A DNA stretch of 64,000 nucleotides, from contig JAZDNB010000035.1 of the NCBI GenBank assembly GCA_043800345.1, positions 10,430 to 74,429 on the forward strand, written 5' to 3'. Below are positions 1 through 64,000 of this stretch, in pieces. The notes beneath the pieces were generated by a model. That model ran no database searches. It was not told the origin of the DNA and worked only from the letters and a program-made list of their open reading frames with translations. This DNA is from Candidatus Omnitrophota bacterium (GTDB lineage Bacteria; Omnitrophota; Gorgyraeia; VGKN01). Positions within the stretch are counted from its first letter, which is position 1. Every line of letters starts with the position of its first letter. The translations under genes and the position numbers were made by a program.

Positions 1-859
1 GAATTTTGCCGCTATGCGGCATGACCGCATTATGCGCCCGGGCAAGCCTTGTCATACTGTCTAATAATATTACCACATCTTTTTTATGTTCCACAAGTCT
101 CTTTGCTTTTTCAAGCACAATTTCAGCAACCTGCACATGCCGCTCGGGAGGTTCATCAAATGTGGAACTTATAACCTCTGCCTTGACCGAACGCTGCATA
201 TCGGTCACCTCTTCAGGCCGTTCATCTATTAAAAGGATTATGAGTATTACCTCGGGGTGATTCTTAGTAATACTATTTGCTATTTTCTGCAAGAGGATGG
301 TCTTACCGCTATAAGGCGGGGCTACGATAAGGCCGCGCTGGCCTTTCCCCAGCGGAGTAAGCAGGTCTATAATTCTTGTAGAAACTTCCTTTTGCTCCGT
401 TTCAAGAATAAATCTTTCATGCGGATACAGCGGCGTCAAATTATCAAATAATACCTTTTCTTTTATATTCTCGGGATTTTCATAATTTACCGCTTCAACC
501 TTAAGGAGCGCAAAATATCTTTCTCCCTCTTTAGGCGGTCTAATTTGACCGCTTACAATATCTCCTGTCCGTAAATCAAACTTTCTTATTTGACTTGGCG
601 ATACATAGATATCATCGGGACACGGAAGATAATTGTAGTTTGGGCTTCTTAAAAAACCAAAACCATCCTGAAGTGTTTCAAGTACGCCTTCCCCGAAGAT
701 AAGGCCGTTTTTCTGTGCCTGGCCTTGCAATATCTTAAATATCAGATCTTGCTTCGTGATGCTGGTTATATCATTTATCTCTAATGATTTCGCTATTTTA
801 TTTAACTCTGAAATCTTTTTGTTTTTTAAATCATCTATGTTGAGATTCACCGTATCCAT
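1..859 (-). CDS. rho: Transcription termination factor Rho (partial; 3' end beyond left edge)
   Basis: Absent from the ORF track because it runs off the edge. Minus-strand translation from the ATG at 859-857 reads [27 protein letters not shown]. Further in it reads [19 protein letters not shown] (Rho P-loop context) and then [22 protein letters not shown] lies just upstream. Confidence 0.9.
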
Positions 860-883
860 ATATCCTCCTTATTATACTATAGG

Positions 884-1489
884 TTATCTATGCGGCTTGT
901 TTATAAGATTAAATATTTGTTTAACCTGCATAAACGTATTCGTTTTTCCTGAATTATTATCTATGATAAAGTCGGCAAATCTCATTTTTTCATCAAGGCT
1001 CATCTGCGCGCGCATTCTTTTAACCACGTCTTCTTTAGAAAAACCGAATTTTCTTTTACACCTTCCAATCTGCAGTACCTCATCTGCCTTGACCACAACA
1101 ACCGTATCTACCAGATCCAATAAATGTGCCTCTATTAAAAGGGGGGCATCAATCACAATACAGGCATCATAAGCTTTCAACCCAATCTCGTCCAATCTTT
1201 GTTTTAGGACTTTAAGAACCTCCGGATGTATAATACCACATAAGAGATTGAGCTTATCTTTATTTTCAAAAACTTTTTTCCCTAATTTTTTCCTGTGCAT
1301 TGCTCCCTTTTCATCCACAATAGAATTGCCAAAATGGTTTTTAATCTGGGCGCATAGATACGTATTTTTTCTTAGAAGCTCATGGACTATTTCGTCAAGG
1401 TCTATAACGTACGCCCCTAATTTTTTAAAAAAATCACTGACGGTACTTTTACCTGTTCCTATGCTGCCGGTTACCCCTATTATTTTCAA
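884..1489 (-). CDS. coaE: Dephospho-CoA kinase
   Basis: 201 aa. The N-terminus MKIIGVTGSIGTGKST (P-loop) and overall length are typical of CoaE. Confidence 0.85.
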   Translation of the reverse strand: MKIIGVTGSIGTGKSTVSDFFKKLGAYVIDLDEIVHELLRKNTYLCAQIKNHFGNSIVDEKGAMHRKKLGKKVFENKDKLNLLCGIIHPEVLKVLKQRLDEIGLKAYDACIVIDAPLLIEAHLLDLVDTVVVVKADEVLQIGRCKRKFGFSKEDVVKRMRAQMSLDEKMRFADFIIDNNSGKTNTFMQVKQIFNLINKPHR

Positions 1490-1497
1490 AAAAATCC

Positions 1498-2925
1498 TCA
1501 GCTAGTTAGGCGTGATGAAATAGTAGCAGTGGCATTTTTGGAAATTATGCTCTGGTAAAGTGCTACATATTTTTTTGCCGAACTCTTCCATGAAAAATCA
1601 GCCTTCATCCCGCTCTGAATCATTGATTTCCACAATGTCTTATCTTTATAGAGCTCAAGCGCCTTATCAATCGTAGCTAGCAACTGTTTTGAGGAATACT
1701 CGCTAAATACAAAACCGGTCCCTTCTTTTGGATTTTCGGAGATATCAATTATCGTATCGGCAAGGCCCCCTGTTTTACGAACCAAGGGAACGGTTCCGTA
1801 GCGTAGGCTTATAATCTGTCCGAGTCCGCATGGTTCAAATTTTGAAGGCATAAGAAAGATATCGCTTGATGCATATATCTTTTGTGCTAATGATGCGTCA
1901 TACCCTAGCGTAGCATTGATTTTATGCGGATAACTTTTTTGCGCGGCCCCAAATAACTGGTGATATTTCGGTTCTCCCGTACCAAGAAGAACGAGCTGTA
2001 ACGGTCTCTGTAAGAGTTCATCAAGACATCCCGTTAAGATATCCAGCCCTTTTTGATCGACCAATCTTGAGATAAGACCAAAAAGGGGAACTCTACGAGC
2101 AACCTCTAAGCCTACTTCTTTCTGAAGCGCTCTTTTATTAATATATTTATCTTCAAGCGTTGAAAAGGAATATTTCTTGGGAATAAACTTATCTTTTGCG
2201 GGATTCCACTGGTTATAATCAAGCCCGTTCAATATGCCGTAGAGGTTTTTAGAGCGTTCGGCTAGTAGCCCATGCAGACCACAACCGTATTCATCGGTCT
2301 GTATCTCTTTCGCATAGGTAGGGCTTACGGTAGTAGTGACATCTGAAAATATAATTGCCCCTTTCATGAGATTTACCTTATCGTAAAACTCAAATCCGTT
2401 GATAGTAAAAAAACTCCGATCTATACCGAGCTTAGGATATTGCTCCCTCGGAAAAAGCCCCTGATATGCTAGATTATGTATGGTAAATACCGTCTTTATA
2501 TCTTTATAAAACTCGTCATGATTATACATAAGTCTCAGATATGCGGGGATTAATGCACACTGCCAGTCATTGGCATGTATGACATCGGGTTTAAAATTAA
2601 TTTCCTTAAGAAGCTCCAATATCTTTTTTGAAAAGAAAGAAAACCTATCAAGATTATCCGGGAAATCAACATTTTTTATACCGTATAAACCGTCTCTTGC
2701 AAAATAGGCATCATTTTCTACGAAATATACTTTTATATCTTTTCCAAGCGTAGCAATTGTTTTATCTATTCCTTTATACTTGGGCATTACAATTCTTACA
2801 TCCACTCCCAACTTCTCAAGCGCTAAAGGCAGAGAGCCCGATACGTCAGCCAGCCCTCCCGTTTTCACAAAAGGCAGTACTTCGCTGGAGCAGAATAATA
2901 CTTTTAGAGCCTTTTTCATATACAT
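1498..2925 (-). CDS. glgA: Glycogen/starch synthase (ADP-glucose type)
   Basis: 475 aa. It carries the hallmark N-terminal motif SSEVLPFVKTGGLADV and a GT5/GT1 C-terminal half (KTGGLADTI). The start may be the 1st or 3rd Met. Confidence 0.9.
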   Translation of the reverse strand: MYMKKALKVLFCSSEVLPFVKTGGLADVSGSLPLALEKLGVDVRIVMPKYKGIDKTIATLGKDIKVYFVENDAYFARDGLYGIKNVDFPDNLDRFSFFSKKILELLKEINFKPDVIHANDWQCALIPAYLRLMYNHDEFYKDIKTVFTIHNLAYQGLFPREQYPKLGIDRSFFTINGFEFYDKVNLMKGAIIFSDVTTTVSPTYAKEIQTDEYGCGLHGLLAERSKNLYGILNGLDYNQWNPAKDKFIPKKYSFSTLEDKYINKRALQKEVGLEVARRVPLFGLISRLVDQKGLDILTGCLDELLQRPLQLVLLGTGEPKYHQLFGAAQKSYPHKINATLGYDASLAQKIYASSDIFLMPSKFEPCGLGQIISLRYGTVPLVRKTGGLADTIIDISENPKEGTGFVFSEYSSKQLLATIDKALELYKDKTLWKSMIQSGMKADFSWKSSAKKYVALYQSIISKNATATISSRLTS

Positions 2926-2952
2926 CTCCTTATATGTAGTGTATGTCCCTAC

Positions 2953-5619
2953 TCAGGCCTCCAGCCAATTAAGACCCGATTTTATCGAAACTTTAATGGG
3001 AACGCTTAGGGTAATTACATGTTCCATGATCTCTTTTATAATACCCGCGGCCTTTGGTTCATCTTCCTTGGCACAATCAAATACTAATTCATCGTGCACC
3101 TGTAAAATCATCTTACATTTTAGCTTCTTACTTTGAAATATATTATGTATTTCTATCATGGCAAGCTTAATAAGATCAGCGGCAGAGCCCTGAATGGGTG
3201 TATTGACTGCGGTACGCTCAGCAAATTGCCGAACTTGCATATTGGTATTTGTAATATCGGGAATATAACGCCTTCTATTAAAGATCGTTTTAACAAAGCC
3301 ACATTTTCTGGCAAGTTCAATTTCCTGATCCATATATAGCTTTACCTTGGGGTATCTATTAAAATACGCATCTATAAATTCTTTTGCTTTTTGAGGCTCT
3401 ATACCGAGGTCCTTTGAAAGACCATACGGACTCATTCCGTATACTATGCCGAAATTAACCGTCTTTGCCGTGTCTCGCATCTCTTGAGTAATCTCTTTTT
3501 CCCCTACGCCAAATATGAGACTCGCCGTATAAGCATGAATGTCCACCTCTCTTTTAAATGCATCTATCAATACCTCATCAGTACTCAAATGCGCTAAAAT
3601 TCTCAGTTCTATCTGAGAATAATCTGCCGAAATTAATAGATTGGATTTGCTCGCCGGTATAAAAGCAGCCCTAATTTTTCTTCCTTCTTCGGTTTTGATG
3701 GGGATATTCTGTAGATTGGGGTTTGAACTTGAAAGTCTTCCTGTCTGGGCAACTGTCTGATTAAATGAGGTATGGACTTTCTCTGTTTTTGAATTAATAA
3801 GTTCGGGGAGGGCATCAACATAGGTAGATTTAAGTTTTGAGAGTTCCCTGTATTCCGAGAGTACTTTCGCAATAGGATGAGTTTTTGAAAGTTCCTCAAG
3901 GACTTCCACGTCCGTAGAATACCCTGTTTTTGTTTTCTTAATGACGGGTAATTTCAACTTCTCAAAAAGAATCTCGGACAACTGTTTTGGAGAATTTATA
4001 TTGAAGGTAGCATCTGCCATTTTATAAATGGTGCGCGTTACACAGGTGAGCGTCTCTTCCATCTTAAGAGATAACTTATTAAGTAACTTTGTATCCAGCT
4101 TCACCCCGGCCAACTCCATATCGGCAAGGACATCGATAAGCGGAAGTTCGATATTGCGGAATAAGTCCTCCATTTCATATTGTTTCAGGCGTTCCCCGAG
4201 CAGTTTGCTCAGCCTAAATGTTACATCGGAATCCTGACAGCCATACTTGTAAATCTTTTCTAAATCAACGTCTGCCATGCTGAGTTGACCTTTGCCCTTA
4301 CCCACAAGTTCTTCTATAGAAGTAATCTTGACATTTAAATATTCTATCGCAATATCATCAAGATTATGGTTGGGTTTGGACGGGTTTATCAAATATGAAG
4401 CAACCATGGTATCGAAAGAAATTCCCCGAAGGTCTATCCCGAGGTTTCTTAAAATTATCTTCTCATATTTAATATTTTGGCCTATTTTTTTGTAGCGAAC
4501 ATCTTCAAATATGTTTTTGAGAGACGCAAATACATATTTCGGTTCTAAAAGATATTTCCCCTTATTATAGAGAGCAATATAATATGCCTGTTTCATCTTA
4601 AATGAAAATGATACCCCCACAACTTCTGCCTGTATGGGATCCGTACTCGTCGTCTCAAAGTCAAAAGCAAAAATTTCTTTTTCTTTTAATTTCTTCAAGA
4701 AATCCTCGAAATCCCTCTTTGTCAAGATGAGCCGGTAGTCCAGATCTTCCTGGGTCTGGTGGGACGGGGCGAACTCTTTACTCAGACTTTTAAACTCAAA
4801 CTCTTTGAATAATTCAAACAGGCTTTCTCTCTCTGGTTCTGTGCGCTTCATATCTTCCAATGTAATATCAAGCGGCACATCGCATTTGGTGATGGCAAGT
4901 GTTCTGCTGAGCAAGGCCTTATCTTTATTGCGTTCTATGAGAGATTTAAGTTTTTCGCTCTTAATTTTCCCGATGTTGGTAAGTAGTGTATCAAGGCTTC
5001 CGAAATCCTTTAAAAGACTGAGGGCTGTTTTGTGCCCTATTCCCGGTACGCCCGGTATATTGTCTGAGGAATCCCCCATGAGCGCAATGAGGTCAACGAT
5101 ACCCTTAGGCTCTACGCCGAAGTTCTCTTTAACGGCCTCAGCATCAAAAATCAAACCTTCTTTATATGTATTATAAACCTTTATGTGCTCATCTACGAGC
5201 TGGAGCATATCCTTATCTCCGGTAATAATAAATATTTCCAGCGGTTCGCGGGTTAATTTCTTTACAATGGTCGCCAAAATATCATCCGCCTCAAATCCCT
5301 CCTTTTCAAATATCTTTATGTTGTAGGCGCGCAGGATATCCTTTATGGGATTCAGTTGTGAAACGAGTTCATCAGGCATAGGTTTTCTGTGAATTTTATA
5401 GTCATCATACATAGCATGCCTGAAGGTCGGCCCTTTCAAATCAAACGCAACCGCCACATAGTCGGGTTTTTCAGTTTCGATAATTTTATTGAGCATAGTC
5501 ACAAAACCGTATATTGCGTTTGTGGGACGGCCTTTTGAATTTGAAAGATTCTTTATGGCAAAATATGCCCTATAGCAGAACGAATTTCCGTCTATAATAA
5601 ACAATCTTTTTCTATTCAT
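2953..5619 (-). CDS. polA: DNA polymerase I
   Basis: 888 aa. It has a 5'-3' exonuclease N-terminus (LFIIDGNSFCYRAYFA), a 3'-5' exo-like middle (FAFDFETTS) and polymerase motifs (ADYSQIELRILAH, QVHDELVF). Confidence 0.95.
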   Translation of the reverse strand: MNRKRLFIIDGNSFCYRAYFAIKNLSNSKGRPTNAIYGFVTMLNKIIETEKPDYVAVAFDLKGPTFRHAMYDDYKIHRKPMPDELVSQLNPIKDILRAYNIKIFEKEGFEADDILATIVKKLTREPLEIFIITGDKDMLQLVDEHIKVYNTYKEGLIFDAEAVKENFGVEPKGIVDLIALMGDSSDNIPGVPGIGHKTALSLLKDFGSLDTLLTNIGKIKSEKLKSLIERNKDKALLSRTLAITKCDVPLDITLEDMKRTEPERESLFELFKEFEFKSLSKEFAPSHQTQEDLDYRLILTKRDFEDFLKKLKEKEIFAFDFETTSTDPIQAEVVGVSFSFKMKQAYYIALYNKGKYLLEPKYVFASLKNIFEDVRYKKIGQNIKYEKIILRNLGIDLRGISFDTMVASYLINPSKPNHNLDDIAIEYLNVKITSIEELVGKGKGQLSMADVDLEKIYKYGCQDSDVTFRLSKLLGERLKQYEMEDLFRNIELPLIDVLADMELAGVKLDTKLLNKLSLKMEETLTCVTRTIYKMADATFNINSPKQLSEILFEKLKLPVIKKTKTGYSTDVEVLEELSKTHPIAKVLSEYRELSKLKSTYVDALPELINSKTEKVHTSFNQTVAQTGRLSSSNPNLQNIPIKTEEGRKIRAAFIPASKSNLLISADYSQIELRILAHLSTDEVLIDAFKREVDIHAYTASLIFGVGEKEITQEMRDTAKTVNFGIVYGMSPYGLSKDLGIEPQKAKEFIDAYFNRYPKVKLYMDQEIELARKCGFVKTIFNRRRYIPDITNTNMQVRQFAERTAVNTPIQGSAADLIKLAMIEIHNIFQSKKLKCKMILQVHDELVFDCAKEDEPKAAGIIKEIMEHVITLSVPIKVSIKSGLNWLEA

Positions 5620-5783
5620 TTGAATGCGCTAAGGGTTTAATTTTTAGAATTCAGAAAGGATTATAGAATAAATCTCATTACCTTAGTAACTTCTGAATGG
5701 GGTTGTGTACGATATATATGTAAGAGCGTTATCGACAAGGGACCTGGTAACCTAAATATTCATGCCTAAAACCCTGATGCATA

Positions 5784-7907
5784 TCATAATTTTTCTTTTG
5801 GCGGTAAGATATGGGCAGTAACAAAGATCAAGAGGTTTTTCTTCTGTTTCTGGTCGTATGATCTGCTAAAGAGCATGGTGCCCAAAAGCGGGATGTCTCC
5901 CAGAAGAGGAACTTTATTTTTTGTTTTTGTTTGCGCCTCCTTTATAAGCCCTCCCATAACAATGGTATCACCGTTATCTACCACAAGGCTTGTGGTACAC
6001 CTTCTTGAATCAAAAAGGGGCTGTTCATAGGGTGTGGTTGTGGTACCATAATTTTTCCATTCACCTAATTCGCTGACCTCCGGGGTAAGGGTAAGATTGA
6101 TTGATTTTTTATCCTTGCCCACCGCGGGGGTAACCCTCAGTATAATGCCTACGTCTCTTGTTTTAAAATCTTCGGGTGTAGAGACTGCGTCTTTTACCTT
6201 GACCCCTGCAGCATTATATTCTGCCGCGGTAGTAGTATACTTAGTGGGATATATATATTCTCTGACTACTTTAATGACTGCTTCCTGTCCGTTAATAGTG
6301 GTAACCTTGGGCGCGGAGAGTAGATTATTTCTTGAATCACTTTCTATAGCAGCCATTACAGCCTGAAATTCGGTAAAATCAAGCATCCCGAAGGTAAAAT
6401 CGCTTGTATCGGCATATTTAAAACCTGCACCCGGGTCAGGAGGAAAGTCTTCGCTTGGTTTGCTGAGCGGTAAATAATCTCCTCCCGTGGTTGAACGTTC
6501 AAACGGCGCTGTAGTCGGCCGCGCGGCCCCGCTCACCGTTACCTGCGGGGTCCAGTTTATTCCCAGGTTTTTTAAATCTGTTACGTATATTTCTACAAAT
6601 TTTGCCTCAATCATAATTTGCATGGGAGTAACATCCAACTCATACAAAATTTTTTCTATAATCGAATGGTTTGAGGGGGTATTTCTTACAATGAGCGTTG
6701 AGGTTCTGTTGTCGAGAAATATCTTTGAACCTTCCGGCCACGTCACACAACTTAATAAAATCTCCTTTATAGTGATGGTCACCTGGCCCGATACGCCACC
6801 GGAACCTCCTACCTTCACTCCTTCAAGCGTCGGCATCATTGTTACCGGCGGCATTAAACTAGTAACCGCGGCGGTAGTAGACCCATCCTGAGTAGACGTG
6901 GTTGTAGTTGTGCTCATAAGAGGCGTTGTTGCAACACCTACTTCATTTACTTTAATCGGAGCGGAGGTCGTTACCGTATCGAAGGTAGTAAACGTAGTAA
7001 GGCTTGCCAATCCGTGCGAGAGGCGATATATCCTGGTAGTAAGGTTCTCTTTTGATAGGTTATCGGGGCTGGAAATCCATATAAGATTTTCTTCGACCCG
7101 ATATGTCAGACCCTTTGCCCGTAATACTACTTCCAATGCATCAAGAACGGTAAAATTCTTAAGATGGACCGTGACATTCATTGATGAGGGAATGGCTGTT
7201 TCATCTAACACAATGTTAATTCCGCTTAAATCGGCAAGATAAACGACTACATCCCTAATGTTTGCGCTGTCAAAATCACAGGATGCTAGCATCACACTTG
7301 CCTTTTTTTCTATCTCGGCCAGCGAAGATGTCGTCTGAGAAGCTTCGCTTGTTTCCGGCTTAAGCTCGCTTGGTTTTGTAGACCAGGCTTCTTCAATCTC
7401 TATCAACCTTTCTTTCTCGGTAAGGTCTCTCTCGGCGTTTGCCTTTAACATCGCAATGCGCATTTCGGCTTCTTTTACTTCTTTTATTAACGCCACTACT
7501 CTCGGATTATCCGGCTTGAGGGTCTGGGCTTCCCGGTATTTCTTCAGGGCTCCTTCATAATCGCCTTTTTTAAAGAGCTCCTTACCCTCATCTATTAAAA
7601 CTGCAACGGATTTTTTTGACTCATGAGCGGGAACATCCTTTGCTTCTATGCTGTAGAGAGGCCCTGGCGGAGCTTTTTGTGTTTCTTTGACAGGAGCAAC
7701 GGTTTTTTGACTTATGTCTTTACCTGTTGTTTGGCTATTCTGCGCCTCTTTAGAAATAATAATTTCCCCCGAGAACGTTTCTTCTGCCGAAAGAACAGGC
7801 AAAGAAATGCCCAAGGCTAAAACTATTATGATTATGTTAATTGGATAATAAAAAGAAGTTTGGCGTGTCAATTTTTGATGTATTGTTTGTTTTGTAAATA
7901 GTATCAT
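5784..7907 (-). CDS. Secretin (GspD/PilQ family) with N-terminal TPR-like segment and Thr-rich linker
   Basis: 707 aa. It has an N-terminal hydrophobic anchor/signal and a TPR-like segment (GDYEGALKKYREAQTLKPDNPRV). The C-terminal secretin signature is VPLLGDIPLLGTMLFS...LLIFVTAHIL. It is the last gene of the gsp-like operon. Confidence 0.85.
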   Translation of the reverse strand: MILFTKQTIHQKLTRQTSFYYPINIIIIVLALGISLPVLSAEETFSGEIIISKEAQNSQTTGKDISQKTVAPVKETQKAPPGPLYSIEAKDVPAHESKKSVAVLIDEGKELFKKGDYEGALKKYREAQTLKPDNPRVVALIKEVKEAEMRIAMLKANAERDLTEKERLIEIEEAWSTKPSELKPETSEASQTTSSLAEIEKKASVMLASCDFDSANIRDVVVYLADLSGINIVLDETAIPSSMNVTVHLKNFTVLDALEVVLRAKGLTYRVEENLIWISSPDNLSKENLTTRIYRLSHGLASLTTFTTFDTVTTSAPIKVNEVGVATTPLMSTTTTTSTQDGSTTAAVTSLMPPVTMMPTLEGVKVGGSGGVSGQVTITIKEILLSCVTWPEGSKIFLDNRTSTLIVRNTPSNHSIIEKILYELDVTPMQIMIEAKFVEIYVTDLKNLGINWTPQVTVSGAARPTTAPFERSTTGGDYLPLSKPSEDFPPDPGAGFKYADTSDFTFGMLDFTEFQAVMAAIESDSRNNLLSAPKVTTINGQEAVIKVVREYIYPTKYTTTAAEYNAAGVKVKDAVSTPEDFKTRDVGIILRVTPAVGKDKKSINLTLTPEVSELGEWKNYGTTTTPYEQPLFDSRRCTTSLVVDNGDTIVMGGLIKEAQTKTKNKVPLLGDIPLLGTMLFSRSYDQKQKKNLLIFVTAHILPPKEKL

Positions 7908-7943
7908 TATTAAAGAGTTATGTCAAGGATTTTATGTAAAAAT

Positions 7944-9176
7944 TTATTCTTTTTGTTTATACCGCAACCGCTGGCTACGCAAGTCCTTACTATTGCGCAA
8001 TTCAAGACCTTCTTTTGTAATAGATCGAACCACGATATAATCCAAAATTGTATCCCCTTCTTTAGCAAAGTATGTTTTATTTTGTAAATTTATCTGTGCA
8101 ATTAATGTTCCGTCGGGAAGCTCAATAAAACCTTTGTAGAGGGGAAGGCTTTGTTCGATTTTTGCCTTTTTTTCCTCTGCAGCTTTTTTTATCACTTCCG
8201 GCGGTTCATACTTATTAAAAATATCCCTTTGTATAAGCGCATTATAAGCTACCAACTGCTGCGGGTCGATTGTTTTTACGATTGGAGCTTGCGACTCGGC
8301 ATTTGCATTTTTCAAGACAGGCTCGAAAACCGAAATGTCCAATACCGCCGAGACTGATTTTGTATTCTCTTTCTTTTTCTCAACCGCGATATCATTAACG
8401 ATAAAAAGAGGGTTTAATTTATTTACGTCTATTAAAAAACGCATCAGGCTTGCGGTAGAACACTCACTTGCAAGTTTAAACTCAAACTCCTTTAACAGGG
8501 GGTCCTTGAAATTTTTTGATTCTATTTCTCTCGGCGCCGCTAATTCAATATTCTTTAAAGATTCCATTTTAGAGCGTATCATAAGCATTGTCAGTTCTTT
8601 TACATATGCTAACTGCGGATAAAGAATATCCAGTTCCTCTTTTTTAGGAAGTTTAGTCTCATATACCTCGAAACCGAAAGATTTATCCGAAATAAAAAAA
8701 CCCGATTTTGTTGCCTCGTTTATAATAAGCTGCTGGGTTTTATAAAATGTATCTTTAAAATTAAGCGGCTCGAAATGTTCGGTATTTGGGAAAGCCACCT
8801 GCATAAGCCCAAGCTCCGTTGACACATCTGTGTACTGGGCATTTAACTGAGCAATGTTACTATTCATCGTTTCATATATAAGCCTTGCCTCTTCCAGTTT
8901 ATTTTTTACCGCTACCATAGCAGGGGTTTTTTTGGAGACAGAACCGAGGGTAAGTTTTACATTGGCTAATTCCTGATGCGAAAGGCTGTTAGTATCAAAT
9001 GTATGCGTTGTTATTGAACGCGCCACAAAATTCAGTTTTCCGTCCCGAATGACATACGATACAACACGGTTTAAACACAATAGAGCACCCGCCAAAAAAA
9101 GCAGCATAACAACAAGGACTGTAATAAGATACGAAGGCTTCCTGCGTAATATCAATTTTATATCGGCGGTTTTCAT
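7944..9176 (-). CDS. Bitopic inner-membrane assembly protein; PilO/GspM-like domain fused to a PilP/GspC-HR-like C-terminal beta domain
   Basis: 410 aa with one N-terminal TM (YLITVLVVMLLFLAGALLCL) and a coiled-coil region. A PilO/GspM-like segment follows (EFEFKLASECSTASLMRFLIDVNKLNPLFIVNDIAV). The C-terminal YKGFIELPDGTLIAQINLQNKTYFAKEGDTILDYIVVRSI resembles PilP/GspC HR domains. The gene sits between the PilMN fusion and the secretin. Domain calls are by eye only. Confidence 0.5.
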   Translation of the reverse strand: MKTADIKLILRRKPSYLITVLVVMLLFLAGALLCLNRVVSYVIRDGKLNFVARSITTHTFDTNSLSHQELANVKLTLGSVSKKTPAMVAVKNKLEEARLIYETMNSNIAQLNAQYTDVSTELGLMQVAFPNTEHFEPLNFKDTFYKTQQLIINEATKSGFFISDKSFGFEVYETKLPKKEELDILYPQLAYVKELTMLMIRSKMESLKNIELAAPREIESKNFKDPLLKEFEFKLASECSTASLMRFLIDVNKLNPLFIVNDIAVEKKKENTKSVSAVLDISVFEPVLKNANAESQAPIVKTIDPQQLVAYNALIQRDIFNKYEPPEVIKKAAEEKKAKIEQSLPLYKGFIELPDGTLIAQINLQNKTYFAKEGDTILDYIVVRSITKEGLELRNSKDLRSQRLRYKQKE

Positions 9177-9187
9177 AGCTTGTCCGT

Positions 9188-17544: not shown

Positions 17545-19260
17545 CTACATATATACCTGCGTTTCCCTGATAACCTCTTCCGGGGTAGTAATACCTTTTA
17601 CTATCTTAAGGAGCCCGTCTTCTCTTAAAGTCCTCATCCCGCGATCCTGGGCACATTTTCTTAAAACCGCCGTCTGCACCTTCTCGGTAATAAGAGACCG
17701 TAGTTCGTCATTCAAAACAAGGAGCTCAAAAATTCCTGTCTGCCCTTTAAAACCGGTGTTGTTACAAATATTACATCCCTTCCCCCTGAAAAACTTTTTT
17801 CCCTTAAGCATCTCCTGAAATCCCAGTTCTGCAATAAGGCTGTCGGAAGGAAAATATTCTTCCTTACAGTGAGTACATATTACCCTTACAAGCCGTTGGG
17901 CTAGTATTGCCTCTAAGGTTGAATTTATCAAAAATGGTTCAATACCCATATCAATAAGTCTCGTGATTGCACCGGGGGCATCATTGGTGTGAAGCGTACT
18001 AAATACCAAATGCCCCGTAAGAGAAGCCTGAATCGATATCTGCGCTGTTTCGGGGTCTCTTATTTCACCCACCATTATGATATCAGGGTCATGGCGCAAG
18101 ATATGGCGAAGCGCTTGCGCGAAGGTGAGGTTTATCTTCGGCCTTATACCGATTTGGATAACGCCATCTACGTCGTACTCGACGGGGTCCTCTATGGTAA
18201 TGATCTTATACTCTATCTTATTTATTGCTTTTAGGGAAGAATATAACGTGGTAGTTTTTCCGCAGCCTGTGGGCCCCGTAACAAGAACTATTCCGTTAGG
18301 CTTATTAATAATATGTCTAAAAATGAGTTTTGAATCTTCCTCAAGACCCAGTTGATCAAGAGAGAGCCCGGTCAGGCCTTTATCGAGTATTCTTATTACC
18401 ACACCTTCTCCGAATACCATCGGCAGAGACGATATCCTAAGGTCTACATCCCGTGCTTCGATTTCCATCAACACTCTTCCGTCCTGGGGCAGGCGGTTCT
18501 CTGCGATATCCATATTTGCCATAACCTTAATCCTCGATATAAGCGCAAGGGTTAAACTCTTCGGCGGTTGCATAACGTCAAAGAGCACGCCATCGACTCT
18601 ATATCTGACTTTGAGCCCCTCCTCAAAAGGTTCAAAATGTATATCCGTTGCCCTGTCTTTTATAGCATTAAGGATAATAAGGTTTAACAGCTTAATGATG
18701 GGCGTCTGACTTGCCAGTTCCTGTAATTTCTCAATATCAACTACGTTTTTTATTGCCGCATTCTGGGCGTCTCCCGTAGCACTTTTTATATCTTTAAGTA
18801 TCTCTTCAAGCGATTCCTCTTTTGTTTCATAATATTTCTTGAGCGAGCGCTCAATCTGTTCTTCTGTGGCAGACACCCTCTTAATCGCTACTCCCAACAT
18901 AAAACGCAGGTCGTCGATTACGTTCACGTTAAGTGCATCCGCCATAACAACAGTGAGGGTATTGTCTTTAAATTCGATGGGCAAGATTTTGTACACTTTC
19001 GCAACTGAGGCAGGGATCATTTCGATTACATCTTTAACGATTTTTATTTCATCTAAATTGATAATTTTTATACCTGCCTGTAATCCCAATACGTCCAGGA
19101 CATTCTGCTCCTTAACGAAACCCAGTTCTATTAGGGTCCTACCGAGAGGCTTACCGCTATGTTTTTGTTCTTCAAGGGCTATTTCAAGTTGGCTTGAAGT
19201 TATGAGCCCTCTTTCAAGCAGCAGGCTGCCTAATTGAATGCGCTTTGTCGGTTTTGTCAT
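17545..19260 (-). CDS. gspE: Assembly ATPase GspE/PilB family (paralogue 1)
   Basis: 571 aa. It has an N-terminal T2SSE_N/MshEN-like repeat (QLGSLLLERGLITSSQLEIALEEQ). The Walker A is GPTGCGKTTT, with Cys at the usual Ser position. Asp and His boxes are present, as is a tetracysteine CTHC...CNIC. Confidence 0.9.
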   Translation of the reverse strand: MTKPTKRIQLGSLLLERGLITSSQLEIALEEQKHSGKPLGRTLIELGFVKEQNVLDVLGLQAGIKIINLDEIKIVKDVIEMIPASVAKVYKILPIEFKDNTLTVVMADALNVNVIDDLRFMLGVAIKRVSATEEQIERSLKKYYETKEESLEEILKDIKSATGDAQNAAIKNVVDIEKLQELASQTPIIKLLNLIILNAIKDRATDIHFEPFEEGLKVRYRVDGVLFDVMQPPKSLTLALISRIKVMANMDIAENRLPQDGRVLMEIEARDVDLRISSLPMVFGEGVVIRILDKGLTGLSLDQLGLEEDSKLIFRHIINKPNGIVLVTGPTGCGKTTTLYSSLKAINKIEYKIITIEDPVEYDVDGVIQIGIRPKINLTFAQALRHILRHDPDIIMVGEIRDPETAQISIQASLTGHLVFSTLHTNDAPGAITRLIDMGIEPFLINSTLEAILAQRLVRVICTHCKEEYFPSDSLIAELGFQEMLKGKKFFRGKGCNICNNTGFKGQTGIFELLVLNDELRSLITEKVQTAVLRKCAQDRGMRTLREDGLLKIVKGITTPEEVIRETQVYM

Positions 19261-20339
19261 TACTTATCCTTATACTCCTCTTTAAATTGAAGTCCGAAAT
19301 GTTCCGGATCAAATGCCTTCTCCAGGGCGGTTTCATACGTAATTGATCCTTTTTTGTAAAGTTCCGCAAGAAAGGCATCAAATGTTTTCATACCATACTT
19401 GCCGCCGGTTTGGATATCGGACGTAATCGAGTAGGTCTTTTTTTCCCTTATCAAGTTCTGTATTGAAGTCGTGGTAATCATAATTTCAAAACAGGCTATT
19501 CTGCTTGAGCTATCCGCTCTTACCAATAACTGCTGGCATATAATTGCAATAATAGAAGTGGATAACTGGACTCGTATCTGCTCCTGCTGGGTCACGGGGA
19601 AAACCTCAATGATCCTATCAACCGTCTTTGCCGCTGAAGTCGTATGAAGCGTTGCAAAAACCAAATGACCTGTTTCGGCCGCCAGTATAGCTGCTTCGAT
19701 GGTAGCAAGGTCGCGCATTTCCCCTACAAGGATAACGTCGGGGTTCTGCCTTAATGACCTTATGACGGCGTCAGAAAAGGAAGGCACGTCAACGCCTATT
19801 TCTCTCTGAGAGATAATACTTTTTTTGTGCGTATGATAATATTCTATCGGGTCCTCAATAGTGATAATATGGGCGGCTCGATGCACATTGATACAGTCGA
19901 TCATCGTGGCGAGCGTGGTAGTTTTACCGCACCCGGTGGGCCCGGTAACAAGAACCAACCCGCGCGGTTTATTAAGGAGGGTCTTTACTATGTCCGGGAT
20001 ACCTATATCGTCAAAGGAATAAAGCCGCGACGGTATCATCCTCAAACAAAGACTATGTACACCTTTTTGTTTAAATACGGAGACCCTGAATCTGGCAACA
20101 TCTCCGAAGGCAAGACCGAATTCTACGGTTCCGTGTTGCCTTAATTTGCCCTGATGGTCATCGGCGGTAATGGATTTCGCAAGACGTTCTGTATCAAAAG
20201 CGGTAAGCGGTTCATTGCCTACGTTTTCGATCTCTCCGTTAATCCTTAGTACAGGCGGTTTATCTACGCAAAGGTGTATATCGGACGCGTTCCTATGCAC
20301 GCACATTTCAAGAATGTGATTTATTTCGACCATGGGCAA
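19260..20339 (-). CDS. pilT: Retraction ATPase PilT
   Basis: 359 aa, with no T2SSE_N domain. The Walker A is GPTGCGKTTT. The PilT-type C-terminal motif is SIQNLIREKKTYSITSDIQTGGKYGMKTFDAFLAELYKKG. Its stop overlaps the gspE start region by 1 nt. Confidence 0.9.
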   Translation of the reverse strand: MPMVEINHILEMCVHRNASDIHLCVDKPPVLRINGEIENVGNEPLTAFDTERLAKSITADDHQGKLRQHGTVEFGLAFGDVARFRVSVFKQKGVHSLCLRMIPSRLYSFDDIGIPDIVKTLLNKPRGLVLVTGPTGCGKTTTLATMIDCINVHRAAHIITIEDPIEYYHTHKKSIISQREIGVDVPSFSDAVIRSLRQNPDVILVGEMRDLATIEAAILAAETGHLVFATLHTTSAAKTVDRIIEVFPVTQQEQIRVQLSTSIIAIICQQLLVRADSSSRIACFEIMITTTSIQNLIREKKTYSITSDIQTGGKYGMKTFDAFLAELYKKGSITYETALEKAFDPEHFGLQFKEEYKDK

Positions 20340-20360
20340 CCTCCCAATGTTAAAATTATG

Positions 20361-22040
20361 TTATACAACCACAGGTTGAGTAATGCGTATTACTTCCTGT
20401 ATAGTTGTTATGCCATTTTTTATTTTTTCTATCCCGTCCTCTCGTAGGCTCTTAAAGCCAAAATGCTGTGCTCTTTCCCGTATGATATTGCTGGGAGTTT
20501 TAGTTGTTATAAGTATCCGTATTTCATCATTAAGAACCAAAAGCTCAAAAATCCCTATTCGACCTCTGTAGCCTGTATGGTTACATTTTGCACAACCCCT
20601 TCCTCTGTAGAACATCATACCGAGAATTTCATGAGAAGATAATCCGAGTGCCGTCATTTCGTCCTTGGCGGGCTTATGCGGCTCTTTACATTCTTTACAC
20701 AATATCCTCACAAGCCGCTGGGCTAATACAGCCTGAAGCGTAGACGCTACTAAATATGGTTTTATATTCATGTCTATCAAGCGCGTTATCGCACCGGGGG
20801 CGTCATTCGTATGGAGGGTACTAAAAATCAAATGTCCCGTAAGGGCGGCCTGTATCGCAATCTGCGCCGTTTCAAAATCTCTTATTTCCCCAACCATTAA
20901 TATATCGGGCGCCTGCCGCAACATTGACCGAAGACCGCTTGCAAAAGTCAATCCTACCTGCGGTTTTATCTGAATCTGATTGATTCCCTGAAGCTGATAT
21001 TCTACCGGATCTTCAATAGTGATAAGTTTTTTGTCGGAGGTATTGATATGACTTAATGCCGCATACAGTGTGGTAGTCTTCCCGCTGCCGGTAGGCCCTG
21101 TAACCAACATAACTCCGTTAGGCAATTTTATTAAACGTTCAAATATCTCAATATTTCTTTTTGAAAAACCAAGTTCATGTATATGTAAAATTGCCCTGTC
21201 AAGAATTCTTAAGACCATGCTTTCGCCGTACAGGCTCGGCAAAACGGAAACCCTAAGATCCAATTCCCTATCTTCCACCTTTATTTTTATTCTCCCGTCC
21301 TGCGGTAAACGTTTTTCAGCGATATCCAAATTAGACATTATCTTCAACCGGCTTATGACGGTATTCTTGAGGGTTTTGGGCGGGGCTTGCACTTCGGTAA
21401 GAAGGCCGTCTATCCTATACCGTATACGAAATTTATCCTTAAACGGTTCCAGATGGATATCGGAAGCCCGGTTTCTTGCCGCTTCTTGTATGATGAGGCT
21501 CACTAATCGTACCACAGGGGCTTCATCTTCCGGGGTAAGCGTAGCCTCGGAAGATTTGGAGATTTCCGATTCATCTATCTCCTGAATTATAGTACGCAAA
21601 TCGTCCTTCTTTGAACCATAATATTTCTCAAGCGCCTCTCTGATGTCATGTTCACTAACGAGTACGAGCGACATATCCTTTTGTAAAAAAAGTTCTAAAT
21701 TTTCCTGGGCTAAAAAATTAAAAATATTGTCCGTCGCACAAATAAGCTTGCCCAACTCCAGATCCAGGGGTATCAACCTATGGCGCTTGGCAAAACTGGC
21801 AGGTATTGTATCTAATGCAGAAGGGGAGATTTCAATCTTATCTAATGTAGACGGTATAATGCCGATTTGAGAAATAAGGATTGGCCCTAAATTTTCGCTT
21901 GTAATATACCCGAGTTTTACAAAGATTTCGCTTAAGGCTAGCTGAGATTCTCTTTGCAAGGTAAGCGCCTCTTTCAGCTGCTCTTCATTTATCACGCCGA
22001 GGTTCTCGAGTGTTTCCTTAATAAGTTGCTGTCTGATCAT
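20361..22040 (-). CDS. Assembly ATPase PilB/GspE family (paralogue 2)
   Basis: 559 aa. It has a T2SSE_N-like N-terminus, Walker A GPTGSGKTTT, a tetracysteine CKEC...CAKC and the C-terminal GITTIQEVIR. Its start is 6 nt after the larC stop. Confidence 0.9.
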   Translation of the reverse strand: MIRQQLIKETLENLGVINEEQLKEALTLQRESQLALSEIFVKLGYITSENLGPILISQIGIIPSTLDKIEISPSALDTIPASFAKRHRLIPLDLELGKLICATDNIFNFLAQENLELFLQKDMSLVLVSEHDIREALEKYYGSKKDDLRTIIQEIDESEISKSSEATLTPEDEAPVVRLVSLIIQEAARNRASDIHLEPFKDKFRIRYRIDGLLTEVQAPPKTLKNTVISRLKIMSNLDIAEKRLPQDGRIKIKVEDRELDLRVSVLPSLYGESMVLRILDRAILHIHELGFSKRNIEIFERLIKLPNGVMLVTGPTGSGKTTTLYAALSHINTSDKKLITIEDPVEYQLQGINQIQIKPQVGLTFASGLRSMLRQAPDILMVGEIRDFETAQIAIQAALTGHLIFSTLHTNDAPGAITRLIDMNIKPYLVASTLQAVLAQRLVRILCKECKEPHKPAKDEMTALGLSSHEILGMMFYRGRGCAKCNHTGYRGRIGIFELLVLNDEIRILITTKTPSNIIRERAQHFGFKSLREDGIEKIKNGITTIQEVIRITQPVVV

Positions 22041-22046
22041 TGACTA

Positions 22047-23231
22047 TTATCCGTTTTTATAACAATGTGTGGCAGTTTCATAAACTTTTTTTAGAGGAAG
22101 ATGGCGACGTAAGGCAATTTTTTTACAATCTTCATACTCCGGAGAAATTGTTATGCTGCTTCCCGCGATACTGCCTATTTTTACCCGTACGCTTCCGTAA
22201 GGAGTTTTTACTTTTTTTATTTCCTTTTGAAGCTTTTTTCTTTTCACTTTAAAATATCTTACGCCAAACGTGGTAGTTTCATGAAAAATGGTTGCGATAA
22301 TTTTATCAAGGGACTTCTCCTCTGTAAGAGCAGTAAATAAATGCGCGGGGCGTGATTTTTTCATGACAATCGGGGCTATCGAAACATCCAGCGCACCCTG
22401 GGCCAATAACTTATCGATCACATATTCAAAATGCAGAGGCGGTGTATCGTCTATATTTGCCTCGATCATAAAAACATCATCGGAAAATAGGCCTTCGGAT
22501 TTTTCCGCGCCAAGCATTATTCTTAGCGTATTAGGGACATCGTCTTTTCGCACCGTAGAGCCTGCGCCATAACCTACCTTCTCTATTTCAAACTGAGGCT
22601 CCTTAAAACTGTGCACGAGAGTCTTTAGAATACTCGCACCGGTAGGGGTAACAAGTTCATGGTTGATATCCAAGAGAGAGATCGGTATACCTTGCAGCAA
22701 TTCAAGCGCTGCGGGTGCGGGAACAGGCAATACCCCGTCTTTTGTATCAACAAATCCTCTTCCCAAAACAACTCTTGAGGCATATACCTTATCTACGCGT
22801 AATGCTGTAATCAAAATTGCGGCCGAAACAATATCGGCTATTGAATCAATATCCGCAAGCTCACTGAGCATAATAGAATCAATATGTTCATTATGCACCT
22901 TTGACTCGGCCTTGAAGAGATTAAGAAATATTTCCTTTGCTAAATTTTTTGCCGGTGTAGCAAGTTTACTCTTTTCAAGGAGCATGAAAATACTTTTTTT
23001 ATCGCGAAAATTCATTTTGTTTAGTCTTGTCGAGTTTTCAACATCTACATAAAACCTGGTGCATACGACATCCCCACGTTTTACTTTTTTTCTTTTGATA
23101 GGGAAGTTACCGAGACCTAATTTTCGCAGTTCGGTTTTCAGATAATTGAGGCTTAAGCCCATATCTAAAAGGGCTCCCACTACCATATCTCCGCTAATAC
23201 CCGAGAAACAATCGAAGTAAAGAATTCTCAT
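22047..23231 (-). CDS. larC: Nickel-pincer cofactor biosynthesis protein LarC (DUF111)
   Basis: 394 aa. The N-terminus MRILYFDCFSGISGDMVVGALLDMG is the LarC/DUF111 signature. Confidence 0.85.
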   Translation of the reverse strand: MRILYFDCFSGISGDMVVGALLDMGLSLNYLKTELRKLGLGNFPIKRKKVKRGDVVCTRFYVDVENSTRLNKMNFRDKKSIFMLLEKSKLATPAKNLAKEIFLNLFKAESKVHNEHIDSIMLSELADIDSIADIVSAAILITALRVDKVYASRVVLGRGFVDTKDGVLPVPAPAALELLQGIPISLLDINHELVTPTGASILKTLVHSFKEPQFEIEKVGYGAGSTVRKDDVPNTLRIMLGAEKSEGLFSDDVFMIEANIDDTPPLHFEYVIDKLLAQGALDVSIAPIVMKKSRPAHLFTALTEEKSLDKIIATIFHETTTFGVRYFKVKRKKLQKEIKKVKTPYGSVRVKIGSIAGSSITISPEYEDCKKIALRRHLPLKKVYETATHCYKNG

Positions 23232-23264
23232 AATACCAACTTTGTTTTTATACGCACCCTATCT

Positions 23265-24017
23265 TCATCTGTTTATGAGGTCTGCAAAATAACCTGCGCC
23301 AAAACCATTGTCTATATTCACTACGACAATACCCGAGGCACAACTATTGAGCATCGTAAGAAGCGCTGCTAAACCTCTAAAACTTGCTCCATACCCTATG
23401 CTGGTAGGAACAGCAATAACCGGTTTATCGGTCAACCCCGCTACTACACTCGGAAGCGCTCCTTCCATGCCGGCAACCACGATAATGACCGAGGCGCGAT
23501 GCAACAATCTTTGTTTATCGAGAAGCCTATGAATACCCGCGACGCCTACATCATACAAGCGTTTAACCCGGTTACCCATAACCTCCAAGGTAACCGCGGC
23601 CTCTTCGGATGCCGGGATATCAGATGTCCCGCCTGTTATGATTAATACAACACCTTTCTTTTTTTTATACATTCTTCTTTGTATTTTTCTATAGGCGATT
23701 TTAGCTTCTTCATTATATAAAAGTCCCGGGATTGATTTTTTTATAGCGGAAAATGTCGCGCTTTCCAGCTTAGTTAAGAGGAGGGGCTGGGAGTTTCTGC
23801 TTAAGATACCGGCAATTTTAATAATCTGAGAAGGGGTTTTGTTTTGACAAAAAAGAACTTCCGGAAAACCCTTTCGTAACATTCTGTGGGTATCGACATT
23901 AGCAAATTTAATATTTTTATACGGCATATCTTTTAAAAAAGTGAGTATCTGCCCGGCGGATACCTTATTTTTTTTAAAATCCTTAAGCAGCTTTTCTATA
24001 ATGTTTCTTGTGCTCAT
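23265..24017 (-). CDS. larB: Nickel-pincer cofactor biosynthesis protein LarB (PurE-like)
   Basis: 250 aa. It has the PurE-like core VVLIITGGTSDIPASEEAA...VVAGMEGALPSVVAG and the C-terminal VVNIDNGFGAGYFA. Confidence 0.85.
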   Translation of the reverse strand: MSTRNIIEKLLKDFKKNKVSAGQILTFLKDMPYKNIKFANVDTHRMLRKGFPEVLFCQNKTPSQIIKIAGILSRNSQPLLLTKLESATFSAIKKSIPGLLYNEEAKIAYRKIQRRMYKKKKGVVLIITGGTSDIPASEEAAVTLEVMGNRVKRLYDVGVAGIHRLLDKQRLLHRASVIIVVAGMEGALPSVVAGLTDKPVIAVPTSIGYGASFRGLAALLTMLNSCASGIVVVNIDNGFGAGYFADLINR

Positions 24018-24019
24018 GG

Positions 24020-24322
24020 TTAGAATTTGAGAATGATAATAAGCATAACAATGGCGAGGATTATGGAAATAATATAGAATCCGTTAAAATAGAAAAAATC
24101 CTTTAGATGTTCGAAAAAAACATTTTTCTCATGATGGGTTAATGGCTTTGCTTTTTTGCTGAAACTCATCCTAAAATGGTCAAGATCCTCTTTTTTAAAC
24201 CGCACATAGCTTCCCCCTATTTTATACGCCGGGATCTTTCCTTTTTTTACGAGTCTTTCTAATTTCCTCTCGGAAATATGTGCGTATGCCGCAGCATCCT
24301 TTATAGTCAGTAACTTATCCAT
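24020..24322 (-). CDS. Excisionase-type HTH (HTH_17-like) protein with C-terminal transmembrane anchor
   Basis: 100 aa. The N-terminus LLTIKDAAAYAHISERKLERLVKKGKIPAYKIGGSYVRFKKEDLDHF matches the excisionase/MerR-type HTH pattern. The C-terminus FYIISIILAIVMLIIILKF is a single TM helix. Confidence 0.65.
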   Translation of the reverse strand: MDKLLTIKDAAAYAHISERKLERLVKKGKIPAYKIGGSYVRFKKEDLDHFRMSFSKKAKPLTHHEKNVFFEHLKDFFYFNGFYIISIILAIVMLIIILKF

Positions 24323-24388
24323 AGTTTGTCATCCTATATTTTTAAATTTCACCTCGAGCAGAAAAGAACACGCTGAACACATCAGGAA

Positions 24389-24946
24389 CTACCGTAGAAT
24401 ATTATCCTCTACCCAGTCGTCTATATCCTGCTTTCTAAACTTTATAACCCCTCCTTCGCTACTACAGGGTATCTTTCCGGAATTAATCCATTCGAGTATC
24501 TTAGAGGCATCAACCTCTAAATAATGCGATACCTCTTCGATGGTAAGAAATTGCGAAGAAGTTTCGCGCCTGTTGCTACTTTCTGGAAGTTCATTCTGTT
24601 CTTTTTCTTTTATCATTTCGCACGTACCGTTAAACAGGGCGCCTTCCTCAACAATAATGGACCGTGCAATAATATGGCCGTCCACCCGTGAGGTTTTCGC
24701 TAGTTTCACCTCTTTAGAGGCCATCAACTCTCCGGAGAATGTACCAAATATGATAACGGAATCGCCTTCGACAGTCGCACAAACCACTGCATCCTCCCCA
24801 ATAACAAGAATCCCTTTTGTCGACAGGCTTCCTTCGAATTCCCCGTTAATCCGCAACTTTACCGGGTTTTTAAATTCAAGGGTTCCCTTCATCCCGGCTT
24901 CTATCTCAAGATAATCATCACGCCCGCGAGAACGTTTCTTAAACAT
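24389..24946 (-). CDS. Bactofilin-domain protein fused to C-terminal excisionase-type HTH
   Basis: 185 aa. Residues ~20-110 show the bactofilin beta-helix repeat pattern (GTLEFKNPVKLRINGEFEGSLSTKGILVIGEDAVVCATVEGDSVIIFGTFSGEL...). After a charged linker the C-terminus is FLTIEEVSHYLEVDASKILEWINSGKIPCSSEGGVIKFRKQDIDDW. Confidence 0.65.
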   Translation of the reverse strand: MFKKRSRGRDDYLEIEAGMKGTLEFKNPVKLRINGEFEGSLSTKGILVIGEDAVVCATVEGDSVIIFGTFSGELMASKEVKLAKTSRVDGHIIARSIIVEEGALFNGTCEMIKEKEQNELPESSNRRETSSQFLTIEEVSHYLEVDASKILEWINSGKIPCSSEGGVIKFRKQDIDDWVEDNILR

Positions 24947-24972
24947 ATATCACCTCCCCCGATTCGTCCGGA

Positions 24973-25632
24973 TCAATATTCCCATTTTGCGCTCTTTATA
25001 CCTTTGATACCTAAAATATCTCCGGTTATAGGTTCATCATCCGAATCGTTGAAAAATTTCAGATTTATAATATAGGTAGCCTTGGAACCGTTTTCATCTT
25101 TCAAAATCTCCATATCCCGTATCTCCGCCCTGTAATTATTAAGTATATCCTTTATTTGTTTTAATTCCTCCGTTAGGCCCGTACCTATTACAGCCAATGT
25201 CCTGTACCAATTTTTTTTAAGGAAGGTTCTTTCTATTCTTGTCAGAAAAAATAGAGAGGAGAACGCTAAAAATGTGGTAACAAGGGCTCCTTTATAAAAA
25301 CCGCAGCCGATCGCAAGCCCTATGCCGGCAACACACCACAAGCTTGCGGCTGTGGTAAGTCCCCGTACGGAAGCCCTAAATCTGAGAATGGTGCCTGCAC
25401 CCAAAAAACCGATCCCGCTTACCACCTGAGCAGCTATTCTCGAAGGATCAACAACTTTATTGAAAAGATTATACATCTCTATAGAGGTAAGCATAATAAG
25501 ACAAGAACCTATACCTACCAGTATGTGTGTCCTAAAACCTGCCGCCCTGCCATGCAATTCCCTCTCGAAACCGATTATTCCGCTCAAGATAACTGCAAGC
25601 AATAACCTAATTACAATTTCTAAATCTGCCAT
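24973..25632 (-). CDS. MgtC/SapB family membrane protein
   Basis: It has the MgtC signature LLLAVILSGIIGFERELHGRAAGFRTHILVGIGSCL and a C-terminal soluble domain. The probable start is MADLEIV at 25632 (track start 25659). Confidence 0.8.
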   Translation of the reverse strand: MADLEIVIRLLLAVILSGIIGFERELHGRAAGFRTHILVGIGSCLIMLTSIEMYNLFNKVVDPSRIAAQVVSGIGFLGAGTILRFRASVRGLTTAASLWCVAGIGLAIGCGFYKGALVTTFLAFSSLFFLTRIERTFLKKNWYRTLAVIGTGLTEELKQIKDILNNYRAEIRDMEILKDENGSKATYIINLKFFNDSDDEPITGDILGIKGIKSAKWEY

Positions 25633-26656
25633 ACCCGTCTCCTTTATAGTTTGAATCAAATCCTAAATTGCTTATGGCGCTTACGTAAAAATCAGAGATA
25701 AACCTTTTTTTTCTAAAAAGATACTCACCGAGGGCGGCTACCATAGCCCCATTATCAAGACATAATCTGCTATCGGGAAAAATAACTTCAAGATCGTATC
25801 GGTGTGCGGATTTGGTAAAATATTCCCTTAAAGCCCTGTTTATACTCACCCCGCCTCCGATTACTATCGTTTTTGTCTTTTTGAGAGTGCAGGCCAGTTT
25901 TACTTTTTCAAATAAAGTTTCAATAATAATTTTTTGAAACGTGCTTGCTACATCGACTTTGCGTATTTTTTTATTCCGAGCCTGCGCATCTCTTACGTAA
26001 TACAGCACGGCTGTCTTAAGACCGCTGAAAGTAAAATCAAGGGATTGCATCTGGCCTTTTGTATAAGAAAATTTTGTTTTTTCTGGGTCACCTTTTTGCG
26101 CAAGGGATTCGATGATCGGTCCTCCCGGATAACCGAACCCAAGAATTTTGCTGACTTTATCAAAGGCCTCGCCCGCTGCATCATCGGTAGTTTGACCGAG
26201 GAGTGTAAATGAGTCCGCATCCTTAACATACGCCAGACACGTATGGCCGCCGGATATTATCAAACTGATACAAGGAAAGGGGATGCTTTTTTTACCGATA
26301 CATGCACTGAACGTATGCGCCTGCAGATGGTTTATGCCGAGGATTGGCACACCTAACGAATAACCCAATGCCTTCGCAAATGAAATACCCACTAATAAAG
26401 AACCGACCAATCCCGGTCCATATGTAAAGGCTATCAGATCTATTTGGTTTCTTTTTATGCGTGCGTGTATAAGTGCCTTATTGCATACTGCGTCGATAGT
26501 CTCAATATGGTAGCGAGTAGCTATTTCAGGAACTATACCGCCGTATTGTTTGTGAAATCGTAGGCTTGAGGCTACTTCATTAGATAAAATCTTTCCGTTT
26601 TTCAGGACCGACACAGCCGTCTCATCGCAGGAAGTCTCTATGCCGAGCGTTATCAT
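25607..26656 (-). CDS. tsaD: tRNA N6-adenosine threonylcarbamoyltransferase TsaD
   Basis: MITLGIETSCDETAVSVL is the TsaD/Kae1 N-terminal signature, and HLQAH and GGVSIN motifs are present. The probable start is at 26656. The 3' end overlaps the mgtC-family start. Confidence 0.9.
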   Translation of the reverse strand: MITLGIETSCDETAVSVLKNGKILSNEVASSLRFHKQYGGIVPEIATRYHIETIDAVCNKALIHARIKRNQIDLIAFTYGPGLVGSLLVGISFAKALGYSLGVPILGINHLQAHTFSACIGKKSIPFPCISLIISGGHTCLAYVKDADSFTLLGQTTDDAAGEAFDKVSKILGFGYPGGPIIESLAQKGDPEKTKFSYTKGQMQSLDFTFSGLKTAVLYYVRDAQARNKKIRKVDVASTFQKIIIETLFEKVKLACTLKKTKTIVIGGGVSINRALREYFTKSAHRYDLEVIFPDSRLCLDNGAMVAALGEYLFRKKRFISDFYVSAISNLGFDSNYKGDGYGRFRNCN

Positions 26657-26730
26657 ATCACCCCCCATGTATCTCTTCATGTTGCAAAATAATACAGTAA
26701 CGGTTCCTTATTATTTTAAACAGTACGTGT

Positions 26731-27849
26731 TCATTTTACAAGAGACGAAAGTTTAACAAATTGAATTCCTTCCCTTTCAAACTCGTCCATCGTCTCCTTT
26801 AATACTGAAATGGTAACCGGTCTGTCATGACAGATACCTATTGCAGCACCGTCACGCTTTGCGATATAGACTAAGTGCCTCAATTGTGTTTTTATGTAAT
26901 CGGGGTCTTCTTCATTGTCGATGAATGTCGCTCGTTTTGCAAATCTTATACCGGTTTGCCGGGCAACGTTTTCGCATATGCTCTTCGTAGTGACAAAACT
27001 ATCAAGGAAAAAAAGGTTGCGTTTTTTTAATTCGTCAAAAATTATTTTCATTAACGCCTTATCTTCGGTAGCTTTAGAACCCTGATGGTTTGATATCCCC
27101 TTTATATACGGTACATTTTTTATGCAACTGTCTAGCATGGTGAGTATTTGTTGTTTATCCATGTGCGTAAAAATGGTATCCTTCTCATTTTCCGCATTTT
27201 TATTATGCGGCTCCAGCGGTAAATGCAGAATAATCTCTATATTCCTTGCACTCATCTGTTTTGCTATAGATTGAGAATACTGCAGATTCGGGAGGATTGC
27301 GACGGTCAGAGATTTTCCAATCTGAAACAGGCTATCCAGATTGCGCAAACTATAACCCCAGTCATCGATGACAATGGCAATATACGCGGGGGTATAGGGC
27401 TTTAGTAAAGGGGGTTCCTTATATGATACTTTTTTGGCAGGTATTTTTTGTTTCAGTTTTAAGGAAAAAATCTCGTAACCTTTATATGCAATGGATGCAT
27501 CGAGAACATTTCTGTCAGCTTTAAAATCTATCTGGCTTTTTGTTACATCGCACCTTATCCCCCTTAGCGCAGATTTAAGTCTCGCCTGAAAATTTCTAAG
27601 CGGAAATTTTGACGGGACCGCATATTCTTTATATATGTGTTCGAAGGAAATACGTTTTATTTTGGCTTTATGAGAAATTTCTTGCGTAAGGTATGCTTCG
27701 TTTACGCCTTCCTCTAAAAGGAGTCGGGTGATAGTCTTGTTGATAAGATCCGATTTCTTAGAAAGCGTACGCGATACGTTCATAAATGAAAATATCCACC
27801 ATATACACAGGCACGCAACTATTAAAGTAATAAAAAATTTTAATCGCAC
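26731..27849 (-). CDS. Divergent polysaccharide deacetylase family protein (YibQ-like)
   Basis: 372 aa with an N-terminal TM. Motifs are IAIVIDDWGYS, ILHLPLEP and ISNHQGSKATED. Confidence 0.7.
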   Translation of the reverse strand: MRLKFFITLIVACLCIWWIFSFMNVSRTLSKKSDLINKTITRLLLEEGVNEAYLTQEISHKAKIKRISFEHIYKEYAVPSKFPLRNFQARLKSALRGIRCDVTKSQIDFKADRNVLDASIAYKGYEIFSLKLKQKIPAKKVSYKEPPLLKPYTPAYIAIVIDDWGYSLRNLDSLFQIGKSLTVAILPNLQYSQSIAKQMSARNIEIILHLPLEPHNKNAENEKDTIFTHMDKQQILTMLDSCIKNVPYIKGISNHQGSKATEDKALMKIIFDELKKRNLFFLDSFVTTKSICENVARQTGIRFAKRATFIDNEEDPDYIKTQLRHLVYIAKRDGAAIGICHDRPVTISVLKETMDEFEREGIQFVKLSSLVK

Positions 27850-27888
27850 TGGTTCTGCCTTTTTTAGTTTTTATATTTTTTGCTACCC

Positions 27889-29280
27889 TTACGGCCGGGC
27901 ATCGGTTATACCTTCAACCGGCTTGGCCCTGTTTTTACTTTTAGGTCTTTCTTCTTCAAACTTCTTATAAATTTTAATTCCTTTGATAATATCAAGCGCC
28001 CTTAAGAGCTGGATATCGGTTATTTTTTCGGTTGGTTTTCTTTCTTCTTTTTTAGCTTCCTGTTCGCCTTGAGGTTTTTCTTCTTTGACCTTGCGGTCTT
28101 TTTCTATTTTTTCAAACACATCCTCTGTTTCATCTTTCGACGAGGCTTCTTGTTTAAATTCCTCCTCGTCAATAACCACATCGGGTAGTATACCTTCCCC
28201 GTGGATAGATCTGCCCAGCGGAGTAAAATATTTACTGGTAGTAAGCCTTATAGCAGAACCGTCTCGCAAAGGAATAACGGTCTGAACAGAACCCTTGCCA
28301 AATGTCTTCGTCCCGACGATAATCGCTCGTTTGTGATCCTGAAGGGCGCCCGCGAGTATCTCTGAAGCACTGGCACTGCCATTATTTACCATAACGACAA
28401 GGGGGTACTCCAAAAACGGTCTGGGGTATCTCGCCTTAAACTCCATATTCTGACTCTTTATCCTGCCTTTTGTATAAACAACCATATCCCCGGGTGCTAG
28501 AAACCGTTCGGTAATATCAACCGCAGAATTGAGCAATCCGCCAGGATTATTTCTAAGGTCTATGATAAGACTATCTATCCCCTTTTTTATTAAATTTGTT
28601 AGTGCCGCGTCAAAATCCCTGAGACTATTTTCTCTGAATTCAACCAATCTGATATAGCCGATATTATCCTCAAAAACCTTTGCTTCTTTTATATTCTTTA
28701 ATTTTATAATATCGCGCATAATAGTAAATTCTAAGAGCTCTTTTTCTTTATCCCTAAGAATGGTAAGGCTCACCTTTGTACCGGCTTTACCTCTTAGTTT
28801 TTTGACCGCCTCCGCCAGCGTTATATCCCGCGTAGGCTCCTCGTCAATCTTAACAATCTTATCATTTGGTTTTAAACCCGCCCTATCAGCAGGCGTTGAG
28901 TCTATCGGGGCTATGACGGTAAGCAAATCATCTTTAATACCAATTTCAATTCCTATGCCTCCGAACTCGCCTTCCGTATCAATCTTCATTTCATTATATA
29001 AATCCGGGTCCATAAATTGGCTGTGCTTGTCCAAACTTAAGAGCATACCTTTGAGTGCCCCGTATATCAGGTCTTTCGGCTTAACCTCTTCCACGTAATC
29101 AGACTGAATAGTAGTAATTACATCGGCAAAAAGTTCCAGTTCAGTGTAAAAATCAGCTGGCGAGCTTTTCTTTTGAGTCTCACAGCTTACTGTTTCCGGT
29201 GCAGATACTGCTAAAAGAGCGATGACCATACTAGCCGTTACAACACGGATAAAACCCTGCACGTCTTTAGATATATTCAT
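27889..29280 (-). CDS. ctpA: C-terminal processing peptidase, S41 family
   Basis: 463 aa. It has a signal/anchor, a PDZ region (GGIGIEIG...AGLKPNDKIVKID) and the S41 catalytic region VVMVNNGSASASEILAGALQD...GKGSVQ. The tail is Lys/Glu-rich. Confidence 0.85.
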   Translation of the reverse strand: MNISKDVQGFIRVVTASMVIALLAVSAPETVSCETQKKSSPADFYTELELFADVITTIQSDYVEEVKPKDLIYGALKGMLLSLDKHSQFMDPDLYNEMKIDTEGEFGGIGIEIGIKDDLLTVIAPIDSTPADRAGLKPNDKIVKIDEEPTRDITLAEAVKKLRGKAGTKVSLTILRDKEKELLEFTIMRDIIKLKNIKEAKVFEDNIGYIRLVEFRENSLRDFDAALTNLIKKGIDSLIIDLRNNPGGLLNSAVDITERFLAPGDMVVYTKGRIKSQNMEFKARYPRPFLEYPLVVMVNNGSASASEILAGALQDHKRAIIVGTKTFGKGSVQTVIPLRDGSAIRLTTSKYFTPLGRSIHGEGILPDVVIDEEEFKQEASSKDETEDVFEKIEKDRKVKEEKPQGEQEAKKEERKPTEKITDIQLLRALDIIKGIKIYKKFEEERPKSKNRAKPVEGITDARP

Positions 29281-29306
29281 TACGCCATCCTTTGTACATA
29301 AGGTTA

Positions 29307-30746
29307 TTAAATTTTTTTGAATTTTTTTCCCAGATATTCCCTAAGGAGTTCATTTGTTTTCTGGGGATTAGCCCTGCCTTTTGTTTCTTTCATAACCTGG
29401 CCTACGAGATATATAAAAGCATTCTTTTTACCGTTCATATAGTCCTCTACCACCGACTGATGATCCTTCAGCACCTTTTCTATTACGGTGCCTATATACC
29501 CTTCGTCAAGTATCTGGGTAAGACCCTTTTCGTTTATTATTGACAGCGGTTCTTTCCGGGTCAGGAGCATTTCATTAAAAACCTCTTTGGCAATCTTACC
29601 GCTTATCATATTTGAATCGATCAGTTTTAAAAGCTCAACAAGAGAACCGGGCTCGAGCGCTATCTCGGTTATTGAAAGATTGTGCTCATTTATATACATC
29701 AAAAGTTCGCTCATTATCCAGTTACTTACAACCTTTGGATTGGTATAACCGAGTGCGCATTTCTCAAAGAAACCTGCTAAATGTTTATCTTTGGTAAGCA
29801 CCTCTGCATCGTAGGGAGGCAAATTATACTGCATGATGAAACGCTCTTTTTTTTCCTTCGGAAGCTCAGGTATTGATGCCCTTATGGCATCAATAAGCTC
29901 ATGTGCTACCTTAAAAGGTACAAGATCGGGTTCCGGAAAGTACCGATAATCCTGCGCTTCTTCCTTGGAACGCATCAAGACTGTTTTTTTTGCATCTTCA
30001 TCCCACAACCTGGTTTCCTGTGCCACCTTTTCATTGTTTTGCAGGAGATTTTTTTGCCTCTCCGATTCATAGTGAAGGGCTTCTTTGACAGCCTTAAAAG
30101 AGTTCATATTTTTTAATTCTACTTTATTGCCTAAAGGCTCGCCCGGTATCCTTACTGAAATGTTTGCATCACAGCGTAATGAACCTTCCTCCATATTACA
30201 ATTTGAAACTTCAATGTATTCAAATATAGATTTCAGGCAGGAGAGATATTCATGTGCCTCTTCCGGTGAGTTAATATCCGGTTCGCTTACTATCTCAAGA
30301 AGCGGCATGCCGGAACGGTTATAGTCCACTAAGCTCACGCCGTTTTTTTCATCGTGTATGAGTTTACCCGCATCCTCTTCAATATGCGCCCTTTTAATCC
30401 TTATTTTCTTTTTTCCTTGCGAGACTTCCGCATAACCCGCACTAGCCAACGGCATATCATACTGCGATATCTGATAGTTTTTTGGAAGATCGGGATAGTA
30501 ATAGTTTTTTCTGTCAAATTTCATCATAGTAGCAATCTGGCAATTAAGACTAAGCGCGGCTTTTATGGCACATTCAAATGCCGTTTTATTAAATACGGGC
30601 AGTGACCCCGGAAATCCAAGACAGACCGGACAGGTGTGGGTATTTGGCGGCGCCCCGAATTCAGAACTGCACGCACAAAATGCCTTGGTCCTGGTTAAGA
30701 GCTGCAGGTGTACTTCTAAACCGATTACGACTTCAAGTTCCATCAC
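29307..30746 (-). CDS. gatB: Asp/Glu-tRNA amidotransferase subunit B
   Basis: 479 aa. It has EVVIGLEVHLQL, CPVCLGFPGSLPV and the C-terminal YqeY-like domain. Confidence 0.95.
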   Translation of the reverse strand: MMELEVVIGLEVHLQLLTRTKAFCACSSEFGAPPNTHTCPVCLGFPGSLPVFNKTAFECAIKAALSLNCQIATMMKFDRKNYYYPDLPKNYQISQYDMPLASAGYAEVSQGKKKIRIKRAHIEEDAGKLIHDEKNGVSLVDYNRSGMPLLEIVSEPDINSPEEAHEYLSCLKSIFEYIEVSNCNMEEGSLRCDANISVRIPGEPLGNKVELKNMNSFKAVKEALHYESERQKNLLQNNEKVAQETRLWDEDAKKTVLMRSKEEAQDYRYFPEPDLVPFKVAHELIDAIRASIPELPKEKKERFIMQYNLPPYDAEVLTKDKHLAGFFEKCALGYTNPKVVSNWIMSELLMYINEHNLSITEIALEPGSLVELLKLIDSNMISGKIAKEVFNEMLLTRKEPLSIINEKGLTQILDEGYIGTVIEKVLKDHQSVVEDYMNGKKNAFIYLVGQVMKETKGRANPQKTNELLREYLGKKFKKI

Positions 30747-30795
30747 ATATCCCCGTCACGCAATAATATACTATTTATATTACACACTACAGTGG

Positions 30796-32211
30796 CTAGA
30801 TATTCGGTTTTTTCTTATGAAAATCCGTAGCTTGTTCAAAGGTATACGCTACCCTAAACAAGAGTTCCTCGTCAAACGGTCTTCCGATTATTTGCAGTCC
30901 TATAGGTAAATTTTCGCTGTTAAACCCGCACGGTATCGAAATTGCAGGCAGGCCCGCAAGATTAGCCGGTATGGTAAAAATATCCGATAAATACATCGCA
31001 AGCGGCGTGTTTATTTTTTCTCCCAACTTAAATGCGCACGTAGGCGAGGTGGGTGTAACCAAACAGTCACATAGCTTAAATGCCTCATCAAAATCCTGCT
31101 TGATAAGCGTTCTCACCTTGAGGGCCTTCAGATAATAGGCATCGTAATAACCGCTGCTTAAGGAATAGGTGCCCAGGATTATTCTTCTTTTCGCCTCTTT
31201 TCCAAACCCCTTGCTTCTTGTTTTTTTATAAAGGTCTATTATATTATTGAGGCTTTCTTGCTTTAGTCCATACTGGACCCCGTCAAATCGTGCAAGGTTT
31301 GAACTTGCCTCCGAAGGCGCAATAATATAATACACACTCACCGCATATGCACTATGAGGCAAGCACACTTCTATCGTCTTAGCACCAAGATCTCTAAAGA
31401 GTTCTAAGGCATTAAAAACGGCTTTTTTTACTTCGCTATCAAGACCCTCGATAAAATATTCTTCAGGGATCCCTATCGTCATACCTTTTACGTCCTTTAT
31501 CAAGGATGCTGTATAATCCGGCACATCTATATTCACCGAAGTAGAATCCCGCTCGTCATAGCCTGCTATTACGTTCAAAAGCATGGCAGCATCTTCAACG
31601 CTTTTAGTAAGGGGGCCTATTTGGTCGAGGCTTGAGGCAAAGGCAATAAGTCCAAATCGTGACACACGGCCATAGGTTGGCTTTAAACCAACTACTCCGC
31701 ACAGACTCGCCGGTTGTCTGATGGAGCCGCCGGTATCAGAACCTAATGCAAGAATTGTTTCGTCTGCCGCTATGGCTGCCGCCGAACCGCCGCTTGAACC
31801 GCCGGGAATACGGCTTTTATCCCACGGATTGTAGGTAGGGCCGTAACAGGAAGTTTCGCAGGAAGAACCGAACGCAAATTCATCCATATTTGTTTTTCCA
31901 AGCAAGACCGCACCTTCATTTTTCAATTTCTCAATTACGGTTGCGTCATAAGGACTTTTAAAACCTTCGAGTATTTTCGAGGAGCAGGTAGTAAGTTCAT
32001 CTTTAACACAAATGTTATCTTTTATTGCTACGGGAATACCTGAAAGCTTTCCCGAACCTTTGCCTGCGTTATTTCTATTGATATGCACAAAGGCTTTAAT
32101 GTCGCCATCTACGCTGTCTATCCTGTCGATACAATCCTTTGCTACCTCAGGAATAGAACCCCGTGTTTTGTCTTTTAAAATTTCAGCTGCGGTAAGAAAA
32201 TTTAATTTCAT
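30796..32211 (-). CDS. gatA: Asp/Glu-tRNA amidotransferase subunit A
   Basis: 471 aa. The amidase signature is [13 protein letters not shown]...[12 protein letters not shown]. Confidence 0.95.
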
Positions 32212-32227
32212 AATTATCCGTGGGAAA

Positions 32228-32512
32228 CTATACTATTCTCGGTACTTTAAAATAATTATTCTGCCGATGCGGAGCATTTTTAAGGGCTTCCTCCGGACTG
32301 AGAGAATCTTTCAGCGCATCATCCCTGAAGATATTGCTTATCGATACAACATGACTCGTGGGCTCAACATCATCCGTTGTAAGCTTCCGGAGCGTCTGGA
32401 AATAGTTTAAGATATCTTCAAGTTGTACCCGCAGAAGTTCTTCTTCCTCGTTTGAAAGTTCCAATCTTGAAAGATGGCTGATATAGGTAATGACATCCTT
32501 TGAAATTTTCAT
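32228..32512 (-). CDS. gatC: Asp/Glu-tRNA amidotransferase subunit C
   Basis: 94 aa. It has a GatC-like sequence ([17 protein letters not shown]...) and lies directly upstream of gatA-gatB. Confidence 0.85.
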
Positions 32513-32586
32513 AATACCGCCCCGGTTTATTGCTGTGGTGTTACAACATAAAAATCTTCATAACACTTTATAATATTTCGAGTTAT

Positions 32587-32615
32587 AGATTAACATAGCG
32601 CACTTCTTATGTCAA
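32587..32615 (-). promoter_or_regulatory. Candidate sigma70-type promoter for gatCAB
   Basis: The minus strand reads TTGACA (32615-32610), a 17-nt spacer, then TAATCT (32592-32587). This is about 75 nt upstream of the gatC ATG. Confidence 0.4.
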
Positions 32616-32628
32616 CCCAATAAGATTG

Positions 32629-33642
32629 TCACCTATTGTCTGTCGAATCCCTAATGATCAGTTGTGGGTTAAATAATTTCCTTACAACCAAGCGGGATGT
32701 TTTTTGAAAGGAGATAAGTTCAATTAACCGCAGACAGGCCTGATAAGCTATCTCACCTATAGGCTGATATACCGTGGTCAAAGGCGGGTCAATGTGTTCA
32801 CAGAGCGGATGATTATCATACCCCACGAGCGCAATGTGGGAGGGGATTTTCTTTTTGCTTCTTTTTATTGCCTGTATGGCACCGATGGCCATTTTATCAT
32901 TTGCCGCAAAAATAGCATCCGGAGGGATCTTAAGTGAGAGTAATTTTTCCGTGGCAACCCGACCCTTGTTGCAATCAAAATATCCGAATTGCACATATTT
33001 TTTCCTAAAGGGTATGTGAGCCTCGGCTAATGCCCGTTTATAGCCTTTAAATCTATCATCGGCATTTATCCAATTTTTATGGCCGTGGATAAATGCGATT
33101 CTTTTTCTGCCGTGAGCTATCAAATATGCGGTTGCCGCATATCCCCCCTTTATGTTATCCGTATCAAATGAATTAAACCCTCTGTATGAAGCATTGATAA
33201 GAACGAGCGGTATGCGGTTAGACTTCATTTTATATAGTTCGGGGTAATCGTCTTGAGCACTGGCGGTAATAAGTAATCCTGCAACCAGTCTGCTCTTATA
33301 TAATTTTAAACATTCATCATTATTGTATCTTTCCTGCGCAAACAACATAAGTTGATAACCTTTTTCTTTTACTGCTCGCTCAACCCCCCGGAGCACCTCC
33401 TGGATATAAAATTCCGGTTCTCCCCCAAAGGCACCGCGGGGAAACAATAAACCGATTACATTCGTCCTCTTTGAGGCTAGTACCGAAGCATAAAAATTAG
33501 GGGTATAATTATTTTTTTTTAGACATAAAAGAATCCTCTTGCGCACGGCGGAAGAAACATATCCTTCATTTTTTATTGCTCGCGAGAGTGTCCGGCGGGA
33601 TAAACGTAGTTTCCTTGCAATTTTTTCCAGTGATAACTTCAT
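32629..33642 (-). CDS. LacI-family transcriptional regulator
   Basis: 337 aa. It has an N-terminal HTH (LEKIARKLRLSRRTLSRAIKN) and a periplasmic-binding-protein-like sugar-binding core (VIGLLFP..., VGYDN). It starts 20 nt after the upstream glycosidase-like gene. Confidence 0.85.
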   Translation of the reverse strand: MKLSLEKIARKLRLSRRTLSRAIKNEGYVSSAVRKRILLCLKKNNYTPNFYASVLASKRTNVIGLLFPRGAFGGEPEFYIQEVLRGVERAVKEKGYQLMLFAQERYNNDECLKLYKSRLVAGLLITASAQDDYPELYKMKSNRIPLVLINASYRGFNSFDTDNIKGGYAATAYLIAHGRKRIAFIHGHKNWINADDRFKGYKRALAEAHIPFRKKYVQFGYFDCNKGRVATEKLLSLKIPPDAIFAANDKMAIGAIQAIKRSKKKIPSHIALVGYDNHPLCEHIDPPLTTVYQPIGEIAYQACLRLIELISFQKTSRLVVRKLFNPQLIIRDSTDNR

Positions 33643-33661
33643 TGCGCAGATATCGCTATTA

Positions 33662-36600
33662 TTAATCTTCGGTTACACTGATAGAGTTCCGATAAGGTAA
33701 ACTTCTGAATTCTATCGGTTTCTTACCGGCCTTTTTAAAAGGTATTGTAACTACAAAACCGTCGGGCGGGGTGGCATCTCCCTCTATATTAAGAAGAAGT
33801 TTCCTGTTACGATAACTAATGCTATAACTGATAGTCCCATAATAGGTGGGCAAATTTTTGACCGAGACTTCTTCCCCTCCCTCTAACCATGATGTACTTA
33901 TCCCGTCTGCTAAAATCAGTTTTCCTTCTTTTTCATATACAAAAAGATTTCTTACTGCGGTTATGTATTCCGCTCCGATCCACGTATGGGGCATATCGCC
34001 AACATATTGGCCCAACCTGTAATCACTTATCACGACTTCTGCCCAATGATTCCAACTGCGCGGGCGCATTACGGTGAGGAAGTACCGCAACATCTCCAGG
34101 GCCCTCTCTTTTTGTCCCATCATGAGGAATGCATTAACCGATCTGATCTCGTAAGGAGTAAACGAGCCTTTCCAGTTTTTATTAGACCTCGGAAGAAACG
34201 TTTCAGAGTAGTATTTCTCGAATGTATTACTTATCTGTGGTTTTGGCAAATTCTGGTATTCATCGCAGGGAAATATCGCGATTGCGGTTGAGGTTGGGTC
34301 AAAATCTCCTTTTTCGGCACACCCGGGAATATACCCGATGTGTTTTACTTGCATAACGAGGTTTAATGAATCATATAAACTCTTTTTGAAATCGGCCATC
34401 TCGGTTTTTATCCACTGTAAAGCATTATCCTTTCCCAGTAAAGTTGCAATCGCCTCTGCATCTTTCCACCCCTTCAAGACCCAAAAATCGTCCCAATAAC
34501 TATGCTGCGGGGGAAAATACCCCTCATGACTATTGGACTGCGGAAGTATTCCATAAAAAATCTTCTTTTCTGGTGGGCCGTTTTTAAATTCATCCGATAA
34601 TCTTTGCTTTCTTATCTCAATAAGAAATTGCAAGGCTTTTTCTATATATGGAAATTTTTCTGACAGAAATACCTTATCTTTTGTAAACTTATAGTATTCT
34701 GACAACGCATAAATAAATTCGCCTTGCGAATCATATTCCTTCCAATCTTTGCACCATACGGGCATACCTTCTTTTTCCAATATAAATGGGATCATACCGT
34801 TTGCGTATTGGAGGCGTGATACTAACTCCAAAAAATTTTTTACTTCCTTCTGATGTCCCATTCTCAAAAGTGCCGCCCCGATAACCGCTCCATCGCGCAT
34901 CCATCCGCGCTTATAATTTCTTGAGCCCGGCTGAATCATTTCACCGTCGTTGTTTATGAGTATATAGGCCAAGTTGGCCTTAAGGGTATTTATTATTTCC
35001 GTCTCCGGAATATTAATCTGGACCTTGCTTAGTTTTTCCTCCCAGTAGTCCCTGGTTTTAGCAATGAGATCGTTGAAATATGCAGGCAAGTTTTCGTTTG
35101 CAGAAAGATCAAGTTGGATCTCACCGTGGAGCGGAATAACGTAAAAAAAGTCCATTGCTGGCAGTCCCCGCGGCGGGAGGGTAAAATTATACTCCAGCGC
35201 CCCTGAGGCATATCCCGCTTCGTCATTCACTATTGCATTTTTGGGAAGCTTCCCTTCTCTGATAACATTTATAATATCCCCTTCTGCAAAGGTAACCGCA
35301 CCAAAATTATCGGGTTTTGAGAGCGGTTGCATAAGTATCGTTTTGTTTGCCTTAACGACAGCACCGTCATACTCAAGAGAGCGCAGTTCTGTTAAACCCC
35401 CGAAATGCCAGGGGGGATTCACCTGAAACGGTCTTATGGTCAAATAAAGTTTACCTTTTACCTGTTTTTGAGAGGTATTCTCCAATGTATACCATACAAA
35501 CGTACTGGACTTTCCTCTCTCGCCATATGCACATAACTTCTGAGTGAGCCGTATTCCGTTATATTGCCACGTCACCGTAGGAATAGGAAGGTAACCGTTT
35601 TCCAGAGACTGTGTCACCTTAGAATTCATGGCGGTAATAAATTTACCGTCTATGTACAAATACGGCATTAAAGAACAACTTTTACTATAGGGTTCAATGG
35701 TCCCGTCTTCGCATAAAAGACTTTCTCGCTCATCGCCGTCAACGCCTACCACTGTCCAATAGGCCTGCTTCCTATACACCCATTTCGGAAAATACCCCGC
35801 AGGGGATTCTTCCGCTAACACCTCGTAATATTTTTGAGGGGAGGCAGATTCATCCTGCCCCTTGAGGGTTATCTCTTTGACGCAGTAACGGGAGCCTGAG
35901 GATTGCCTGCAGATTATCTTTAAAAAGCGCACCCTGGTTACCGGAACGTAAAGCAGATCCTTTGCGCCATTACCGTCCTTCTTGGAGTACATTGATTTCC
36001 ACATGATATTATCTAAAGAACCATATACCTCATATGATGTTGCATGGGTGCTTCCCCAATTTATCTGGATACCGCCTATATCCTTCTCTTTTCTTAGGTC
36101 AATCAAAATCCATTCCTCGTTACCTCCGGTACTTATCCACGCGGTATTCATATTACCGTCCATGACAGGCTCGGCATCTTTATGTTTCCGACTTGAAGAT
36201 ACGGTTATAGCAGGTTGTTCATCCGCTCCTTTTACCTTAATTTCCCATAAGGAATACCCCCAGGCGGTTGAGCGTTTTTTACATAAAATTTTAATGTACC
36301 GAACGGTCGACTTTTTAAAATAAATATCATCCGTCTTCCCGTCGCTATCATCTGTTGCGTATACAGTTTTAAACGTACGTGCGTCATTCGATAACAAAAT
36401 TTCATACGACTGGGCAAAAGCCTGTTCCCAATGTAACGTTAGGCCCGATATCGCGCTGGGGCTTCCCAAATCAAGCAGCACCCATTGAGGATCCGAAAAC
36501 TCACTTGACCACCGGGTATTTATCTTATCGTCAATCAAATAGTCGGAGTGATACGAATCATTTTCCAGGGAAGATACGGAAACTCTTATTGCGGTTGCAA

Positions 36601-36727
36601 GGCCGGGAAATGATAAAAGGAAAGTTGCTAGCAAAACTAAATGGAACACCCCACGGGCAAGCCCGTGGTACCTAAATTTACCCCGACTCGTAAGATATGC
36701 AGAAATTCTCTTCGATAATTTCTGCAT
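33662..36727 (-). CDS. Secreted protein with two F5/8 type C (discoidin) domains and a C-terminal six-hairpin (GH15-like) glycosidase-like domain
   Basis: The probable start is ATG 36727, giving MQKLSKRISAYLTSRGKFRYHGLARGVFHLVLLATFLLSFPGLATA (signal peptide). The track ORF extends to GTG 36871. Discoidin patterns are IDDKINTRWSS...WVLLDLG and MDGNMNTAWIS...WILIDL. The (alpha/alpha)6-like region is NYKRGWMRDGAVIGAALLRMG. Confidence 0.6.
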   Translation of the reverse strand: MQKLSKRISAYLTSRGKFRYHGLARGVFHLVLLATFLLSFPGLATAIRVSVSSLENDSYHSDYLIDDKINTRWSSEFSDPQWVLLDLGSPSAISGLTLHWEQAFAQSYEILLSNDARTFKTVYATDDSDGKTDDIYFKKSTVRYIKILCKKRSTAWGYSLWEIKVKGADEQPAITVSSSRKHKDAEPVMDGNMNTAWISTGGNEEWILIDLRKEKDIGGIQINWGSTHATSYEVYGSLDNIMWKSMYSKKDGNGAKDLLYVPVTRVRFLKIICRQSSGSRYCVKEITLKGQDESASPQKYYEVLAEESPAGYFPKWVYRKQAYWTVVGVDGDERESLLCEDGTIEPYSKSCSLMPYLYIDGKFITAMNSKVTQSLENGYLPIPTVTWQYNGIRLTQKLCAYGERGKSSTFVWYTLENTSQKQVKGKLYLTIRPFQVNPPWHFGGLTELRSLEYDGAVVKANKTILMQPLSKPDNFGAVTFAEGDIINVIREGKLPKNAIVNDEAGYASGALEYNFTLPPRGLPAMDFFYVIPLHGEIQLDLSANENLPAYFNDLIAKTRDYWEEKLSKVQINIPETEIINTLKANLAYILINNDGEMIQPGSRNYKRGWMRDGAVIGAALLRMGHQKEVKNFLELVSRLQYANGMIPFILEKEGMPVWCKDWKEYDSQGEFIYALSEYYKFTKDKVFLSEKFPYIEKALQFLIEIRKQRLSDEFKNGPPEKKIFYGILPQSNSHEGYFPPQHSYWDDFWVLKGWKDAEAIATLLGKDNALQWIKTEMADFKKSLYDSLNLVMQVKHIGYIPGCAEKGDFDPTSTAIAIFPCDEYQNLPKPQISNTFEKYYSETFLPRSNKNWKGSFTPYEIRSVNAFLMMGQKERALEMLRYFLTVMRPRSWNHWAEVVISDYRLGQYVGDMPHTWIGAEYITAVRNLFVYEKEGKLILADGISTSWLEGGEEVSVKNLPTYYGTISYSISYRNRKLLLNIEGDATPPDGFVVTIPFKKAGKKPIEFRSLPYRNSISVTED

Positions 36728-36810
36728 ACTCGTAGGGGTTATCCCCCTACTTTGTGAACAGCTTGCCCATTTAGTGACATCCCCCGAAGCAGTTTTTTCT
36801 TCGCATTCAT

Positions 36811-36828
36811 CCGCGTGCATGCACGCGG
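36811..36828. promoter_or_regulatory. Perfect 18-bp palindrome CCGCGTGCATGCACGCGG in the 5' leader of the glycosidase-like gene (candidate auxiliary operator or RNA hairpin)
   Basis: Read directly from the sequence. It is GC-rich in an AT-rich context and lies about 45 nt downstream of the predicted TSS. Confidence 0.4.
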
Positions 36829-36864
36829 TCTTCTGCGAAGGGGGATAAAATATGCGTATTTTTG

Positions 36865-36878
36865 TGCCCACGTGGGCA
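36865..36878. promoter_or_regulatory. Perfect 14-bp palindrome TGCCCACGTGGGCA abutting the -10 box (candidate LacI-family operator)
   Basis: Read directly from the sequence. It has the central CG typical of LacI-family operators and covers the predicted transcription start. Confidence 0.45.
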
Positions 36879-36906
36879 TATTACAACAAACCTTATATGT
36901 TGTCAA
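36878..36906 (-). promoter_or_regulatory. Candidate sigma70-type promoter of the glycosidase-like/lacI operon
   Basis: The minus strand reads TTGACA (36906-36901), a 17-nt spacer, then TAATAT (36883-36878). Confidence 0.5.
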
Positions 36907-36968
36907 GGACTTTTATAATAAAGTGGTATACATCAACTTCTTTATAATCACGGGGGGTTATTATGTTT

Positions 36969-37856
36969 TTAAGGATTATTGTTAATTTTGTTTTTAGCAT
37001 GGGGATCATGCGCCTTTGCCAAAATTCCGGTAAGCCTTACGTAGTCCTCAAGCGAAAGGTCTTCGGCCCTTTTTTTATACTCTATACGCGACATATCCAA
37101 TAAATGCATAAGACCTTTCTTATTTCTTTTCAACATATCATAACTTAGGAGGGAATTGGCTATGGTCTTCCGGCGCTGTTTGAAACCTAAATCTATTAAT
37201 TTAAAAAGCAGGGCCTCATCACCTACCTTATAGCGCGCTACGTCGGGTACGGTCAATTTTAGTGCCGTAGAATCAACTTCCGGAACGGGAGAAAAACAAT
37301 TTTTTGAAATATCAAAAAGTTTTTCAACTTCAAAATGAAATTGGACCAGAAGAGTCAAGAAACCGTATTCTTTTGAAGACGGTTTTGCTACAAGCCGCTG
37401 CGCCACCTCTTTTTGAATGGTGAGCTGCATCGAATACAAGCAGTATTTGTGCTTAATTAAATAAAGGATAATGGGGGTTGTCAAATAGTACGGCAGGTTT
37501 CCTATGACCTTGACTTTTTTGCCGAGGCGACGCATTAACGCATCTATGTCGAAGTCCAAAATGTCCGAACAGACAACATCAATAACGGATGAGTTAATTT
37601 TTAGATATTCATATATCATGACGCAGAGTTTTTTGTCTTTTTCGACCGCAATTATCTTACCCGCCTTTCCTATCAGATGACGGGTAAGGCTACCAAAACC
37701 GGGCCCTATTTCAAGCAGATAATCCGTTTCTTTTATATCTGCGTAGCGTGCAAGTTTTGATAAAACATTTTCGTCTATTAAAAAAACTTGGCCCAACTTT
37801 TTGTTGGGCCGGAAATCAAATTCATTGTATAGGTCCTGTAGCGCCTTAAACTTCAC
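36969..37856 (-). CDS. rsmA: 16S rRNA (adenine1518/1519-N6)-dimethyltransferase
   Basis: 295 aa. It has KKLGQVFLIDENVLSKL and the SAM motif LEIGPGFGSLT. It lies downstream of pdxA as in the E. coli surA-pdxA-rsmA operon. Confidence 0.9.
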   Translation of the reverse strand: MKFKALQDLYNEFDFRPNKKLGQVFLIDENVLSKLARYADIKETDYLLEIGPGFGSLTRHLIGKAGKIIAVEKDKKLCVMIYEYLKINSSVIDVVCSDILDFDIDALMRRLGKKVKVIGNLPYYLTTPIILYLIKHKYCLYSMQLTIQKEVAQRLVAKPSSKEYGFLTLLVQFHFEVEKLFDISKNCFSPVPEVDSTALKLTVPDVARYKVGDEALLFKLIDLGFKQRRKTIANSLLSYDMLKRNKKGLMHLLDMSRIEYKKRAEDLSLEDYVRLTGILAKAHDPHAKNKINNNP

Positions 37857-38868
37857 GGGCTCCTCTTAGCTTATTATTGCAAGCCCTTATGGCAAGCTCT
37901 ATGGCAGCAAGCATCGAACTTTCGTCCGCATTCAGCATTGGCGCAATATCATGCGCGGTACCATGGGCAGGTGATGTTCTGATGAACGGCAGACCAAGTG
38001 TCATATTCACTACCCCTGAAAACCCAAACATCTTTATCGGTATCATGGCTTGATCATGATATAAACATACCACAGCGTCATAATCACCCCTATATGCTTT
38101 TAAAAAAAGCGTATCGGACGGTAAGGGTCCTGTAACATTAATATTTTCGTTTCGAGATTTTTTAACGGCGGGTAATAAAACTTTTTTTTCTTCTAACCCA
38201 AAGATACCTTCCTCGCCGGCATGAGGATTAAGGCCGCATAACGCAATCTTAGGTTTACGGACACCAAAATAGGTCTCTAGAGCAAGGTGGGAAAGTTTAA
38301 TTTTCTTTACCACTTCATCTGTTTTAATTAAAGCGGGGATTTTACTGAGCGGGACATGGGTGGTAACCAGTATAACCTTAAAATGTCTTGATACCATCAT
38401 CATCGCAAATTCACGTATCTTGCAAAGAGCGGCGAGATATTCCGTATGACCGGGAAAATCAAAACCGATACGGCTCATGCTCTTTTTATGGATAGGGCCT
38501 GTTACTATGGCATCCACAGAAGAGGAGCGGGCAAGTCTTACCGCTTCATCAATAAAGTCTTTTGCCGCTTGGGCTGTCTTTTTATTAGGCACCCCTCGCA
38601 CATAGTCTTTTTCAGAAATATTGTTTAGATCTATTATATTAATACAATGCTCTTTGAATGCATAAGAGGCGCTACTCTTTTTTAAGACATGAACCGGCAG
38701 ATCCTTCTTTGTGTACTTTTTTAAACCCTTCAATACCGCTAGAGTTCCGATGACAACAAAAGTTGCTTTTTTGTGCATTGCATGATGCAAAAGTGCTTTA
38801 TACGTTATTTCGGGCCCTATGCCGGAAACATCTCCGAGCGTCAAAGCGATTTTGGGTTTCTTGAACAT
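37846..38868 (-). CDS. pdxA: 4-hydroxythreonine-4-phosphate dehydrogenase
   Basis: It has IALTLGDVSGIGPEI, GHTEYLA and FIRTSPAHGTAHDIA. The probable start is MFKKPKIA at 38868 (track start 38892). It overlaps the rsmA start by 11 nt. Confidence 0.9.
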   Translation of the reverse strand: MFKKPKIALTLGDVSGIGPEITYKALLHHAMHKKATFVVIGTLAVLKGLKKYTKKDLPVHVLKKSSASYAFKEHCINIIDLNNISEKDYVRGVPNKKTAQAAKDFIDEAVRLARSSSVDAIVTGPIHKKSMSRIGFDFPGHTEYLAALCKIREFAMMMVSRHFKVILVTTHVPLSKIPALIKTDEVVKKIKLSHLALETYFGVRKPKIALCGLNPHAGEEGIFGLEEKKVLLPAVKKSRNENINVTGPLPSDTLFLKAYRGDYDAVVCLYHDQAMIPIKMFGFSGVVNMTLGLPFIRTSPAHGTAHDIAPMLNADESSMLAAIELAIRACNNKLRGAREV

Positions 38869-38962
38869 TCCAACTCCTTTTGCCAGTACCAATATAGAGC
38901 ACTTCGGCCCAACTGAAGGATGGCTTTTTGCGAGAAACTACTTCTCTATTGGATGGATAGAA

Positions 38963-39961
38963 CTACTTGATTGAAATATATGCATCTTTTTTTAGCTTAC
39001 TAATCCACTCGTTGAATCTTTCTTTCAGTTTTTTCTGAAATAAAATATCATGGATAACCTGTTTTACCTCGTCAATATTACTTTCTTGTTTTTCGGATTT
39101 ATCGGTAACTAAAAATATATGAAAAGCTGACTCAGTTTCTATGATATCGGTAAGTTCGTCCTTCTTTGTTTTAAATAATACTTTGTCAATCTCATCCAAC
39201 ATCTGACCTTTTTTGATGAATCCAAGGTCTCCCCCGTCGCTGGCATTCGGTCCTTGCGAATACTGTATGGCCACTTCTTTAAAATCCCTGCCTTGTTTTA
39301 AAAGCGATAGTGCCTCTCTTATCTTCCGGTGTGCGGCGAGACGCTCGGTAGAATCTTTAAATTTTACCATTATGTTCATTACCTTTACTTTTTCTGGCTC
39401 CAGAAACTTGTCAGCGTTACTTTTGTAGTAATCGGTGATTTCTTGAGGATTCACCAGGAGACCCCAACGTATTTCTTTATCAAAAAGCCGCGCCATCATA
39501 AGTTGGTCTTTTATTCTGTCTTTTAAATTTTTTAAAGTCATGAAGCTTGTACGTAACGACTTTTCAAATTCTTCTTCTGATGGAAATTTTGCTTTCAATT
39601 CTGAAAGTTTTGTTTTTATTTCATCGCTTGATACAAAAACCTTCTGCCTTTTCGCCTCCTGCAGTATTAATTTATCCTCTATAAGTTGCTGTAATATTTC
39701 TTTCCTTGCATCCTCAAAATGTATTTCAAGTTCATCCCGCGGAGAGGTCGCCTTAAGCTGTTCGTAAATAGGGTTTAGTGCGTCATTGAGTTCACTCTCG
39801 GTTATCACTTCATTATTCACAACCGCAACAGTCCCATCGACTACAGCGCCGTAAAGGGAATGGCTGCCCATGATTGCGATTATAAGGGTTGCTATGAAGA
39901 TATTGTTAGGCGGGTATTTATTCTTGTTTTTTTTCATCGTCTTCTGCCAGAAGTTTTTCAT
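38963..39961 (-). CDS. surA: SurA-like periplasmic chaperone / parvulin-type PPIase
   Basis: 332 aa. It has a signal/anchor, a SurA N-terminal-like helical region and a parvulin domain (GGDLGFIKKGQMLDEIDKVLF...AFHIFLV). It lies upstream of pdxA. Confidence 0.7.
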   Translation of the reverse strand: MKNFWQKTMKKNKNKYPPNNIFIATLIIAIMGSHSLYGAVVDGTVAVVNNEVITESELNDALNPIYEQLKATSPRDELEIHFEDARKEILQQLIEDKLILQEAKRQKVFVSSDEIKTKLSELKAKFPSEEEFEKSLRTSFMTLKNLKDRIKDQLMMARLFDKEIRWGLLVNPQEITDYYKSNADKFLEPEKVKVMNIMVKFKDSTERLAAHRKIREALSLLKQGRDFKEVAIQYSQGPNASDGGDLGFIKKGQMLDEIDKVLFKTKKDELTDIIETESAFHIFLVTDKSEKQESNIDEVKQVIHDILFQKKLKERFNEWISKLKKDAYISIK

Positions 39962-40757
39962 TTATTGTTATACTTACGGATTTTTTTAAACTACCCATAA
40001 GCTTATCAAGGTTAACTTTGCGTTTTTTCGTTAACAGCGTATTTTTTATATCCTCTTTAACCTCTTCAAAGTTTTTATTTTTACCGGGTATTCTATCATT
40101 AAGCCGTATGATATGGAAACCAAGAGGACTCTTGATAACATCGCTTATTTCACCGGGCTGCAACCGGAAACATGCATCTTCAAATTCGGGGATCATCTGG
40201 CCTTTCGTAAAATAACCAATATCGCCGCCATTAACCTTGGAGGAATCCAGGGATTTTTCCCTTGCAGCTTCCGCAAAATCCTTACCATTTTTTATTTCTT
40301 TCAATAGCGCTTTTGCCTCTTCCGATGTCCCTACGAGAATATGGCGTGCGCTTATCCTTTCCGGTTCAACAAATTCATCTTTGTGAAGATTATAATAATG
40401 CTCCGCATCTTCATCCGTCACTACGACTCCCTTATTCATCTCATCTTCAATAAGCTTTGAGATAAGGATTTTCTTCTTTGCCGCCAAAAGTAAATCCTTC
40501 ATTTCGCTATCATATTCAAGGTGCCTTTTTTTTGCCTCCTCAAAAAGCAACTCTTCTTCTATAAGGTTATTGAGGTAATCACCTTTTCTTTTATTTATCG
40601 TGGACTGGTATTTAGCCGGTAATTTAGATATCCTTTTTTCAAATTCTTTAAGCGTGATAATTTTATTGTTAATCCTCGCAAGGATTGGCGAGGAATTTCC
40701 GCAACCGCTCAATGCAGTAGCAACTACAATAATAACGGCTATGATAATTTTGTTCAT
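39918..40757 (-). CDS. Parvulin-type PPIase lipoprotein (PrsA/PpiD-like)
   Basis: 279 aa. It has the lipobox ALSGC and the parvulin domain ISARHILV...GGDIGYFTKGQMIPEFEDACF...GFHIIRL. Confidence 0.7.
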   Translation of the reverse strand: MNKIIIAVIIVVATALSGCGNSSPILARINNKIITLKEFEKRISKLPAKYQSTINKRKGDYLNNLIEEELLFEEAKKRHLEYDSEMKDLLLAAKKKILISKLIEDEMNKGVVVTDEDAEHYYNLHKDEFVEPERISARHILVGTSEEAKALLKEIKNGKDFAEAAREKSLDSSKVNGGDIGYFTKGQMIPEFEDACFRLQPGEISDVIKSPLGFHIIRLNDRIPGKNKNFEEVKEDIKNTLLTKKRKVNLDKLMGSLKKSVSITINEKLLAEDDEKKQE

Positions 40758-40777
40758 ACTATTATACCCCTTGTATG

Positions 40778-42697
40778 TTATGCCGCATCTACCTTTTTAA
40801 AAAATGTTTTATTTTTTTCTACGGATTCCCTTAAAAGTCTCAGATATAAATCAAAACCTACTGATGCTATAAAACCATGCTGCTCTTTGCCGAGCATATT
40901 ACCGGCACCGCGTAGTTGAAGATCGGCCATTGCAATTTTAAAACCTGCGCCTAGTTCCGTATATTTTTCTATCGCGGTTAATCTTTTTTTCACATCACCC
41001 GTCAGCGGTAGCGACCGAGGGGTAAAAAAATATGCAAATGCTTTTCTGTTAAATCTGCCAACACGTCCGCGCAGCTGATAAAGATCTGATAGCCCATAGG
41101 TATGGGCATTATTTACAATAATCGTATTTACGTTGGGTATATCTATGCCGGATTCTATTATAGTCGTAGATAGCAAAATATCAAATTTTTTATGTACAAA
41201 ATCGGGCATAATAGACTTAAGAGCCCTTTCCGACATTCTGCCGTGTGCAAGACCTATTGTAGCAGAAGGAAGTAAATTTGTTAAATTTTTTTTTATCTTT
41301 TCAATAGAGACTATTTCATTGTGCACAACATAAACCTGCCCCTTTCGCTTGAGTTCCTGTCTGATCGCATTCTTAATAAGCGCATGATCAAATTCTCCTA
41401 CATGCGTGTATACGGGAAGCCTATTCTCAGGAGGGGTGTCTATAATGGAAATATCTTTAACATTCATCAGGCTCATATACAACGTTCTCGGTATAGGGGT
41501 AGCAGTAAGCGTCAGCACATCAACAAGCAACCTAAATTTTTTCAACCTTTCCTTATGTTCCACCCCGAACCTTTGCTCTTCATCTATTATTACAAGCCCC
41601 AGATTTTTAAAACCGATGTCATCGGAAAGAAGTCTATGTGTCCCTATAATAATATCAACGGCCCCCGCCTTTAGGTCATTCACTATGTTGTACTGTTCCT
41701 GTTTTGTTTTAAATCTTGAGAGCATCTCTACGCGGATAGGGTATTCTACGATACGTTCTTTAAACGTGGTATAGTGCTGAAGTGCAAGGATGGTTGTCGG
41801 AACCAAAAAAGCTACCTGCTTATTATCCATCACTGCCTTGAATGCAGCGCGCAAGGCAACTTCAGTTTTACCGTATCCGACATCTCCGCACAAGAGTCTG
41901 TCCATCGGCCTTTTAGACTCCATATCGCGTTTTACATCTACGGTTGCCTTTGCCTGACCGGGCGTCTCCTGAAATTTGAAAGAACGCTCAAACTCCTTCT
42001 GCCAATCGGTATCAGGGGAAAAACGAAACCCTTCGAGTGCCTCCCTTGCAGCTTGCATGTGCAGCAATTCAAGCGCAAGGTAATTTACGCCTTTTTTTGC
42101 CTCAGATTTTACCTTACGCCATAATTTTGAACCAAGCTTATATAACTTCGGAGGACTTCCTTCAAATCCTATGTATTTATGCACAAGATCAAGTTTGTCC
42201 CAGCTTACATATAGTTTTTCACCTTTGGCATATTCTATGACAAGATGATCAACCGGTTTTTTATTAATCCGTATCTTTTCTATACCTCTGTATATTCCGA
42301 TACCGCATTCATCATGGACAATATAATCACCTGCCTCCAAATCGCTGAAATCTTTAAGCAGGCTTTTATATTCGGGCAGCATAACCGTGTCTTTGACTTT
42401 TATGGGCTTTATTTTTTTAAAAGGAAGTATTATTACCGAATTAAAATGAGCCGTAAACTTTTTTGTAAAGAGATCGAAACTACGTATTGTTTCAATAACA
42501 TCATTAAACGTAAGTTCGACCCTTACGGGAGATTGAAATCCTATGGGGAATATTTCAAGCTGTCCGCCTTTTATATTAAACTCGCCCTGTTGGGAGACGG
42601 GATCTATCCTGCTATAACCAAAATGTACAAGTTCGGATAAAATATCCTCTACGGATACCGTGTTTCCTTTAGCGAGTTTGATTGTTAAAAAGACCAT
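40778..42697 (-). CDS. mfd: Transcription-repair coupling factor Mfd, unusually short form (639 aa)
   Basis: It has a CarD/RID-like GDYIVHDECGIGIYRG and SF2 translocase motifs (GDVGYGKTEVA, DEEQRFGV, QLRGRVGR). The TRG-region end is RGAGNMLGKEQHGFIASVGFDLYLRLL. Only ~120 aa precede the RID, and the protein ends ~20 aa after GFDLY. Confidence 0.8.
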   Translation of the reverse strand: MVFLTIKLAKGNTVSVEDILSELVHFGYSRIDPVSQQGEFNIKGGQLEIFPIGFQSPVRVELTFNDVIETIRSFDLFTKKFTAHFNSVIILPFKKIKPIKVKDTVMLPEYKSLLKDFSDLEAGDYIVHDECGIGIYRGIEKIRINKKPVDHLVIEYAKGEKLYVSWDKLDLVHKYIGFEGSPPKLYKLGSKLWRKVKSEAKKGVNYLALELLHMQAAREALEGFRFSPDTDWQKEFERSFKFQETPGQAKATVDVKRDMESKRPMDRLLCGDVGYGKTEVALRAAFKAVMDNKQVAFLVPTTILALQHYTTFKERIVEYPIRVEMLSRFKTKQEQYNIVNDLKAGAVDIIIGTHRLLSDDIGFKNLGLVIIDEEQRFGVEHKERLKKFRLLVDVLTLTATPIPRTLYMSLMNVKDISIIDTPPENRLPVYTHVGEFDHALIKNAIRQELKRKGQVYVVHNEIVSIEKIKKNLTNLLPSATIGLAHGRMSERALKSIMPDFVHKKFDILLSTTIIESGIDIPNVNTIIVNNAHTYGLSDLYQLRGRVGRFNRKAFAYFFTPRSLPLTGDVKKRLTAIEKYTELGAGFKIAMADLQLRGAGNMLGKEQHGFIASVGFDLYLRLLRESVEKNKTFFKKVDAA

Positions 42698-42769
42698 ATA
42701 CTATCGTTATCGGGGCTCTATTTTTACTAAAAATCCTATAGTGAGGGCATCATAACTTATGTGCGTTTG

Positions 42770-44440
42770 CTACATCTCTTCGGGGGCAGAAACTCCTATA
42801 AGCATCAGTCCGTTTTCCAGGACTATCCGCACCGCTTCAACCAACGCAAGACGCGCTACGGTAAGTTCTTTATCCTCACCGATTACTTTATGCTTATCAT
42901 AAAAACTATGGAGTGACTTCGCCAGGCCCTCAAGATATGGTATCAATCGGTACGGCTCAAGTGCTCCTGCTGCCTGTTGGACGGTCTCGGGAAATCTCAT
43001 TATAAATTTTATAAGGTCTATTTCCTCGGGTTGAGTAAGTAAAACAAGGTTCGAATCGAGAAAAGCGGATTTTTGTATGCCCGCATTTTTAAGAATACTT
43101 GAAATTCTTGCATGGGCATATTGCACATAAAACACCGGATTTTCAGGACTCTGTTTTTTTGCAAGCTCGAGGTCAAAATCGAGATGACTATCAATCTTTC
43201 TCATCAGGAAAAAATATCGTGCCGCATCCTTGCCTACCTCGGCAAGCAATTCTTTAAGCGTTATAAATTGGCCTTCTCGTGTAGACATAGGAACTACCGC
43301 TTTATCCTTATAAAGGGTGACCAATTGGACAATAAGGACGGTGACAGAATCATCGCCAAAACCTAATGCAGAAACTGCTGCTTTAAGTCGAGCGATATAT
43401 CCATGATGGTCGGGCCCCCAAATATTAATGAGCCGGTTAAACCCCCTTATAAACTTTTCTCTGTGATAGGCGATATCAGGCGTAATATAGGTAAATGTGC
43501 CGTCACTTTTTACTACAACCCTATCTTTATCATCTCCGAAAGCGGTAGATTTAAACCATAGCGCACCTTCCTGTTCATAAATAAATCCTTTTTTCTTAAG
43601 CTCGCCGAGAGATTCATCTATTTTGTCGGTATGAGACAACTCTTTCTGGCTAAACCAGGTATCAAAATGTACACCGAACTCTTTTAGGTCTTCCTTAATC
43701 CATGCAAGTATAGCGGTAGCGCCATACGCTGCAAAAAAGCTTAACTCTTTTTGCAGGAGCGTGTCCTTAAATTTTTCGATAAGCATGTTTGCCATGTCAT
43801 ATATATATGAACCTTTGTAACCGTTTTGCGGAAACTGAGCTTCTTTACCGAGCAATTCCCGGTAGCGTGCCCGGATTGATTCGCCGAGCAGATTGATCTG
43901 ATTGCCTTCGTCATTAATATAATATTCTTTGGAGACGTTCCACCCGGAAAATAGCAAAATATTGGAGAGCGAATCACCCACTGCGGCCTGTCGGGCATGT
44001 GCAATACTCAAAGAACCTGTAGGATTTGCGCTCACGAATTCTATGAGTATTTTTTTATCTTCTCCTATGGCAGATCTGCCAAAATTTTTTCCTTTTTTTA
44101 ACACCTCATATATACCATTGTATAAAGAACTTTCATTGAAATAAAAATTAATAAAACCTCCTCCTTGCACTTTAATAGCCTTTATATATGCTTTTAGCTC
44201 CTTGCTTTCGACCTTTCTTTCAAGCGCATCCACTATAAGGCCTGCTATTTCTTTTGTATCCTTACCTAAACTTTTTGCAATCTGCATTGCTATATTTGTT
44301 GACAGATCGCCGAATTGTTTATTTTTTGGAATCTCGAGATAAATTTGAGGGAGATTTTGATTTTCCGGTTTGAAGAATAGCGTATTAACCGTATCGGCTA
44401 ATACGCTGATTATTTTTGACTTTAACGCTTCCATGTGCAT
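42770..44440 (-). CDS. argS: Arginine--tRNA ligase
   Basis: It has class I motifs (SANPTGSLSIAHARQA for HIGH, and MSTREG for the KMSK-like position) and a C-terminal DALR anticodon-binding domain. The track start is GTG 44461. ATG at 44440 or 44434 is more likely. Confidence 0.9.
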   Translation of the reverse strand: MHMEALKSKIISVLADTVNTLFFKPENQNLPQIYLEIPKNKQFGDLSTNIAMQIAKSLGKDTKEIAGLIVDALERKVESKELKAYIKAIKVQGGGFINFYFNESSLYNGIYEVLKKGKNFGRSAIGEDKKILIEFVSANPTGSLSIAHARQAAVGDSLSNILLFSGWNVSKEYYINDEGNQINLLGESIRARYRELLGKEAQFPQNGYKGSYIYDMANMLIEKFKDTLLQKELSFFAAYGATAILAWIKEDLKEFGVHFDTWFSQKELSHTDKIDESLGELKKKGFIYEQEGALWFKSTAFGDDKDRVVVKSDGTFTYITPDIAYHREKFIRGFNRLINIWGPDHHGYIARLKAAVSALGFGDDSVTVLIVQLVTLYKDKAVVPMSTREGQFITLKELLAEVGKDAARYFFLMRKIDSHLDFDLELAKKQSPENPVFYVQYAHARISSILKNAGIQKSAFLDSNLVLLTQPEEIDLIKFIMRFPETVQQAAGALEPYRLIPYLEGLAKSLHSFYDKHKVIGEDKELTVARLALVEAVRIVLENGLMLIGVSAPEEM

Positions 44441-44576
44441 GTTAAGATATTGTAAGTACACATTACTACTAAAAAAAACAAAAACTAAAATATTGCTCTT
44501 TTATTAAAGTTATACAACAACAACCTGGAAGGAACAAACCTAGAGGTTAGTATCCGCAACGTACACAGCCCGCTTA

Positions 44577-44966
44577 TTAATTATCGATACCTACCTTAGG
44601 GGCATCGCCCCATAACCTGCTTAGACTATAAAATTCTCTTTTGTCAGGCTGAAAAATATGGACAATCACATCGCCCAAGTCTATCAGAATCCATTCTCCC
44701 GCCCGATAACCCTCAATATGTGATTTCTTCGGTTTATTCTTTGCAGTAGACGCAACGATGTGCTCAGCTATCGTCTTTGCAGTTCTCTCCGAAGACGCCG
44801 AGCATATCACAAAATAATCCGTATAGTCTACAAGCCCTTTCATGTCCAGAACTTCTATATCTTCCGCTTTTTTATCCCTGGCGAGACGGGCGATAGAAAG
44901 AACTTTTTTTGTGTCTTCGGAAATACTACGTAGTTTTGTTTTCTGCCTAGTATAAGACCTGGGCAT
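44577..44966 (-). CDS. rsfS: Ribosomal silencing factor RsfS
   Basis: 129 aa. It has the RsfS/iojap pattern DIEVLDMKGLVDYTDYFVICSASSERT...WILIDLGDVIVHIF. Confidence 0.85.
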   Translation of the reverse strand: MPRSYTRQKTKLRSISEDTKKVLSIARLARDKKAEDIEVLDMKGLVDYTDYFVICSASSERTAKTIAEHIVASTAKNKPKKSHIEGYRAGEWILIDLGDVIVHIFQPDKREFYSLSRLWGDAPKVGIDN

Positions 44967-44970
44967 TACT

Positions 44971-45117
44971 TCATGATGCCTTGTTTAATATCCTATATAC
45001 ACCGGTACCGCAATCTGGACATTTTCCTTTCATTGCATTTCTTCCGTTTTTCATCGTTACCCTAACGGCATCTTTCATCTCTTTCTTCGATTTACACTTT
45101 ACGCAATATGCATCCAT
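44971..45117 (-). CDS. Small zinc-ribbon protein (DUF5679-like), 48 aa
   Basis: Below the ORF-track size cutoff and translated by hand: MDAYCVKCKSKKEMKDAVRVTMKNGRNAMKGKCPDCGTGVYRILNKAS. It has two CxxC pairs. A GGAGGTG SD lies 6 nt upstream of the ATG. Its stop is 4 nt before the rsfS ATG. Confidence 0.7.
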   Translation of the reverse strand: MDAYCVKCKSKKEMKDAVRVTMKNGRNAMKGKCPDCGTGVYRILNKAS

Positions 45118-45138
45118 GTAAACACCTCCTCGTTTGAT

Positions 45139-45278
45139 TATGAAGCTCCACGGCTTAACAGCCGTGGTTTCTGACTTTTCGGTCTCGTGCCATATGGCAC
45201 AGGCTCACGGAGCGGAATCCCGCCAGAAAACCATTTATCTATGCCTTTACAGACATGGTTTTCTGGGTACGGGATAAA
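45139..45278 (-). repeat. Structured modular repeat element, copy 2 (140 nt, intergenic 5' leader position)
   Basis: Aligns with 14529-14705 (see that entry). It carries a 14-nt palindrome GTGCCATATGGCAC where copy 1 has a TCCGCTC/GAGCGGA hairpin. It lacks the 51-nt nested module of copy 1. Confidence 0.85.
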
Positions 45279-45281
45279 AAA

Positions 45282-45309
45282 ATTTTAACATATTAATCTT
45301 TTTTGTCAA
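45282..45309 (-). promoter_or_regulatory. Candidate sigma70-type promoter firing into repeat copy 2 / zinc-ribbon gene / rsfS
   Basis: The minus strand reads TTGACA (45309-45304), a 16-nt spacer, then TAAAAT (45287-45282). The predicted TSS coincides with the repeat boundary (~45275-45278). Confidence 0.5.
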
Positions 45310-45343
45310 GAATAGTTATGTATGTAAAAATTCCTGTCTTTTT

Positions 45344-46393
45344 TCATCCTGGCTCTGAAACAATTTTATTTTTCTTTTTTTTAACCAATAAACTCTGCTC
45401 GTCTTCCATCTCTCCGATTATTTCTTCGGTCAAATCTTCCAAAGTAACAAGACCAAGAGTATGATTGTTATTGTCCGCCACTATGGCCATATGCATGCGT
45501 TTTTGTTGAAAATCTCTCAGTAACTCATTTACCTTCTTTGATTGATTAACAAAAAAAGGCGGATGGATGAGATCCTGGATTATGATAAGCTGCTTGTTTA
45601 ACCAGATATGCAAGAGATCGTGCGCATATATAACTCCGAAAATATTGTCAAGATCCCCTTTATAAACGGGGATGCGGGAATGGCCTTCTTCAACAAATAG
45701 GTTCAGAAGCTCATCGGGGGTAGCCTCTACGTTTACCGCAATAATATCTTTACGCAAGACCATTACCTCTGATACCACCATATCGCCGAATTGGAATATC
45801 CGATGCAACATCTTTCTTTCTTCGTCGAGAATAACACCTTCCTCTTTTCCTATTTCTATCATAAGCTTAAGCTCTTCTTCCGTAATCAGGGGGGAGCGTT
45901 TGGTTTTCTCTATGCCGAATAAACTTATGATAAAATTACTCAGTATAGTGAACAATTTTACGATAGGATTAAGCAAGCGTATCAACAGGTGCATAGGCCT
46001 TGCGGAAAACAAACTTACCTTATCTGCCCTGTGGACGGCGAATAGCTTGGGTGTTATCTCGCAAAATATAAGGATAAAGGTAGTAATAACAAGTGTGGAG
46101 AGCGCCACTATGAGAAAATGATTTCCGAAAAGAAAAATAAATATGGACGTACCGAGCGCCGAGATTGCTATATTGACAAAGTTATTACTTACGAGTATTG
46201 TAGCAATAAGCCTGTCAAGGTTCGTTATTAAGTCATAGGCAAGCTTTGCAAATTTAACTCTCTTATCAACGAGGTGACGCAGGCGAATTTTGGAGACGGC
46301 GATAAGCGCACTTTCTGCACTTGATAAAAATGCCGAGATTACAGCAAGTACGCCCATTATTATAAGAAGTACTAAAATTATATTAAACTGCAT
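45344..46393 (-). CDS. CNNM/hemolysin-family membrane protein (DUF21 + CBS pair)
   Basis: 349 aa. It has an N-terminal 4-TM DUF21 pattern followed by a CBS pair (VSEVMVLRKDIIAV...). No CorC_HlyC C-terminal domain is evident. Confidence 0.8.
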   Translation of the reverse strand: MQFNIILVLLIIMGVLAVISAFLSSAESALIAVSKIRLRHLVDKRVKFAKLAYDLITNLDRLIATILVSNNFVNIAISALGTSIFIFLFGNHFLIVALSTLVITTFILIFCEITPKLFAVHRADKVSLFSARPMHLLIRLLNPIVKLFTILSNFIISLFGIEKTKRSPLITEEELKLMIEIGKEEGVILDEERKMLHRIFQFGDMVVSEVMVLRKDIIAVNVEATPDELLNLFVEEGHSRIPVYKGDLDNIFGVIYAHDLLHIWLNKQLIIIQDLIHPPFFVNQSKKVNELLRDFQQKRMHMAIVADNNNHTLGLVTLEDLTEEIIGEMEDEQSLLVKKKKNKIVSEPG

Positions 46394-46479
46394 AGAATAT
46401 TAAATCATACCTCCTCGCGGTAACTCTAATAATAATACTGGCCGGTACTTTTCTGTATGCTATCGTACGATTAAAAAAA

Positions 46480-47049
46480 TTATCTATAGAGCCGTTTTTT
46501 TATAATATAATGCCATATGCTATCGGGGACAAGATATCTTATAGAAAGACCCTCTTTGATACGTTTTCTTATCTGAGACGAAGAAATCTCAATGGGTGTA
46601 ATAAGTACCAGTTCCGCCTCTTTAGGCAAACCTTTGACGGGGTATCCGGGCCTGTTTGCGACCACAAACTGCGAAAGCTTAAAGATATCGTTTATATCTT
46701 TCCAAGAAAAAAGTTCTCCCAGTGAATCAGAGCCGGTGATAAAGAAAAGTTTTGTAAATTTTCCAAATCGTTTTTTAAATTGTCTTAACGTGTCAATTGA
46801 ATACGACTTTCCTCTGCGCTTTAATTCTATGTCAGAGATTTCAAAATTAGGATTATCCTTAATTGCCAATTCGATGAGTCTATACCTATGATTGGGATCT
46901 ACTAAATCTTCATCGGATTTATGAGGGGGAATAAAGGTAGGAACAAATATGACCTTATCCAGACAAAGTTTCCCCAGGGCTTCCTCTGCAAGTATTAAAT
47001 GACCCGCATGTATGGGATTAAACGTTCCCCCGAGAATTCCTATGCGCAT
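46480..47049 (-). CDS. nadD: Nicotinate-nucleotide adenylyltransferase
   Basis: 189 aa. The N-terminus is MRIGILGGTFNPIHAGHL (HxGH nucleotidyltransferase motif). Confidence 0.9.
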   Translation of the reverse strand: MRIGILGGTFNPIHAGHLILAEEALGKLCLDKVIFVPTFIPPHKSDEDLVDPNHRYRLIELAIKDNPNFEISDIELKRRGKSYSIDTLRQFKKRFGKFTKLFFITGSDSLGELFSWKDINDIFKLSQFVVANRPGYPVKGLPKEAELVLITPIEISSSQIRKRIKEGLSIRYLVPDSIWHYIIKKRLYR

Positions 47050-47050
47050 A

Positions 47051-48316
47051 TTACTCCCTTACCTGACCGCTTCCAAATATGATATACTTATATGTCATAA
47101 GTTCCTTAAGTCCCATGGGTCCCCGCACATGCAGTTTCTCTGTACTTATTCCTATCTCGGCACCAAAGCCGAATTGTCCGCCGTCAGTAAAACGCGTCGA
47201 GGCATTAACGTATACGCACGCAGAATCAACCTTATGCAAAAATTCCATTGCATGTTCATAGTGATTGGTAACAATGGCATCGGAATGGCTTGAACCGTAT
47301 TTTGTAATATGCGAGATAGCCTCATCAAGGTTATCCACAATTTTTATCGATAAAATTAGATCAAGATATTCTTCATACCAATCCGCCTCTTTTGCCTCTT
47401 TAATCCCTTTTAAAATTTTTCTGGTTTTTGCACAACCGCGTAATTCGACATTCGCCTTTTTATATAGCGCGGCGGTAAGAGGAAGAAACCTGGACGCAAT
47501 ATCTTTATGAACCAACAATGTCTCCATCGCATTGCATACGCCGGGTCTTTGAACCTTTGCATTATAGCAAATGTTAAGTGCCATATCTACTGAGGCATAT
47601 TTATCAACATAGGTATGACATACCCCCTTATAGTGTTTAATTACGGGAATTTTTGCGCTTTGAGCGATTTCATTAATCAATGATTCGCCGCCGCGGGGGA
47701 TACACAAATCGATATATTCGGTAAGCGAAAGAAGTTCACCAATAATTTTTCTATCTTTTGTCATCACCATATTTATAGCACCGCTGGGAAAACCTGCTTT
47801 TTCCGATACGCTGCTTAACGTTTTATATATAGCAATATTTGAATTAAGGGCCTCGCTGCCGCCTCTTAAGATAAGGGCATTACCGGATTTAAGGCACAGG
47901 CCTATGCAATCGCTGGTTACATTAGGCCTTGCTTCATAAATTATTAGGATAACGCCTATGGGTATCCTGAGTTTTCCTATCTTGAGGCCGTTCGGCCTTT
48001 GACGCATCTCGATTATTTCGCCGAGGGGGTTATCCAAAGCGGCTATTTCTCTCAAGCTATTGCTCATAGTTATAATCCGGGATTTATCCAATATGAGTCT
48101 GTCGATAAGAGCTTTTGAAAGTTTTTTTGCCCCTGCCTCTTTGATATCTTTGGCATTTTCTTTAATGATATAATCGCGGGTTTTTAAGAGCAGATCGGCC
48201 ATAGCCTGCAAAACCGCATCTTTCTTAGAGGCAGACATACCGGACAACTTCCCTTTTGCTTCCCTGGCGCGGCTTGCTATTTTTATGGCTTCATTGTATA
48301 TGGAGTATACGGGCAT
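47051..48316 (-). CDS. proA: Glutamate-5-semialdehyde dehydrogenase
   Basis: 421 aa. It is aldehyde-dehydrogenase-like with ProA patterns (YEARPNVT, CNAMETLLVH) and is adjacent to proB. Confidence 0.9.
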   Translation of the reverse strand: MPVYSIYNEAIKIASRAREAKGKLSGMSASKKDAVLQAMADLLLKTRDYIIKENAKDIKEAGAKKLSKALIDRLILDKSRIITMSNSLREIAALDNPLGEIIEMRQRPNGLKIGKLRIPIGVILIIYEARPNVTSDCIGLCLKSGNALILRGGSEALNSNIAIYKTLSSVSEKAGFPSGAINMVMTKDRKIIGELLSLTEYIDLCIPRGGESLINEIAQSAKIPVIKHYKGVCHTYVDKYASVDMALNICYNAKVQRPGVCNAMETLLVHKDIASRFLPLTAALYKKANVELRGCAKTRKILKGIKEAKEADWYEEYLDLILSIKIVDNLDEAISHITKYGSSHSDAIVTNHYEHAMEFLHKVDSACVYVNASTRFTDGGQFGFGAEIGISTEKLHVRGPMGLKELMTYKYIIFGSGQVRE

Positions 48317-48332
48317 TTCTCTCCCCTTTTTA

Positions 48333-49430
48333 TTAAAGTATAACCAGGTTATCCCTGTGAATTACCTCATCATAATATTTATAGCCTAATGTTTTTTCAA
48401 TAAGGCTTGAATTTAACCCTTTTATTTTCTTTATTTCTTCTGTCGAATAGTTAGTAAGGCCTCGGGCATATTCCCTGCCTTTTATATCTACGATGCTTAC
48501 TATATCTCCTGTTTTAAAATCTCCCTTGGATTCTACTATACCGCTTGAAAGAAGGCTTTTGCCCTTGCTCAATAAGGCGATCTTTGCGCCCTCATCAACA
48601 ACAAGCTGACCGGATGTCCTTGAACCATAGGCGATCCAGCGCTTTTTAGAATCTAACTTTGCTTTTGGCAGGAAAAGGGTTCCCGTTTCGCCTTCGCGCA
48701 AAATTTTTATAAGTACGTTGCCAGTAGCTCCGTTATGTACCACTACGGATATACCTGAATTAGTCGCAATTTTTGCCGCTTCTATTTTCGAGGACATGCC
48801 CCCCACGCTTATTTCTTTTGTCGTACCGCAGGCAAGCGCTTCGATAGCGGGGGTAATTCTCTCTACGACCTTAATTAAGCCGGATCCCTTGGCATACAAA
48901 CCGTCCACATCGGACAATATGATAAGTAGTTGCGCATCGGCGAGATTGGCAACCAGGCTGGACAAGTAGTCATTATCACCAAATTTTATTTCATCTACGG
49001 AAACGGTATCGTTTTCATTCACAATGGGAACGACGCCACGGCGTAAAAGCGCATTCAGCGTATTTCTTGCATTGAGATATCTTTTTCTATTTATAAGATC
49101 ATCTTTTGTAAGTAATATCTGGGCCACCTTGATGCCTACTGCGCCAAAGGCTTTTTCCCACATCCTCATAAGTACATTCTGTCCGACCGCTGCCGTTGCC
49201 TGCAATAAAGGAAGGTCTTTCGGCCTGTTTTTTAAACCTAATATATCCATTCCGGCACATATAGCACCTGAGCTCACAACGATAACTTCGATTTTTTCTT
49301 TTAAAAGTTGAGCTACTTGACCCGATAAGTTATTAAAACACGCCTGGTTTAATTTATTTTTTTCGCTCATAACGCTGGTGCCTATCTTTACGATAAGTCT
49401 TTTTACATCCTTAAACAAATTATATTTCAA
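48333..49430 (-). CDS. proB: Glutamate 5-kinase (with PUA domain)
   Basis: 365 aa. It has LIVKIGTSV, VVSSGAI, FGDNDYLS and a C-terminal PUA-like region. Confidence 0.9.
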   Translation of the reverse strand: MKYNLFKDVKRLIVKIGTSVMSEKNKLNQACFNNLSGQVAQLLKEKIEVIVVSSGAICAGMDILGLKNRPKDLPLLQATAAVGQNVLMRMWEKAFGAVGIKVAQILLTKDDLINRKRYLNARNTLNALLRRGVVPIVNENDTVSVDEIKFGDNDYLSSLVANLADAQLLIILSDVDGLYAKGSGLIKVVERITPAIEALACGTTKEISVGGMSSKIEAAKIATNSGISVVVHNGATGNVLIKILREGETGTLFLPKAKLDSKKRWIAYGSRTSGQLVVDEGAKIALLSKGKSLLSSGIVESKGDFKTGDIVSIVDIKGREYARGLTNYSTEEIKKIKGLNSSLIEKTLGYKYYDEVIHRDNLVIL

Positions 49431-49431
49431 T

Positions 49432-50403
49432 TTATCCTGCCTTTTTTAATCTAAGAAAAATTGCCTTTAATAAATTGTCTATACCTTCTCCGGTTGTACA
49501 CGATATAGGAAATATCGTCTTTTTTATCTTGGTCTTAAATCTAATAAGATTTTCTCCTGAGGTATCTATATCCATCTTATTTGCAACCACAAGCTGAGGT
49601 TTATCGGCCAAAGATTTATCGTACAGAAGGAGTTCTTTGTTCAAAGAGTTAAAATCTGCTATGGGATCTCTACCGCTTAAGCCGGACATGTCTATCATAT
49701 GTACAAGAAGATTAGTCCGTTCGATATGCCTAAGAAATTCATATCCAAGGCCCTTGCCGGCATGCGCATCTTCTATCAGGCCCGGTATATCCGCAACTAC
49801 AAATTCACCTTTTTCATAACACGTAACTACTCCAAGTACCGGACTCTTCGTAGTAAACGGATAATTCGCAACCTTGGACTTTGCATGTGAGATGCGGTTA
49901 ATAAGAGAAGACTTTCCTACATTAGGGTATCCTATAATGCCTACGTCGGCTAAAAGTTTAAGCTCTAGAAGTATTTCTCTTTCCTCGCCTTCGTGACCCA
50001 TTTCAGCGGTGCGTACAACACTATTTCCTCTCCCGCCTCTTCCGCCTTTGGCTACCAGCACTTCTTCTTCGGGTTTAGTAATATCTCTTATTAACAAACC
50101 TGTTAGAGAATCTCTGAGTATGGTTCCTACGGGGATGAGTATTACGCACAGTGCGCCGTTTTCACCGCGTCTTTTGTTTCCCGATCCATGTCGTCCGCCT
50201 TGTGCGCGGAAATGTTGCCTGTATTTAAAATCTAGGAGCGTTAATAAATCTTTACTTGACTTAATCACTACATCGCCGCCATCACCGCCGTGACCTCCGT
50301 CCGGCCGGGGATAGCGGGTATATTTGTCCTTATAAAAACTATTACAGCCCTTACCTCCGCTGCCTGCTTTAACAAAAATCTTAGCCCTGTCAACAAACAT
50401 CAA
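49432..50403 (-). CDS. obgE: GTPase Obg
   Basis: 323 aa. It has FVDRAKIFVKAGSGGKG, a Gly-rich Obg fold (GGHGGDGGDV) and G motifs (GYPNVGKSSL, DIPGLIE, NKMD). Confidence 0.9.
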   Translation of the reverse strand: MMFVDRAKIFVKAGSGGKGCNSFYKDKYTRYPRPDGGHGGDGGDVVIKSSKDLLTLLDFKYRQHFRAQGGRHGSGNKRRGENGALCVILIPVGTILRDSLTGLLIRDITKPEEEVLVAKGGRGGRGNSVVRTAEMGHEGEEREILLELKLLADVGIIGYPNVGKSSLINRISHAKSKVANYPFTTKSPVLGVVTCYEKGEFVVADIPGLIEDAHAGKGLGYEFLRHIERTNLLVHMIDMSGLSGRDPIADFNSLNKELLLYDKSLADKPQLVVANKMDIDTSGENLIRFKTKIKKTIFPISCTTGEGIDNLLKAIFLRLKKAG

Positions 50404-50460
50404 TTAACCATTATGATACTGCACAACCAGCCTCCGCAGTATTTTCTTTATCGATAGCTA

Positions 50461-50718
50461 TTAACTTTTCGTCTCCTGGCGCGGGATGACGCTGATAAAC
50501 CGCGATCTATTAAAAGTAACCATACCGTCTCTTGAGGCATATAAGGTATAATCTCTGCCTATTCCGACGTTCGGACCGGGTTTGAATTTGGTGCCTTTCT
50601 GCCTTAACAGTATGGACCCAGCAACAACGAATTCGCCCCCATAGTGCTTTATGCCGAGATATTTGGGATTTGAATCCCTACCGTTTTTTGCGCTTCCCGA
50701 GCTTCTTTTATGTGCCAT
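50461..50718 (-). CDS. rpmA: 50S ribosomal protein L27
   Basis: The true start is [24 protein letters not shown] at 50718. The track ORF is extended upstream to 50802. Confidence 0.9.
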
Positions 50719-50810
50719 GTGTTTTACTCCTTTTCTAACACCTTTTGCCTCAACGGATAAATACACAGACGCAGGATAATTGAGCGTTACCATAATACGC
50801 ACGCTATGGG

Positions 50811-51125
50811 CTATGGGATAACAATCTTCTCGATGCGTAACCGCAAAAGGTGTTGGCGATGACCGGTTTTTTTCTTTGACGCTTTTCTTCTTCTGAATTT
50901 AAATATTATGCTTTTTTTTGATTTTACGGTTCCGACTTTGTGGCAGATCACGTGGGCATCCTTAAGAAACGGTTTTCCTATAAGTACCTTATCTGCTTCG
51001 CACGCCAGAAGAACCTTATCGAGGGTTATCTTCTCGCCTTCCGGGGAAAGAATAAGTTCTACGTCGATTACATCGTTTTCATTAATCTTGTATTGTTTTC
51101 CGCCTGTTTCAACAACCGCGTACAT
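50811..51125 (-). CDS. rplU: 50S ribosomal protein L21
   Basis: 104 aa. It begins [14 protein letters not shown] and has a basic C-terminus. Confidence 0.9.
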
Positions 51126-51159
51126 ATAAACCTCCGATTTTTTGAAAAAAAGTTACATT

Positions 51160-51188
51160 AAAATAGCATAAGAACGTCATCATGTCAA
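51160..51188 (-). promoter_or_regulatory. Candidate sigma70-type promoter for rplU-rpmA
   Basis: The minus strand reads TTGACA (51188-51183), a 17-nt spacer, then TATTTT (51165-51160). Confidence 0.4.
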
Positions 51189-51203
51189 TATAATCATATA
51201 AGA

Positions 51204-52709
51204 CTAAGAAACTTCTATGCTTATATCCTCAACATGTCTTTTTGAATCACTATTTATTACAATCTTTGACCTATACCTCTCTTCTAGATACGATATAGCG
51301 GAACGCTGTTCGTTTAATAATTTCCAAGCCACGTCAGGATGAACAGAGAGACAGGCGCTTGAACGTCTGTGCAAATCTTTCAAAACATTTTTTACCTTGC
51401 GTATTGCTAAAATTGAAACCGTAAGAGCACTTTTTATGGAACCTCTTCCCTTGCAGTATCTGCACGCCTCGTACATTTTGCTCTCAATCGAACTCCTTAT
51501 CCGCTGGCGCGTCATTTGAATAAGCCCTATCTCCGATACGGGTAACACGCGGGTCCGTGCCCTATCAAACTTCAAAACTTCCAAGAATTTCTGATAAACC
51601 CTATTCCTGTGGGATTCTTTGTCCATGTCAATAAAATCTATGATTATGATACCGCCAAGGTCTCTCATCCTTATCTGTTTGGCAATTTCGTCTGCAGCTT
51701 CCATATTGACATTAAAGACAGTATCCTCTAAATTTTTCTTACCCACAAATTTTCCGGAATTCACGTCTATTGCCGCAAGGCCTTCCGTAGGTTCGATCAC
51801 TACGTAACCGCCCGATTTAAGGTCAACCCTGGTTTGGTAAAGCTTATCTACTTGTTGCTCTACAGAGAATTTTTCAAATACATCTTCATTGCCCAGATAT
51901 AATATGACTTTTTTCTTCAGATGGGGGCACAATATGTGTACAAAATGCATAATCCTTTTAAACTGCTCCTTGGAATTAACAACAAATTTATCCACATCTT
52001 CCGTAAACGAATCTCTGATGGTTCTCAAAATTATATCATACTCTTTATGCAGTAAAACAGGTGCGGTTTTAGAACTCGAGAGCGTCTTTATGTTCTTCCA
52101 AAGGTTTAAAAGATACCGTAAGTCTCTTTGAAATTCTATTTTACCTTTACCCAGGCCGGCCGTCCTGACGATAAACCCCATTCCTGCAGGCACCTCCAGG
52201 ATTTCCAGGATATCTTTAATCCTCCTTCTCTCTCTTTCGTCATCTATCCTTCTTGATATTCCAAAATGGGCCTGATGCGGCGTGAGTACCATATATCTGC
52301 CCGGAAGACTTACGTTGGTCGTAATTCTCGGCCCTTTTACGCCGTATGGTTCCTTCACAACCTGCATAATTAATTCCTGGCCGGTTTTTAAAGCATCACT
52401 TATCTTCTGCTGGTTTTGGCCTTTTTTATTCCTCGTAAACATATCCGTATCTAAAAGATGAGGTTCGTCCTCCAGGACAAAAGGGCTTATTTTTTCCGAT
52501 GTAATCAAAAACCCATTTTTATGTATCCCTATATCGATGAACGCACCCGCTATGCCGGGAAGTATGGTTTTTACTTTTCCTTTATAGATATTACCGACCA
52601 ATCCTTCGGCCTCTCCTCTTTCTATATAAAATTCTTCTAAGACTCCGTTATTTAATATGGCAACCCTTGTTTCTTGGAATTCCTTATTCACTATAATCTC
52701 TTTTTTCAT
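51204..52709 (-). CDS. rng: Ribonuclease G/E family (Rne/Rng)
   Basis: 501 aa. It has an S1 domain (GNIYKGKVKTILPGIAGAFIDIG), the catalytic region (IDVNSGKF, GGIIIIDFIDM) and a Zn-link-like CRYCKGRG. Confidence 0.9.
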   Translation of the reverse strand: MKKEIIVNKEFQETRVAILNNGVLEEFYIERGEAEGLVGNIYKGKVKTILPGIAGAFIDIGIHKNGFLITSEKISPFVLEDEPHLLDTDMFTRNKKGQNQQKISDALKTGQELIMQVVKEPYGVKGPRITTNVSLPGRYMVLTPHQAHFGISRRIDDERERRRIKDILEILEVPAGMGFIVRTAGLGKGKIEFQRDLRYLLNLWKNIKTLSSSKTAPVLLHKEYDIILRTIRDSFTEDVDKFVVNSKEQFKRIMHFVHILCPHLKKKVILYLGNEDVFEKFSVEQQVDKLYQTRVDLKSGGYVVIEPTEGLAAIDVNSGKFVGKKNLEDTVFNVNMEAADEIAKQIRMRDLGGIIIIDFIDMDKESHRNRVYQKFLEVLKFDRARTRVLPVSEIGLIQMTRQRIRSSIESKMYEACRYCKGRGSIKSALTVSILAIRKVKNVLKDLHRRSSACLSVHPDVAWKLLNEQRSAISYLEERYRSKIVINSDSKRHVEDISIEVS

Positions 52710-52797
52710 CTTGACCTCAGGTTATAACCAAAAGTAAAAAATTCTATTTCATGAGATGGTATGTTATATCACCTATGCTATTACTACGGCGTATACA

Positions 52798-53133
52798 TTA
52801 AAGGCCGTGGTTCTTTGCGGTAGAGGGAACTTCTTCTATAGTCTTTAGTGCTATACCGCGGGGTAGCCCGGCTTCAAATCTTTGTTTAAAATCATCCAAA
52901 GGCATAGGGGCAGAAAGCACGATAGTCACATATTCACTTTCAGATTCGTTGCCTAATTTCAAGGCACGCTTGAAGAAGATTAACGGATGGGGGCTAAATC
53001 CTTCCGATAACTTAAACGGTATGGACCCGCGCCGCAATGCCCTTTCAAAAAGCCTAAGTAAGTCAAGGTGGGAAATAAATTTAATCCATGACTGTTTAGC
53101 AAATTCTATTTTTATTCTGTAGGTATTGTTCAT
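52798..53133 (-). CDS. Radical SAM-associated protein, DUF2344/TIGR03936-like, short (111 aa)
   Basis: YRIKIEFAKQSWIKFISHLDLLRLFERALRRGSIPFKLSEGFSPHP matches the DUF2344 N-terminal signature. It is only about half the length I recall for the family. Its start ATG overlaps the pilQ stop (ATGA). Confidence 0.7.
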   Translation of the reverse strand: MNNTYRIKIEFAKQSWIKFISHLDLLRLFERALRRGSIPFKLSEGFSPHPLIFFKRALKLGNESESEYVTIVLSAPMPLDDFKQRFEAGLPRGIALKTIEEVPSTAKNHGL

Positions 53134-54596
53134 TTTGTAACGTTAGTTTTAGCGTTTGATTTTTTCTTCCCTTGGGCAGGCTCCATTTCTCTTTCAAAAC
53201 GCAGTGCCTTCATAGGTTTAGTATCTATATATTCGCTCTTGAGCTCTTCCTGAGGAACTCCTTCCTTGACAATCCTGGGTGTTATAAAAACCAAGAGGTC
53301 CGTCTTGGTGACAGATTTAGATTTTTGCCCGAAGAAAAAACCAAGCAGCGGTATATCTTTTAAAACAGGCACCCCCGTTCTTGAATCAGTAAGATTCTCC
53401 TTTATAAGCCCTCCGATTACAATAGTGTAACCATCCTTAATCATCACTTCTGTAGTTGCCTCTCTTGTTGATATGATAGGAACGCGTATGTCCTCGGTAA
53501 GATTTTCCCATCTCAAAAGTTCGCTTACCTCGGGATGCAAGTTTGCTACTATATAACCCTGTTCGTTAATTGTGGGCGTCACGGTAAGTTCTATTCCGAT
53601 ATTTCGTTCGGTATATCCCGTTATTTCCATCTGCCCCGTATTGGTATTTCTTTCATATTTAGGGATATAGAGTACCTCGCCTACCAGTATATTCGCTTCT
53701 TTACCGTTTAAGGTAGCAACCCTTGGGTTGGAAATAATCTTGGAATCGCCCGTCGTCTTTAATATCTCGAATACTGCCTGGGCAGTTGAAAAATCCAATG
53801 TCCCAAAAGTGAAATTGGTCGCCAGCGTATAGGGAAACTTGGTATTAGAATCAATCGGAAAAGCCGGTTCCGTTACCGCGGGGTCTCCGAGGGGGTAATA
53901 TGTACCTCCGCTTTGCTTATGGTTAAAGGGAAACGTGGTAGGACGTTTCGAACCTACGGCGGTCACCCGTGTCGCCCAGTCTATGCCGAGCGTTTCTTCG
54001 GAAGAGAGCGTGGTTTCTATGATTTTTGCCTCAATCATTACCTGCGGAGTCTTACTATCAATCCTTGAAATTACTTCTTTTATCTTAACCAAATTGGTGG
54101 GGATATCGGTTACGATTAACACATTTGACCTTGTATCAACATTAATCTTCCCCCGTTCGCTTAACATATCTTGTACGGATTTACTTATACTCTCTGCTTT
54201 TGCAAAATTGAGCAGAAATACCTCCGTAGTTACATTCTCCGCTTTTAACGCCTCCCTGGTGGTTACCCTAACAATATCCCCGTCCCTCACATAGGCATAG
54301 CCGTATGCCTTTAAAAGTTCATCCAGGGCCTTTTCCCAGGGTATGTTCGTTACCTTAAACGTAACGGCACCGGTTACGTCTTTACCCGCAATTATACTGA
54401 CTCCCACCTTCGTCGCAATCGCCTCCAGCACTTGCCGGATATCGGCATCCTTAAAGTTCATAGTAATACTGTTTGATGTTGTATCAATCCCAACCGCCGG
54501 GGCCGGAATATCTTCCGAGAAACCTATAGTACAGAAGAGAAGTATGAAAACAAAACATATACAGAACCTACTCTGTTTTTTCATTCTTTTTTCCAT
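53130..54596 (-). CDS. pilQ: Type IV pilus secretin PilQ
   Basis: 488 aa. It has a signal peptide, N-domains and the secretin C-terminus VPVLKDIPLLGFFFGQKS...LLVFITPRIV. It is the last gene of pilMNOPQ. Confidence 0.9.
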   Translation of the reverse strand: MEKRMKKQSRFCICFVFILLFCTIGFSEDIPAPAVGIDTTSNSITMNFKDADIRQVLEAIATKVGVSIIAGKDVTGAVTFKVTNIPWEKALDELLKAYGYAYVRDGDIVRVTTREALKAENVTTEVFLLNFAKAESISKSVQDMLSERGKINVDTRSNVLIVTDIPTNLVKIKEVISRIDSKTPQVMIEAKIIETTLSSEETLGIDWATRVTAVGSKRPTTFPFNHKQSGGTYYPLGDPAVTEPAFPIDSNTKFPYTLATNFTFGTLDFSTAQAVFEILKTTGDSKIISNPRVATLNGKEANILVGEVLYIPKYERNTNTGQMEITGYTERNIGIELTVTPTINEQGYIVANLHPEVSELLRWENLTEDIRVPIISTREATTEVMIKDGYTIVIGGLIKENLTDSRTGVPVLKDIPLLGFFFGQKSKSVTKTDLLVFITPRIVKEGVPQEELKSEYIDTKPMKALRFEREMEPAQGKKKSNAKTNVTK

Positions 54597-54951
54597 TATC
54601 TTTCACCTCCCTAAATTCAACATTAAACTCTTTATTATGGCAGAGGAGTATAACAGAGTCGGTATTAATTTTTATCACTTTGAAATCTTCGTACTGTTCT
54701 CCTTCCTTAAGCACAGTTCCGTTAATAATGCACGTAGAGCCCCCCTGTGCATCATGTACAATCCCTTCAAGTTTAACCTCTCCCAGTACGCCGGGCACCG
54801 AGAACATTTTTCCGTCTTTAGTAATATACGGCACAAACGGGTCTCGCTTATCGCTAGAGTTATATATGAATCTGCTCTCTTCGGAATAGCTTAACGTGAA
54901 AGTTGCAAATAATAGAGCACCGAAGAAAACAAGAAAAATATGATACCTCAT
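54568..54951 (-). CDS. pilP: PilP-like pilus assembly protein
   Basis: 127 aa. It has a signal peptide, the RDPF motif and a beta-domain (LEGIVHDAQGGSTCIINGTVLKEGEQYEDFKVIKI). It lies between pilO and pilQ. Confidence 0.7.
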   Translation of the reverse strand: MRYHIFLVFFGALLFATFTLSYSEESRFIYNSSDKRDPFVPYITKDGKMFSVPGVLGEVKLEGIVHDAQGGSTCIINGTVLKEGEQYEDFKVIKINTDSVILLCHNKEFNVEFREVKDNGKKNEKTE

Positions 54952-55520
54952 TGCACCATCTCCTTAGGTGCAAAACTGACAAATATAAGTCTGATTTTAT
55001 GCATGGAGGGCGAACTGTCATCTTCTTCAATATTCAATGAAACAAGCTTAATGAATTCGTCCATATTTTCAAGTTCATTTATCAATGCCCCCGCTTGATG
55101 AAAACCACCCAGCGCCTCGATTTGGAAAGGAAGAATTTCATATAACCTTTTTGGCTGTTTCTTTGATGCCGCTTCACTTGCTACAACAAGCGGTTTTATG
55201 CCTATAATTTTTACGTCTAATTTTTTTGCGATATTTGAAAATTTAGAAACAAAATTCGGGACATCCTTTGAATTTATAAGGTTGCGCTCAAAGGCCTTAC
55301 CCTCGTTTTTTAAGGTCTCTATCTTCTTACTATAGCCATCTATAGCCCGAAGCTGGGTTTGCATATCCATCATATTCGATTTTAAGGATTTCTCCTTGGA
55401 TTTTAAATCCAGCAGTTTTGAGATACTCGGCTTTATTAAAAAATTCACATAGAGCATAGAAACGATAATGACTGCGGCAATTTTTATATATTTTTTGTTA
55501 TAGGTTATGTCCTGACTCAT
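54948..55520 (-). CDS. pilO: PilO
   Basis: 190 aa. It has one TM, a coiled coil and the PilO-like LPFQIEALGGFHQAGALINELENMDEFIKL. It has 4-nt overlaps with both neighbours. Confidence 0.75.
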   Translation of the reverse strand: MSQDITYNKKYIKIAAVIIVSMLYVNFLIKPSISKLLDLKSKEKSLKSNMMDMQTQLRAIDGYSKKIETLKNEGKAFERNLINSKDVPNFVSKFSNIAKKLDVKIIGIKPLVVASEAASKKQPKRLYEILPFQIEALGGFHQAGALINELENMDEFIKLVSLNIEEDDSSPSMHKIRLIFVSFAPKEMVQ

Positions 55521-56155
55521 TGCACTATTTCTTCTTCTTTTAAAGAGAGGACGACAGTAAAATCCTGCACCTCTTTATCGGCTATCTTCTTAGACTGCAC
55601 CGATGTTAACTCTATTGTTTTAAAATCCCTGGAAAACTCTTCATCGCGCTTCAGATTCCCAATAAACTGATTTAAGGAATCTATTCCCGTATCGGCTATT
55701 GAGAAAACACTTCCGGAAATGACCATCGAGCGGATTACGCTTTTTGAAGGAAGCGTAGAAATTTGCGAAGCAGGAGCGCCCCCGGAGCCGATGTGTAGAC
55801 TGGTAAACCATATGCCATCAACAAGATTACCGCTGATACTGTTTAATTTTTCCGACCAAAAAAAACTTCTGGTAAAAATTTTTTTATAGGCAGTAATTTC
55901 ATTCTCAAGCTGAACGGCCTGAGATTTAAGCGCCTCAAGCTCTTTGTTCTTTGACTGAAGAAGAGACCATTCTTTATTTATCTTTCCAAGTCGCACAATT
56001 TTTGCCTCAATCGTTATCGTTAAAAAAAGACCGAGCATAAGAAACAAGCCGAAAAACCATAAACTTATAAAAAATTTTATGCCCTTCGGAAGGACCAATA
56101 TCCTTGTTTTTTTTATCTTTTTATATTCTTCCGGCAACAGGTTTATTTCTATCAT
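55517..56155 (-). CDS. pilN: PilN
   Basis: 212 aa. It has the N-terminal MIEINLLPEE signature, a TM and a coiled coil. Confidence 0.8.
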   Translation of the reverse strand: MIEINLLPEEYKKIKKTRILVLPKGIKFFISLWFFGLFLMLGLFLTITIEAKIVRLGKINKEWSLLQSKNKELEALKSQAVQLENEITAYKKIFTRSFFWSEKLNSISGNLVDGIWFTSLHIGSGGAPASQISTLPSKSVIRSMVISGSVFSIADTGIDSLNQFIGNLKRDEEFSRDFKTIELTSVQSKKIADKEVQDFTVVLSLKEEEIVQ

Positions 56156-56161
56156 ATATAG

Positions 56162-57190
56162 CTACATTCCTCTCAGTGCAAGACCCATACTTACCGCAAA
56201 CTGCCCCGCACTATCAAGTAAACCCCTATTTAAAATACTCTTGCTGGTCCGTATATGTTTTAGGGGATTCCATAATTTTGTCTCCACCCCTAGGGCATTT
56301 GTAAAAATTTTATCAATATTTTTTATAAGGCTGGTTCCCCCGCTTAAAAAAACCGCCTCTATCGGCTTCTCAAAATGGCTTTCATAATAATCCTGCGAGA
56401 GTTTTAACTCATTAAACAACCCTTCAAGCGCATAGCCTACAGCTTCCTCAACCGCCGTATCATTATCTTTCGGGTTACATTTAAACCGTTCTGCCTCGTC
56501 AAACGGAATACGCAATTTATCGGATAAATAGCGCGTGATAGCATTACCCGCTATTTCCAAATCGCGCGTAAGATACGAGATATCTTTCGACATTATACTA
56601 ATATTACTGACTTTCGCTCCGATATTAATTAATACGTAGGCGTTATTTTTTTCAAAATTAAAATTAGTGTGAAAGGCCTTTGCCACCGCAAATGAATCTA
56701 TATCTATCACTGCGGGAGTAAGTTCGCATTCCTCTAAAAGCTTTATGATATATCGGATCAAATCCTTTTTTGCGGCAACAAGTATTACCTTAATCTTATG
56801 TTCAGCCGAATCGGTTTCTATAATCTGAAAATCCAAAATAACATCCTGGACGCTAAAAGGAATATGTTTTTCCGCCTCATAGGTTAAAGCGCTTTTTAGC
56901 TCCTCACTGGTCATGGCGGGAAGTGTTATGTATCTTACGACCACGCTTTTTCCGGAAACGGAGGTATTGGCAAATTTCGATGTTATCCTTGCTTCTTTGA
57001 TAGCCTGTTTGATAGCATTTGATGCGGAAATAGTATGCGAAAGAGGGGCTTTGCTAAAATTTAATACCTCGATCTGCGCAGATCTTTTGATAAGTTCTAC
57101 GACCTTTATAGATGAGCTTCCTATATCAATGCCAATGGAAGATTTGGTATCTCTTGGTTTAAAAAACATTGCTACAATAATACAATGCAT
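56162..57190 (-). CDS. pilM: PilM (actin-like ATPase)
   Basis: 342 aa. It has SIGIDIGSSSIKVVEL, INIGAKVSNI and LSGGTS. The start may be the internal Met at 57169. Confidence 0.85.
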   Translation of the reverse strand: MHCIIVAMFFKPRDTKSSIGIDIGSSSIKVVELIKRSAQIEVLNFSKAPLSHTISASNAIKQAIKEARITSKFANTSVSGKSVVVRYITLPAMTSEELKSALTYEAEKHIPFSVQDVILDFQIIETDSAEHKIKVILVAAKKDLIRYIIKLLEECELTPAVIDIDSFAVAKAFHTNFNFEKNNAYVLINIGAKVSNISIMSKDISYLTRDLEIAGNAITRYLSDKLRIPFDEAERFKCNPKDNDTAVEEAVGYALEGLFNELKLSQDYYESHFEKPIEAVFLSGGTSLIKNIDKIFTNALGVETKLWNPLKHIRTSKSILNRGLLDSAGQFAVSMGLALRGM

Positions 57191-57204
57191 CGCTCAATTA
57201 GTCA

Positions 57205-57240
57205 AATAAAAAAGCCCCGCTTGTACAAGCGGGGCTTTTC
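57205..57240 (-). terminator. Intrinsic terminator after pilA
   Basis: On the minus strand the stem AAAGCCCCGCTT, loop GTAC and stem AAGCGGGGCTTT are followed by TTTTTTATTT. The hairpin lies 20 nt downstream of the pilA stop. Confidence 0.8.
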
Positions 57241-57258
57241 CTCTAGGCAAGCTTATGA

Positions 57259-57684
57259 CTACTCGATAGGAGCGCCAGATGCATCGTCAAGCCTGATTAC
57301 GCCTTCCTGATCTACAAAAAATGTCCTTACGCCGGTAACATTTGGGGTAACAGGGGCTGCGGTGCACGTATACGCATCAGCAGTACCAGCATAGGTATAC
57401 GTATAGCCTTGCCTTGTACCAGATCCCAGGGCAGAGTCGATATAAGGCGGGGTTGCGCCAGAAAGATCTGTCAAAGCCGCAGCATATGTCGGCGGGGTCT
57501 GCTGGGCCCTGTAACTTTCACACGCAGTTGATAATGTCCTTACATTAGCTATAGCGGCAGCCTCGTTCGCACTTATCCTTGTACGCAGTAGGTTCGGGAT
57601 GGCTATTGCAACCAATAGAGAAATAATGGCAACTACTATCATAAGCTCAACCAAGGTGAACCCTTTACGATTTAGTCTCATCAT
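57259..57684 (-). CDS. pilA: Type IVa major pilin
   Basis: MMRLNRKG|FTLVELMIVVAIISLLVAIAIPNL is a class III signal peptide with Glu5. A C-terminal Cys pair (C..C) is present. GGAGG lies 8 nt upstream of ATG 57684 (track start is GTG 57693). Confidence 0.9.
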   Translation of the reverse strand: MMRLNRKGFTLVELMIVVAIISLLVAIAIPNLLRTRISANEAAAIANVRTLSTACESYRAQQTPPTYAAALTDLSGATPPYIDSALGSGTRQGYTYTYAGTADAYTCTAAPVTPNVTGVRTFFVDQEGVIRLDDASGAPIE

Positions 57685-57739
57685 TTTACTCACCTCCTTT
57701 CCTTTTAATTATTTAAAAATAGTAAAATATTCCTATTAA

Positions 57740-57768
57740 ATAATACCACAAAAAACCGTAATTGTCAA
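57740..57768 (-). promoter_or_regulatory. Near-consensus sigma70-type promoter of pilA
   Basis: The minus strand reads TTGACA (57768-57763), a 17-nt spacer ending TGTGG (TRTG-type extended -10), then TATTAT (57745-57740). Confidence 0.6.
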
Positions 57769-57856
57769 ACGCCTCCCATGTAAATAATTAAGCTAACCTC
57801 AATATTGATAAATAGATAAACCACTAAAACCAATATTCAAAACTCAAAAAAAAGTG

Positions 57857-59074
57857 CTACCTTCCCACCAGCTGTGTTAACTTTAATATCGGCAAGAACA
57901 TGGAAAGCACTATAAAACCTACCACAATTCCCAAAAATCCGATGATAAGAGGTTCTATCATAGCCGTTAAGCCTGTAACCGCAGCATCTACTTGTTCATC
58001 GTAAAAATCAGCTATTTTAGTAAGCATTTTTTCAAGTTCCCCCGTTTTTTCGCCTACGGAAATCATTCTTATGACCATGGGCGGAAATAAACCGCTTCTT
58101 TCCAGAGGTGCCGAAAACGGCTCTCCTTCCCTTACATTATTCCCCGCAGCCAGTACGGTCCGTTCAATTACTTTATTTCCGGAGGTTTTGCTTACAATCT
58201 CAATCGCAGATAATATGGCAACGCCGCTCTTGACGAGCGTAGAGAGAGTCCTAGAGAATTTAGCAATAGCAATTTTTCTAAACAACGTTCCAAAAATAGG
58301 CAGTTTCAGCATGACTCTGTCAAAATGGAATCTGCCGATTTCTGTACGTATAACCCTGCCCAAGAGAATACCTATTACTATGAAAGCGCCTACCACGATT
58401 AAAAAATACCTTCTCAAAACATCGCTCGTGGATATCAAAATCTGTGTGGGAAGCGGTAGTTTGCCGCCCAGTACGGTAAAAATATTTTTAAACGTTGGTA
58501 CGACAAATAAAAGAAGCGCCGCGGTAATCGCAACAGCCATAAGAGAAACAACAAGAGGATATATAAGTGCGGCACGTACCTTTCTGGCTAAGGCCTGTGT
58601 TTTTTCAAGATAACTGGCAATTCTGTCAAGTATGGTATTTAAGGTACCGCTTGTTTCGCCGGCCTTTACCATGTTGATGAAAAACGACGAAAACACATTC
58701 TGATGACGGGCAAATGCATCAGATAAACTCAAGCCCGTCTGGATGTCATCATTGACTTTTTTTAAGACTGCCTTGAAGCCGATATTTTCCATTTCTTCCC
58801 CGAGTACTCTTATAGACTGGGAAAGAGGAATACCCGCATCTACCATGGTCGCAAGCTGCCTTGAAAATATCACAAGTTCGTCCGGTTTTATTTTTTTTCT
58901 AAAAGTAAAAGTGAATTTCTTTTTAGCTTCAAGCTTGCTTTGTTCTTCGGTAATAGATATTATAACAAGATCCTGTTTTCTTAAATTTTCTATTAAACGC
59001 TGGCGGTCCTCCGCCTCGAGCACTCCGCTTACCGTTTTACCTGCAGAATCCTTTGCAATGTATTTAAATATCAC
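57857..59074 (-). CDS. pilC: Type IV pilus platform protein PilC
   Basis: 405 aa. It has the duplicated GspF domain (FSRQLATMVDAGIPLSQS, FSRTLSTLVKSGVAIL) and three TM regions. Confidence 0.9.
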   Translation of the reverse strand: MIFKYIAKDSAGKTVSGVLEAEDRQRLIENLRKQDLVIISITEEQSKLEAKKKFTFTFRKKIKPDELVIFSRQLATMVDAGIPLSQSIRVLGEEMENIGFKAVLKKVNDDIQTGLSLSDAFARHQNVFSSFFINMVKAGETSGTLNTILDRIASYLEKTQALARKVRAALIYPLVVSLMAVAITAALLLFVVPTFKNIFTVLGGKLPLPTQILISTSDVLRRYFLIVVGAFIVIGILLGRVIRTEIGRFHFDRVMLKLPIFGTLFRKIAIAKFSRTLSTLVKSGVAILSAIEIVSKTSGNKVIERTVLAAGNNVREGEPFSAPLERSGLFPPMVIRMISVGEKTGELEKMLTKIADFYDEQVDAAVTGLTAMIEPLIIGFLGIVVGFIVLSMFLPILKLTQLVGR

Positions 59075-59094
59075 ACATACTCCTTGTTTTTATT

Positions 59095-60801
59095 CTAATC
59101 TTTGCTCGTAACCCGCAATACCTCATCGAGTGTGGTAAAACCGGAAAGGAAATTCTTGACCGCCTCATCCCGTAATGTTTTCATGCCTTTCGCTACGGCA
59201 TATATCTTGATCTCGTCCGATGAGGCCTTCTTTATTATAAGCTCTCTTATCGAATCGTCAATCAATAAAATTTCAAGTAGCGCCATCCTGCCGTAATAAC
59301 CGCTATTATTACAGTACCCGCAGCCCTTACCGCGATAAAAATCCTTATCGTTAGCCTCCTTGCTTGTGATACCAATTCTTTCAAGTACGGAAGCCGGTAT
59401 ATCGATTTTTTCTTTGCACCTCACGCAAATCTTCCGCATAAGGCGTTGGGCGCCTATCATTTTAACAGACGACGCTATAAGGAATTGTTCTATGCCCATA
59501 TCGATGATTCTTGTTACGGCCGAAGGCGCATCATTTGTATGAAGCGTACTCAATACGAGTTGTCCTGTCAAAGAAGCCTTTATGGCAATATCCGCCGTTT
59601 CCGAATCTCTTATCTCTCCTACCATAACTATATCGGGTGCTTGGCGCAGTATCGAACGCAGGCCATTTGCAAAACTCAGGCCTATCTCGGGCTTAACCTG
59701 TATCTGCGTCGTTCCGTCAATTATATATTCAACGGGATCTTCGATTGTTATTATGTGCTTTTCGGGGGTATTGATCTTATTTAAGATAGCATTAAGCGTT
59801 GTGGACTTACCGCTACCGGTAGGACCGGTAATAAGCAACATTCCGGACGTATTTGACGCACCTATTTTAACCTTTGAAAGCGCTTCCTCGGAAAAACCAA
59901 GGCTTTCAAGATTAAATGCCGAACTTGTTTTATCAAGCGCCCTTAGCACAATTTTATTACCATACGCTATCGGTAATACCGAAACTCTGAAATCAACTTC
60001 TTTATCGGAGAGCTTCACCTTAAACCTCCCGTCTTGCGGGAGGCGGGATTCAGTTATATCAAGCGTCGACATTATCTTCATTCGGGCAAGTACTGCATTT
60101 TGATTTTTCTTCGGCAGGCGTAATACGTCCTGTAGATTCCCGTCTATTCTGTACCTTATCCTTACATCGCGTTCTTGCGGTTCTATATGTATGTCGGAAG
60201 CCCTGCGGTGCAGCGCTTCCGTAATGATGAGATTCACCATCCTCACAATCGGCACCTGCTGGCTCTCTATGGCTACTTCGCCGAGGTCTAACTCCTCCGC
60301 CTCCGACACCAATTCGATATCTTCCAATTTTGCTTCGTCAAAAAGTTTTCCAAAATCTATTCCTTCGGTTATATAACATTTATCAATAACCTCGAGTATT
60401 GCTTCTTCGGTACTGAGTACGGGCTCGATTTGAAAACCGGTCAAAAGCTTGATGTCATCCATAGCAAATATGTTAAGTGGATCGCACATCGCAACGGTCA
60501 GGACCTTCTCAAATCTTGAGATGGGGATTATAAAGTAGTGGCGGGCGGTTTTTTCGGGAATTATCCGAACGGTCTCGAGGTCAATTTTATATTTTGCAAG
60601 ATTTATAGGCGGTATGTTTAAGCCCTCGCTTAAAACCGACATAAGTTCCTGTTGCGACATAGCCCCTTGCTCTACAAGAATTTTGGTAAGGTTTCCGCCC
60701 TTCACCTTCTGTATGGCAAGGGCCTTGTCAACTTTGCCCTGATCTAAAAAACCGCTTTTTATTAAAAGTTCATTTAAAATTTCCTTTACCGACTTAGGCA
60801 T
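59095..60801 (-). CDS. pilB: Type IV pilus assembly ATPase PilB (paralogue b)
   Basis: 568 aa. It has a T2SSE_N-like N-terminus, Walker A GPTGSGKSTT and a tetracysteine CVRC...CGYC. Confidence 0.9.
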   Translation of the reverse strand: MPKSVKEILNELLIKSGFLDQGKVDKALAIQKVKGGNLTKILVEQGAMSQQELMSVLSEGLNIPPINLAKYKIDLETVRIIPEKTARHYFIIPISRFEKVLTVAMCDPLNIFAMDDIKLLTGFQIEPVLSTEEAILEVIDKCYITEGIDFGKLFDEAKLEDIELVSEAEELDLGEVAIESQQVPIVRMVNLIITEALHRRASDIHIEPQERDVRIRYRIDGNLQDVLRLPKKNQNAVLARMKIMSTLDITESRLPQDGRFKVKLSDKEVDFRVSVLPIAYGNKIVLRALDKTSSAFNLESLGFSEEALSKVKIGASNTSGMLLITGPTGSGKSTTLNAILNKINTPEKHIITIEDPVEYIIDGTTQIQVKPEIGLSFANGLRSILRQAPDIVMVGEIRDSETADIAIKASLTGQLVLSTLHTNDAPSAVTRIIDMGIEQFLIASSVKMIGAQRLMRKICVRCKEKIDIPASVLERIGITSKEANDKDFYRGKGCGYCNNSGYYGRMALLEILLIDDSIRELIIKKASSDEIKIYAVAKGMKTLRDEAVKNFLSGFTTLDEVLRVTSKD

Positions 60802-60823
60802 AAAAACATACTCCTTTGCATCA

Positions 60824-62545
60824 TCATTCTTTTGCCATAACCCTTAGAATTTCCTCAATACTTGTTAAACCTTTTTGGGCTTTATTAAATCCATCGTCCC
60901 GCAAGGTAAGCATGCCTTCTTTACACGCCTCGTGTCGAATAACTGCTTCCGACGTTTTTTCTAAGATGAGCTTTTTTATTTTCGGCGATAACACCATCAG
61001 TTCAAATATCCCCATACGTTCCGAGTATCCCGTCCCATGGCATACCTCGCAACCTTTCGGTTTAAATAAGGTAACAGGAGGCTTAGGAAACGCATCGGCC
61101 TCAAAGAATTCTTTTAATAGCGACGGTGCTGCAACATAAGAAACCTTGCAGATTGGGCATAATCGCCGCACCAACCGCTGCGCAAGTACCGCTATTATTG
61201 AAGAAGTCATAAGAAACGGCTCTATCCCCATATTGATAAGCCTTACTATGGAACTTGCGGTATCGGTAGCATGCAGGGAACTGAGCACCAAGTGCCCCGT
61301 CAAAGCTGCTTTTATTGAAATATCCGCCGTATCAAAATCCCTTATTTCTCCGACCATAATCACATCCGGGTCCTGGCGCAAAATAGACCTGAGCGAGCCT
61401 GCAAACGTCAACCCAACGTTTGGCCTTATCGTCACCTGATTAACCCCTTCCAGATCAAATTCCACGGGATCTTCGACGGTTATAAGATTTTTCTCCACCG
61501 AATCGACAAATTTTAACACGGAATAAAGGGTTGTGGTTTTACCGCTACCGGTAGGGCCGCATACCAGTATCATACCATACGTTTTCATCGCTACTTTTTT
61601 TAGTTCATTGGTAACCTTCTCATCAAAACCAAGCTTATTAACATCCAATAGAACATTAGATTTATCAAGCACTCTTAAGCATACCTTTTCGCCGAAACTT
61701 GACGGCACAATTGAAACCCTGAAATCTACTTCTCTCTTGCCGTATTTTATTTTAAATCTTCCGTCTTGAGGAAGACGATGTTCCGCGATATTAAGATCCG
61801 ACATAACCTTTATTCTCGAAACAATAACACCTATCATTGACTTTGATGACCTGTGTAAAACCTGAAATACGCCATCTATCTTAAGACGAACTCTGAGTAT
61901 CTTCTCAAGCGGTTCTATCAAAACGTCCGATGCCTTTAATCTCACGGCCTCCGCCAAAAGATAATTCGTAAGTTTTATAATAGGGGTTTCCCTGACAAGT
62001 TTAAAGAGCTCTGCCTCTGTAGGCATTTCCATATCCCTGCCTTCTTCAAATACGCTCAAGGGGTTTTCGTCGATATCCTCAAGCAGTTGTTTTATCTCTT
62101 TTGATACCTCGGCCGTGGATTGGCTTTTTATTATCTCCATTATCTGTTCATATGAGGCAATAACTACTCTTATATCAAAACCGGTGATAGCTTTTAAATC
62201 ATCGATAGCAAAAAAATTGAACGGGTCAGCCATAGCTATGGTAATAACGTTTGAGAGGTTAGAAATCGGGATGAGCCGGTATGCGCTGATAAGCTTCTTG
62301 GGAATAAGAGAAAGTGTCTCCTGGCTTAATTTCAGTCTTGAGAGATTTATGGGCGGGATATCTAATGTTTCACTTAAAAACGCAAGCAGGTCATTTTGCG
62401 ATATAAAACCAAGTTCTATCAACGCCTGTATAAGGGGTATATCCTTTTCTTTCTGCTCCTCCAGGGCTTTTTTTAACTCGTCTTCGTTAATGAGCTTTGA
62501 TTCTATCAGGAGTTGGCCGAGCTGCTTTCTTAACGGTATTACCAT
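60824..62545 (-). CDS. pilB: Type IV pilus assembly ATPase PilB (paralogue a)
   Basis: 573 aa. It has N-terminal QLGQLLIESKLINEDELKKALEEQ plus a second repeat, Walker A GPTGSGKTTT and a tetracysteine CPIC...CEVC. Confidence 0.9.
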   Translation of the reverse strand: MVIPLRKQLGQLLIESKLINEDELKKALEEQKEKDIPLIQALIELGFISQNDLLAFLSETLDIPPINLSRLKLSQETLSLIPKKLISAYRLIPISNLSNVITIAMADPFNFFAIDDLKAITGFDIRVVIASYEQIMEIIKSQSTAEVSKEIKQLLEDIDENPLSVFEEGRDMEMPTEAELFKLVRETPIIKLTNYLLAEAVRLKASDVLIEPLEKILRVRLKIDGVFQVLHRSSKSMIGVIVSRIKVMSDLNIAEHRLPQDGRFKIKYGKREVDFRVSIVPSSFGEKVCLRVLDKSNVLLDVNKLGFDEKVTNELKKVAMKTYGMILVCGPTGSGKTTTLYSVLKFVDSVEKNLITVEDPVEFDLEGVNQVTIRPNVGLTFAGSLRSILRQDPDVIMVGEIRDFDTADISIKAALTGHLVLSSLHATDTASSIVRLINMGIEPFLMTSSIIAVLAQRLVRRLCPICKVSYVAAPSLLKEFFEADAFPKPPVTLFKPKGCEVCHGTGYSERMGIFELMVLSPKIKKLILEKTSEAVIRHEACKEGMLTLRDDGFNKAQKGLTSIEEILRVMAKE

Positions 62546-62683
62546 AGATTTACCCCTACGAAAAATACGGATTACTCGTTTTGCCTAAATGCTATTAAAA
62601 AAATTAACATTAAAGCGCAGTAATTATTTCCGGGGGAACGAACAGCACATCCTTTAAAGATATTATCATAGACCCTGCTAGTC

Positions 62684-63130
62684 CTAGTCTTGATAATAAC
62701 GCTTGCAGGCTTCTTTAATATCGGAAGCAGTGCTCACAAAAAACTGGATCTTTAAATTCGTGAGCTTCTCAAGCTCGCTAATCACTGCCTGATCCAAGAG
62801 GTCGGTTATAGATACCGTTAGGGTATTGCCAATCCTGTCTATAGGAATTAAGGAATACTTAAGGGCAAGCGTTTTGGGGACAATCTTTATCACCTCGGGA
62901 TTTAATTCATAATTTTTTAACGGCAAGTAGGGAAGGCCATATTGCATGGTGAGCGCCTGGACTATATCTTCTTCTTTGGCAAACCCCGAGTCTATCAGAA
63001 TCTGTCCGACAGGTTTCTTGTCATCCTTCTGCAGTTTTAATGCCTTGAAGAGCTGCTCTTTGGTGATAACCCCTTTTTCTATCAGAATCTCTCCGATAGG
63101 CTTTGTGATAAATCTCCTGTAAAGGGCCAT
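62684..63130 (-). CDS. Stand-alone T2SSE_N / MshEN-like domain protein (no ATPase domain)
   Basis: 148 aa. Two 24-residue repeats (PIGEILIEKGVITKEQLFKALKLQ and PVGQILIDSGFAKEEDIVQALTMQ) are separated by the 5 residues KDDKK. The rest of a GspE N-terminal domain follows (IPIDRIGNTLTVSITD). Confidence 0.7.
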   Translation of the reverse strand: MALYRRFITKPIGEILIEKGVITKEQLFKALKLQKDDKKPVGQILIDSGFAKEEDIVQALTMQYGLPYLPLKNYELNPEVIKIVPKTLALKYSLIPIDRIGNTLTVSITDLLDQAVISELEKLTNLKIQFFVSTASDIKEACKRYYQD

Positions 63131-63131
63131 A

Positions 63132-63461
63132 TTAAGATTTTTCTTGTATTGTTTCGCTCGGCTTATCTTCGCTTTTATCTCCGGGAACCGGTTCGCTTTC
63201 TTTCTCCATAATCTCCCTTACGGAGGTGTTATAGGAAAGATAAAGACCTACTAAGCTCATGATAATTCCCAGCCCAAGGAGGCCAAACACATGCATACTC
63301 GGCATTTCTATATGGAATAAATAATTCAATCCTACGTATGTGGAAATAAGGAGGGGCAGGATAAACATAAAACTAAAGGCAATCCTGTATTTTGTTACAG
63401 GCTCCTGAGGCTCAATAGAAAGTTTTTGCAATATACGTGCATCACTGCTACTATTTGCCAT
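63132..63461 (-). CDS. Small membrane protein (two predicted TM helices, acidic C-terminal tail)
   Basis: The probable start is MANSSSDARIL at 63461 (track ORF starts at GTG 63527). The TM segments are FSFMFILPLLISTYVGL and VFGLLGLGIIMSLVGLYL. No family was recognised. Its stop lies 1 nt before the start of the MshEN-like gene. Confidence 0.45.
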   Translation of the reverse strand: MANSSSDARILQKLSIEPQEPVTKYRIAFSFMFILPLLISTYVGLNYLFHIEMPSMHVFGLLGLGIIMSLVGLYLSYNTSVREIMEKESEPVPGDKSEDKPSETIQEKS

Positions 63462-63471
63462 AATTAGGGTT

Positions 63472-63499
63472 AGTGTACCACAAAATAGACACAAGTCAA
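63472..63499 (-). promoter_or_regulatory. Candidate sigma70-type promoter at the head of the T4P cluster
   Basis: The minus strand reads TTGACT (63499-63494), a 16-nt spacer ending TGTGG, then TACACT (63477-63472). This is only ~10 nt upstream of ATG 63461. Confidence 0.4.
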
Positions 63500-63533
63500 G
63501 AAAAATGCTGCAACTGACTGATTGCACACAATA

Positions 63534-64000
63534 CTATGTATTGACAACGGATTGAGCGCATTCATTTTCTTTGATTAAAAAATCTCTGCCTATGCCGACA
63601 TCAATAATATCCCAACTCAGCGGATCGGCAAAATCTTTATAGCTGGTATATTTATAGGGGTCAATATTTTCTTTTCTAAAAGCATCCAGCCACAGGGTAA
63701 AATTAAATCTATCGGTCCAGTTATCGAATCTGCACCCGCTTTTAAAAGCGGTTAATAAAACAGCCCCCAGCTTGCGATCTCCTCGGGAGAAAACCGCCTC
63801 GATAAAACTTGATTCTATATTATGGCTGTCGACTTTAAAGATATTTTTCCTTAGCTTCCTCTGGATATTGTTTATTCTCTCTTTTAAAATTACGCTATCT
63901 TCCATCTTTTCCCACTGAAAAGGCGTATGTGGTTTCGGTATGAATGCCGATAGGCTTATCGTAATATGGGCAGGGCGGTTATCATATGCCTTTTTTAAAT
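63534..64000 (-). CDS. Radical SAM protein, TIGR03960-like (partial; 5' end beyond right edge)
   Basis: The reading frame is open to the window edge upstream of the track ORF. Hand translation gives ...ISLSAFIPKPHTPFQWEKMED..., then FSRGDRKLGAVLLTAFKSGCRFDNWTDRF, as in the C-terminal part of the family that normally precedes DUF2344. Confidence 0.65.
   Translation of the reverse strand, partial: LKKAYDNRPAHITISLSAFIPKPHTPFQWEKMEDSVILKERINNIQRKLRKNIFKVDSHNIESSFIEAVFSRGDRKLGAVLLTAFKSGCRFDNWTDRFNFTLWLDAFRKENIDPYKYTSYKDFADPLSWDIIDVGIGRDFLIKENECAQSVVNT

Follow-up and report, generated by a model that had tools for sequence, protein, structure and literature searches.

The 13 genes at positions 5784-22040 of the 64-kb window (the whole stretch of DNA analysed here, from a Candidatus Omnitrophota MAG) probably encode, in one gene string, a complete machine for a type IV filament, of a type conserved among PVC bacteria. 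The Amuc_1098-1102 "type IV pili"/MUL2 cluster of Akkermansia belongs to the same machine family, and the locus is a lineage-typical variant, combining secretion-system-type pilins with a retraction motor, rather than a one-off hybrid. As predicted from the genes alone, the filament most likely serves in attachment or capture, responds to c-di-GMP and is retracted by PilT.

All 13 genes were typed by Pfam and NCBIfam profile searches (Table 1). The ORF check and the profile identities agreed with an earlier sequence-only reading of the window on the coordinates and the tight packing of the string: adjacent genes are spaced by -1 to +76 nt, except for a 50-nt overlap between I and J produced by the ORF caller. 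All of them indeed lie on the minus strand, but this shared direction carries little information because every sizeable gene in the window is on that strand. The hybrid composition proposed in that reading also stands, as a GspG major pilin and GspH-K-like minor pilins are encoded together with PilT, a PilM-PilN fusion and PilB-type ATPases. The names assigned by NCBI are mixed (GspE, GspE, GspF family, GspG, GspH/FimT, PilM and Amuc_1100 family). The Pfam and NCBIfam searches found no GspC, GspL or GspM at the locus, and no prepilin peptidase among the ORFs of the entire window.

Table 1. Genes of the filament locus, with positions in the window.
Gene product	Length	Position	Strand	Features
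pilB1, PilB/GspE-type hexameric assembly ATPase	559 aa	20361..22040	-	MshEN N-domain, Walker A GPTGSGKT, tetracysteine motif
pilT, retraction ATPase	359 aa	19260..20339	-	TIGR01420
pilB2, second PilB/GspE-type assembly ATPase	571 aa	17545..19260	-	strong MshEN c-di-GMP-binding motif
pilC/gspF, inner-membrane platform protein	416 aa	16218..17468	-	Pfam T2SSF
G, GspG-family major pilin	145 aa	15751..16188	-	class III signal KSA/FTLIELIVV
H, GspH/FimT-type minor pilin	165 aa	15223..15720	-	signal KKG/FTILE
I, GspI/PilV-type minor pilin	142 aa	14764..15192	-	signal TG/FTLIE
J, GspJ-like minor pilin	318 aa (longest ORF)	13857..14813	-	class III signal RKG/LSFIE
K, GspK-family minor pilin	714 aa	11710..13854	-	without Glu5 (RKG/IALIL), GspK HhH alpha-domain
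Secreted accessory protein	291 aa	10833..11708	-	signal peptide, N-terminal beta domain, helical C-terminus
PilM-PilN fusion	538 aa	9188..10804	-	actin-like PilM domain, INLLP motif, PilN-type alpha-beta periplasmic domain
Amuc_1100-family (PilO-like) fusion protein	410 aa	7944..9176	-	PF28028, NCBI name 'Amuc_1100 family'
Outer-membrane secretin	707 aa	5784..7907	-	N-terminal TPR and STN module; Secretin, STN, TPR_11

Both assembly ATPases matched T2SSE (460 bits each) and MshEN (61 bits in pilB1, 63 bits in pilB2) in Pfam, and exceeded the cutoff of 38 bits for the c-di-GMP motif (40.4 bits in pilB1; 65 bits with NF053729 in pilB2). In NCBIfam, pilB1 scored 630.6 bits with TIGR02533 and 609.9 bits with TIGR02538; the two proteins are barely over the GspE equivalog cutoff (630.6 and 632.4 vs 630.25 bits) and under that for PilB. 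The top solved structure for pilB1 was Geobacter PilB (498 bits), and pilB2 scored 518 bits with Geobacter PilB, 495 bits with Myxococcus PilB and 445 bits with V. vulnificus GspE. True GspE proteins, EtpE among them, reach 565-630 bits among themselves and about 400 bits with pilB1 or pilB2. In a neighbour-joining (NJ) tree with few references, four of which were transcribed by hand, the PVC ATPases formed their own clade (93% bootstrap) outside the T2SS GspE clade (100%), which comprised three references, and were grouped with T2SS and Thermus PilF at 25% bootstrap only. An Omnitrophota-only paralog clade contained pilB1, and pilB2 formed one clade with Verrucomicrobiia orthologs (100% support each). 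PilT scored 446.5 bits with the PilT/PilU family TIGR01420 (cutoff 319 bits) and carries the motif IQNLIRE (cf. AIRNLIRE of PilT). The platform protein, matched by T2SSF in two repeats (230 bits), scored 414 bits with the NCBIfam GspF model (cutoff 424 bits) and 383 and 381 bits with the PilC models; the platform homologue of N. gonorrhoeae, E. coli GspF and EtpF gave 240, 226 and 220 bits, respectively. By these comparisons, it is equally distant from GspF and PilC.

The likeness of the locus to T2SS is genuine for the pilins only. G matched T2SSG (64 bits) and N_methyl in Pfam and was named GspG by NCBI, and all of its solved globular-domain matches were GspG, with a full-length alignment to EpsG (3gn9, 42 bits). 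The C-terminal signature to which the sequence-only reading had drawn attention, DPWGN...GAGDDINNW, is the genuine calcium-site signature of GspG and falls within the alignment to the solved EpsG/GspG globular domains, which spans the whole protein. Among the minor pilins, H matched GspH (26 bits) and N_methyl in Pfam, and Verru_Chthon cassette protein D (33 bits) and GspH (28 bits) in NCBIfam; I matched N_methyl in Pfam, and GspI (34 bits), PilV (34 bits) and Verru_Chthon cassette protein B (27 bits) in NCBIfam. The matches of J were weak (T2SSJ, E = 0.008 in Pfam; gspJ, E = 7e-4 in NCBIfam), and homologs of this gene occupy the same position in five related loci. A start-codon scan placed the class III signal of J at residue 103 of the longest ORF, with the nearest upstream canonical start, ATG49, 54 residues earlier; the true start therefore lies downstream of that of the longest ORF, at an uncertain position. 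K matched T2SS_GspK (NF037980, 80 bits) and HHH_3 (62 bits), and hhalign aligned the N-terminus of its family with E. coli GspK across 208 columns (96.4% probability), the HhH region included. The C-terminal extension of K, ~480 aa in length, matches no known family and may represent a tip adhesin or binding module. Such long forms of K are recurrent: 84 cluster representatives matched at E <= 1e-30, most of them about 650-960 aa long.

The alignment proteins are of a different kind. The PilM-PilN fusion, which the sequence-only reading had proposed, is a single chain with PilM_2 (159 bits) and PilN (44 bits) profiles and the INLLP motif in the form RITINLLPPEE, and scored 293 bits with the Amuc_1101 family. 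Its C-terminus matched PilN of a second locus in the window, described below, at 90% (hhalign). In the AF2 model (pLDDT 83.5), the PilM domain is predicted to have the fold of T4aP PilM: the top fold matches were PilM of P. aeruginosa, Thermus (TM 0.85) and Myxococcus, and GspL was not among the top 50. A long helix in the fusion is likely a transmembrane segment plus coiled coil. The following gene had been regarded as a PilO/PilP-like fusion, of which the fusion and the PilO-like nature held true; the protein is in fact an Amuc_1100-family member fused to the next gene of its relatives, in which two separate genes (about 250 and 230 aa) occupy this site. The family profile matched the Amuc_1100 crystal structures 6lad and 6kny (E = 1e-20), followed by PilO (3jc8_O and 2rjz) at non-significant E-values of about 0.1; hhalign against PilO gave 69%. 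The C-terminal beta domain may be PilP-like, a link that was not confirmed. The secretin matched Secretin (144 bits), STN (30 bits) and TPR_11 (30 bits) in Pfam, and in NCBIfam the Amuc_1098 family (231 bits), GspD (201 bits) and PilQ (194 bits), all under the cutoffs. Three related loci distribute this content over separate genes, namely one for TPR/STN and two short paralogs of the secretin.

The view of the E-F-G-H-I-J-K core as a classical T2SS could not be upheld, since (i) the ATPases belong to the separate PVC clade and match Geobacter and Myxococcus T4aP PilB structures best, (ii) the platform is no closer to GspF than to PilC, GspC, GspL and GspM are absent, and the PilM fold is that of T4aP, and (iii) the H-I-J-K set of minor pilins is shared by T2SS and T4aP.

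The gene between K and pilMN occupies the slot held by Amuc_1102 in most PVC loci. At least 60 of 80 related loci have an Amuc_1102 (MUL2A) homolog directly upstream of pilMN; in the 64-kb window, no Amuc_1102-like ORF was found. The secreted protein encoded here has no Pfam family, and its sole family match was NF047433 Lepto_7_Nterm (41.7 bits; cutoff 43 bits) at residues 6-61. It comprises a small N-terminal beta domain (ADIIYLKNGGKVEGKII...) and a helical C-terminus that is TPR-like by eye. The same N-domain occurs in relatives with C-termini resembling, again by eye, a beta-helix (two loci) or a glycoside hydrolase (one locus), and in another locus a beta-helix-like protein (by eye) without the N-domain sits in the slot.

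These features raise the possibility of type II-like secretion, with a short GspG pseudopilus acting as a piston that drives folded exoproteins out via the secretin and is reset by PilT; the exoproteins could include the variable secreted protein. Consistent with this scenario, G is a bona fide GspG pseudopilin with a calcium-site C-terminus, H-K are GspH-K-like, and pseudopilins of this type form a short periplasmic filament and no surface pilus in the systems studied. Both ATPases are narrowly over the GspE cutoff, and T2SS operons often adjoin their substrates (e.g., stcE beside etp on pO157), as the secreted protein and its counterparts with shared N-domains would do here. The GspG-type major pilin, the marginal ATPase scores and the weak PilO/PilP assignments likewise count against a pilus, as do the missing Amuc_1102 homolog and the absence of a prepilin peptidase from the window. 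Nevertheless, we regard secretion as unlikely: GspC, GspL and GspM are missing, the PilM domain has the T4aP fold, and the ATPases fall outside the three-reference GspE clade. Moreover, PilT is, to our knowledge, unknown in T2SS and yet is syntenically conserved at this locus. The homologous Akkermansia module has been tied to uptake or attachment, not to export (PMC13174399). A retractable filament rather than a secretion piston, as the sequence-only reading suggested, is the most likely reading, with pilT conserved in the string.

That the gene order recurs in related genomes is evident from seven other Omnitrophota MAG loci with pilT orthologs in the matching position: five display pilB1-pilT-pilB2-pilC-(pilins)-pilMN-Amuc_1100-like-secretin-polA-glgA, and two share the order from pilT onward. 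In five Verrucomicrobiia loci, a convergent pilC-pilB2-pilT block adjoins the cluster, and pilMN and the secretin occur together in 65 of 80 PVC loci. This conservation bears on the allegiance of PilT, as a second, canonical T4aP locus lies at 53-63 kb of the window, comprising two PilB, PilC, a Cys-containing pilin, PilM, PilN, PilO, a PilP-like protein and PilQ. No PilT is encoded in this second locus, and PilT may therefore act there partly or mainly. One PilT can be shared between pilus systems, as in the case of the Vibrio MSHA pilus. If pilT, and perhaps pilB1, mainly served the second machine, the GspG-type machine would be non-retracting. We find this quite unlikely, because pilT shares 1 nt with pilB2 and is separated from pilB1 by 21 nt, and the linkage of pilT-pilB2-pilC to pilMN and the secretin is kept in the seven Omnitrophota and five Verrucomicrobiia loci. 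Even in three loci where a pilMN/pilO pair like that of the second locus lies nearby, pilT is still within the string described here. The gene is thus part of the locus, as originally proposed, and it is possible that PilT serves both machines.

The closest known counterpart is Amuc_1098-Amuc_1102 of Akkermansia muciniphila, with which the locus shares a homologous PilM-like fusion (Amuc_1101 family), an Amuc_1100-family protein and a TPR-secretin (Amuc_1098 family). The order PilM-like, Amuc_1100, next gene and secretin is common to the locus, the Akkermansia cluster and its Verrucomicrobiales homologs, and the downstream neighbourhood, including coaE, is shared with the Akkermansia cluster as well. 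Published work treats the Akkermansia genes as a type IV pili cluster and places its secretin in the outer membrane (PMC4960237, PMC10688800); mucin uptake was reported to require Amuc_1099-1102, termed MUL2, and Akkermansiaceae were proposed to attach to glycans by means of a type IV-like pilus (PMC13174399, PMC12418764). The locus differs in its host phylum, in lacking the Amuc_1102/MUL2A homolog, in the fusion of Amuc_1100 with the next gene, and in scoring far under the equivalog cutoffs (650, 180 and 750 bits). Whereas the Akkermansia cluster was described without motors or pilins, the string in Omnitrophota holds two PilB, PilT, PilC and five pilins. The system is not undescribed, as had been supposed: curated NCBIfam/Pfam models exist for its PilM-like, Amuc_1100 and secretin families, the Akkermansia cluster has been published as both type IV pili and MUL2 (PMC4960237, PMC10688800, PMC13174399), and T4aP have been reported in nearly all Omnitrophota, with expression in V. 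archaeovorus (PMC10066038).

With T4aP of Myxococcus, Geobacter and Thermus, the locus shares the pilB-pilT-...-pilC motor block, PilB proteins as best solved matches over the full length including the MshEN N-domain, the PilM fold, a PilN domain with INLLP, a secretin and four priming minor pilins homologous to GspH-K. It departs from them in its GspG-family major pilin in place of a T4a pilin, its PilM and PilN in one polypeptide, a very divergent Amuc_1100 family replacing PilO, two PilB paralogs, ATPases in a separate clade, a TPR module on the secretin, the absence of PilY1 and the 480-aa extension of K. T2SS (Gsp/Etp, e.g., pO157 etpC-O) resemble the locus in the E-F-G-H-I-J-K order, the secretin, the GspG-family major pseudopilin with its calcium site and a GspK-type subunit without Glu5, but the locus has PilT, ATPases outside the small GspE reference clade and PilM-PilN-type alignment proteins, and lacks GspC, GspL, GspM, GspO and a pilotin. 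The Verru_Chthon cassette of Verrucomicrobia (TIGR02596/02598/02600), described without an associated machine, provides second-best or comparable NCBIfam matches to H, I and K (proteins D, B and A), and its protein A is also very long with a GspK-like N-terminus; the scores of 27-35 bits are, however, far under the cutoffs, and K has 714 aa vs about 1300 aa in protein A. The Vibrio MSHA pilus (MshE/MshL) likewise has an assembly ATPase with an MshEN c-di-GMP-binding domain and is retracted by PilT encoded elsewhere. The secretin of the locus nevertheless scored 145 bits with MshL (cutoff 250 bits), lower than with GspD or PilQ, and no other Msh-specific component was detected at the locus.

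The sequence-only reading had also raised an evolutionary intermediate. One near the base of T2SS, i.e., a T4aP-like ancestor with GspG-type pilins and a covalent, GspL-like PilM-PilN that had not yet lost PilT, is unlikely. In its favour, all four core components lean to T2SS profiles relative to the second locus (GspE over PilB by about 20 bits vs -40 and -14; GspF over PilC by 31 bits vs 0; GspD at least equal to PilQ vs PilQ over GspD; a GspG-type vs a PilA-type pilin), the fusion has the domain order of GspL, and the PVC ATPases stand beside T2SS and Thermus PilF, but that grouping had 25% bootstrap in a distance tree with few references, the PilM domain is structurally PilM and not GspL, and the fusion could be convergent.

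For the PilT-retracted filament, the following mode of action can be proposed. A prepilin peptidase encoded elsewhere would process the pilins, and the GspH/I/J/K-like minor pilins would form a priming tip complex, in which the large C-terminal module of K probably binds the target. Under this tip, the GspG-family pilin would polymerise on the PilC platform, with the PilB-type ATPases as motors; through their MshEN domains, extension is probably coupled to c-di-GMP. On its way to the TPR-STN secretin, by which it would leave the cell, the filament would pass an alignment complex in which the PilM-PilN fusion joins the PilO-like Amuc_1100 protein and the C-terminal domain fused to it; depolymerisation by PilT would then give cycles of extension and retraction. 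Such a filament would likely serve to attach the cell to a surface, particle, polymer or host cell and to pull on it. The main value of the locus is that the MUL2 module of Akkermansia is here tied to motors and pilins.

[quoted passage not shown] This run, hereafter system 1, was indeed found on the minus strand with identities confirmed by Pfam and NCBIfam, and the gene-level description proved to be correct. The intergenic spacing ranged from -1 to +76 nt, the only exception being the I/J pair of minor pilin genes, which overlap by 50 nt because the ORF caller picks the first possible start. The NCBI labels for this operon are mixed, part T2SS and part T4P. As all sizeable genes in the 64-kb window lie on the minus strand, the co-directionality of system 1 is uninformative. 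Consensus promoter and terminator scans performed no better than on shuffled sequence and thus carry no information on operon boundaries; minus-strand terminators were not found by the scan in the intergenic gaps. None of the ORFs in the 64-kb window gave a Peptidase_A24 match expected of a prepilin peptidase (PilD/GspO).

Coordinates and assignments of system 1, the second pilus locus (system 2) and other genes of the window
Feature	Position	Strand	Assignment or remark
System 1, whole	5784-22040	minus	13 ORFs in a row
pilB1 (gene 1)		minus	PilB/GspE-type ATPase with MshEN domain (Pfam, NCBIfam)
pilT (gene 2)		minus	PilT, TIGR01420, 446 bits, exceeds cutoff
pilB2 (gene 3)		minus	PilB/GspE-type ATPase with MshEN domain and strong c-di-GMP-binding motif
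pilC (gene 4)		minus	GspF/PilC platform (Pfam, NCBIfam)
G (gene 5)		minus	GspG-like pilin
H, I, J, K (genes 6-9)		minus	GspH-, GspI/PilV-, GspJ- and GspK-like prepilins
J, longest ORF	13857-14813	minus	
Secreted protein (gene 10)	10833-11708	minus	no family
pilMN (gene 11)		minus	PilM and PilN domains in one polypeptide
410-aa protein (gene 12)		minus	weak Amuc_1100 match only (Pfam, NCBIfam scan)
Secretin (gene 13)		minus	TPR and STN modules, secretin
System 2, whole	53130-63130	minus	complete, canonical-looking T4aP locus
MshEN-only protein	62684-63130	minus	148 aa; c-di-GMP-binding motif 64 bits, cutoff 38
PilB-type ATPases of system 2 (two)	60824-62545, 59095-60801	minus	
PilC of system 2	57857-59074	minus	
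PilA-like pilin of system 2	57259-57693	minus	144 aa, two Cys
PilM of system 2	56162-57190	minus	
PilN of system 2	55517-56155	minus	
PilO of system 2	54948-55520	minus	
PilP-like protein of system 2	54568-54951	minus	
PilQ of system 2	53130-54596	minus	
coaE	884-1489		
larC and LarB-like AIR carboxylase	22047-24017		nickel insertion protein (larC)
HTH_17 protein	24020-24322		100 aa
Bactofilin-HTH_17 fusion	24389-24946		185 aa
LacI-family regulator	32629-33642		
F5/8 type C protein	33662-36871		1069 aa, two F5/8 type C (discoidin, galactose-binding) domains

Judged from their sequences, the pilins of system 1 are T2SS-like. Four of them have Glu5 in a class III signal; this residue is missing from K, as it is from GspK of T2SS. 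G matched Pfam T2SSG (64 bits) and TIGR01710 (72.7 bits, under the cutoff of 88.85), and past its N-terminal helix the solved structures that it matched were of GspG only. The signature DPWGN...DDINNW picked out by the sequence-only reading is genuine, as the whole globular domain aligns with the EpsG/GspG structures over its full length, including DPWGN and the terminal DDINNW. G is therefore a GspG-family major pseudopilin with a C-terminal calcium-binding loop, as in T2SS, and no T4a-type major pilin was found in system 1. Minor pseudopilins of the GspH/I/J/K types are also present (GspH, 26 bits; GspI, 34 bits; GspJ, weak, E 7e-4; GspK, 80 bits). T4aP likewise have minor pilins of these types (FimU/PilV/PilW/PilX), and thus the H-I-J-K set does not discriminate between the two systems. 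In hhalign, the first 230 residues of K matched E. coli GspK with a probability of 96%. We rejected the idea that K has gained a DNA-binding domain like that of ComEA, since the HHH_3 region corresponds to the intrinsic HhH alpha-domain of E. coli GspK, which the alignment takes in. The 480-aa extension of K, which recurs in 84 cluster representatives (E<=1e-30), is likely a binding module. In the longest ORF of J, the class III signal appears only at residue 103; even the nearest canonical start (ATG, codon 49) leaves a 54-residue leader, and J may therefore use a non-canonical start or an unusually long leader.

The NCBIfam scores of the ATPases and the platform are ambiguous between T2SS and T4aP. 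Both ATPases barely exceeded the cutoff of GspE TIGR02533 (630.6 and 632.4 against 630.25 bits) and gave 610 bits to PilB TIGR02538, under the equivalog cutoff of 675, and the platform scored 414 bits for GspF versus 381-383 for PilC. Among solved structures, the best matches of both ATPases, over their full length, were T4aP PilB of Geobacter and Myxococcus; pilB2 and pilB1 scored 518 and 498 bits with Geobacter PilB, versus 445 and 438 with V. vulnificus GspE. EtpE, the GspE of pO157, matched V. vulnificus GspE at 630 bits and pilB1/pilB2 at 399-404 bits, the same level as its match to Myxococcus PilB (about 400 bits). We built a neighbour-joining tree of the ATPases from 389 columns with 100 bootstraps and few references, four of them hand-transcribed from HMMER alignments. 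pilB1, pilB2 and their PVC orthologues formed a clade of their own (93%), and the three GspE references (V. vulnificus, E. coli, EtpE) formed a separate clade (100%) that excluded pilB1 and pilB2. Within the former, pilB2 belongs to a clade common to Omnitrophota and Verrucomicrobiia (100%), and pilB1 is a paralogue of Omnitrophota (100%). The assembly ATPases thus fall outside the three-reference GspE clade, and system 1 has a retraction ATPase, PilT, and with it the PilB, PilT and PilC set of T4aP.

An alternative of low probability is that system 1 is an evolutionary intermediate between T2SS and T4aP: all four of its core parts lean to T2SS profiles relative to those of system 2, albeit the phylogeny gives no resolution, the PVC ATPase clade being joined to T2SS at 25% support only. 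System 1 also bears on the divergence of T2SS and T4aP, because it unites T2SS-type pilins, a retained PilT and a covalent PilM-PilN.

The alignment complex of T2SS appeared to be absent. No T2SSC, T2SSL or T2SSM match was obtained in the 13 proteins with Pfam and NCBIfam, phmmer against EtpC, EtpL and EtpM returned nothing, and the hhalign probabilities were <=3%; system 1 thus lacks GspL, GspM and the linker GspC. In their place stands pilMN, whose PilM domain (159 bits; TM 0.85 to Thermus PilM, 2ych) is fused to a PilN domain (44 bits; hhalign 90%). The AF2 model of the fusion (pLDDT 83.5) consists of an actin-like domain, a ~100-residue helix and an alpha-beta domain, and its best structural matches were T4aP PilM of P. 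aeruginosa, Thermus and Myxococcus, with GspL in none of the top 50. A GspL-like status of the fusion was rejected on fold. Thus, the core that had been regarded as classical T2SS is so in its pilins, G being GspG-type and K GspK-like, and departs from T2SS in its ATPases, in the missing GspC/L/M and in the PilM fold. A T2SS-like secretion role is a less likely rival, which a GspG pilin and an operon-encoded secreted protein would suit; the absence of GspC/L/M and the conservation of PilT speak against it, and PilT is not known from T2SS.

Counterparts of PilO and PilP were harder to recognise. The 410-aa protein showed a weak link to PilO through the Amuc_1100 family (hhalign 69% with system 2 PilO; E about 0.1 with PilO in the PDB). 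Sequence searches found no PilP in system 1. For the C-terminal half of the 410-aa protein, hhalign matched neither PilP nor GspC, and the profile of its family found no solved relative; this half may be PilP-like, to judge from its position and a beta-rich motif. The AF2 model of this protein, built from a 4-sequence alignment, reached pLDDT 40 and was excluded from the fold comparison, and the Amuc_1100-like alignment profile retrieved only 5 proteins from a set of 5.8 billion. The secretin (Secretin domain, 144 bits) prefers neither PilQ nor GspD, because it scored 194 (cutoff 284) and 201 bits (cutoff 351), respectively. An MSHA pilus shares only the MshEN domain with system 1: the MshL family TIGR02519 gave 145 bits (cutoff 250), below the GspD and PilQ scores, and no further Msh family matched system 1 proteins in Pfam or NCBIfam. 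Three related Omnitrophota loci (L005:8158-11463, L007:13074-16440 and L008:13141-16693) carry three genes in place of the 707-aa secretin of the window: one TPR/STN protein matching its residues 104-311, and two paralogous short secretins of ~370 aa, each matching residues ~378-701. This arrangement suggests either a two-paralogue secretin or that the window gene is a fusion.

The closest counterpart of the alignment and secretin module was found in Akkermansia, where Amuc_1098-1102 have been described as a cluster for type IV pili whose secretin lies in the outer membrane (PMC4960237, PMC10688800). Amuc_1099-1102 (MUL2) were reported to be needed for mucin products to accumulate intracellularly, and it has been proposed that bacteria across Akkermansiaceae attach to glycans by a type IV-like pilus (PMC12418764, PMC13174399). 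pilMN matched the Amuc_1101 family NF045709 with 293 bits over 475 positions (under the equivalog cutoff of 650), and its Akkermansiaceae homologues are named Amuc_1101 family. The secretin, with TPR and Secretin domains, matched the Amuc_1098 family NF042912 with 231 bits (cutoff 750). The 410-aa protein scored 34 bits with the Amuc_1100 NCBIfam model, under its equivalog cutoff, and has a precomputed PF28028 match and the NCBI name Amuc_1100 family. Its Omnitrophota family profile matched the Amuc_1100 structures 6lad and 6kny (E 1e-20), and the next matches, in the same region and not significant, were PilO of Myxococcus and Pseudomonas. The order is also that of Akkermansia: an Amuc_1101-family PilM-like protein, an Amuc_1100-family protein directly downstream and a closing Amuc_1098-type TPR-secretin. 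In the literature that we found, the alignment and secretin module is described and Amuc_1102 is treated as a pilin; no motors are named for it, and no link between Amuc_1100 and PilO was found there. In system 1, by contrast, the homologues of this module are physically joined to two PilB-type ATPases, PilT, PilC and a GspG/H/I/J/K set.

Homologues of PilM-PilN were found in Omnitrophota, Auribacterota, Kiritimatiellia, Lentisphaerae and Verrucomicrobiota, many of them named 'Amuc_1101 family PilM-like pilus complex protein'. We compared 80 related loci, mapping the window proteins onto each. The order pilMN, Amuc_1100-like gene, next gene, secretin is widespread among them, with a secretin downstream of pilMN in 65 of the 80, and in Omnitrophota loci the secretin is followed by polA-glgA-coaE, as in the window. 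The relatives carry two genes, of ~250 and ~230 aa, in place of the 410-aa protein, which is therefore a fusion. The whole string pilB1-pilT-pilB2-pilC-(pilins)-pilMN-...-secretin occurs in five loci (L002, L008, L010, L013 and L014), of which L008 likewise places G/H/I/J pilins after pilC and before pilMN. Two more (L027 and L077) match from pilT onward, and in 5 Verrucomicrobiia loci the cluster is flanked by a convergent pilT-pilB2-pilC block. Since the order recurs, system 1 is lineage-typical rather than a chance juxtaposition, and the conserved synteny together with a 1-nt translational overlap between pilT and pilB2 makes pilT part of it. System 1 is not an undescribed system, as had been proposed, but a consolidated Omnitrophota version of the PVC pilus machine. 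It has T2SS-type pilins, PilT, a duplicated PilB and two fusions (PilM-PilN; Amuc_1100 with its neighbour), and it lacks Amuc_1102. A paper on the TFF superfamily makes no mention of Verrucomicrobia, Planctomycetes or PVC (PMC6668835), and thus provides no ready classification.

The position directly upstream of pilMN differs among the loci. An HMM search found an Amuc_1102 (MUL2A)-like ORF there in at least 60 of the 80 loci; the window and the Omnitrophota loci nearest to it gave no such match, and the window has an unrelated secreted protein instead. The proteins between K and pilMN in the window and four relatives (L005:3864, L003:2995, L007:8675 and L068:8422) have a small N-terminal beta domain (ADIIYLKNGGKVEGKII...) in common and nothing else. 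In their C-termini they bear no relation to one another, and these by eye appeared helical or TPR-like (window, L007), beta-helix-like (L005, L003) or glycoside-hydrolase-like (L068); the L009 protein is beta-helix-like and lacks the N-domain. The machine might use these proteins as adaptors or carry them as cargo.

At the other end, coaE neighbours genes for type IV pili in the window (secretin-polA-glgA-coaE) as well as at L086:1600-2220 and L001:17010-17627; the setting in Verrucomicrobia is secretin-coaE-rho. In E. coli K-12, coaE is ~1.3 kb from hofC, with guaC in between, and the linkage thus spans very distant phyla. larC and a LarB-like gene lie directly upstream of pilB1 (gap, 6 nt), an adjacency that is probably incidental because L002 has triose-phosphate isomerase there. 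Beyond them, a bactofilin is fused to a C-terminal HTH_17 DNA-binding domain, an unusual combination, and is followed by a separate HTH_17 gene. The large F5/8 type C protein, adjoined by a LacI-family regulator, may bind glycans, either secreted or at the cell surface. GC skew is negative across the window (1-64000), the cumulative skew falling steadily to -3.16.

The window contains a second T4aP locus, system 2, in which the PilM-to-PilQ genes are tightly spaced (gaps of +6 to -29 nt) and which, like system 1, has two PilB paralogues. An MshEN-only protein with a strong c-di-GMP-binding motif is encoded just upstream of the two PilB genes of system 2 and may act as a free sensor of c-di-GMP or as a regulator. 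A non-respiratory F-type ATPase reported to adjoin Omnitrophota T4aP loci (PMC10066038) was not detected among the screened ORFs of the window. No minor pilins were found at this otherwise canonical locus. As it also has no PilT, the PilT of system 1 may serve system 2 instead. Nevertheless, its position is conserved inside system 1, which argues that system 1 is at least one client, and PilT may well be common to both machines.

A retractile type IV filament machine of PVC type is the best-supported reading of system 1. Building on the gene identities, fusions, folds and synteny observed here, we infer how it would be retracted, regulated and used. The H-I-J-K complex would prime filament assembly, with the K extension as a likely binding module, and PilB1 and PilB2 would polymerise the GspG-type pilin on PilC, their MshEN domains suggesting control by c-di-GMP. 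The filament would then pass the PilM-PilN/Amuc_1100-type alignment complex and the TPR-secretin, and PilT would retract it. As to its purpose, T4aP occur in nearly all Omnitrophota and have been linked to host-cell attachment (Seymour et al., PMC10066038), whereas the studies on Akkermansia suggest that polymers are captured or taken up; we cannot choose between the two. A bolder proposal, which we consider rather unlikely, is that the filament works in the direction opposite to T2SS: it would leave through the secretin, bind cargo outside the cell (a polymer, a particle or a component of a host cell) with its K tip or through an adaptor protein encoded in the operon, and on PilT-powered retraction reel this cargo in, up to or into the periplasm.

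If the reeling-in proposal is true, the operon reveals the motors and pilins still missing from the mucin-uptake system MUL2 of Akkermansia, the same parts would lie behind 'selfish' polymer uptake in PVC bacteria, and GspG-type pseudopili can be genuine dynamic surface pili. If system 1 is merely a divergent T4aP, its value lies in better annotation. The main interest of system 1 is that it ties the MUL2 module of Akkermansia to motors and pilins, and it predicts that PVC bacteria build a retractile GspG-type filament with this machine. For the ultra-small, possibly host-dependent Omnitrophota, it provides a concrete candidate for the attachment apparatus.

Follow-up and report, generated by a model that had tools for sequence, protein, structure and literature searches.

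A bactofilin–winged-helix fusion and a tail-anchored winged-helix paralogue: a conserved gene pair and candidate membrane-attached cytoskeletal module of Omnitrophota

A gene pair in the 64,000-nucleotide stretch of Omnitrophota DNA analysed here (the window) combines a bactofilin that bears a folded winged helix (gene A) with a dedicated paralogue of that domain, predicted to be tail-anchored, which always lies alongside (gene B), an arrangement that is conserved across Omnitrophota. The reading that we favour, tentatively, is that the two products make up a membrane-attached cytoskeletal module specific to this phylum, in which winged-helix pairing would dock B on A. Bactofilins are widespread scaffolds that polymerise into filaments in a nucleotide-independent manner; their clients and modes of recruitment are known in few model species, and their ends are, as a rule, short and disordered. 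The phylum Omnitrophota is uncultivated and made up of ultra-small bacteria, and their cell biology is practically unexplored. We found no published description of the A–B pair in the literature.

Both reading frames proved to be real genes of the minus strand (Table 1), as the first-pass annotation of this DNA had them, and a GGAGG Shine–Dalgarno motif precedes the ATG of gene A by 7 nt. Residues 17–110 of A match the Pfam profile Bactofilin (PF04519; E 1.3e-22, 80.3 bits versus a cutoff of 27.9) and residues 133–182 match HTH_17 (PF12728; E 9.8e-13, 48.6 bits versus a cutoff of 27); the protein also scores 37.9 bits against the NCBIfam model TIGR01764 'excise' (cutoff 28.8). In B, residues 4–50 match HTH_17 (E 4.3e-14, 52.9 bits) and TIGR01764 (48.9 bits), so that HMM searches confirm the domains that had been read from the letters. 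Two plus-strand ORFs overlapping A (24540-24914 and 24524-24691) were rejected as genes because the minus-strand frame has strong profile hits and is conserved phylum-wide.

Table 1. Features of the A–B locus, in coordinates of the window
Feature	Position	Strand	Evidence or remark
Gene A, bactofilin fused to winged-helix HTH	24389..24946	minus	185 aa; identical (100%) to NCBI MFH0839333.1 (P0001), Candidatus Omnitrophota MAG
A residues 1-8 (MFKKRSRG), putative membrane-targeting sequence at the N-terminus	24923..24946	minus	Phe2 followed by Lys/Arg
A residues 13-111, bactofilin beta-helix including polymerisation Phe F105	24614..24910	minus	Pfam, AlphaFold2, Foldseek
A residues 112-131, disordered acidic/polar linker	24554..24613	minus	insertion specific to the window's subclade; pLDDT <50 at 116-130
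A residues 132-185, acidic HTH_17 / MerR-Xis-type winged helix (beta-alpha-alpha-beta-beta-alpha)	24392..24553	minus	Pfam, fold match
Gene B, predicted tail-anchored winged-helix protein	24020..24322	minus	100 aa; identical (100%) to NCBI MFH0839332.1 (P0199)
B residues 1-55, basic HTH_17 winged helix	24158..24322	minus	net charge +6, pI 9.8
B residues 75-83, juxtamembrane aromatic motif DFFYFNGFY	24074..24100	minus	family consensus DFFYFNDFY; most conserved part of B
B residues 82-99, predicted C-terminal transmembrane helix (tail anchor)	24026..24079	minus	hydropathy, AlphaFold2; 1 residue beyond
MgtC/SapB-family membrane protein, directly upstream of A	24973..25659	minus	Pfam MgtC, E 2.6e-41
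LarB, starting 2 nt past the B stop codon	23265..24017	minus	NCBIfam LarB, 288.5 bits versus cutoff 175
Conserved upstream block of three genes	25607..29280	minus	Pfam; gene order shared by almost all related loci
S41 C-terminal processing protease	27889-29280	minus	Pfam
PF04748 divergent polysaccharide deacetylase	26731-27849	minus	Pfam
TsaD	25607-26680	minus	Pfam

AlphaFold2 models residues 13–111 of A as a beta-helix of six beta-windings (pLDDT 93–97), for which Foldseek returned the Thermus bactofilin 6rib (34% identity, target TM-score 0.77), as well as 6ria and Caulobacter BacA (2n3d, target TM-score 0.76). F105 of A aligns with Thermus F105 and BacA F130 and is almost invariant across the family. 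We take Thermus F105 to be the residue mutated in 6ria, an entry whose title reads 'F105R mutant', and the C-terminal Phe to be needed for end-to-end polymerisation; we infer that A forms filaments. Judging by its sequence, the N-terminus of A likely targets the membrane. The targeting sequence of Caulobacter BacA comprises residues 2–8, of which F2 and K4/K7 are needed (PMC12448750). Among 83 A–B pairs, an N-terminus of the form M[A]FKKK..EEK is near-universal, and MFKKRSRG and M[A]FKKK resemble MFSKQAKS/MFSRKTE, with a poorer fit in some members (e.g. MQIGGKKR and MVRRREEE). The linker behind the beta-helix measures 19–21 aa in the window's clade versus 3 aa in most other members. It leads to the winged helix, which is modelled at residues 133–182 with pLDDT 83–88 and, in the window, has a net charge of -5 and a pI of 4.5.

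Gene B follows A after a gap of 66 nt that holds no predicted terminator. In its AlphaFold2 model a winged helix (residues 4–55) is joined by a flexible linker to two helices (66–79 and 81–99, pLDDT ~91), and the last ~20 residues are hydrophobic (FYIISIILAIVMLIIILKF). All 83 B homologues have a 17-residue window with a Kyte–Doolittle mean >2.0 inside their last 26 aa, with 1–6 residues C-terminal of it. Sequence and model together predict a tail-anchored membrane protein with a single C-terminal transmembrane helix, as had been noted at the outset, and a cytoplasmic N-terminal domain. In the juxtamembrane motif D75, F82 and Y83 are conserved in 100% of the 83 sequences, and F76, Y78, F79, N80 and D81 in 92–98%. 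Homologues of B occur only as proteins of 98–120 aa, the named ones coming from Omnitrophota, and our homologue search found none outside the pairing with A. Neither protein has the coiled-coil or effector domain of MerR: A stops after the winged helix, and B goes on to the flexible linker and the transmembrane helix.

The pairing goes far beyond chance adjacency. Bactofilin and HTH_17 occur together in 45 protein clusters (at 90% identity), and at least 430 GTDB species representatives, almost all labelled Omnitrophota, encode a relative of the fusion. Gene B lies directly after A on the same strand in all 78 species loci (78/78) with enough downstream DNA, at a median gap of 15 nt. The genome scan used the tighter alignment A3, and its 80 loci are consequently biased to the majority clade; this bias was offset by loci found through exact-protein look-ups, in which B again follows A (6/6 distinct divergent loci with downstream DNA and 3/3 further loci of the window's subclade) and the genes downstream of the pair vary. 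Thus, the C-terminal region of A passes HTH profile searches and the two genes are neighbours in every informative related genome examined, the two points on which the first-pass annotation had in advance made its reading depend. The HTH is acidic as well in a more divergent bactofilin–HTH fusion (P0102, standing for a cluster of 12 members), and this fusion has no B-like neighbour, from which it follows that an acidic HTH can function without B.

The pair sits in a chromosomal housekeeping block. In most loci the MgtC gene immediately precedes A, and a few lack it there (L005/L006, L032 and L064). The gene after B is LarB in most species loci, with L001, L003, L005 and L009 as exceptions; in some loci the place of LarB is taken by DAGK, DUF2079, an unannotated gene or SNase. 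Within about 15 kb of the pair we found no genes for ParAB, ParA, ParB, SMC, an integrase or plasmid functions, and no tRNA, attachment context or defence genes; composition is uniform across the window. The plasmid setting entertained in the first pass has therefore been dropped, and a plasmid or ParABS positioning device was rejected on the ~33 kb scanned around the pair, which show no par genes or plasmid hallmarks.

By sequence the winged helices of A and B are homologous, in line with the initial observation that the two genes carry the same kind of domain: BLASTP aligns them at 31% identity over 48 aa (E 4e-8), and hhalign pairs the two family profiles with a probability of 96.6% (E 5e-10). 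A search of PDB chains with the A domain sequence found no solved DNA-binding protein and gave only a spurious trypsin match, so a fold search was needed to place it. In Foldseek both domains match RdfS, BldC, Pukovnik Xis and RacA, the first three with rmsd 1.4–2.0 over ~50 residues; for A the values are 1.5 with RdfS and 1.8–1.9 with BldC, and the best matches of B are BldC–DNA, RdfS, Xis and RacA–DNA. The B profile also finds RacA, BldC, RdfS and Xis by sequence, weakly (E 0.06–0.3). The cutoffs of other family models are not reached: A and B score 16.6 and 13.0 bits against the BldC family NF033787 of NCBIfam (cutoff 77) and 14.2 and 17.3 bits against Pfam MerR_1 (cutoff 21.6), and neither matches DUF4004 (PF13171) in Pfam at E <= 0.1.

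BldC, Xis and RdfS (PMC5859096; 6ama, 4j2n, 8dgl) are the best structural matches and have the same beta-alpha-alpha-beta-beta-alpha topology; they are free-standing basic DNA binders, whereas A is acidic, has Glu at the position of Arg30 and a shorter wing, and the locus offers no integrase partner. The A domain is acidic in 83/83 pairs (net charge -5 to 0, median pI 4.9). When DNA-contact positions were mapped from one reference structure, BldC–DNA, family A was found to have Asn/Ser for Lys26, Glu/Asp for Arg30 (98%; Glu152 in the window), Asn for Lys33 (84%) and Glu for Arg22 (96%), and its wing is one residue shorter, the position of Arg47 being deleted. Proteins with tandem HTH_17 repeats that score well against the A domain (P0094, P0130 and P0095) are basic, unlike A. 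Most B proteins also have Asp/Glu at the Arg30 position (90%) and Glu at that of Lys33 (86%), and the median net charge of their HTH across the family is 0. The B of the window keeps Arg19, Arg23 and Lys26 at the positions of Lys26, Arg30 and Lys33, along with Arg41, and on this mapping the putative basic DNA-contact set of recognition helix and wing is present only in B of the window's subclade. In the same subclade the A domains are at their most acidic (-4 to -5) and the B domains at their most basic (+5 to +10). Net charges of the two domains are anticorrelated over the 83 pairs (Spearman -0.33, p 0.002, calculated without phylogenetic correction), owing largely to one or two clade-level shifts.

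Under the docking model, each A subunit would display a C-terminal acidic winged helix devoid of DNA-reading residues, whose role would be that of a docking module for the homologous, more basic winged helix of B; pairing would probably be head-to-tail, as in the oligomers of BldC, Xis and RdfS. B would be clustered along the A filament, which would in this way acquire a receptor integral to the membrane. The B proteins of the window's subclade would probably bind DNA as well, and docking to the acidic domain of A would compete with this, much as BacE/F hold BacR at the membrane with its DNA binding blocked. If the domains do pair, bactofilins would have a new and simple way of being coupled to the membrane, and a DNA-binding fold would have been re-used for protein docking. 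With proteins of only 185 and 100 aa, the main predictions are cheaply testable in vitro and in Escherichia coli, without culturing the organism.

Docking is favoured because the HTH of A is acidic and has lost its DNA-contact residues, and most B proteins, too, have Asp/Glu at the Arg30 position. That the HTH might serve protein–protein contacts had been offered as an alternative in the first-pass annotation, and it fits the acidic A domain, with Glu/Asp in place of Arg30 in 98% of members, better than does DNA binding by both domains. The model draws further on the strict pairing, the homology of the domains, their complementary charges and the surfaces that they retain. Both proteins conserve hydrophobic residues of the interface through which BldC oligomerises head to tail: A keeps F21 as Leu (100%), V23 as Val (93%) and W31 as Trp (96%), and B keeps the opposite 'tail' face, with Tyr33 (100%), Gly36 (89%) and Gly37 (97%), as well as a basic wing (Lys34, Arg41 and Lys43). 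It draws also on the conservation in A of the polymerisation Phe and of an N-terminus resembling a targeting sequence, and on the ability of the same fold to bind proteins. CbpM (3ucs) and DafA (9dvi), both among the fold matches of A and B, are MerR-like winged helices that bind DnaJ-type co-chaperones and not DNA, although they have no sequence relationship to A and B beyond the fold, and the locus has no chaperone context.

Two precedents from bactofilin biology also count in favour of docking. In Bacillus subtilis BacE and BacF attach to BacR close to its HTH, bring it to the membrane and hinder its binding to DNA (PMC13649987), and the HTH protein (BacR, or YhbD, DUF4004) shares an operon with the bactofilins, as in A–B. 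The HTH motif of BacR (...SYGQLYRWKR) resembles the 'R-W' recognition helix of BldC/MerR, which A mirrors as 'E-W'. However, BacR is a soluble DUF4004 protein of ~210 aa and A and B are without DUF4004, so that the likeness is functional and architectural only; the Omnitrophota pair, from a different phylum, has its first HTH in one polypeptide with the bactofilin, and its second is predicted to be integral to the membrane through a tail anchor. In Caulobacter the bitopic client PbpC reinforces the membrane binding of BacA (PMC12448750), a comparable combination, in which the bactofilin is bound through a targeting sequence and its partner spans the membrane once and contacts the polymer from the cytoplasmic side. 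PbpC does so via a short peptide at its N-terminus, and a large synthase domain makes up its periplasmic part, whereas B presents a folded winged helix and has essentially no periplasmic part.

Several observations tell against docking or place it elsewhere in the proteins. The P0102 fusion shows that the acidic domain can work without B. If A has a membrane-targeting sequence of its own, a dedicated membrane receptor would be partly redundant. Conservation in B is highest in the juxtamembrane DFFYFNDFY, ahead of the HTH, so that the key contact may lie elsewhere than between the winged helices. A crude scan of mutual information between A and B columns with APC (83 pairs, Neff ~36) speaks neither for nor against docking: HTH–HTH pairs were not enriched (13 in the top 100 versus 17.5 expected), and the top pairs are mostly variable linker columns.

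A nucleoid-to-membrane tether, in which chromosomal DNA is bound by the two winged helices, perhaps in joint head-to-tail oligomers like those of BldC, Xis and RdfS, and the A filament and tail-anchored B jointly hold or organise the chromosome, appears rather unlikely but comes next after docking. This is close to the chromosome or plasmid anchoring device suggested in the first pass, of which the architecture has stood and DNA binding by both HTH domains has been weakened by the acidic charge of A and its loss of contact residues. The closest structural relatives of the two domains are DNA-bound (BldC–DNA, RacA–DNA, the pSK1 Par centromere-binding domain, RdfS and Xis), and the weak profile matches of B point the same way. 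Basic wing residues are conserved in both families (Lys34, Arg41 and Lys43 of B, each >=92%; Lys163, 91%, Lys/Arg169, 96%, and Arg172, 97%, of A), and these could still touch DNA phosphates or the minor groove; in the window's subclade B is strongly basic with all three recognition-helix Lys/Arg kept, and a filament of DNA-binding domains would have high avidity even with weak single contacts. Against this reading, the A domain is acidic in every member, with its base-reading position charge-reversed and its wing shortened, and its sequence detects no solved DNA-binding protein; 90% of B proteins carry Asp/Glu in place of Arg30, and B domains have a median net charge of 0; and no ParA, ParB or SMC genes are linked to the pair. 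DNA would thus be bound at most by B, for which it is possible, particularly in the window's subclade, although a tether made by both domains is also conceivable. If B does bind DNA, a cytoskeletal polymer would be linked directly to the nucleoid, which connects with the sequestration of BacR by Bacillus bactofilins.

Two known systems would be the analogues of such a tether. The BacNOP scaffold of Myxococcus xanthus is reported to be linked to ParB/ParA through the adaptor PadC, which has a ParB-like domain, and bactofilins there organise ParABS (PMC5703909), a model on which the first-pass suggestion drew; the likeness is that of a bactofilin scaffold tied to DNA-binding proteins and chromosome organisation, with the differences that PadC and ParABS genes are missing from the locus described here, the fold is of the MerR/Xis type and the A domain is without canonical DNA-contact residues. 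The chromosome anchor RacA–DivIVA of B. subtilis (5i41/5i44) likewise places a MerR-like winged helix on a membrane-associated scaffold, and RacA is among the sequence and fold matches of B. It differs in being a soluble coiled-coil dimer that binds DivIVA, and its similarity to B is marginal (E 0.2).

A self-contained cytoskeleton-to-DNA switch is a further reading, which we regard as improbable: acidic 'decoy' winged helices, one on each subunit of a membrane-bound A filament, would capture or release the DNA-binding winged helix of B according to the state of assembly. If true, chromosome attachment or gene expression at the membrane would respond directly to the state of the polymer or of the envelope, and no cytoskeletal polymer before A would have had an HTH module built into it. 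The pair would then be a covalent 'Rosetta-stone' counterpart of BacR–BacE/F, suggesting that the coupling of bactofilins to HTH proteins is ancient and general.

Still less probable is that A and B are co-expressed and make no contact, B acting at the membrane either as a one-component transcription factor or as a nucleoid-associated protein, in the manner of ToxR/CadC minus the periplasmic sensor, and the HTH of A recruiting some other client or regulating the tail-to-tail polymerisation of A. Such independence would account for the P0102 fusion, whose acidic HTH occurs without a B neighbour, and for the spacer of only ~3 residues after the beta-helix in most members, which puts the HTH at the C-terminal polymerisation interface. 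The conservation of B, which peaks in the juxtamembrane motif and the transmembrane helix, suggests a partner within the membrane, and the operon mixes unrelated housekeeping genes (TsaD, LarB, GatAB), so that adjacency alone is weak evidence of a shared function. On the other hand, A–B adjacency persists where both flanks change, with MgtC lost and LarB replaced; B was not found outside the pairing; and the domains are homologous with complementary charge shifts.

Finally, a mobile-element or defence remnant, whose HTH_17 domains would be excisionases or recombination directionality factors of an integrated element or else MAD1-type parts of a methylation-associated defence system, is effectively refuted: although source annotations name the homologues 'excisionase family DNA binding protein', and searches returned PHROG excisionases (phrog_66, E ~1e-9 to 1e-10) and MAD1 in PADLOC (B, 41.5 bits) and NCBIfam, these are fold-level matches below curated cutoffs (NCBIfam MADS1, NF047737, 38.6 and 41.6 bits, far under its cutoff of 80), the surroundings of the pair and the uniform composition of the window speak to the contrary, and the same housekeeping position in hundreds of species is the opposite of how mobile elements behave.

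ORF A and ORF B (see table) lie within a long co-directional run of minus-strand genes; no terminator-like site was predicted in the gap between them, and LarB starts 2 nt past the stop codon of B. Residues 17–110 of A match Pfam Bactofilin (E = 1.3e-22) and residues 133–182 match HTH_17 (E = 9.8e-13), as do residues 4–50 of B (E = 4.3e-14). All three matches well exceed the gathering scores, and both proteins pass TIGR01764 'excise'. Comparison of the two HTHs (31% identity, E = 4e-8; profile–profile probability 96.6%, E = 5e-10) identifies them as homologous. The first-pass annotation, which had described a bactofilin with a C-terminal HTH beside a membrane-anchored protein with a related HTH, is borne out by these searches, and holds in every particular in the AlphaFold2 models and Foldseek matches as well. 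NCBI proteins MFH0839333.1 and MFH0839332.1, encoded on a 77 kb contig of a Candidatus Omnitrophota MAG, match A and B, respectively, with 100% identity. All ORFs in positions 1–64000 of the window that are consistent with real genes lie on the minus strand, an unusually long unbroken co-directional stretch, and every 2 kb bin shows a negative GC skew.

Coordinates (window positions) of ORF A, ORF B and other features of the window
Feature	Position	Strand	Remarks
Type IV pilus/T2SS-like cluster	9188–22040	minus	directly downstream of LarC
PilM–PilN fusion	9188–10804	minus	
ORF	10833–11708		no Pfam match
HHH_3 protein	11710–13854	minus	in pilus cluster; 714 aa; sole Pfam match ComEA-type helix-hairpin-helix (HHH_3, residues 101–162)
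ORF	13857–14813		no Pfam match
Pseudopilin	14764–15192	minus	
ORF	15223–15720		no Pfam match
Pseudopilin	15751–16188	minus	
PilC	16218–17468	minus	
PilB-like ATPase	17545–19260	minus	MshEN domain
PilT-like ATPase	19260–20339	minus	
PilB-like ATPase	20361–22040	minus	MshEN domain
ORF B	24020–24322	minus	100 aa; 66 nt downstream of A
ORF A	24389–24946	minus	185 aa; GGAGG ribosome-binding site 7 nt upstream of ATG
MgtC-family gene	24973–25659	minus	228 aa
LacI-family regulator	32629–33642		adjoins discoidin-domain protein
Discoidin-domain protein	33662–36871	minus	1069 aa; two F5/8 type C (discoidin, galactose-binding-like) domains near N-terminus; no Pfam match in remaining ~800 residues

The AlphaFold2 model of A comprises a beta-helix (residues 13–111, pLDDT 93–97), whose Foldseek matches are Thermus and Caulobacter bactofilins, a disordered linker (116–130) and a beta-alpha-alpha-beta-beta-alpha winged helix (133–182, pLDDT 83–88). 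The spacing between beta-helix and HTH is ~3 residues in most members; in the subclade of the window it is extended by a disordered insert of 19–21 aa. The N-terminus of A (M[A]FKKK..EEK in most relatives, MFKKRSRG in the window) resembles in sequence the membrane-targeting sequence of BacA, in which F2 and K4/K7 are needed (PMC12448750). Phe105, nearly invariant among relatives, aligns with BacA F130 and with F105 of the Thermus protein, which is replaced in the 6ria F105R mutant structure; A very probably has the capacity to polymerise. The model of B consists of a winged helix (4–55), a flexible linker, a juxtamembrane helix (66–79) and a terminal helix (81–99, pLDDT ~91). In all 83 sequences the C-terminal hydrophobic helix falls inside the final 26 residues, and B is therefore a tail-anchored protein. 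Conservation in B peaks in the juxtamembrane motif DFFYFNDFY (92–100%), and the wing, PAYK(I/V)GG.Y.RFKK, is likewise highly conserved. Both HTHs match RdfS, BldC, mycobacteriophage Xis, RacA and MerR-family DNA-binding domains in Foldseek; the fold matches include CbpM and DafA, in which the same fold serves protein binding alone.

The A–B pairing is strictly conserved. With the proteins of the window as phmmer queries, 78 of 80 species loci (the best matches to one clade) were found to have B immediately behind A on the same strand, with a median gap of 15 nt; in the two exceptions, L019 and L066, the sequence ends less than 330 nt past A. Divergent A homologues (36–45% identity to the A of the window), found by exact-protein look-ups, have an HTH_17 gene of ~100 aa directly downstream in all six distinct loci with downstream DNA (L008 stops right after A and L002 within B). 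The order TsaD–MgtC–A–B–LarB–LarC–PilB recurs in 3/3 further loci of the window's subclade. Upstream of A, the order S41 protease–PF04748 deacetylase–TsaD–(MgtC) is conserved; MgtC is absent from some loci and the genes downstream of B vary (LarB, DAGK, DUF2079, an unannotated gene or SNase), so that A–B constitutes the invariant core. All B homologues are 98–120 aa long, and those with a named source come from Omnitrophota. The MgtC-family protein of the window, compared with those of L001, L003, L007 and L009, and that of its subclade (220 aa in L092 and L093) are long and so have an extra C-terminal domain; in the majority clade the protein is only 145–152 aa long, and its gene often overlaps the A start codon by 1 nt.

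Both Pfam domains occur together in 45 clusters (90% identity), and every named cluster is from Omnitrophota. Searching 1.84 billion 50%-identity representatives with the fusion profile gave only 41 matches at ≤1e-30; ~20 matches span the full profile, the rest being ordinary bactofilins or HTH proteins, so that the fusion family fills only a narrow part of sequence space. It is common within Omnitrophota: by two peptide patterns, relatives are encoded by at least 430 GTDB species representatives, and the best 80 of the 430 are almost all labelled Omnitrophota. A handful of species-representative MAGs (L013, L019, L020, L035, L051 and others) titled 'uncultured Planctomycetales', 'Candidatus Margulisiibacteriota' or 'Candidatus Pacebacteria' share the same Omnitrophota-type block (Ctp–deacetylase–TsaD–MgtC–A–B–LarB), and are therefore probably mislabelled or misbinned products of MAG pipelines.

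We aligned 83 distinct A and 83 distinct B domains with BldC, a small DNA-binding winged-helix protein that served as the one reference structure for DNA contacts. BldC contacts bases through Lys26 and Arg30, phosphates through Thr27, Thr29 and Lys33, and DNA with its wing through His46, Arg47 and Arg48; its head–tail interface sets Phe21, Val23 and Trp31 against Leu11, Ile40 and Thr42–Gly44 (PMC5859096). Family A has Asn (62%) or Ser (24%) at Lys26, Glu (84%) or Asp (14%) at Arg30, Asn (84%) at Lys33 and Glu (96%) at Arg22; Arg47 is deleted, Lys/Arg is kept at Arg41 and Arg48, and the head face is Leu (100%), Val (93%) and Trp (96%). In every one of the 83 pairs the net charge of the A-HTH lies between −5 and 0; the median pI is 4.9. 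Family B keeps Lys/Arg at Lys26 (96%), has Asp (81%) or Glu (9%) at Arg30 and Glu (86%) at Lys33, and carries Lys (92%), Arg (100%) and Lys (96%) at wing positions Arg41, Arg48 and Arg50 as well as tail-face Tyr33 (100%), Gly36 (89%) and Gly37 (97%). The exception is the window's subclade: here each of the three recognition-helix positions of B is Lys/Arg, the net charge of B lies between +5 and +10, and the A-HTHs are the most acidic (−4 to −5). The charges of the two HTHs are anticorrelated over all pairs, phylogeny ignored (Spearman −0.33, p = 0.002). In a crude covariation scan of A against B over the 83 pairs (mutual information, Neff ~36), HTH–HTH column pairs were not enriched in the top 100 (13 observed, 17.5 expected).

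The likeliest mechanism, which we propose tentatively, is a membrane-apposed bactofilin filament that docks tail-anchored B through winged-helix pairing. A would form filaments apposed to the membrane, and its acidic winged helix, which has lost the canonical DNA-reading residues and retained the BldC-type head-to-tail hydrophobic face, would dock on the homologous winged helix of B, providing the polymer with an integral-membrane receptor and clustering B along its length. In the window's subclade, where B probably still binds DNA, docking of A would compete with this binding, as BacE/F compete with DNA binding of BacR (PMC13649987). Architecture, folds, pairing, tail anchor, charge pattern and residue substitutions are observed directly; polymerisation, membrane binding, A–B contact and DNA binding are inferred. 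The model favoured in the first-pass annotation, in which the nucleoid is held at the membrane through DNA binding by the two HTHs, seems rather unlikely given the acidic recognition helices, although structural relatives are DNA-bound, the basic wings are conserved and a filament would offer avidity. Independent action of A and B is less probable still: the strongest conservation of B lies at the membrane and the fusion P0102 occurs without B, but the strict pairing and complementary charges argue against it. P0102 (L091, 1743–2306; 187 aa, 12-member cluster) is more divergent, with an even more acidic HTH (net charge about −7 by our own count); no B-like neighbour was found at its locus, and the flanking genes encode two proteins that lack Pfam matches and an MscS-like multi-pass membrane protein. 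P0094 (479 aa), P0130 (417 aa) and P0095 (231 aa), with eight, seven and three tandem HTH_17 winged-helix repeats, score highly against the A-HTH profile, yet are basic, so the acidic surface is specific to the bactofilin-fused domain; P0095 shares a short 'W-x-F' wing with A. In P0131 (311 aa) and P0076 (199 aa), a C-terminal bactofilin half and HTH follow an unrelated N-terminal region, glycosyltransferase-like and signal-peptide-like, respectively; these apparent chimeras probably reflect errors in gene calling or assembly, not new architectures.

Full-text literature searches found no paper combining bactofilin with excisionase or HTH_17, and the sole paper mentioning bactofilin and Omnitrophota is an unrelated phylogeny monograph. 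The nearest characterised systems, BacR–BacE/F, BacNOP–PadC–ParB, RacA–DivIVA and BacA–PbpC, each have one aspect in common with A–B, but none has a polymer-fused winged helix, as A does, or a tail-anchored paralogue such as B. We regard A–B as a bactofilin scaffold that has a partner protein of its own.

The ~33 kb around A–B encode Mfd, SurA-like PPIases, PdxA, KsgA, a discoidin-domain protein, a LacI regulator, GatA/GatB, S41 protease, PF04748 deacetylase, TsaD, MgtC, LarB, LarC and a type IV pilus/T2SS-like cluster. We found no integrase, tRNA, ParA/ParB or defence gene there and the base composition of the window is uniform; the 'excisionase' annotation therefore reflects fold, not function, and a mobile-element or defence origin of the pair is effectively refuted by this context and by sub-threshold scores. 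The S41 protease and the PF04748 deacetylase hint faintly at the cell envelope, but the remaining operon genes are of mixed function, and no mechanism was read from gene context. PilB also follows LarC in the subclade loci L010, L092 and L093. The HHH_3 protein of the pilus cluster could be a DNA-binding component, a hint of DNA uptake.

Follow-up and report, generated by a model that had tools for sequence, protein, structure and literature searches.

A probable mobile palindromic repeat in the 5′ leader of the DUF5679–rsfS(–argS) unit of an Omnitrophota bacterium

In the cyanobacterial SDR/Nezha systems, small repeats are nested into composite elements. Composite modular elements are likewise formed by the pneumococcal BOX, RUP and SPRITE repeats, which insert into one another (PMC10969869). 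Correia/NEMIS elements of Neisseria often lie just upstream of genes, including between promoter and operon in the case of mtrCDE, and are co-transcribed with their neighbors, the long duplex of the transcript being a substrate of RNase III (PMC10969869). Rickettsia palindromic elements (RPE), as summarized in PMC10969869 from Ogata et al., are non-coding palindromic repeats that occur both in intergenic DNA and in frame inside unrelated genes, where they add a peptide segment to the product.

The locus considered here lies within a 64-kb stretch of DNA from an Omnitrophota bacterium, referred to below as the window (all 64,000 nucleotides that were analyzed). A preliminary description of this DNA had noted two copies of a structured element and judged the second, situated behind a strong promoter, to be more suggestive of a functional RNA module than of repeat scatter. 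We arrive at a different reading, in which the element is not a conserved regulatory RNA and is probably a mobile passenger in the 5′ UTR. With a probability of about 0.8, the 141-nt element belongs, as one copy, to a family of small dispersed repeats that are non-coding and non-autonomous; the family is a new one of a known kind, that of small non-autonomous palindromic dispersed repeats. Coordinates of the features are collected in Table 1.

Table 1. Positions of the repeat copies, their parts and the neighboring host signals (window numbering unless another locus is named)
Feature	Position	Strand	Evidence or remark
Copy 1	14705-14528	-	178 nt by cmsearch; 177 nt = 59 codons in frame
Sigma-70-type promoter of DUF5679-rsfS(-argS) unit	45309-45282	-	scan, 11/12 matches; extended -10 TG
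-35 box TTGACA	45309-45304	-	followed by 16-nt spacer
-10 hexamer TAAAAT	45287-45282	-	preceded by TG-n (extended -10)
Copy 2 of dispersed palindromic repeat, 141 nt	45278-45138	-	cmsearch 110.8 bits; BLAST and alignment to copy 1
P1, long bulged hairpin	45275-45217	-	base ATCCCG/CGGGAT, 3-nt bulge, 12-bp stem, further 6-bp tip
P1 base ATCCCG/CGGGAT	45275-45270 / 45222-45217	-	closes the 12-bp stem
Perfect 12-bp stem CCAGAAAACCAT...ATGGTTTTCTGG	45266-45223	-	0 matches expected in shuffles
GTGCCATATGGCAC palindrome/hairpin	45200-45187	-	insertion private to copy 2
Core block GACCGAAAAGTCAGAAACC with 3-bp GAC/GTC mini-hairpin	45184-45166	-	alignments; used as search probe
P3 hairpin CCACGGCT-GTTA-AGCCGTGG	45167-45148	-	arms 45167-45160 / 45155-45148
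3′ tail AGCTTCATAA	45147-45138	-	conserved right end (right junctions, eight copies)
SD AGGAGG	45130-45125	-	host-owned; kept in orthologues
Start ATG of DUF5679 gene	45117-45115	-	host-owned; kept in orthologues
Zinc-ribbon DUF5679 gene, 48 aa	44971-45117	-	PF18930 in orthologues
Nested GC-rich palindromic modules	L001 1405-1436; L002 5200-5294, 5303-5332; L008 2282-2311, 2386-2429		

The DUF5679–rsfS leader and its orthologues

The TTGACA-16-TAAAAT promoter named in the preliminary description was recovered by scanning, and the same signal, TTGACA-N16-TGTTA(A/C)AAT, occupies the orthologous position in three relatives that keep the gene order CNNM (or MgtE)–DUF5679–RsfS–ArgRS–Mfd: L013/L014 (GCA_964506845.1), L016/L017 (GCA_964579905.1) and L021 (GCA_040960315.1). 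These nearest relatives of the source organism are 66–70% identical to it in ArgRS, that is, fairly distant, the comparison including no very close genome. The promoter block CTTGACAAA...TATGTTA[A/C]AATTT is invariant in the four genomes (window, L013, L016 and L021), and the window and all three relatives have the same SD/start region AGGAGGTG..ATGGATGC. This conservation shows the promoter of the DUF5679 unit to be genuine and to belong to the host locus and not to the repeat, from whose start it is separated by five T residues.

Across the block of promoter, SD and start codon, the window departs from its relatives only in having the 141-nt element, which separates the −10 box from the SD. 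From the upstream gene to the DUF5679 start, the relatives measure 44 (L013/L014), 112 (L016/L017) and 75 nt (L021) versus 226 nt in the window; from the −10 box to the SD they measure ∼20–45 nt, and the element is absent from each (0/3). The leader of L013 reads cTTGACAaaagtacctgatatgtTAAAATttcacattaatagacactttAGGAGGtgtgataATGGATGCATATTGCGTAAAGTG and that of L021 reads cTTGACAaagctaattagtatgtTACAATttaaccattccaacttttAGGAGGtgtaataATGGATGC, with an equivalent leader in L016, where 39 nt lie between the −10 box and the SD. Because the same promoter, SD and start occur without the element in three relatives, copy 2 is best regarded as a lineage-specific insertion into an ancestrally short leader. 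A single gain would also be more parsimonious than three separate precise losses, as far as such fairly distant relatives allow the comparison.

The transcription start predicted from this promoter, ∼7 nt 3′ of the −10 end (45282), is A45275, the first base of the P1 helix, as the earlier placement of the start at the element boundary had anticipated. Lying downstream of the conserved promoter, between the −10 box and the SD, copy 2 would therefore be co-transcribed as the 5′ UTR of DUF5679–rsfS(–argS) from about +1 and would account for almost the whole of that UTR, again in line with what had been proposed for the zinc-ribbon gene, rsfS and possibly argS. The structural features noted previously (a 12-bp stem closed by CCCG/CGGG, the GTGCCATATGGCAC hairpin and an 8-bp hairpin near the SD) are all present. 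Folding of the RNA is predicted to yield −60.6 kcal/mol, at z = −6.9 relative to dinucleotide-shuffled sequences; the bulged P1 duplex spans ∼24 bp. GTGCCATATGGCAC is absent from all other copies; it takes the place of the 3′ half of the family hairpin P2 (TTCCGCTC-CAT-GAGCGGAA), which is consequently disrupted in copy 2.

In the predicted fold of the full leader, the element folds autonomously and the SD is unpaired in the centroid structure; neither the SD nor the ATG of the DUF5679 gene is sequestered by the element in the predicted folds, and the SD begins 17 nt beyond the end of P3. The bases that follow P1, P2 and P3 are AUUCC, GACC and AGCUUC, respectively. Since no stem has a U-tract behind it, read-through would be preserved; a scan of 45138–45278 detected no terminator-like site on either strand, and the GC-rich hairpin plus U-tract that characterizes an intrinsic terminator or attenuator does not occur. 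Scanning the whole window against Rfam at gathering thresholds gave 0 matches, which agrees with the earlier failure to recognize any known riboswitch class. Missing from orthologous leaders, and in its other copies not tied to functionally related genes or to sense-oriented 5′ UTRs, the element qualifies neither as a riboswitch nor as a conserved leader.

Several other features of the region may be recorded here. The reverse strand of the repeat starts with ATG and is open (MKLHGLTAVVSDFSVFRSWSGIP...), so that gene prediction can be misled into false ORFs, one of 47 aa in the window (45134–45277, plus strand) and one of 169 aa in L001 (1378–1887, plus strand). The window as a whole (1–64000) has an extreme gene-strand bias, with 56 of 56 non-overlapping ORFs of at least 100 aa on the minus strand. 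The spacer between rsfS and argS measures 483 nt in L021 (1106–1588) versus 115 nt in the window, and contains several further small palindromes. It also holds an AT-rich block, 'aaat(c/t)caaatatcaaaaat...', which is found again 5′ of argS in L015 (130–340) and could represent either a further repeat family or a leader conserved at argS.

Copies and anatomy of the repeat family

The family so far comprises the two window copies, the first of which is present on the same strand as the second, as had been claimed, and at least six copies in the Omnitrophota MAG DeMMO3_15. The exact 19-mer GACCGAAAAGTCAGAAACC, used as a probe across 185,579 species-representative genomes, gave nine matches, namely six copies, all in DeMMO3_15, and three chance matches in coding DNA. 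Six of the eight copies were thus ascertained by this very 19-mer, so that its invariance among the DeMMO3_15 copies is a product of ascertainment. Scans of metagenomes and viruses with the same probe gave no matches, or only chance matches in unrelated GC-rich coding DNA; among annotated plasmids and phages, no named relative matched; in protein space, the two open frames of the element, used to seek ORFs called across other copies, returned 0 matches; and a covariance model derived from all eight copies detected no further diverged ones in the ∼176 kb examined. The family is extremely rare in public data. Repeat cores are 94–100% identical among the copies of the two genomes, whereas the closest available protein orthologues of the hosts are only ∼60–70% identical; the window and DeMMO3_15 loci compared have no orthologues in common.

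Copies range from 105 to 230 nt. The minimal form, represented by L009, L005 and L007 (105–109 nt), opens with P1 (TTTATCCCACACCCAG-tip-GGG(C/T)GGGAT), which is followed by P2 (TTCCGCTC-CAT-GAGCGGAA), the mini-hairpin GAC-CGAAAA-GTC, P3 (CCACGGCT-GTTA-AGCCGTGG) and the tail AGCTTCATAA. The P1 tip is of type a (AAAACCATG...ATGGTTTTC) in both window copies and L008, and of type b in L005, L007 and L009, in which TCCGCC-TTT-GGCGGA forms the unrelated short hairpin GTCCGCC-TTT-GGCGGAC; the distal part of P1 is thus a swappable module. Extra palindromes nest at recurring points (the P1 tip, the 5′ stem of P3 and the P3 loop) in L001, L002, L008 and window copy 1, which carries an additional 51-nt insert in its P3 loop. 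The nested inserts are common to pairs of copies in mosaic fashion, one being found in L008 and L001, another in L008 and L002, and a third in L001 and L002; the latter two copies are themselves 5′-truncated or rearranged. In L002, one palindromic insert lies inside another, Russian-doll style. As free-standing copies, the nested modules were not found in the ∼176 kb examined.

In the repeat, P1 begins 3 nt inside the left end and P3 stops 10 nt short of the right end. Terminal inverted repeats are lacking: TATCCCRCACCCAG at the left and TATGAAGCTCCACGG, the right end in reverse complement, agree only in TAT. P1 and P3, the left and right hairpins, show no sequence relationship. Four of the six complete copies have TA at both junctions, where it is inseparable from the element's own ends. 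No unambiguous target-site duplication was found, the empty sites being too diverged to define a target. The 5′ flanks are merely T-rich (TTT in 5/6 copies), with no definable conserved tetra- or pentanucleotide beyond that. The DNA examined showed neither a TnpA nor a RAYT gene, the 64-kb window has no apparent ORF of transposase type, and further matches to the repeat ends, as expected of a cognate autonomous IS, were lacking in the ∼176 kb examined.

The genes beside the copies are unrelated to one another: DUF5679/RsfS, a pseudopilin, BamA, L5/S14, SIS/cytidylyltransferase, a Peptidase_S74 protein and a glycosyltransferase. L007 is situated between rplE (L5) and rpsN (S14) in a ribosomal protein operon. 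L009 is antisense to the genes on either side of it, one SIS/GmhA-like and the other encoding a cytidylyltransferase; the SIS gene takes its final codon and its stop from the repeat.

When complete copies were tested for in-frame insertion, two of the eight family copies, L005 and copy 1, proved to be intragenic, free of stops and in the same reading frame, FIPHP..GGIPLHERKTEKSETTAV..KPWSFI. Frame +0 lacks an internal stop in 6/6 complete copies, with copy 2 and L008 ending at the terminal TAA of the element. BamA is an essential outer-membrane assembly protein; in DeMMO3_15, L005 constitutes 35 codons in frame after codon 4 of its gene, which encodes five POTRA domains and Omp85. The start codon of BamA shares the sequence ATGA with the stop codon of the gene before it, and the stretch ahead of the hydrophobic signal core contains no other in-frame start. 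In the signal peptide of BamA, the repeat (L005, 198–320) separates the n-region (MKWR) from the hydrophobic core (VILFSSFALI).

Copy 1 had been placed immediately 5′ of a start, as copy 2 indeed is; it is instead contained, in frame, in the part of a pseudopilin gene that encodes the leader peptide, the gene having its start ATG at 14798 and the prepilin motif KG/LSFIEVL. The pseudopilin orthologues L019 and L018 begin at a conserved (A/G)TG-A(A/G)G-ATT-TTA that overlaps the 3′ end of the preceding gene, and the window gene keeps this start at 14798 (ATGAGGATTTTA), the ATG overlapping the end of an upstream pilin-like gene. The conserved ATG/GTG excludes a gene start at the non-canonical ATA at the end of the element. 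Neither orthologue has the element (0/2), their leaders being 15 aa (MKILLPTYLNINKRG/ITIMEIL) and 39 aa, respectively. In the window, 59 in-frame codons are inserted before SHRLNRKG/LSFIEVL, and the resulting leader of ∼105 aa contains, besides the repeat, a stretch of ∼22 aa absent from L019. The 39-aa leader of L018 (539–660) also holds the in-frame GC-rich palindromes CCCCGCAAATGCGGGG and AAGGCGGGCTCGCCTT; the leader-coding region of the pseudopilin therefore seems to have taken up small palindromic inserts repeatedly in this clade.

Origin of the element and rival explanations

The presence/absence pattern and the copy number together suggest that the repeat is mobile. Its unit, ∼105 nt in the minimal form, is a fixed scaffold of three unrelated hairpins (P1, P2 with the mini-hairpin, and P3) and a conserved 3′ tail, in which the hairpin tips accept or exchange further small palindromes. 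Spread would occur at the DNA level through an enzyme acting in trans. A single-strand mechanism of the Y1/IS200-IS605/RAYT-like type would fit better than DDE cut-and-paste because the hairpins are subterminal, terminal inverted repeats are absent and the junctions are T-rich or TA. A TA target-duplication or IS630-like model was set aside for want of terminal inverted repeats. Simple TA excision at copy 1 was likewise considered; it restores no start codon, the real start lying 93 nt upstream.

Copies would survive where they do little harm, in short UTRs, inter-cistronic gaps and gene ends, and the stop-free frame would also allow them to persist in regions that encode N-terminal leaders or signal peptides. 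Copy 2 would have entered a locus whose promoter was already present and conserved, in the gap between the −10 box and the SD. The insertion is probably tolerated because it causes no termination of transcription and no block to translation. Any effect on expression is likely to be incidental. In E. coli, a 5′-terminal helix slows 5′-end-dependent mRNA decay, and the most likely effect of copy 2 would be of this sort, with a stem-loop from +1 slowing decay from the 5′ end. The ∼24-bp P1 duplex could also be a substrate of RNase III, as in Correia/NEMIS transcripts.

The most serious competitor of the mobile-passenger reading is that an element of mobile origin has been kept here, and perhaps generally in the sense orientation, as an exapted cis-acting RNA module that serves as a 5′ stabilizer stem-loop, as an RNase III/E site uncoupling cistrons or as a platform for protein or sRNA binding. 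The coincidence of the predicted start with the first base of P1, which would give the transcript a 5′-terminal helix, is in keeping with such a role, as are the preserved read-through, the near-identity of the core in two genomes and the documented RNase-mediated effects of Correia/NEMIS and ERIC repeats on host transcripts (PMC10969869). Seven of the eight copies are sense to their neighboring genes (one-sided binomial p ∼0.035, for eight copies only and with a gene-strand ratio of 56:0 in the window). This bias could reflect RNA-level selection; it could equally arise from strand-specific insertion combined with gene-strand bias, or from selection against one orientation. That both window copies run in the direction of transcription, which the preliminary description had emphasized, is correct and carries little information where every one of the 56 ORFs is on the minus strand. 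Folding is no more discriminating: either strand shows G-U and A-C mismatches, copy 2 folds at −59.0 kcal/mol in antisense versus −60.6 kcal/mol in sense, and both strands fold equally well, leaving no strand signal. In the insert-trimmed alignment 94.5% of cells pair, and 12 of the 14 double-change cells stem from the single swap of tip type a for type b; the two other pairs are compensated, each with uncompensated intermediates in other copies, in a covariation test to which eight near-identical copies give little power. With the swap discounted, little compensatory change is left. Against the functional-module claim stand the three orthologous leaders that have the same promoter and no element, the disruption of P2 in copy 2, the unrelated genes that adjoin the copies and the antisense (L009), intragenic and truncated copies, which speak against a general RNA role. 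We consider exaptation unlikely on this balance. Doubtful to a greater degree is a broader version, in which the repeat would be an RNA-level, sense-oriented module (a portable 5′ or inter-cistronic stabilizer or processing signal) or a retro-mobile, SINE-like RNA recognized by a reverse transcriptase or nuclease; if true, it would explain both the 7:1 sense bias and the conservation of the core between genomes.

Two further explanations are more improbable still. One holds that the element is an undescribed multi-copy structured RNA gene or ribozyme, for instance a self-cleaving or retro-mobile one, with variable hairpins around a conserved core. A conserved core with hairpin tips of variable length is the pattern of many ribozymes, the folding z-scores are strong, and on inspection of the sequence the strings AUGAG...CGAAA...GUC loosely recall hammerhead motifs. 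Inspection likewise discards a hammerhead, the core C3-U4-G5 (CUG) being absent and AUGA not being conserved in copy 2. Even at E<10, an Rfam search with both window copies returned only noise far below gathering scores and no ribozyme family. Moreover, the 'variable tips' are nested palindromic inserts, mosaic among copies; self-cleavage would destroy the copies that are translated in frame in BamA and the pseudopilin; and the family's extreme rarity in public data also weighs against this very unlikely reading. The last and least probable explanation makes the element ancestral to the leader and lost in the relatives, leaving a lineage-specific, vertically inherited leader. The mere 66–70% ArgRS identity of those relatives leaves it some room, but it would require at least two to three independent precise deletions, each leaving a functional short UTR, and it leaves unexplained why copies almost identical in sequence occupy seven further, unrelated loci in the two genomes.

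Recognition of the family has practical consequences. In annotation, it prevents the entry of a mobile repeat as a leader of riboswitch type, and it explains odd gene starts in these MAGs, namely the 105-aa leader of the pseudopilin and the 35-aa insert in the BamA signal peptide. Omnitrophota, a phylum represented chiefly by MAGs, would gain an RPE-like repeat family tolerant of insertion in frame. The copies carried in frame by cleavable leaders and the modular, nested architecture are the more interesting by-products of the analysis, and cleavable N-terminal leaders may act as safe landing sites for such repeats. The locus also offers a natural test case in which an identical promoter of a housekeeping operon occurs with and without a 5′-terminal structured insert.

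Comparison with known repeat systems

Like MITEs, the Omnitrophota repeat is small, has no transposase ORF, is present in dispersed copies and differs in presence or absence at orthologous sites; the absence of terminal inverted repeats places it outside the strict definition. In this absence, and in having hairpins near both ends, it resembles PATEs, which derive from IS200/IS605, and the REP/BIME-RAYT systems. As in these systems, its orientation may be strand-biased, and it is compatible with Y1 transposition of single-stranded DNA in trans. Unlike those of PATEs, its end hairpins are dissimilar, and it has neither a conserved 5′ tetra- or pentanucleotide nor a defined target; REPs, for their part, are much shorter single palindromes.

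The nested palindromes of L001, L002, L008 and window copy 1 recall nested SDRs. The sequence families and hosts differ from those of SDR, BOX, RUP and SPRITE, however, and the inserted modules are not free-standing in the ∼176 kb examined. With respect to position, copy 2 is equivalent to a Correia/NEMIS element between promoter and operon, and P1 could behave as the duplex of those transcripts does. Correia elements possess 26-bp terminal inverted repeats, a TA duplication and internal promoters or IHF sites, whereas the Omnitrophota repeat was tested for terminal inverted repeats and has none, and the promoter here is that of the host.

The likeness to RPE is one of functional analogy only, with no sequence relationship expected, as the host phylum is Omnitrophota. 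In contrast to RPE, the intragenic copies occupy cleavable N-terminal leader or signal regions and not mature domains, and the scaffold consists of three different hairpins with swappable tips. In common with RPE, the family is a palindromic dispersed repeat of ∼100–150 bp, two of whose eight copies are inserted in frame within genes, adding 35 and 59 codons. The best reading is thus of an RPE- or MITE-like repeat that dispenses with terminal inverted repeats.
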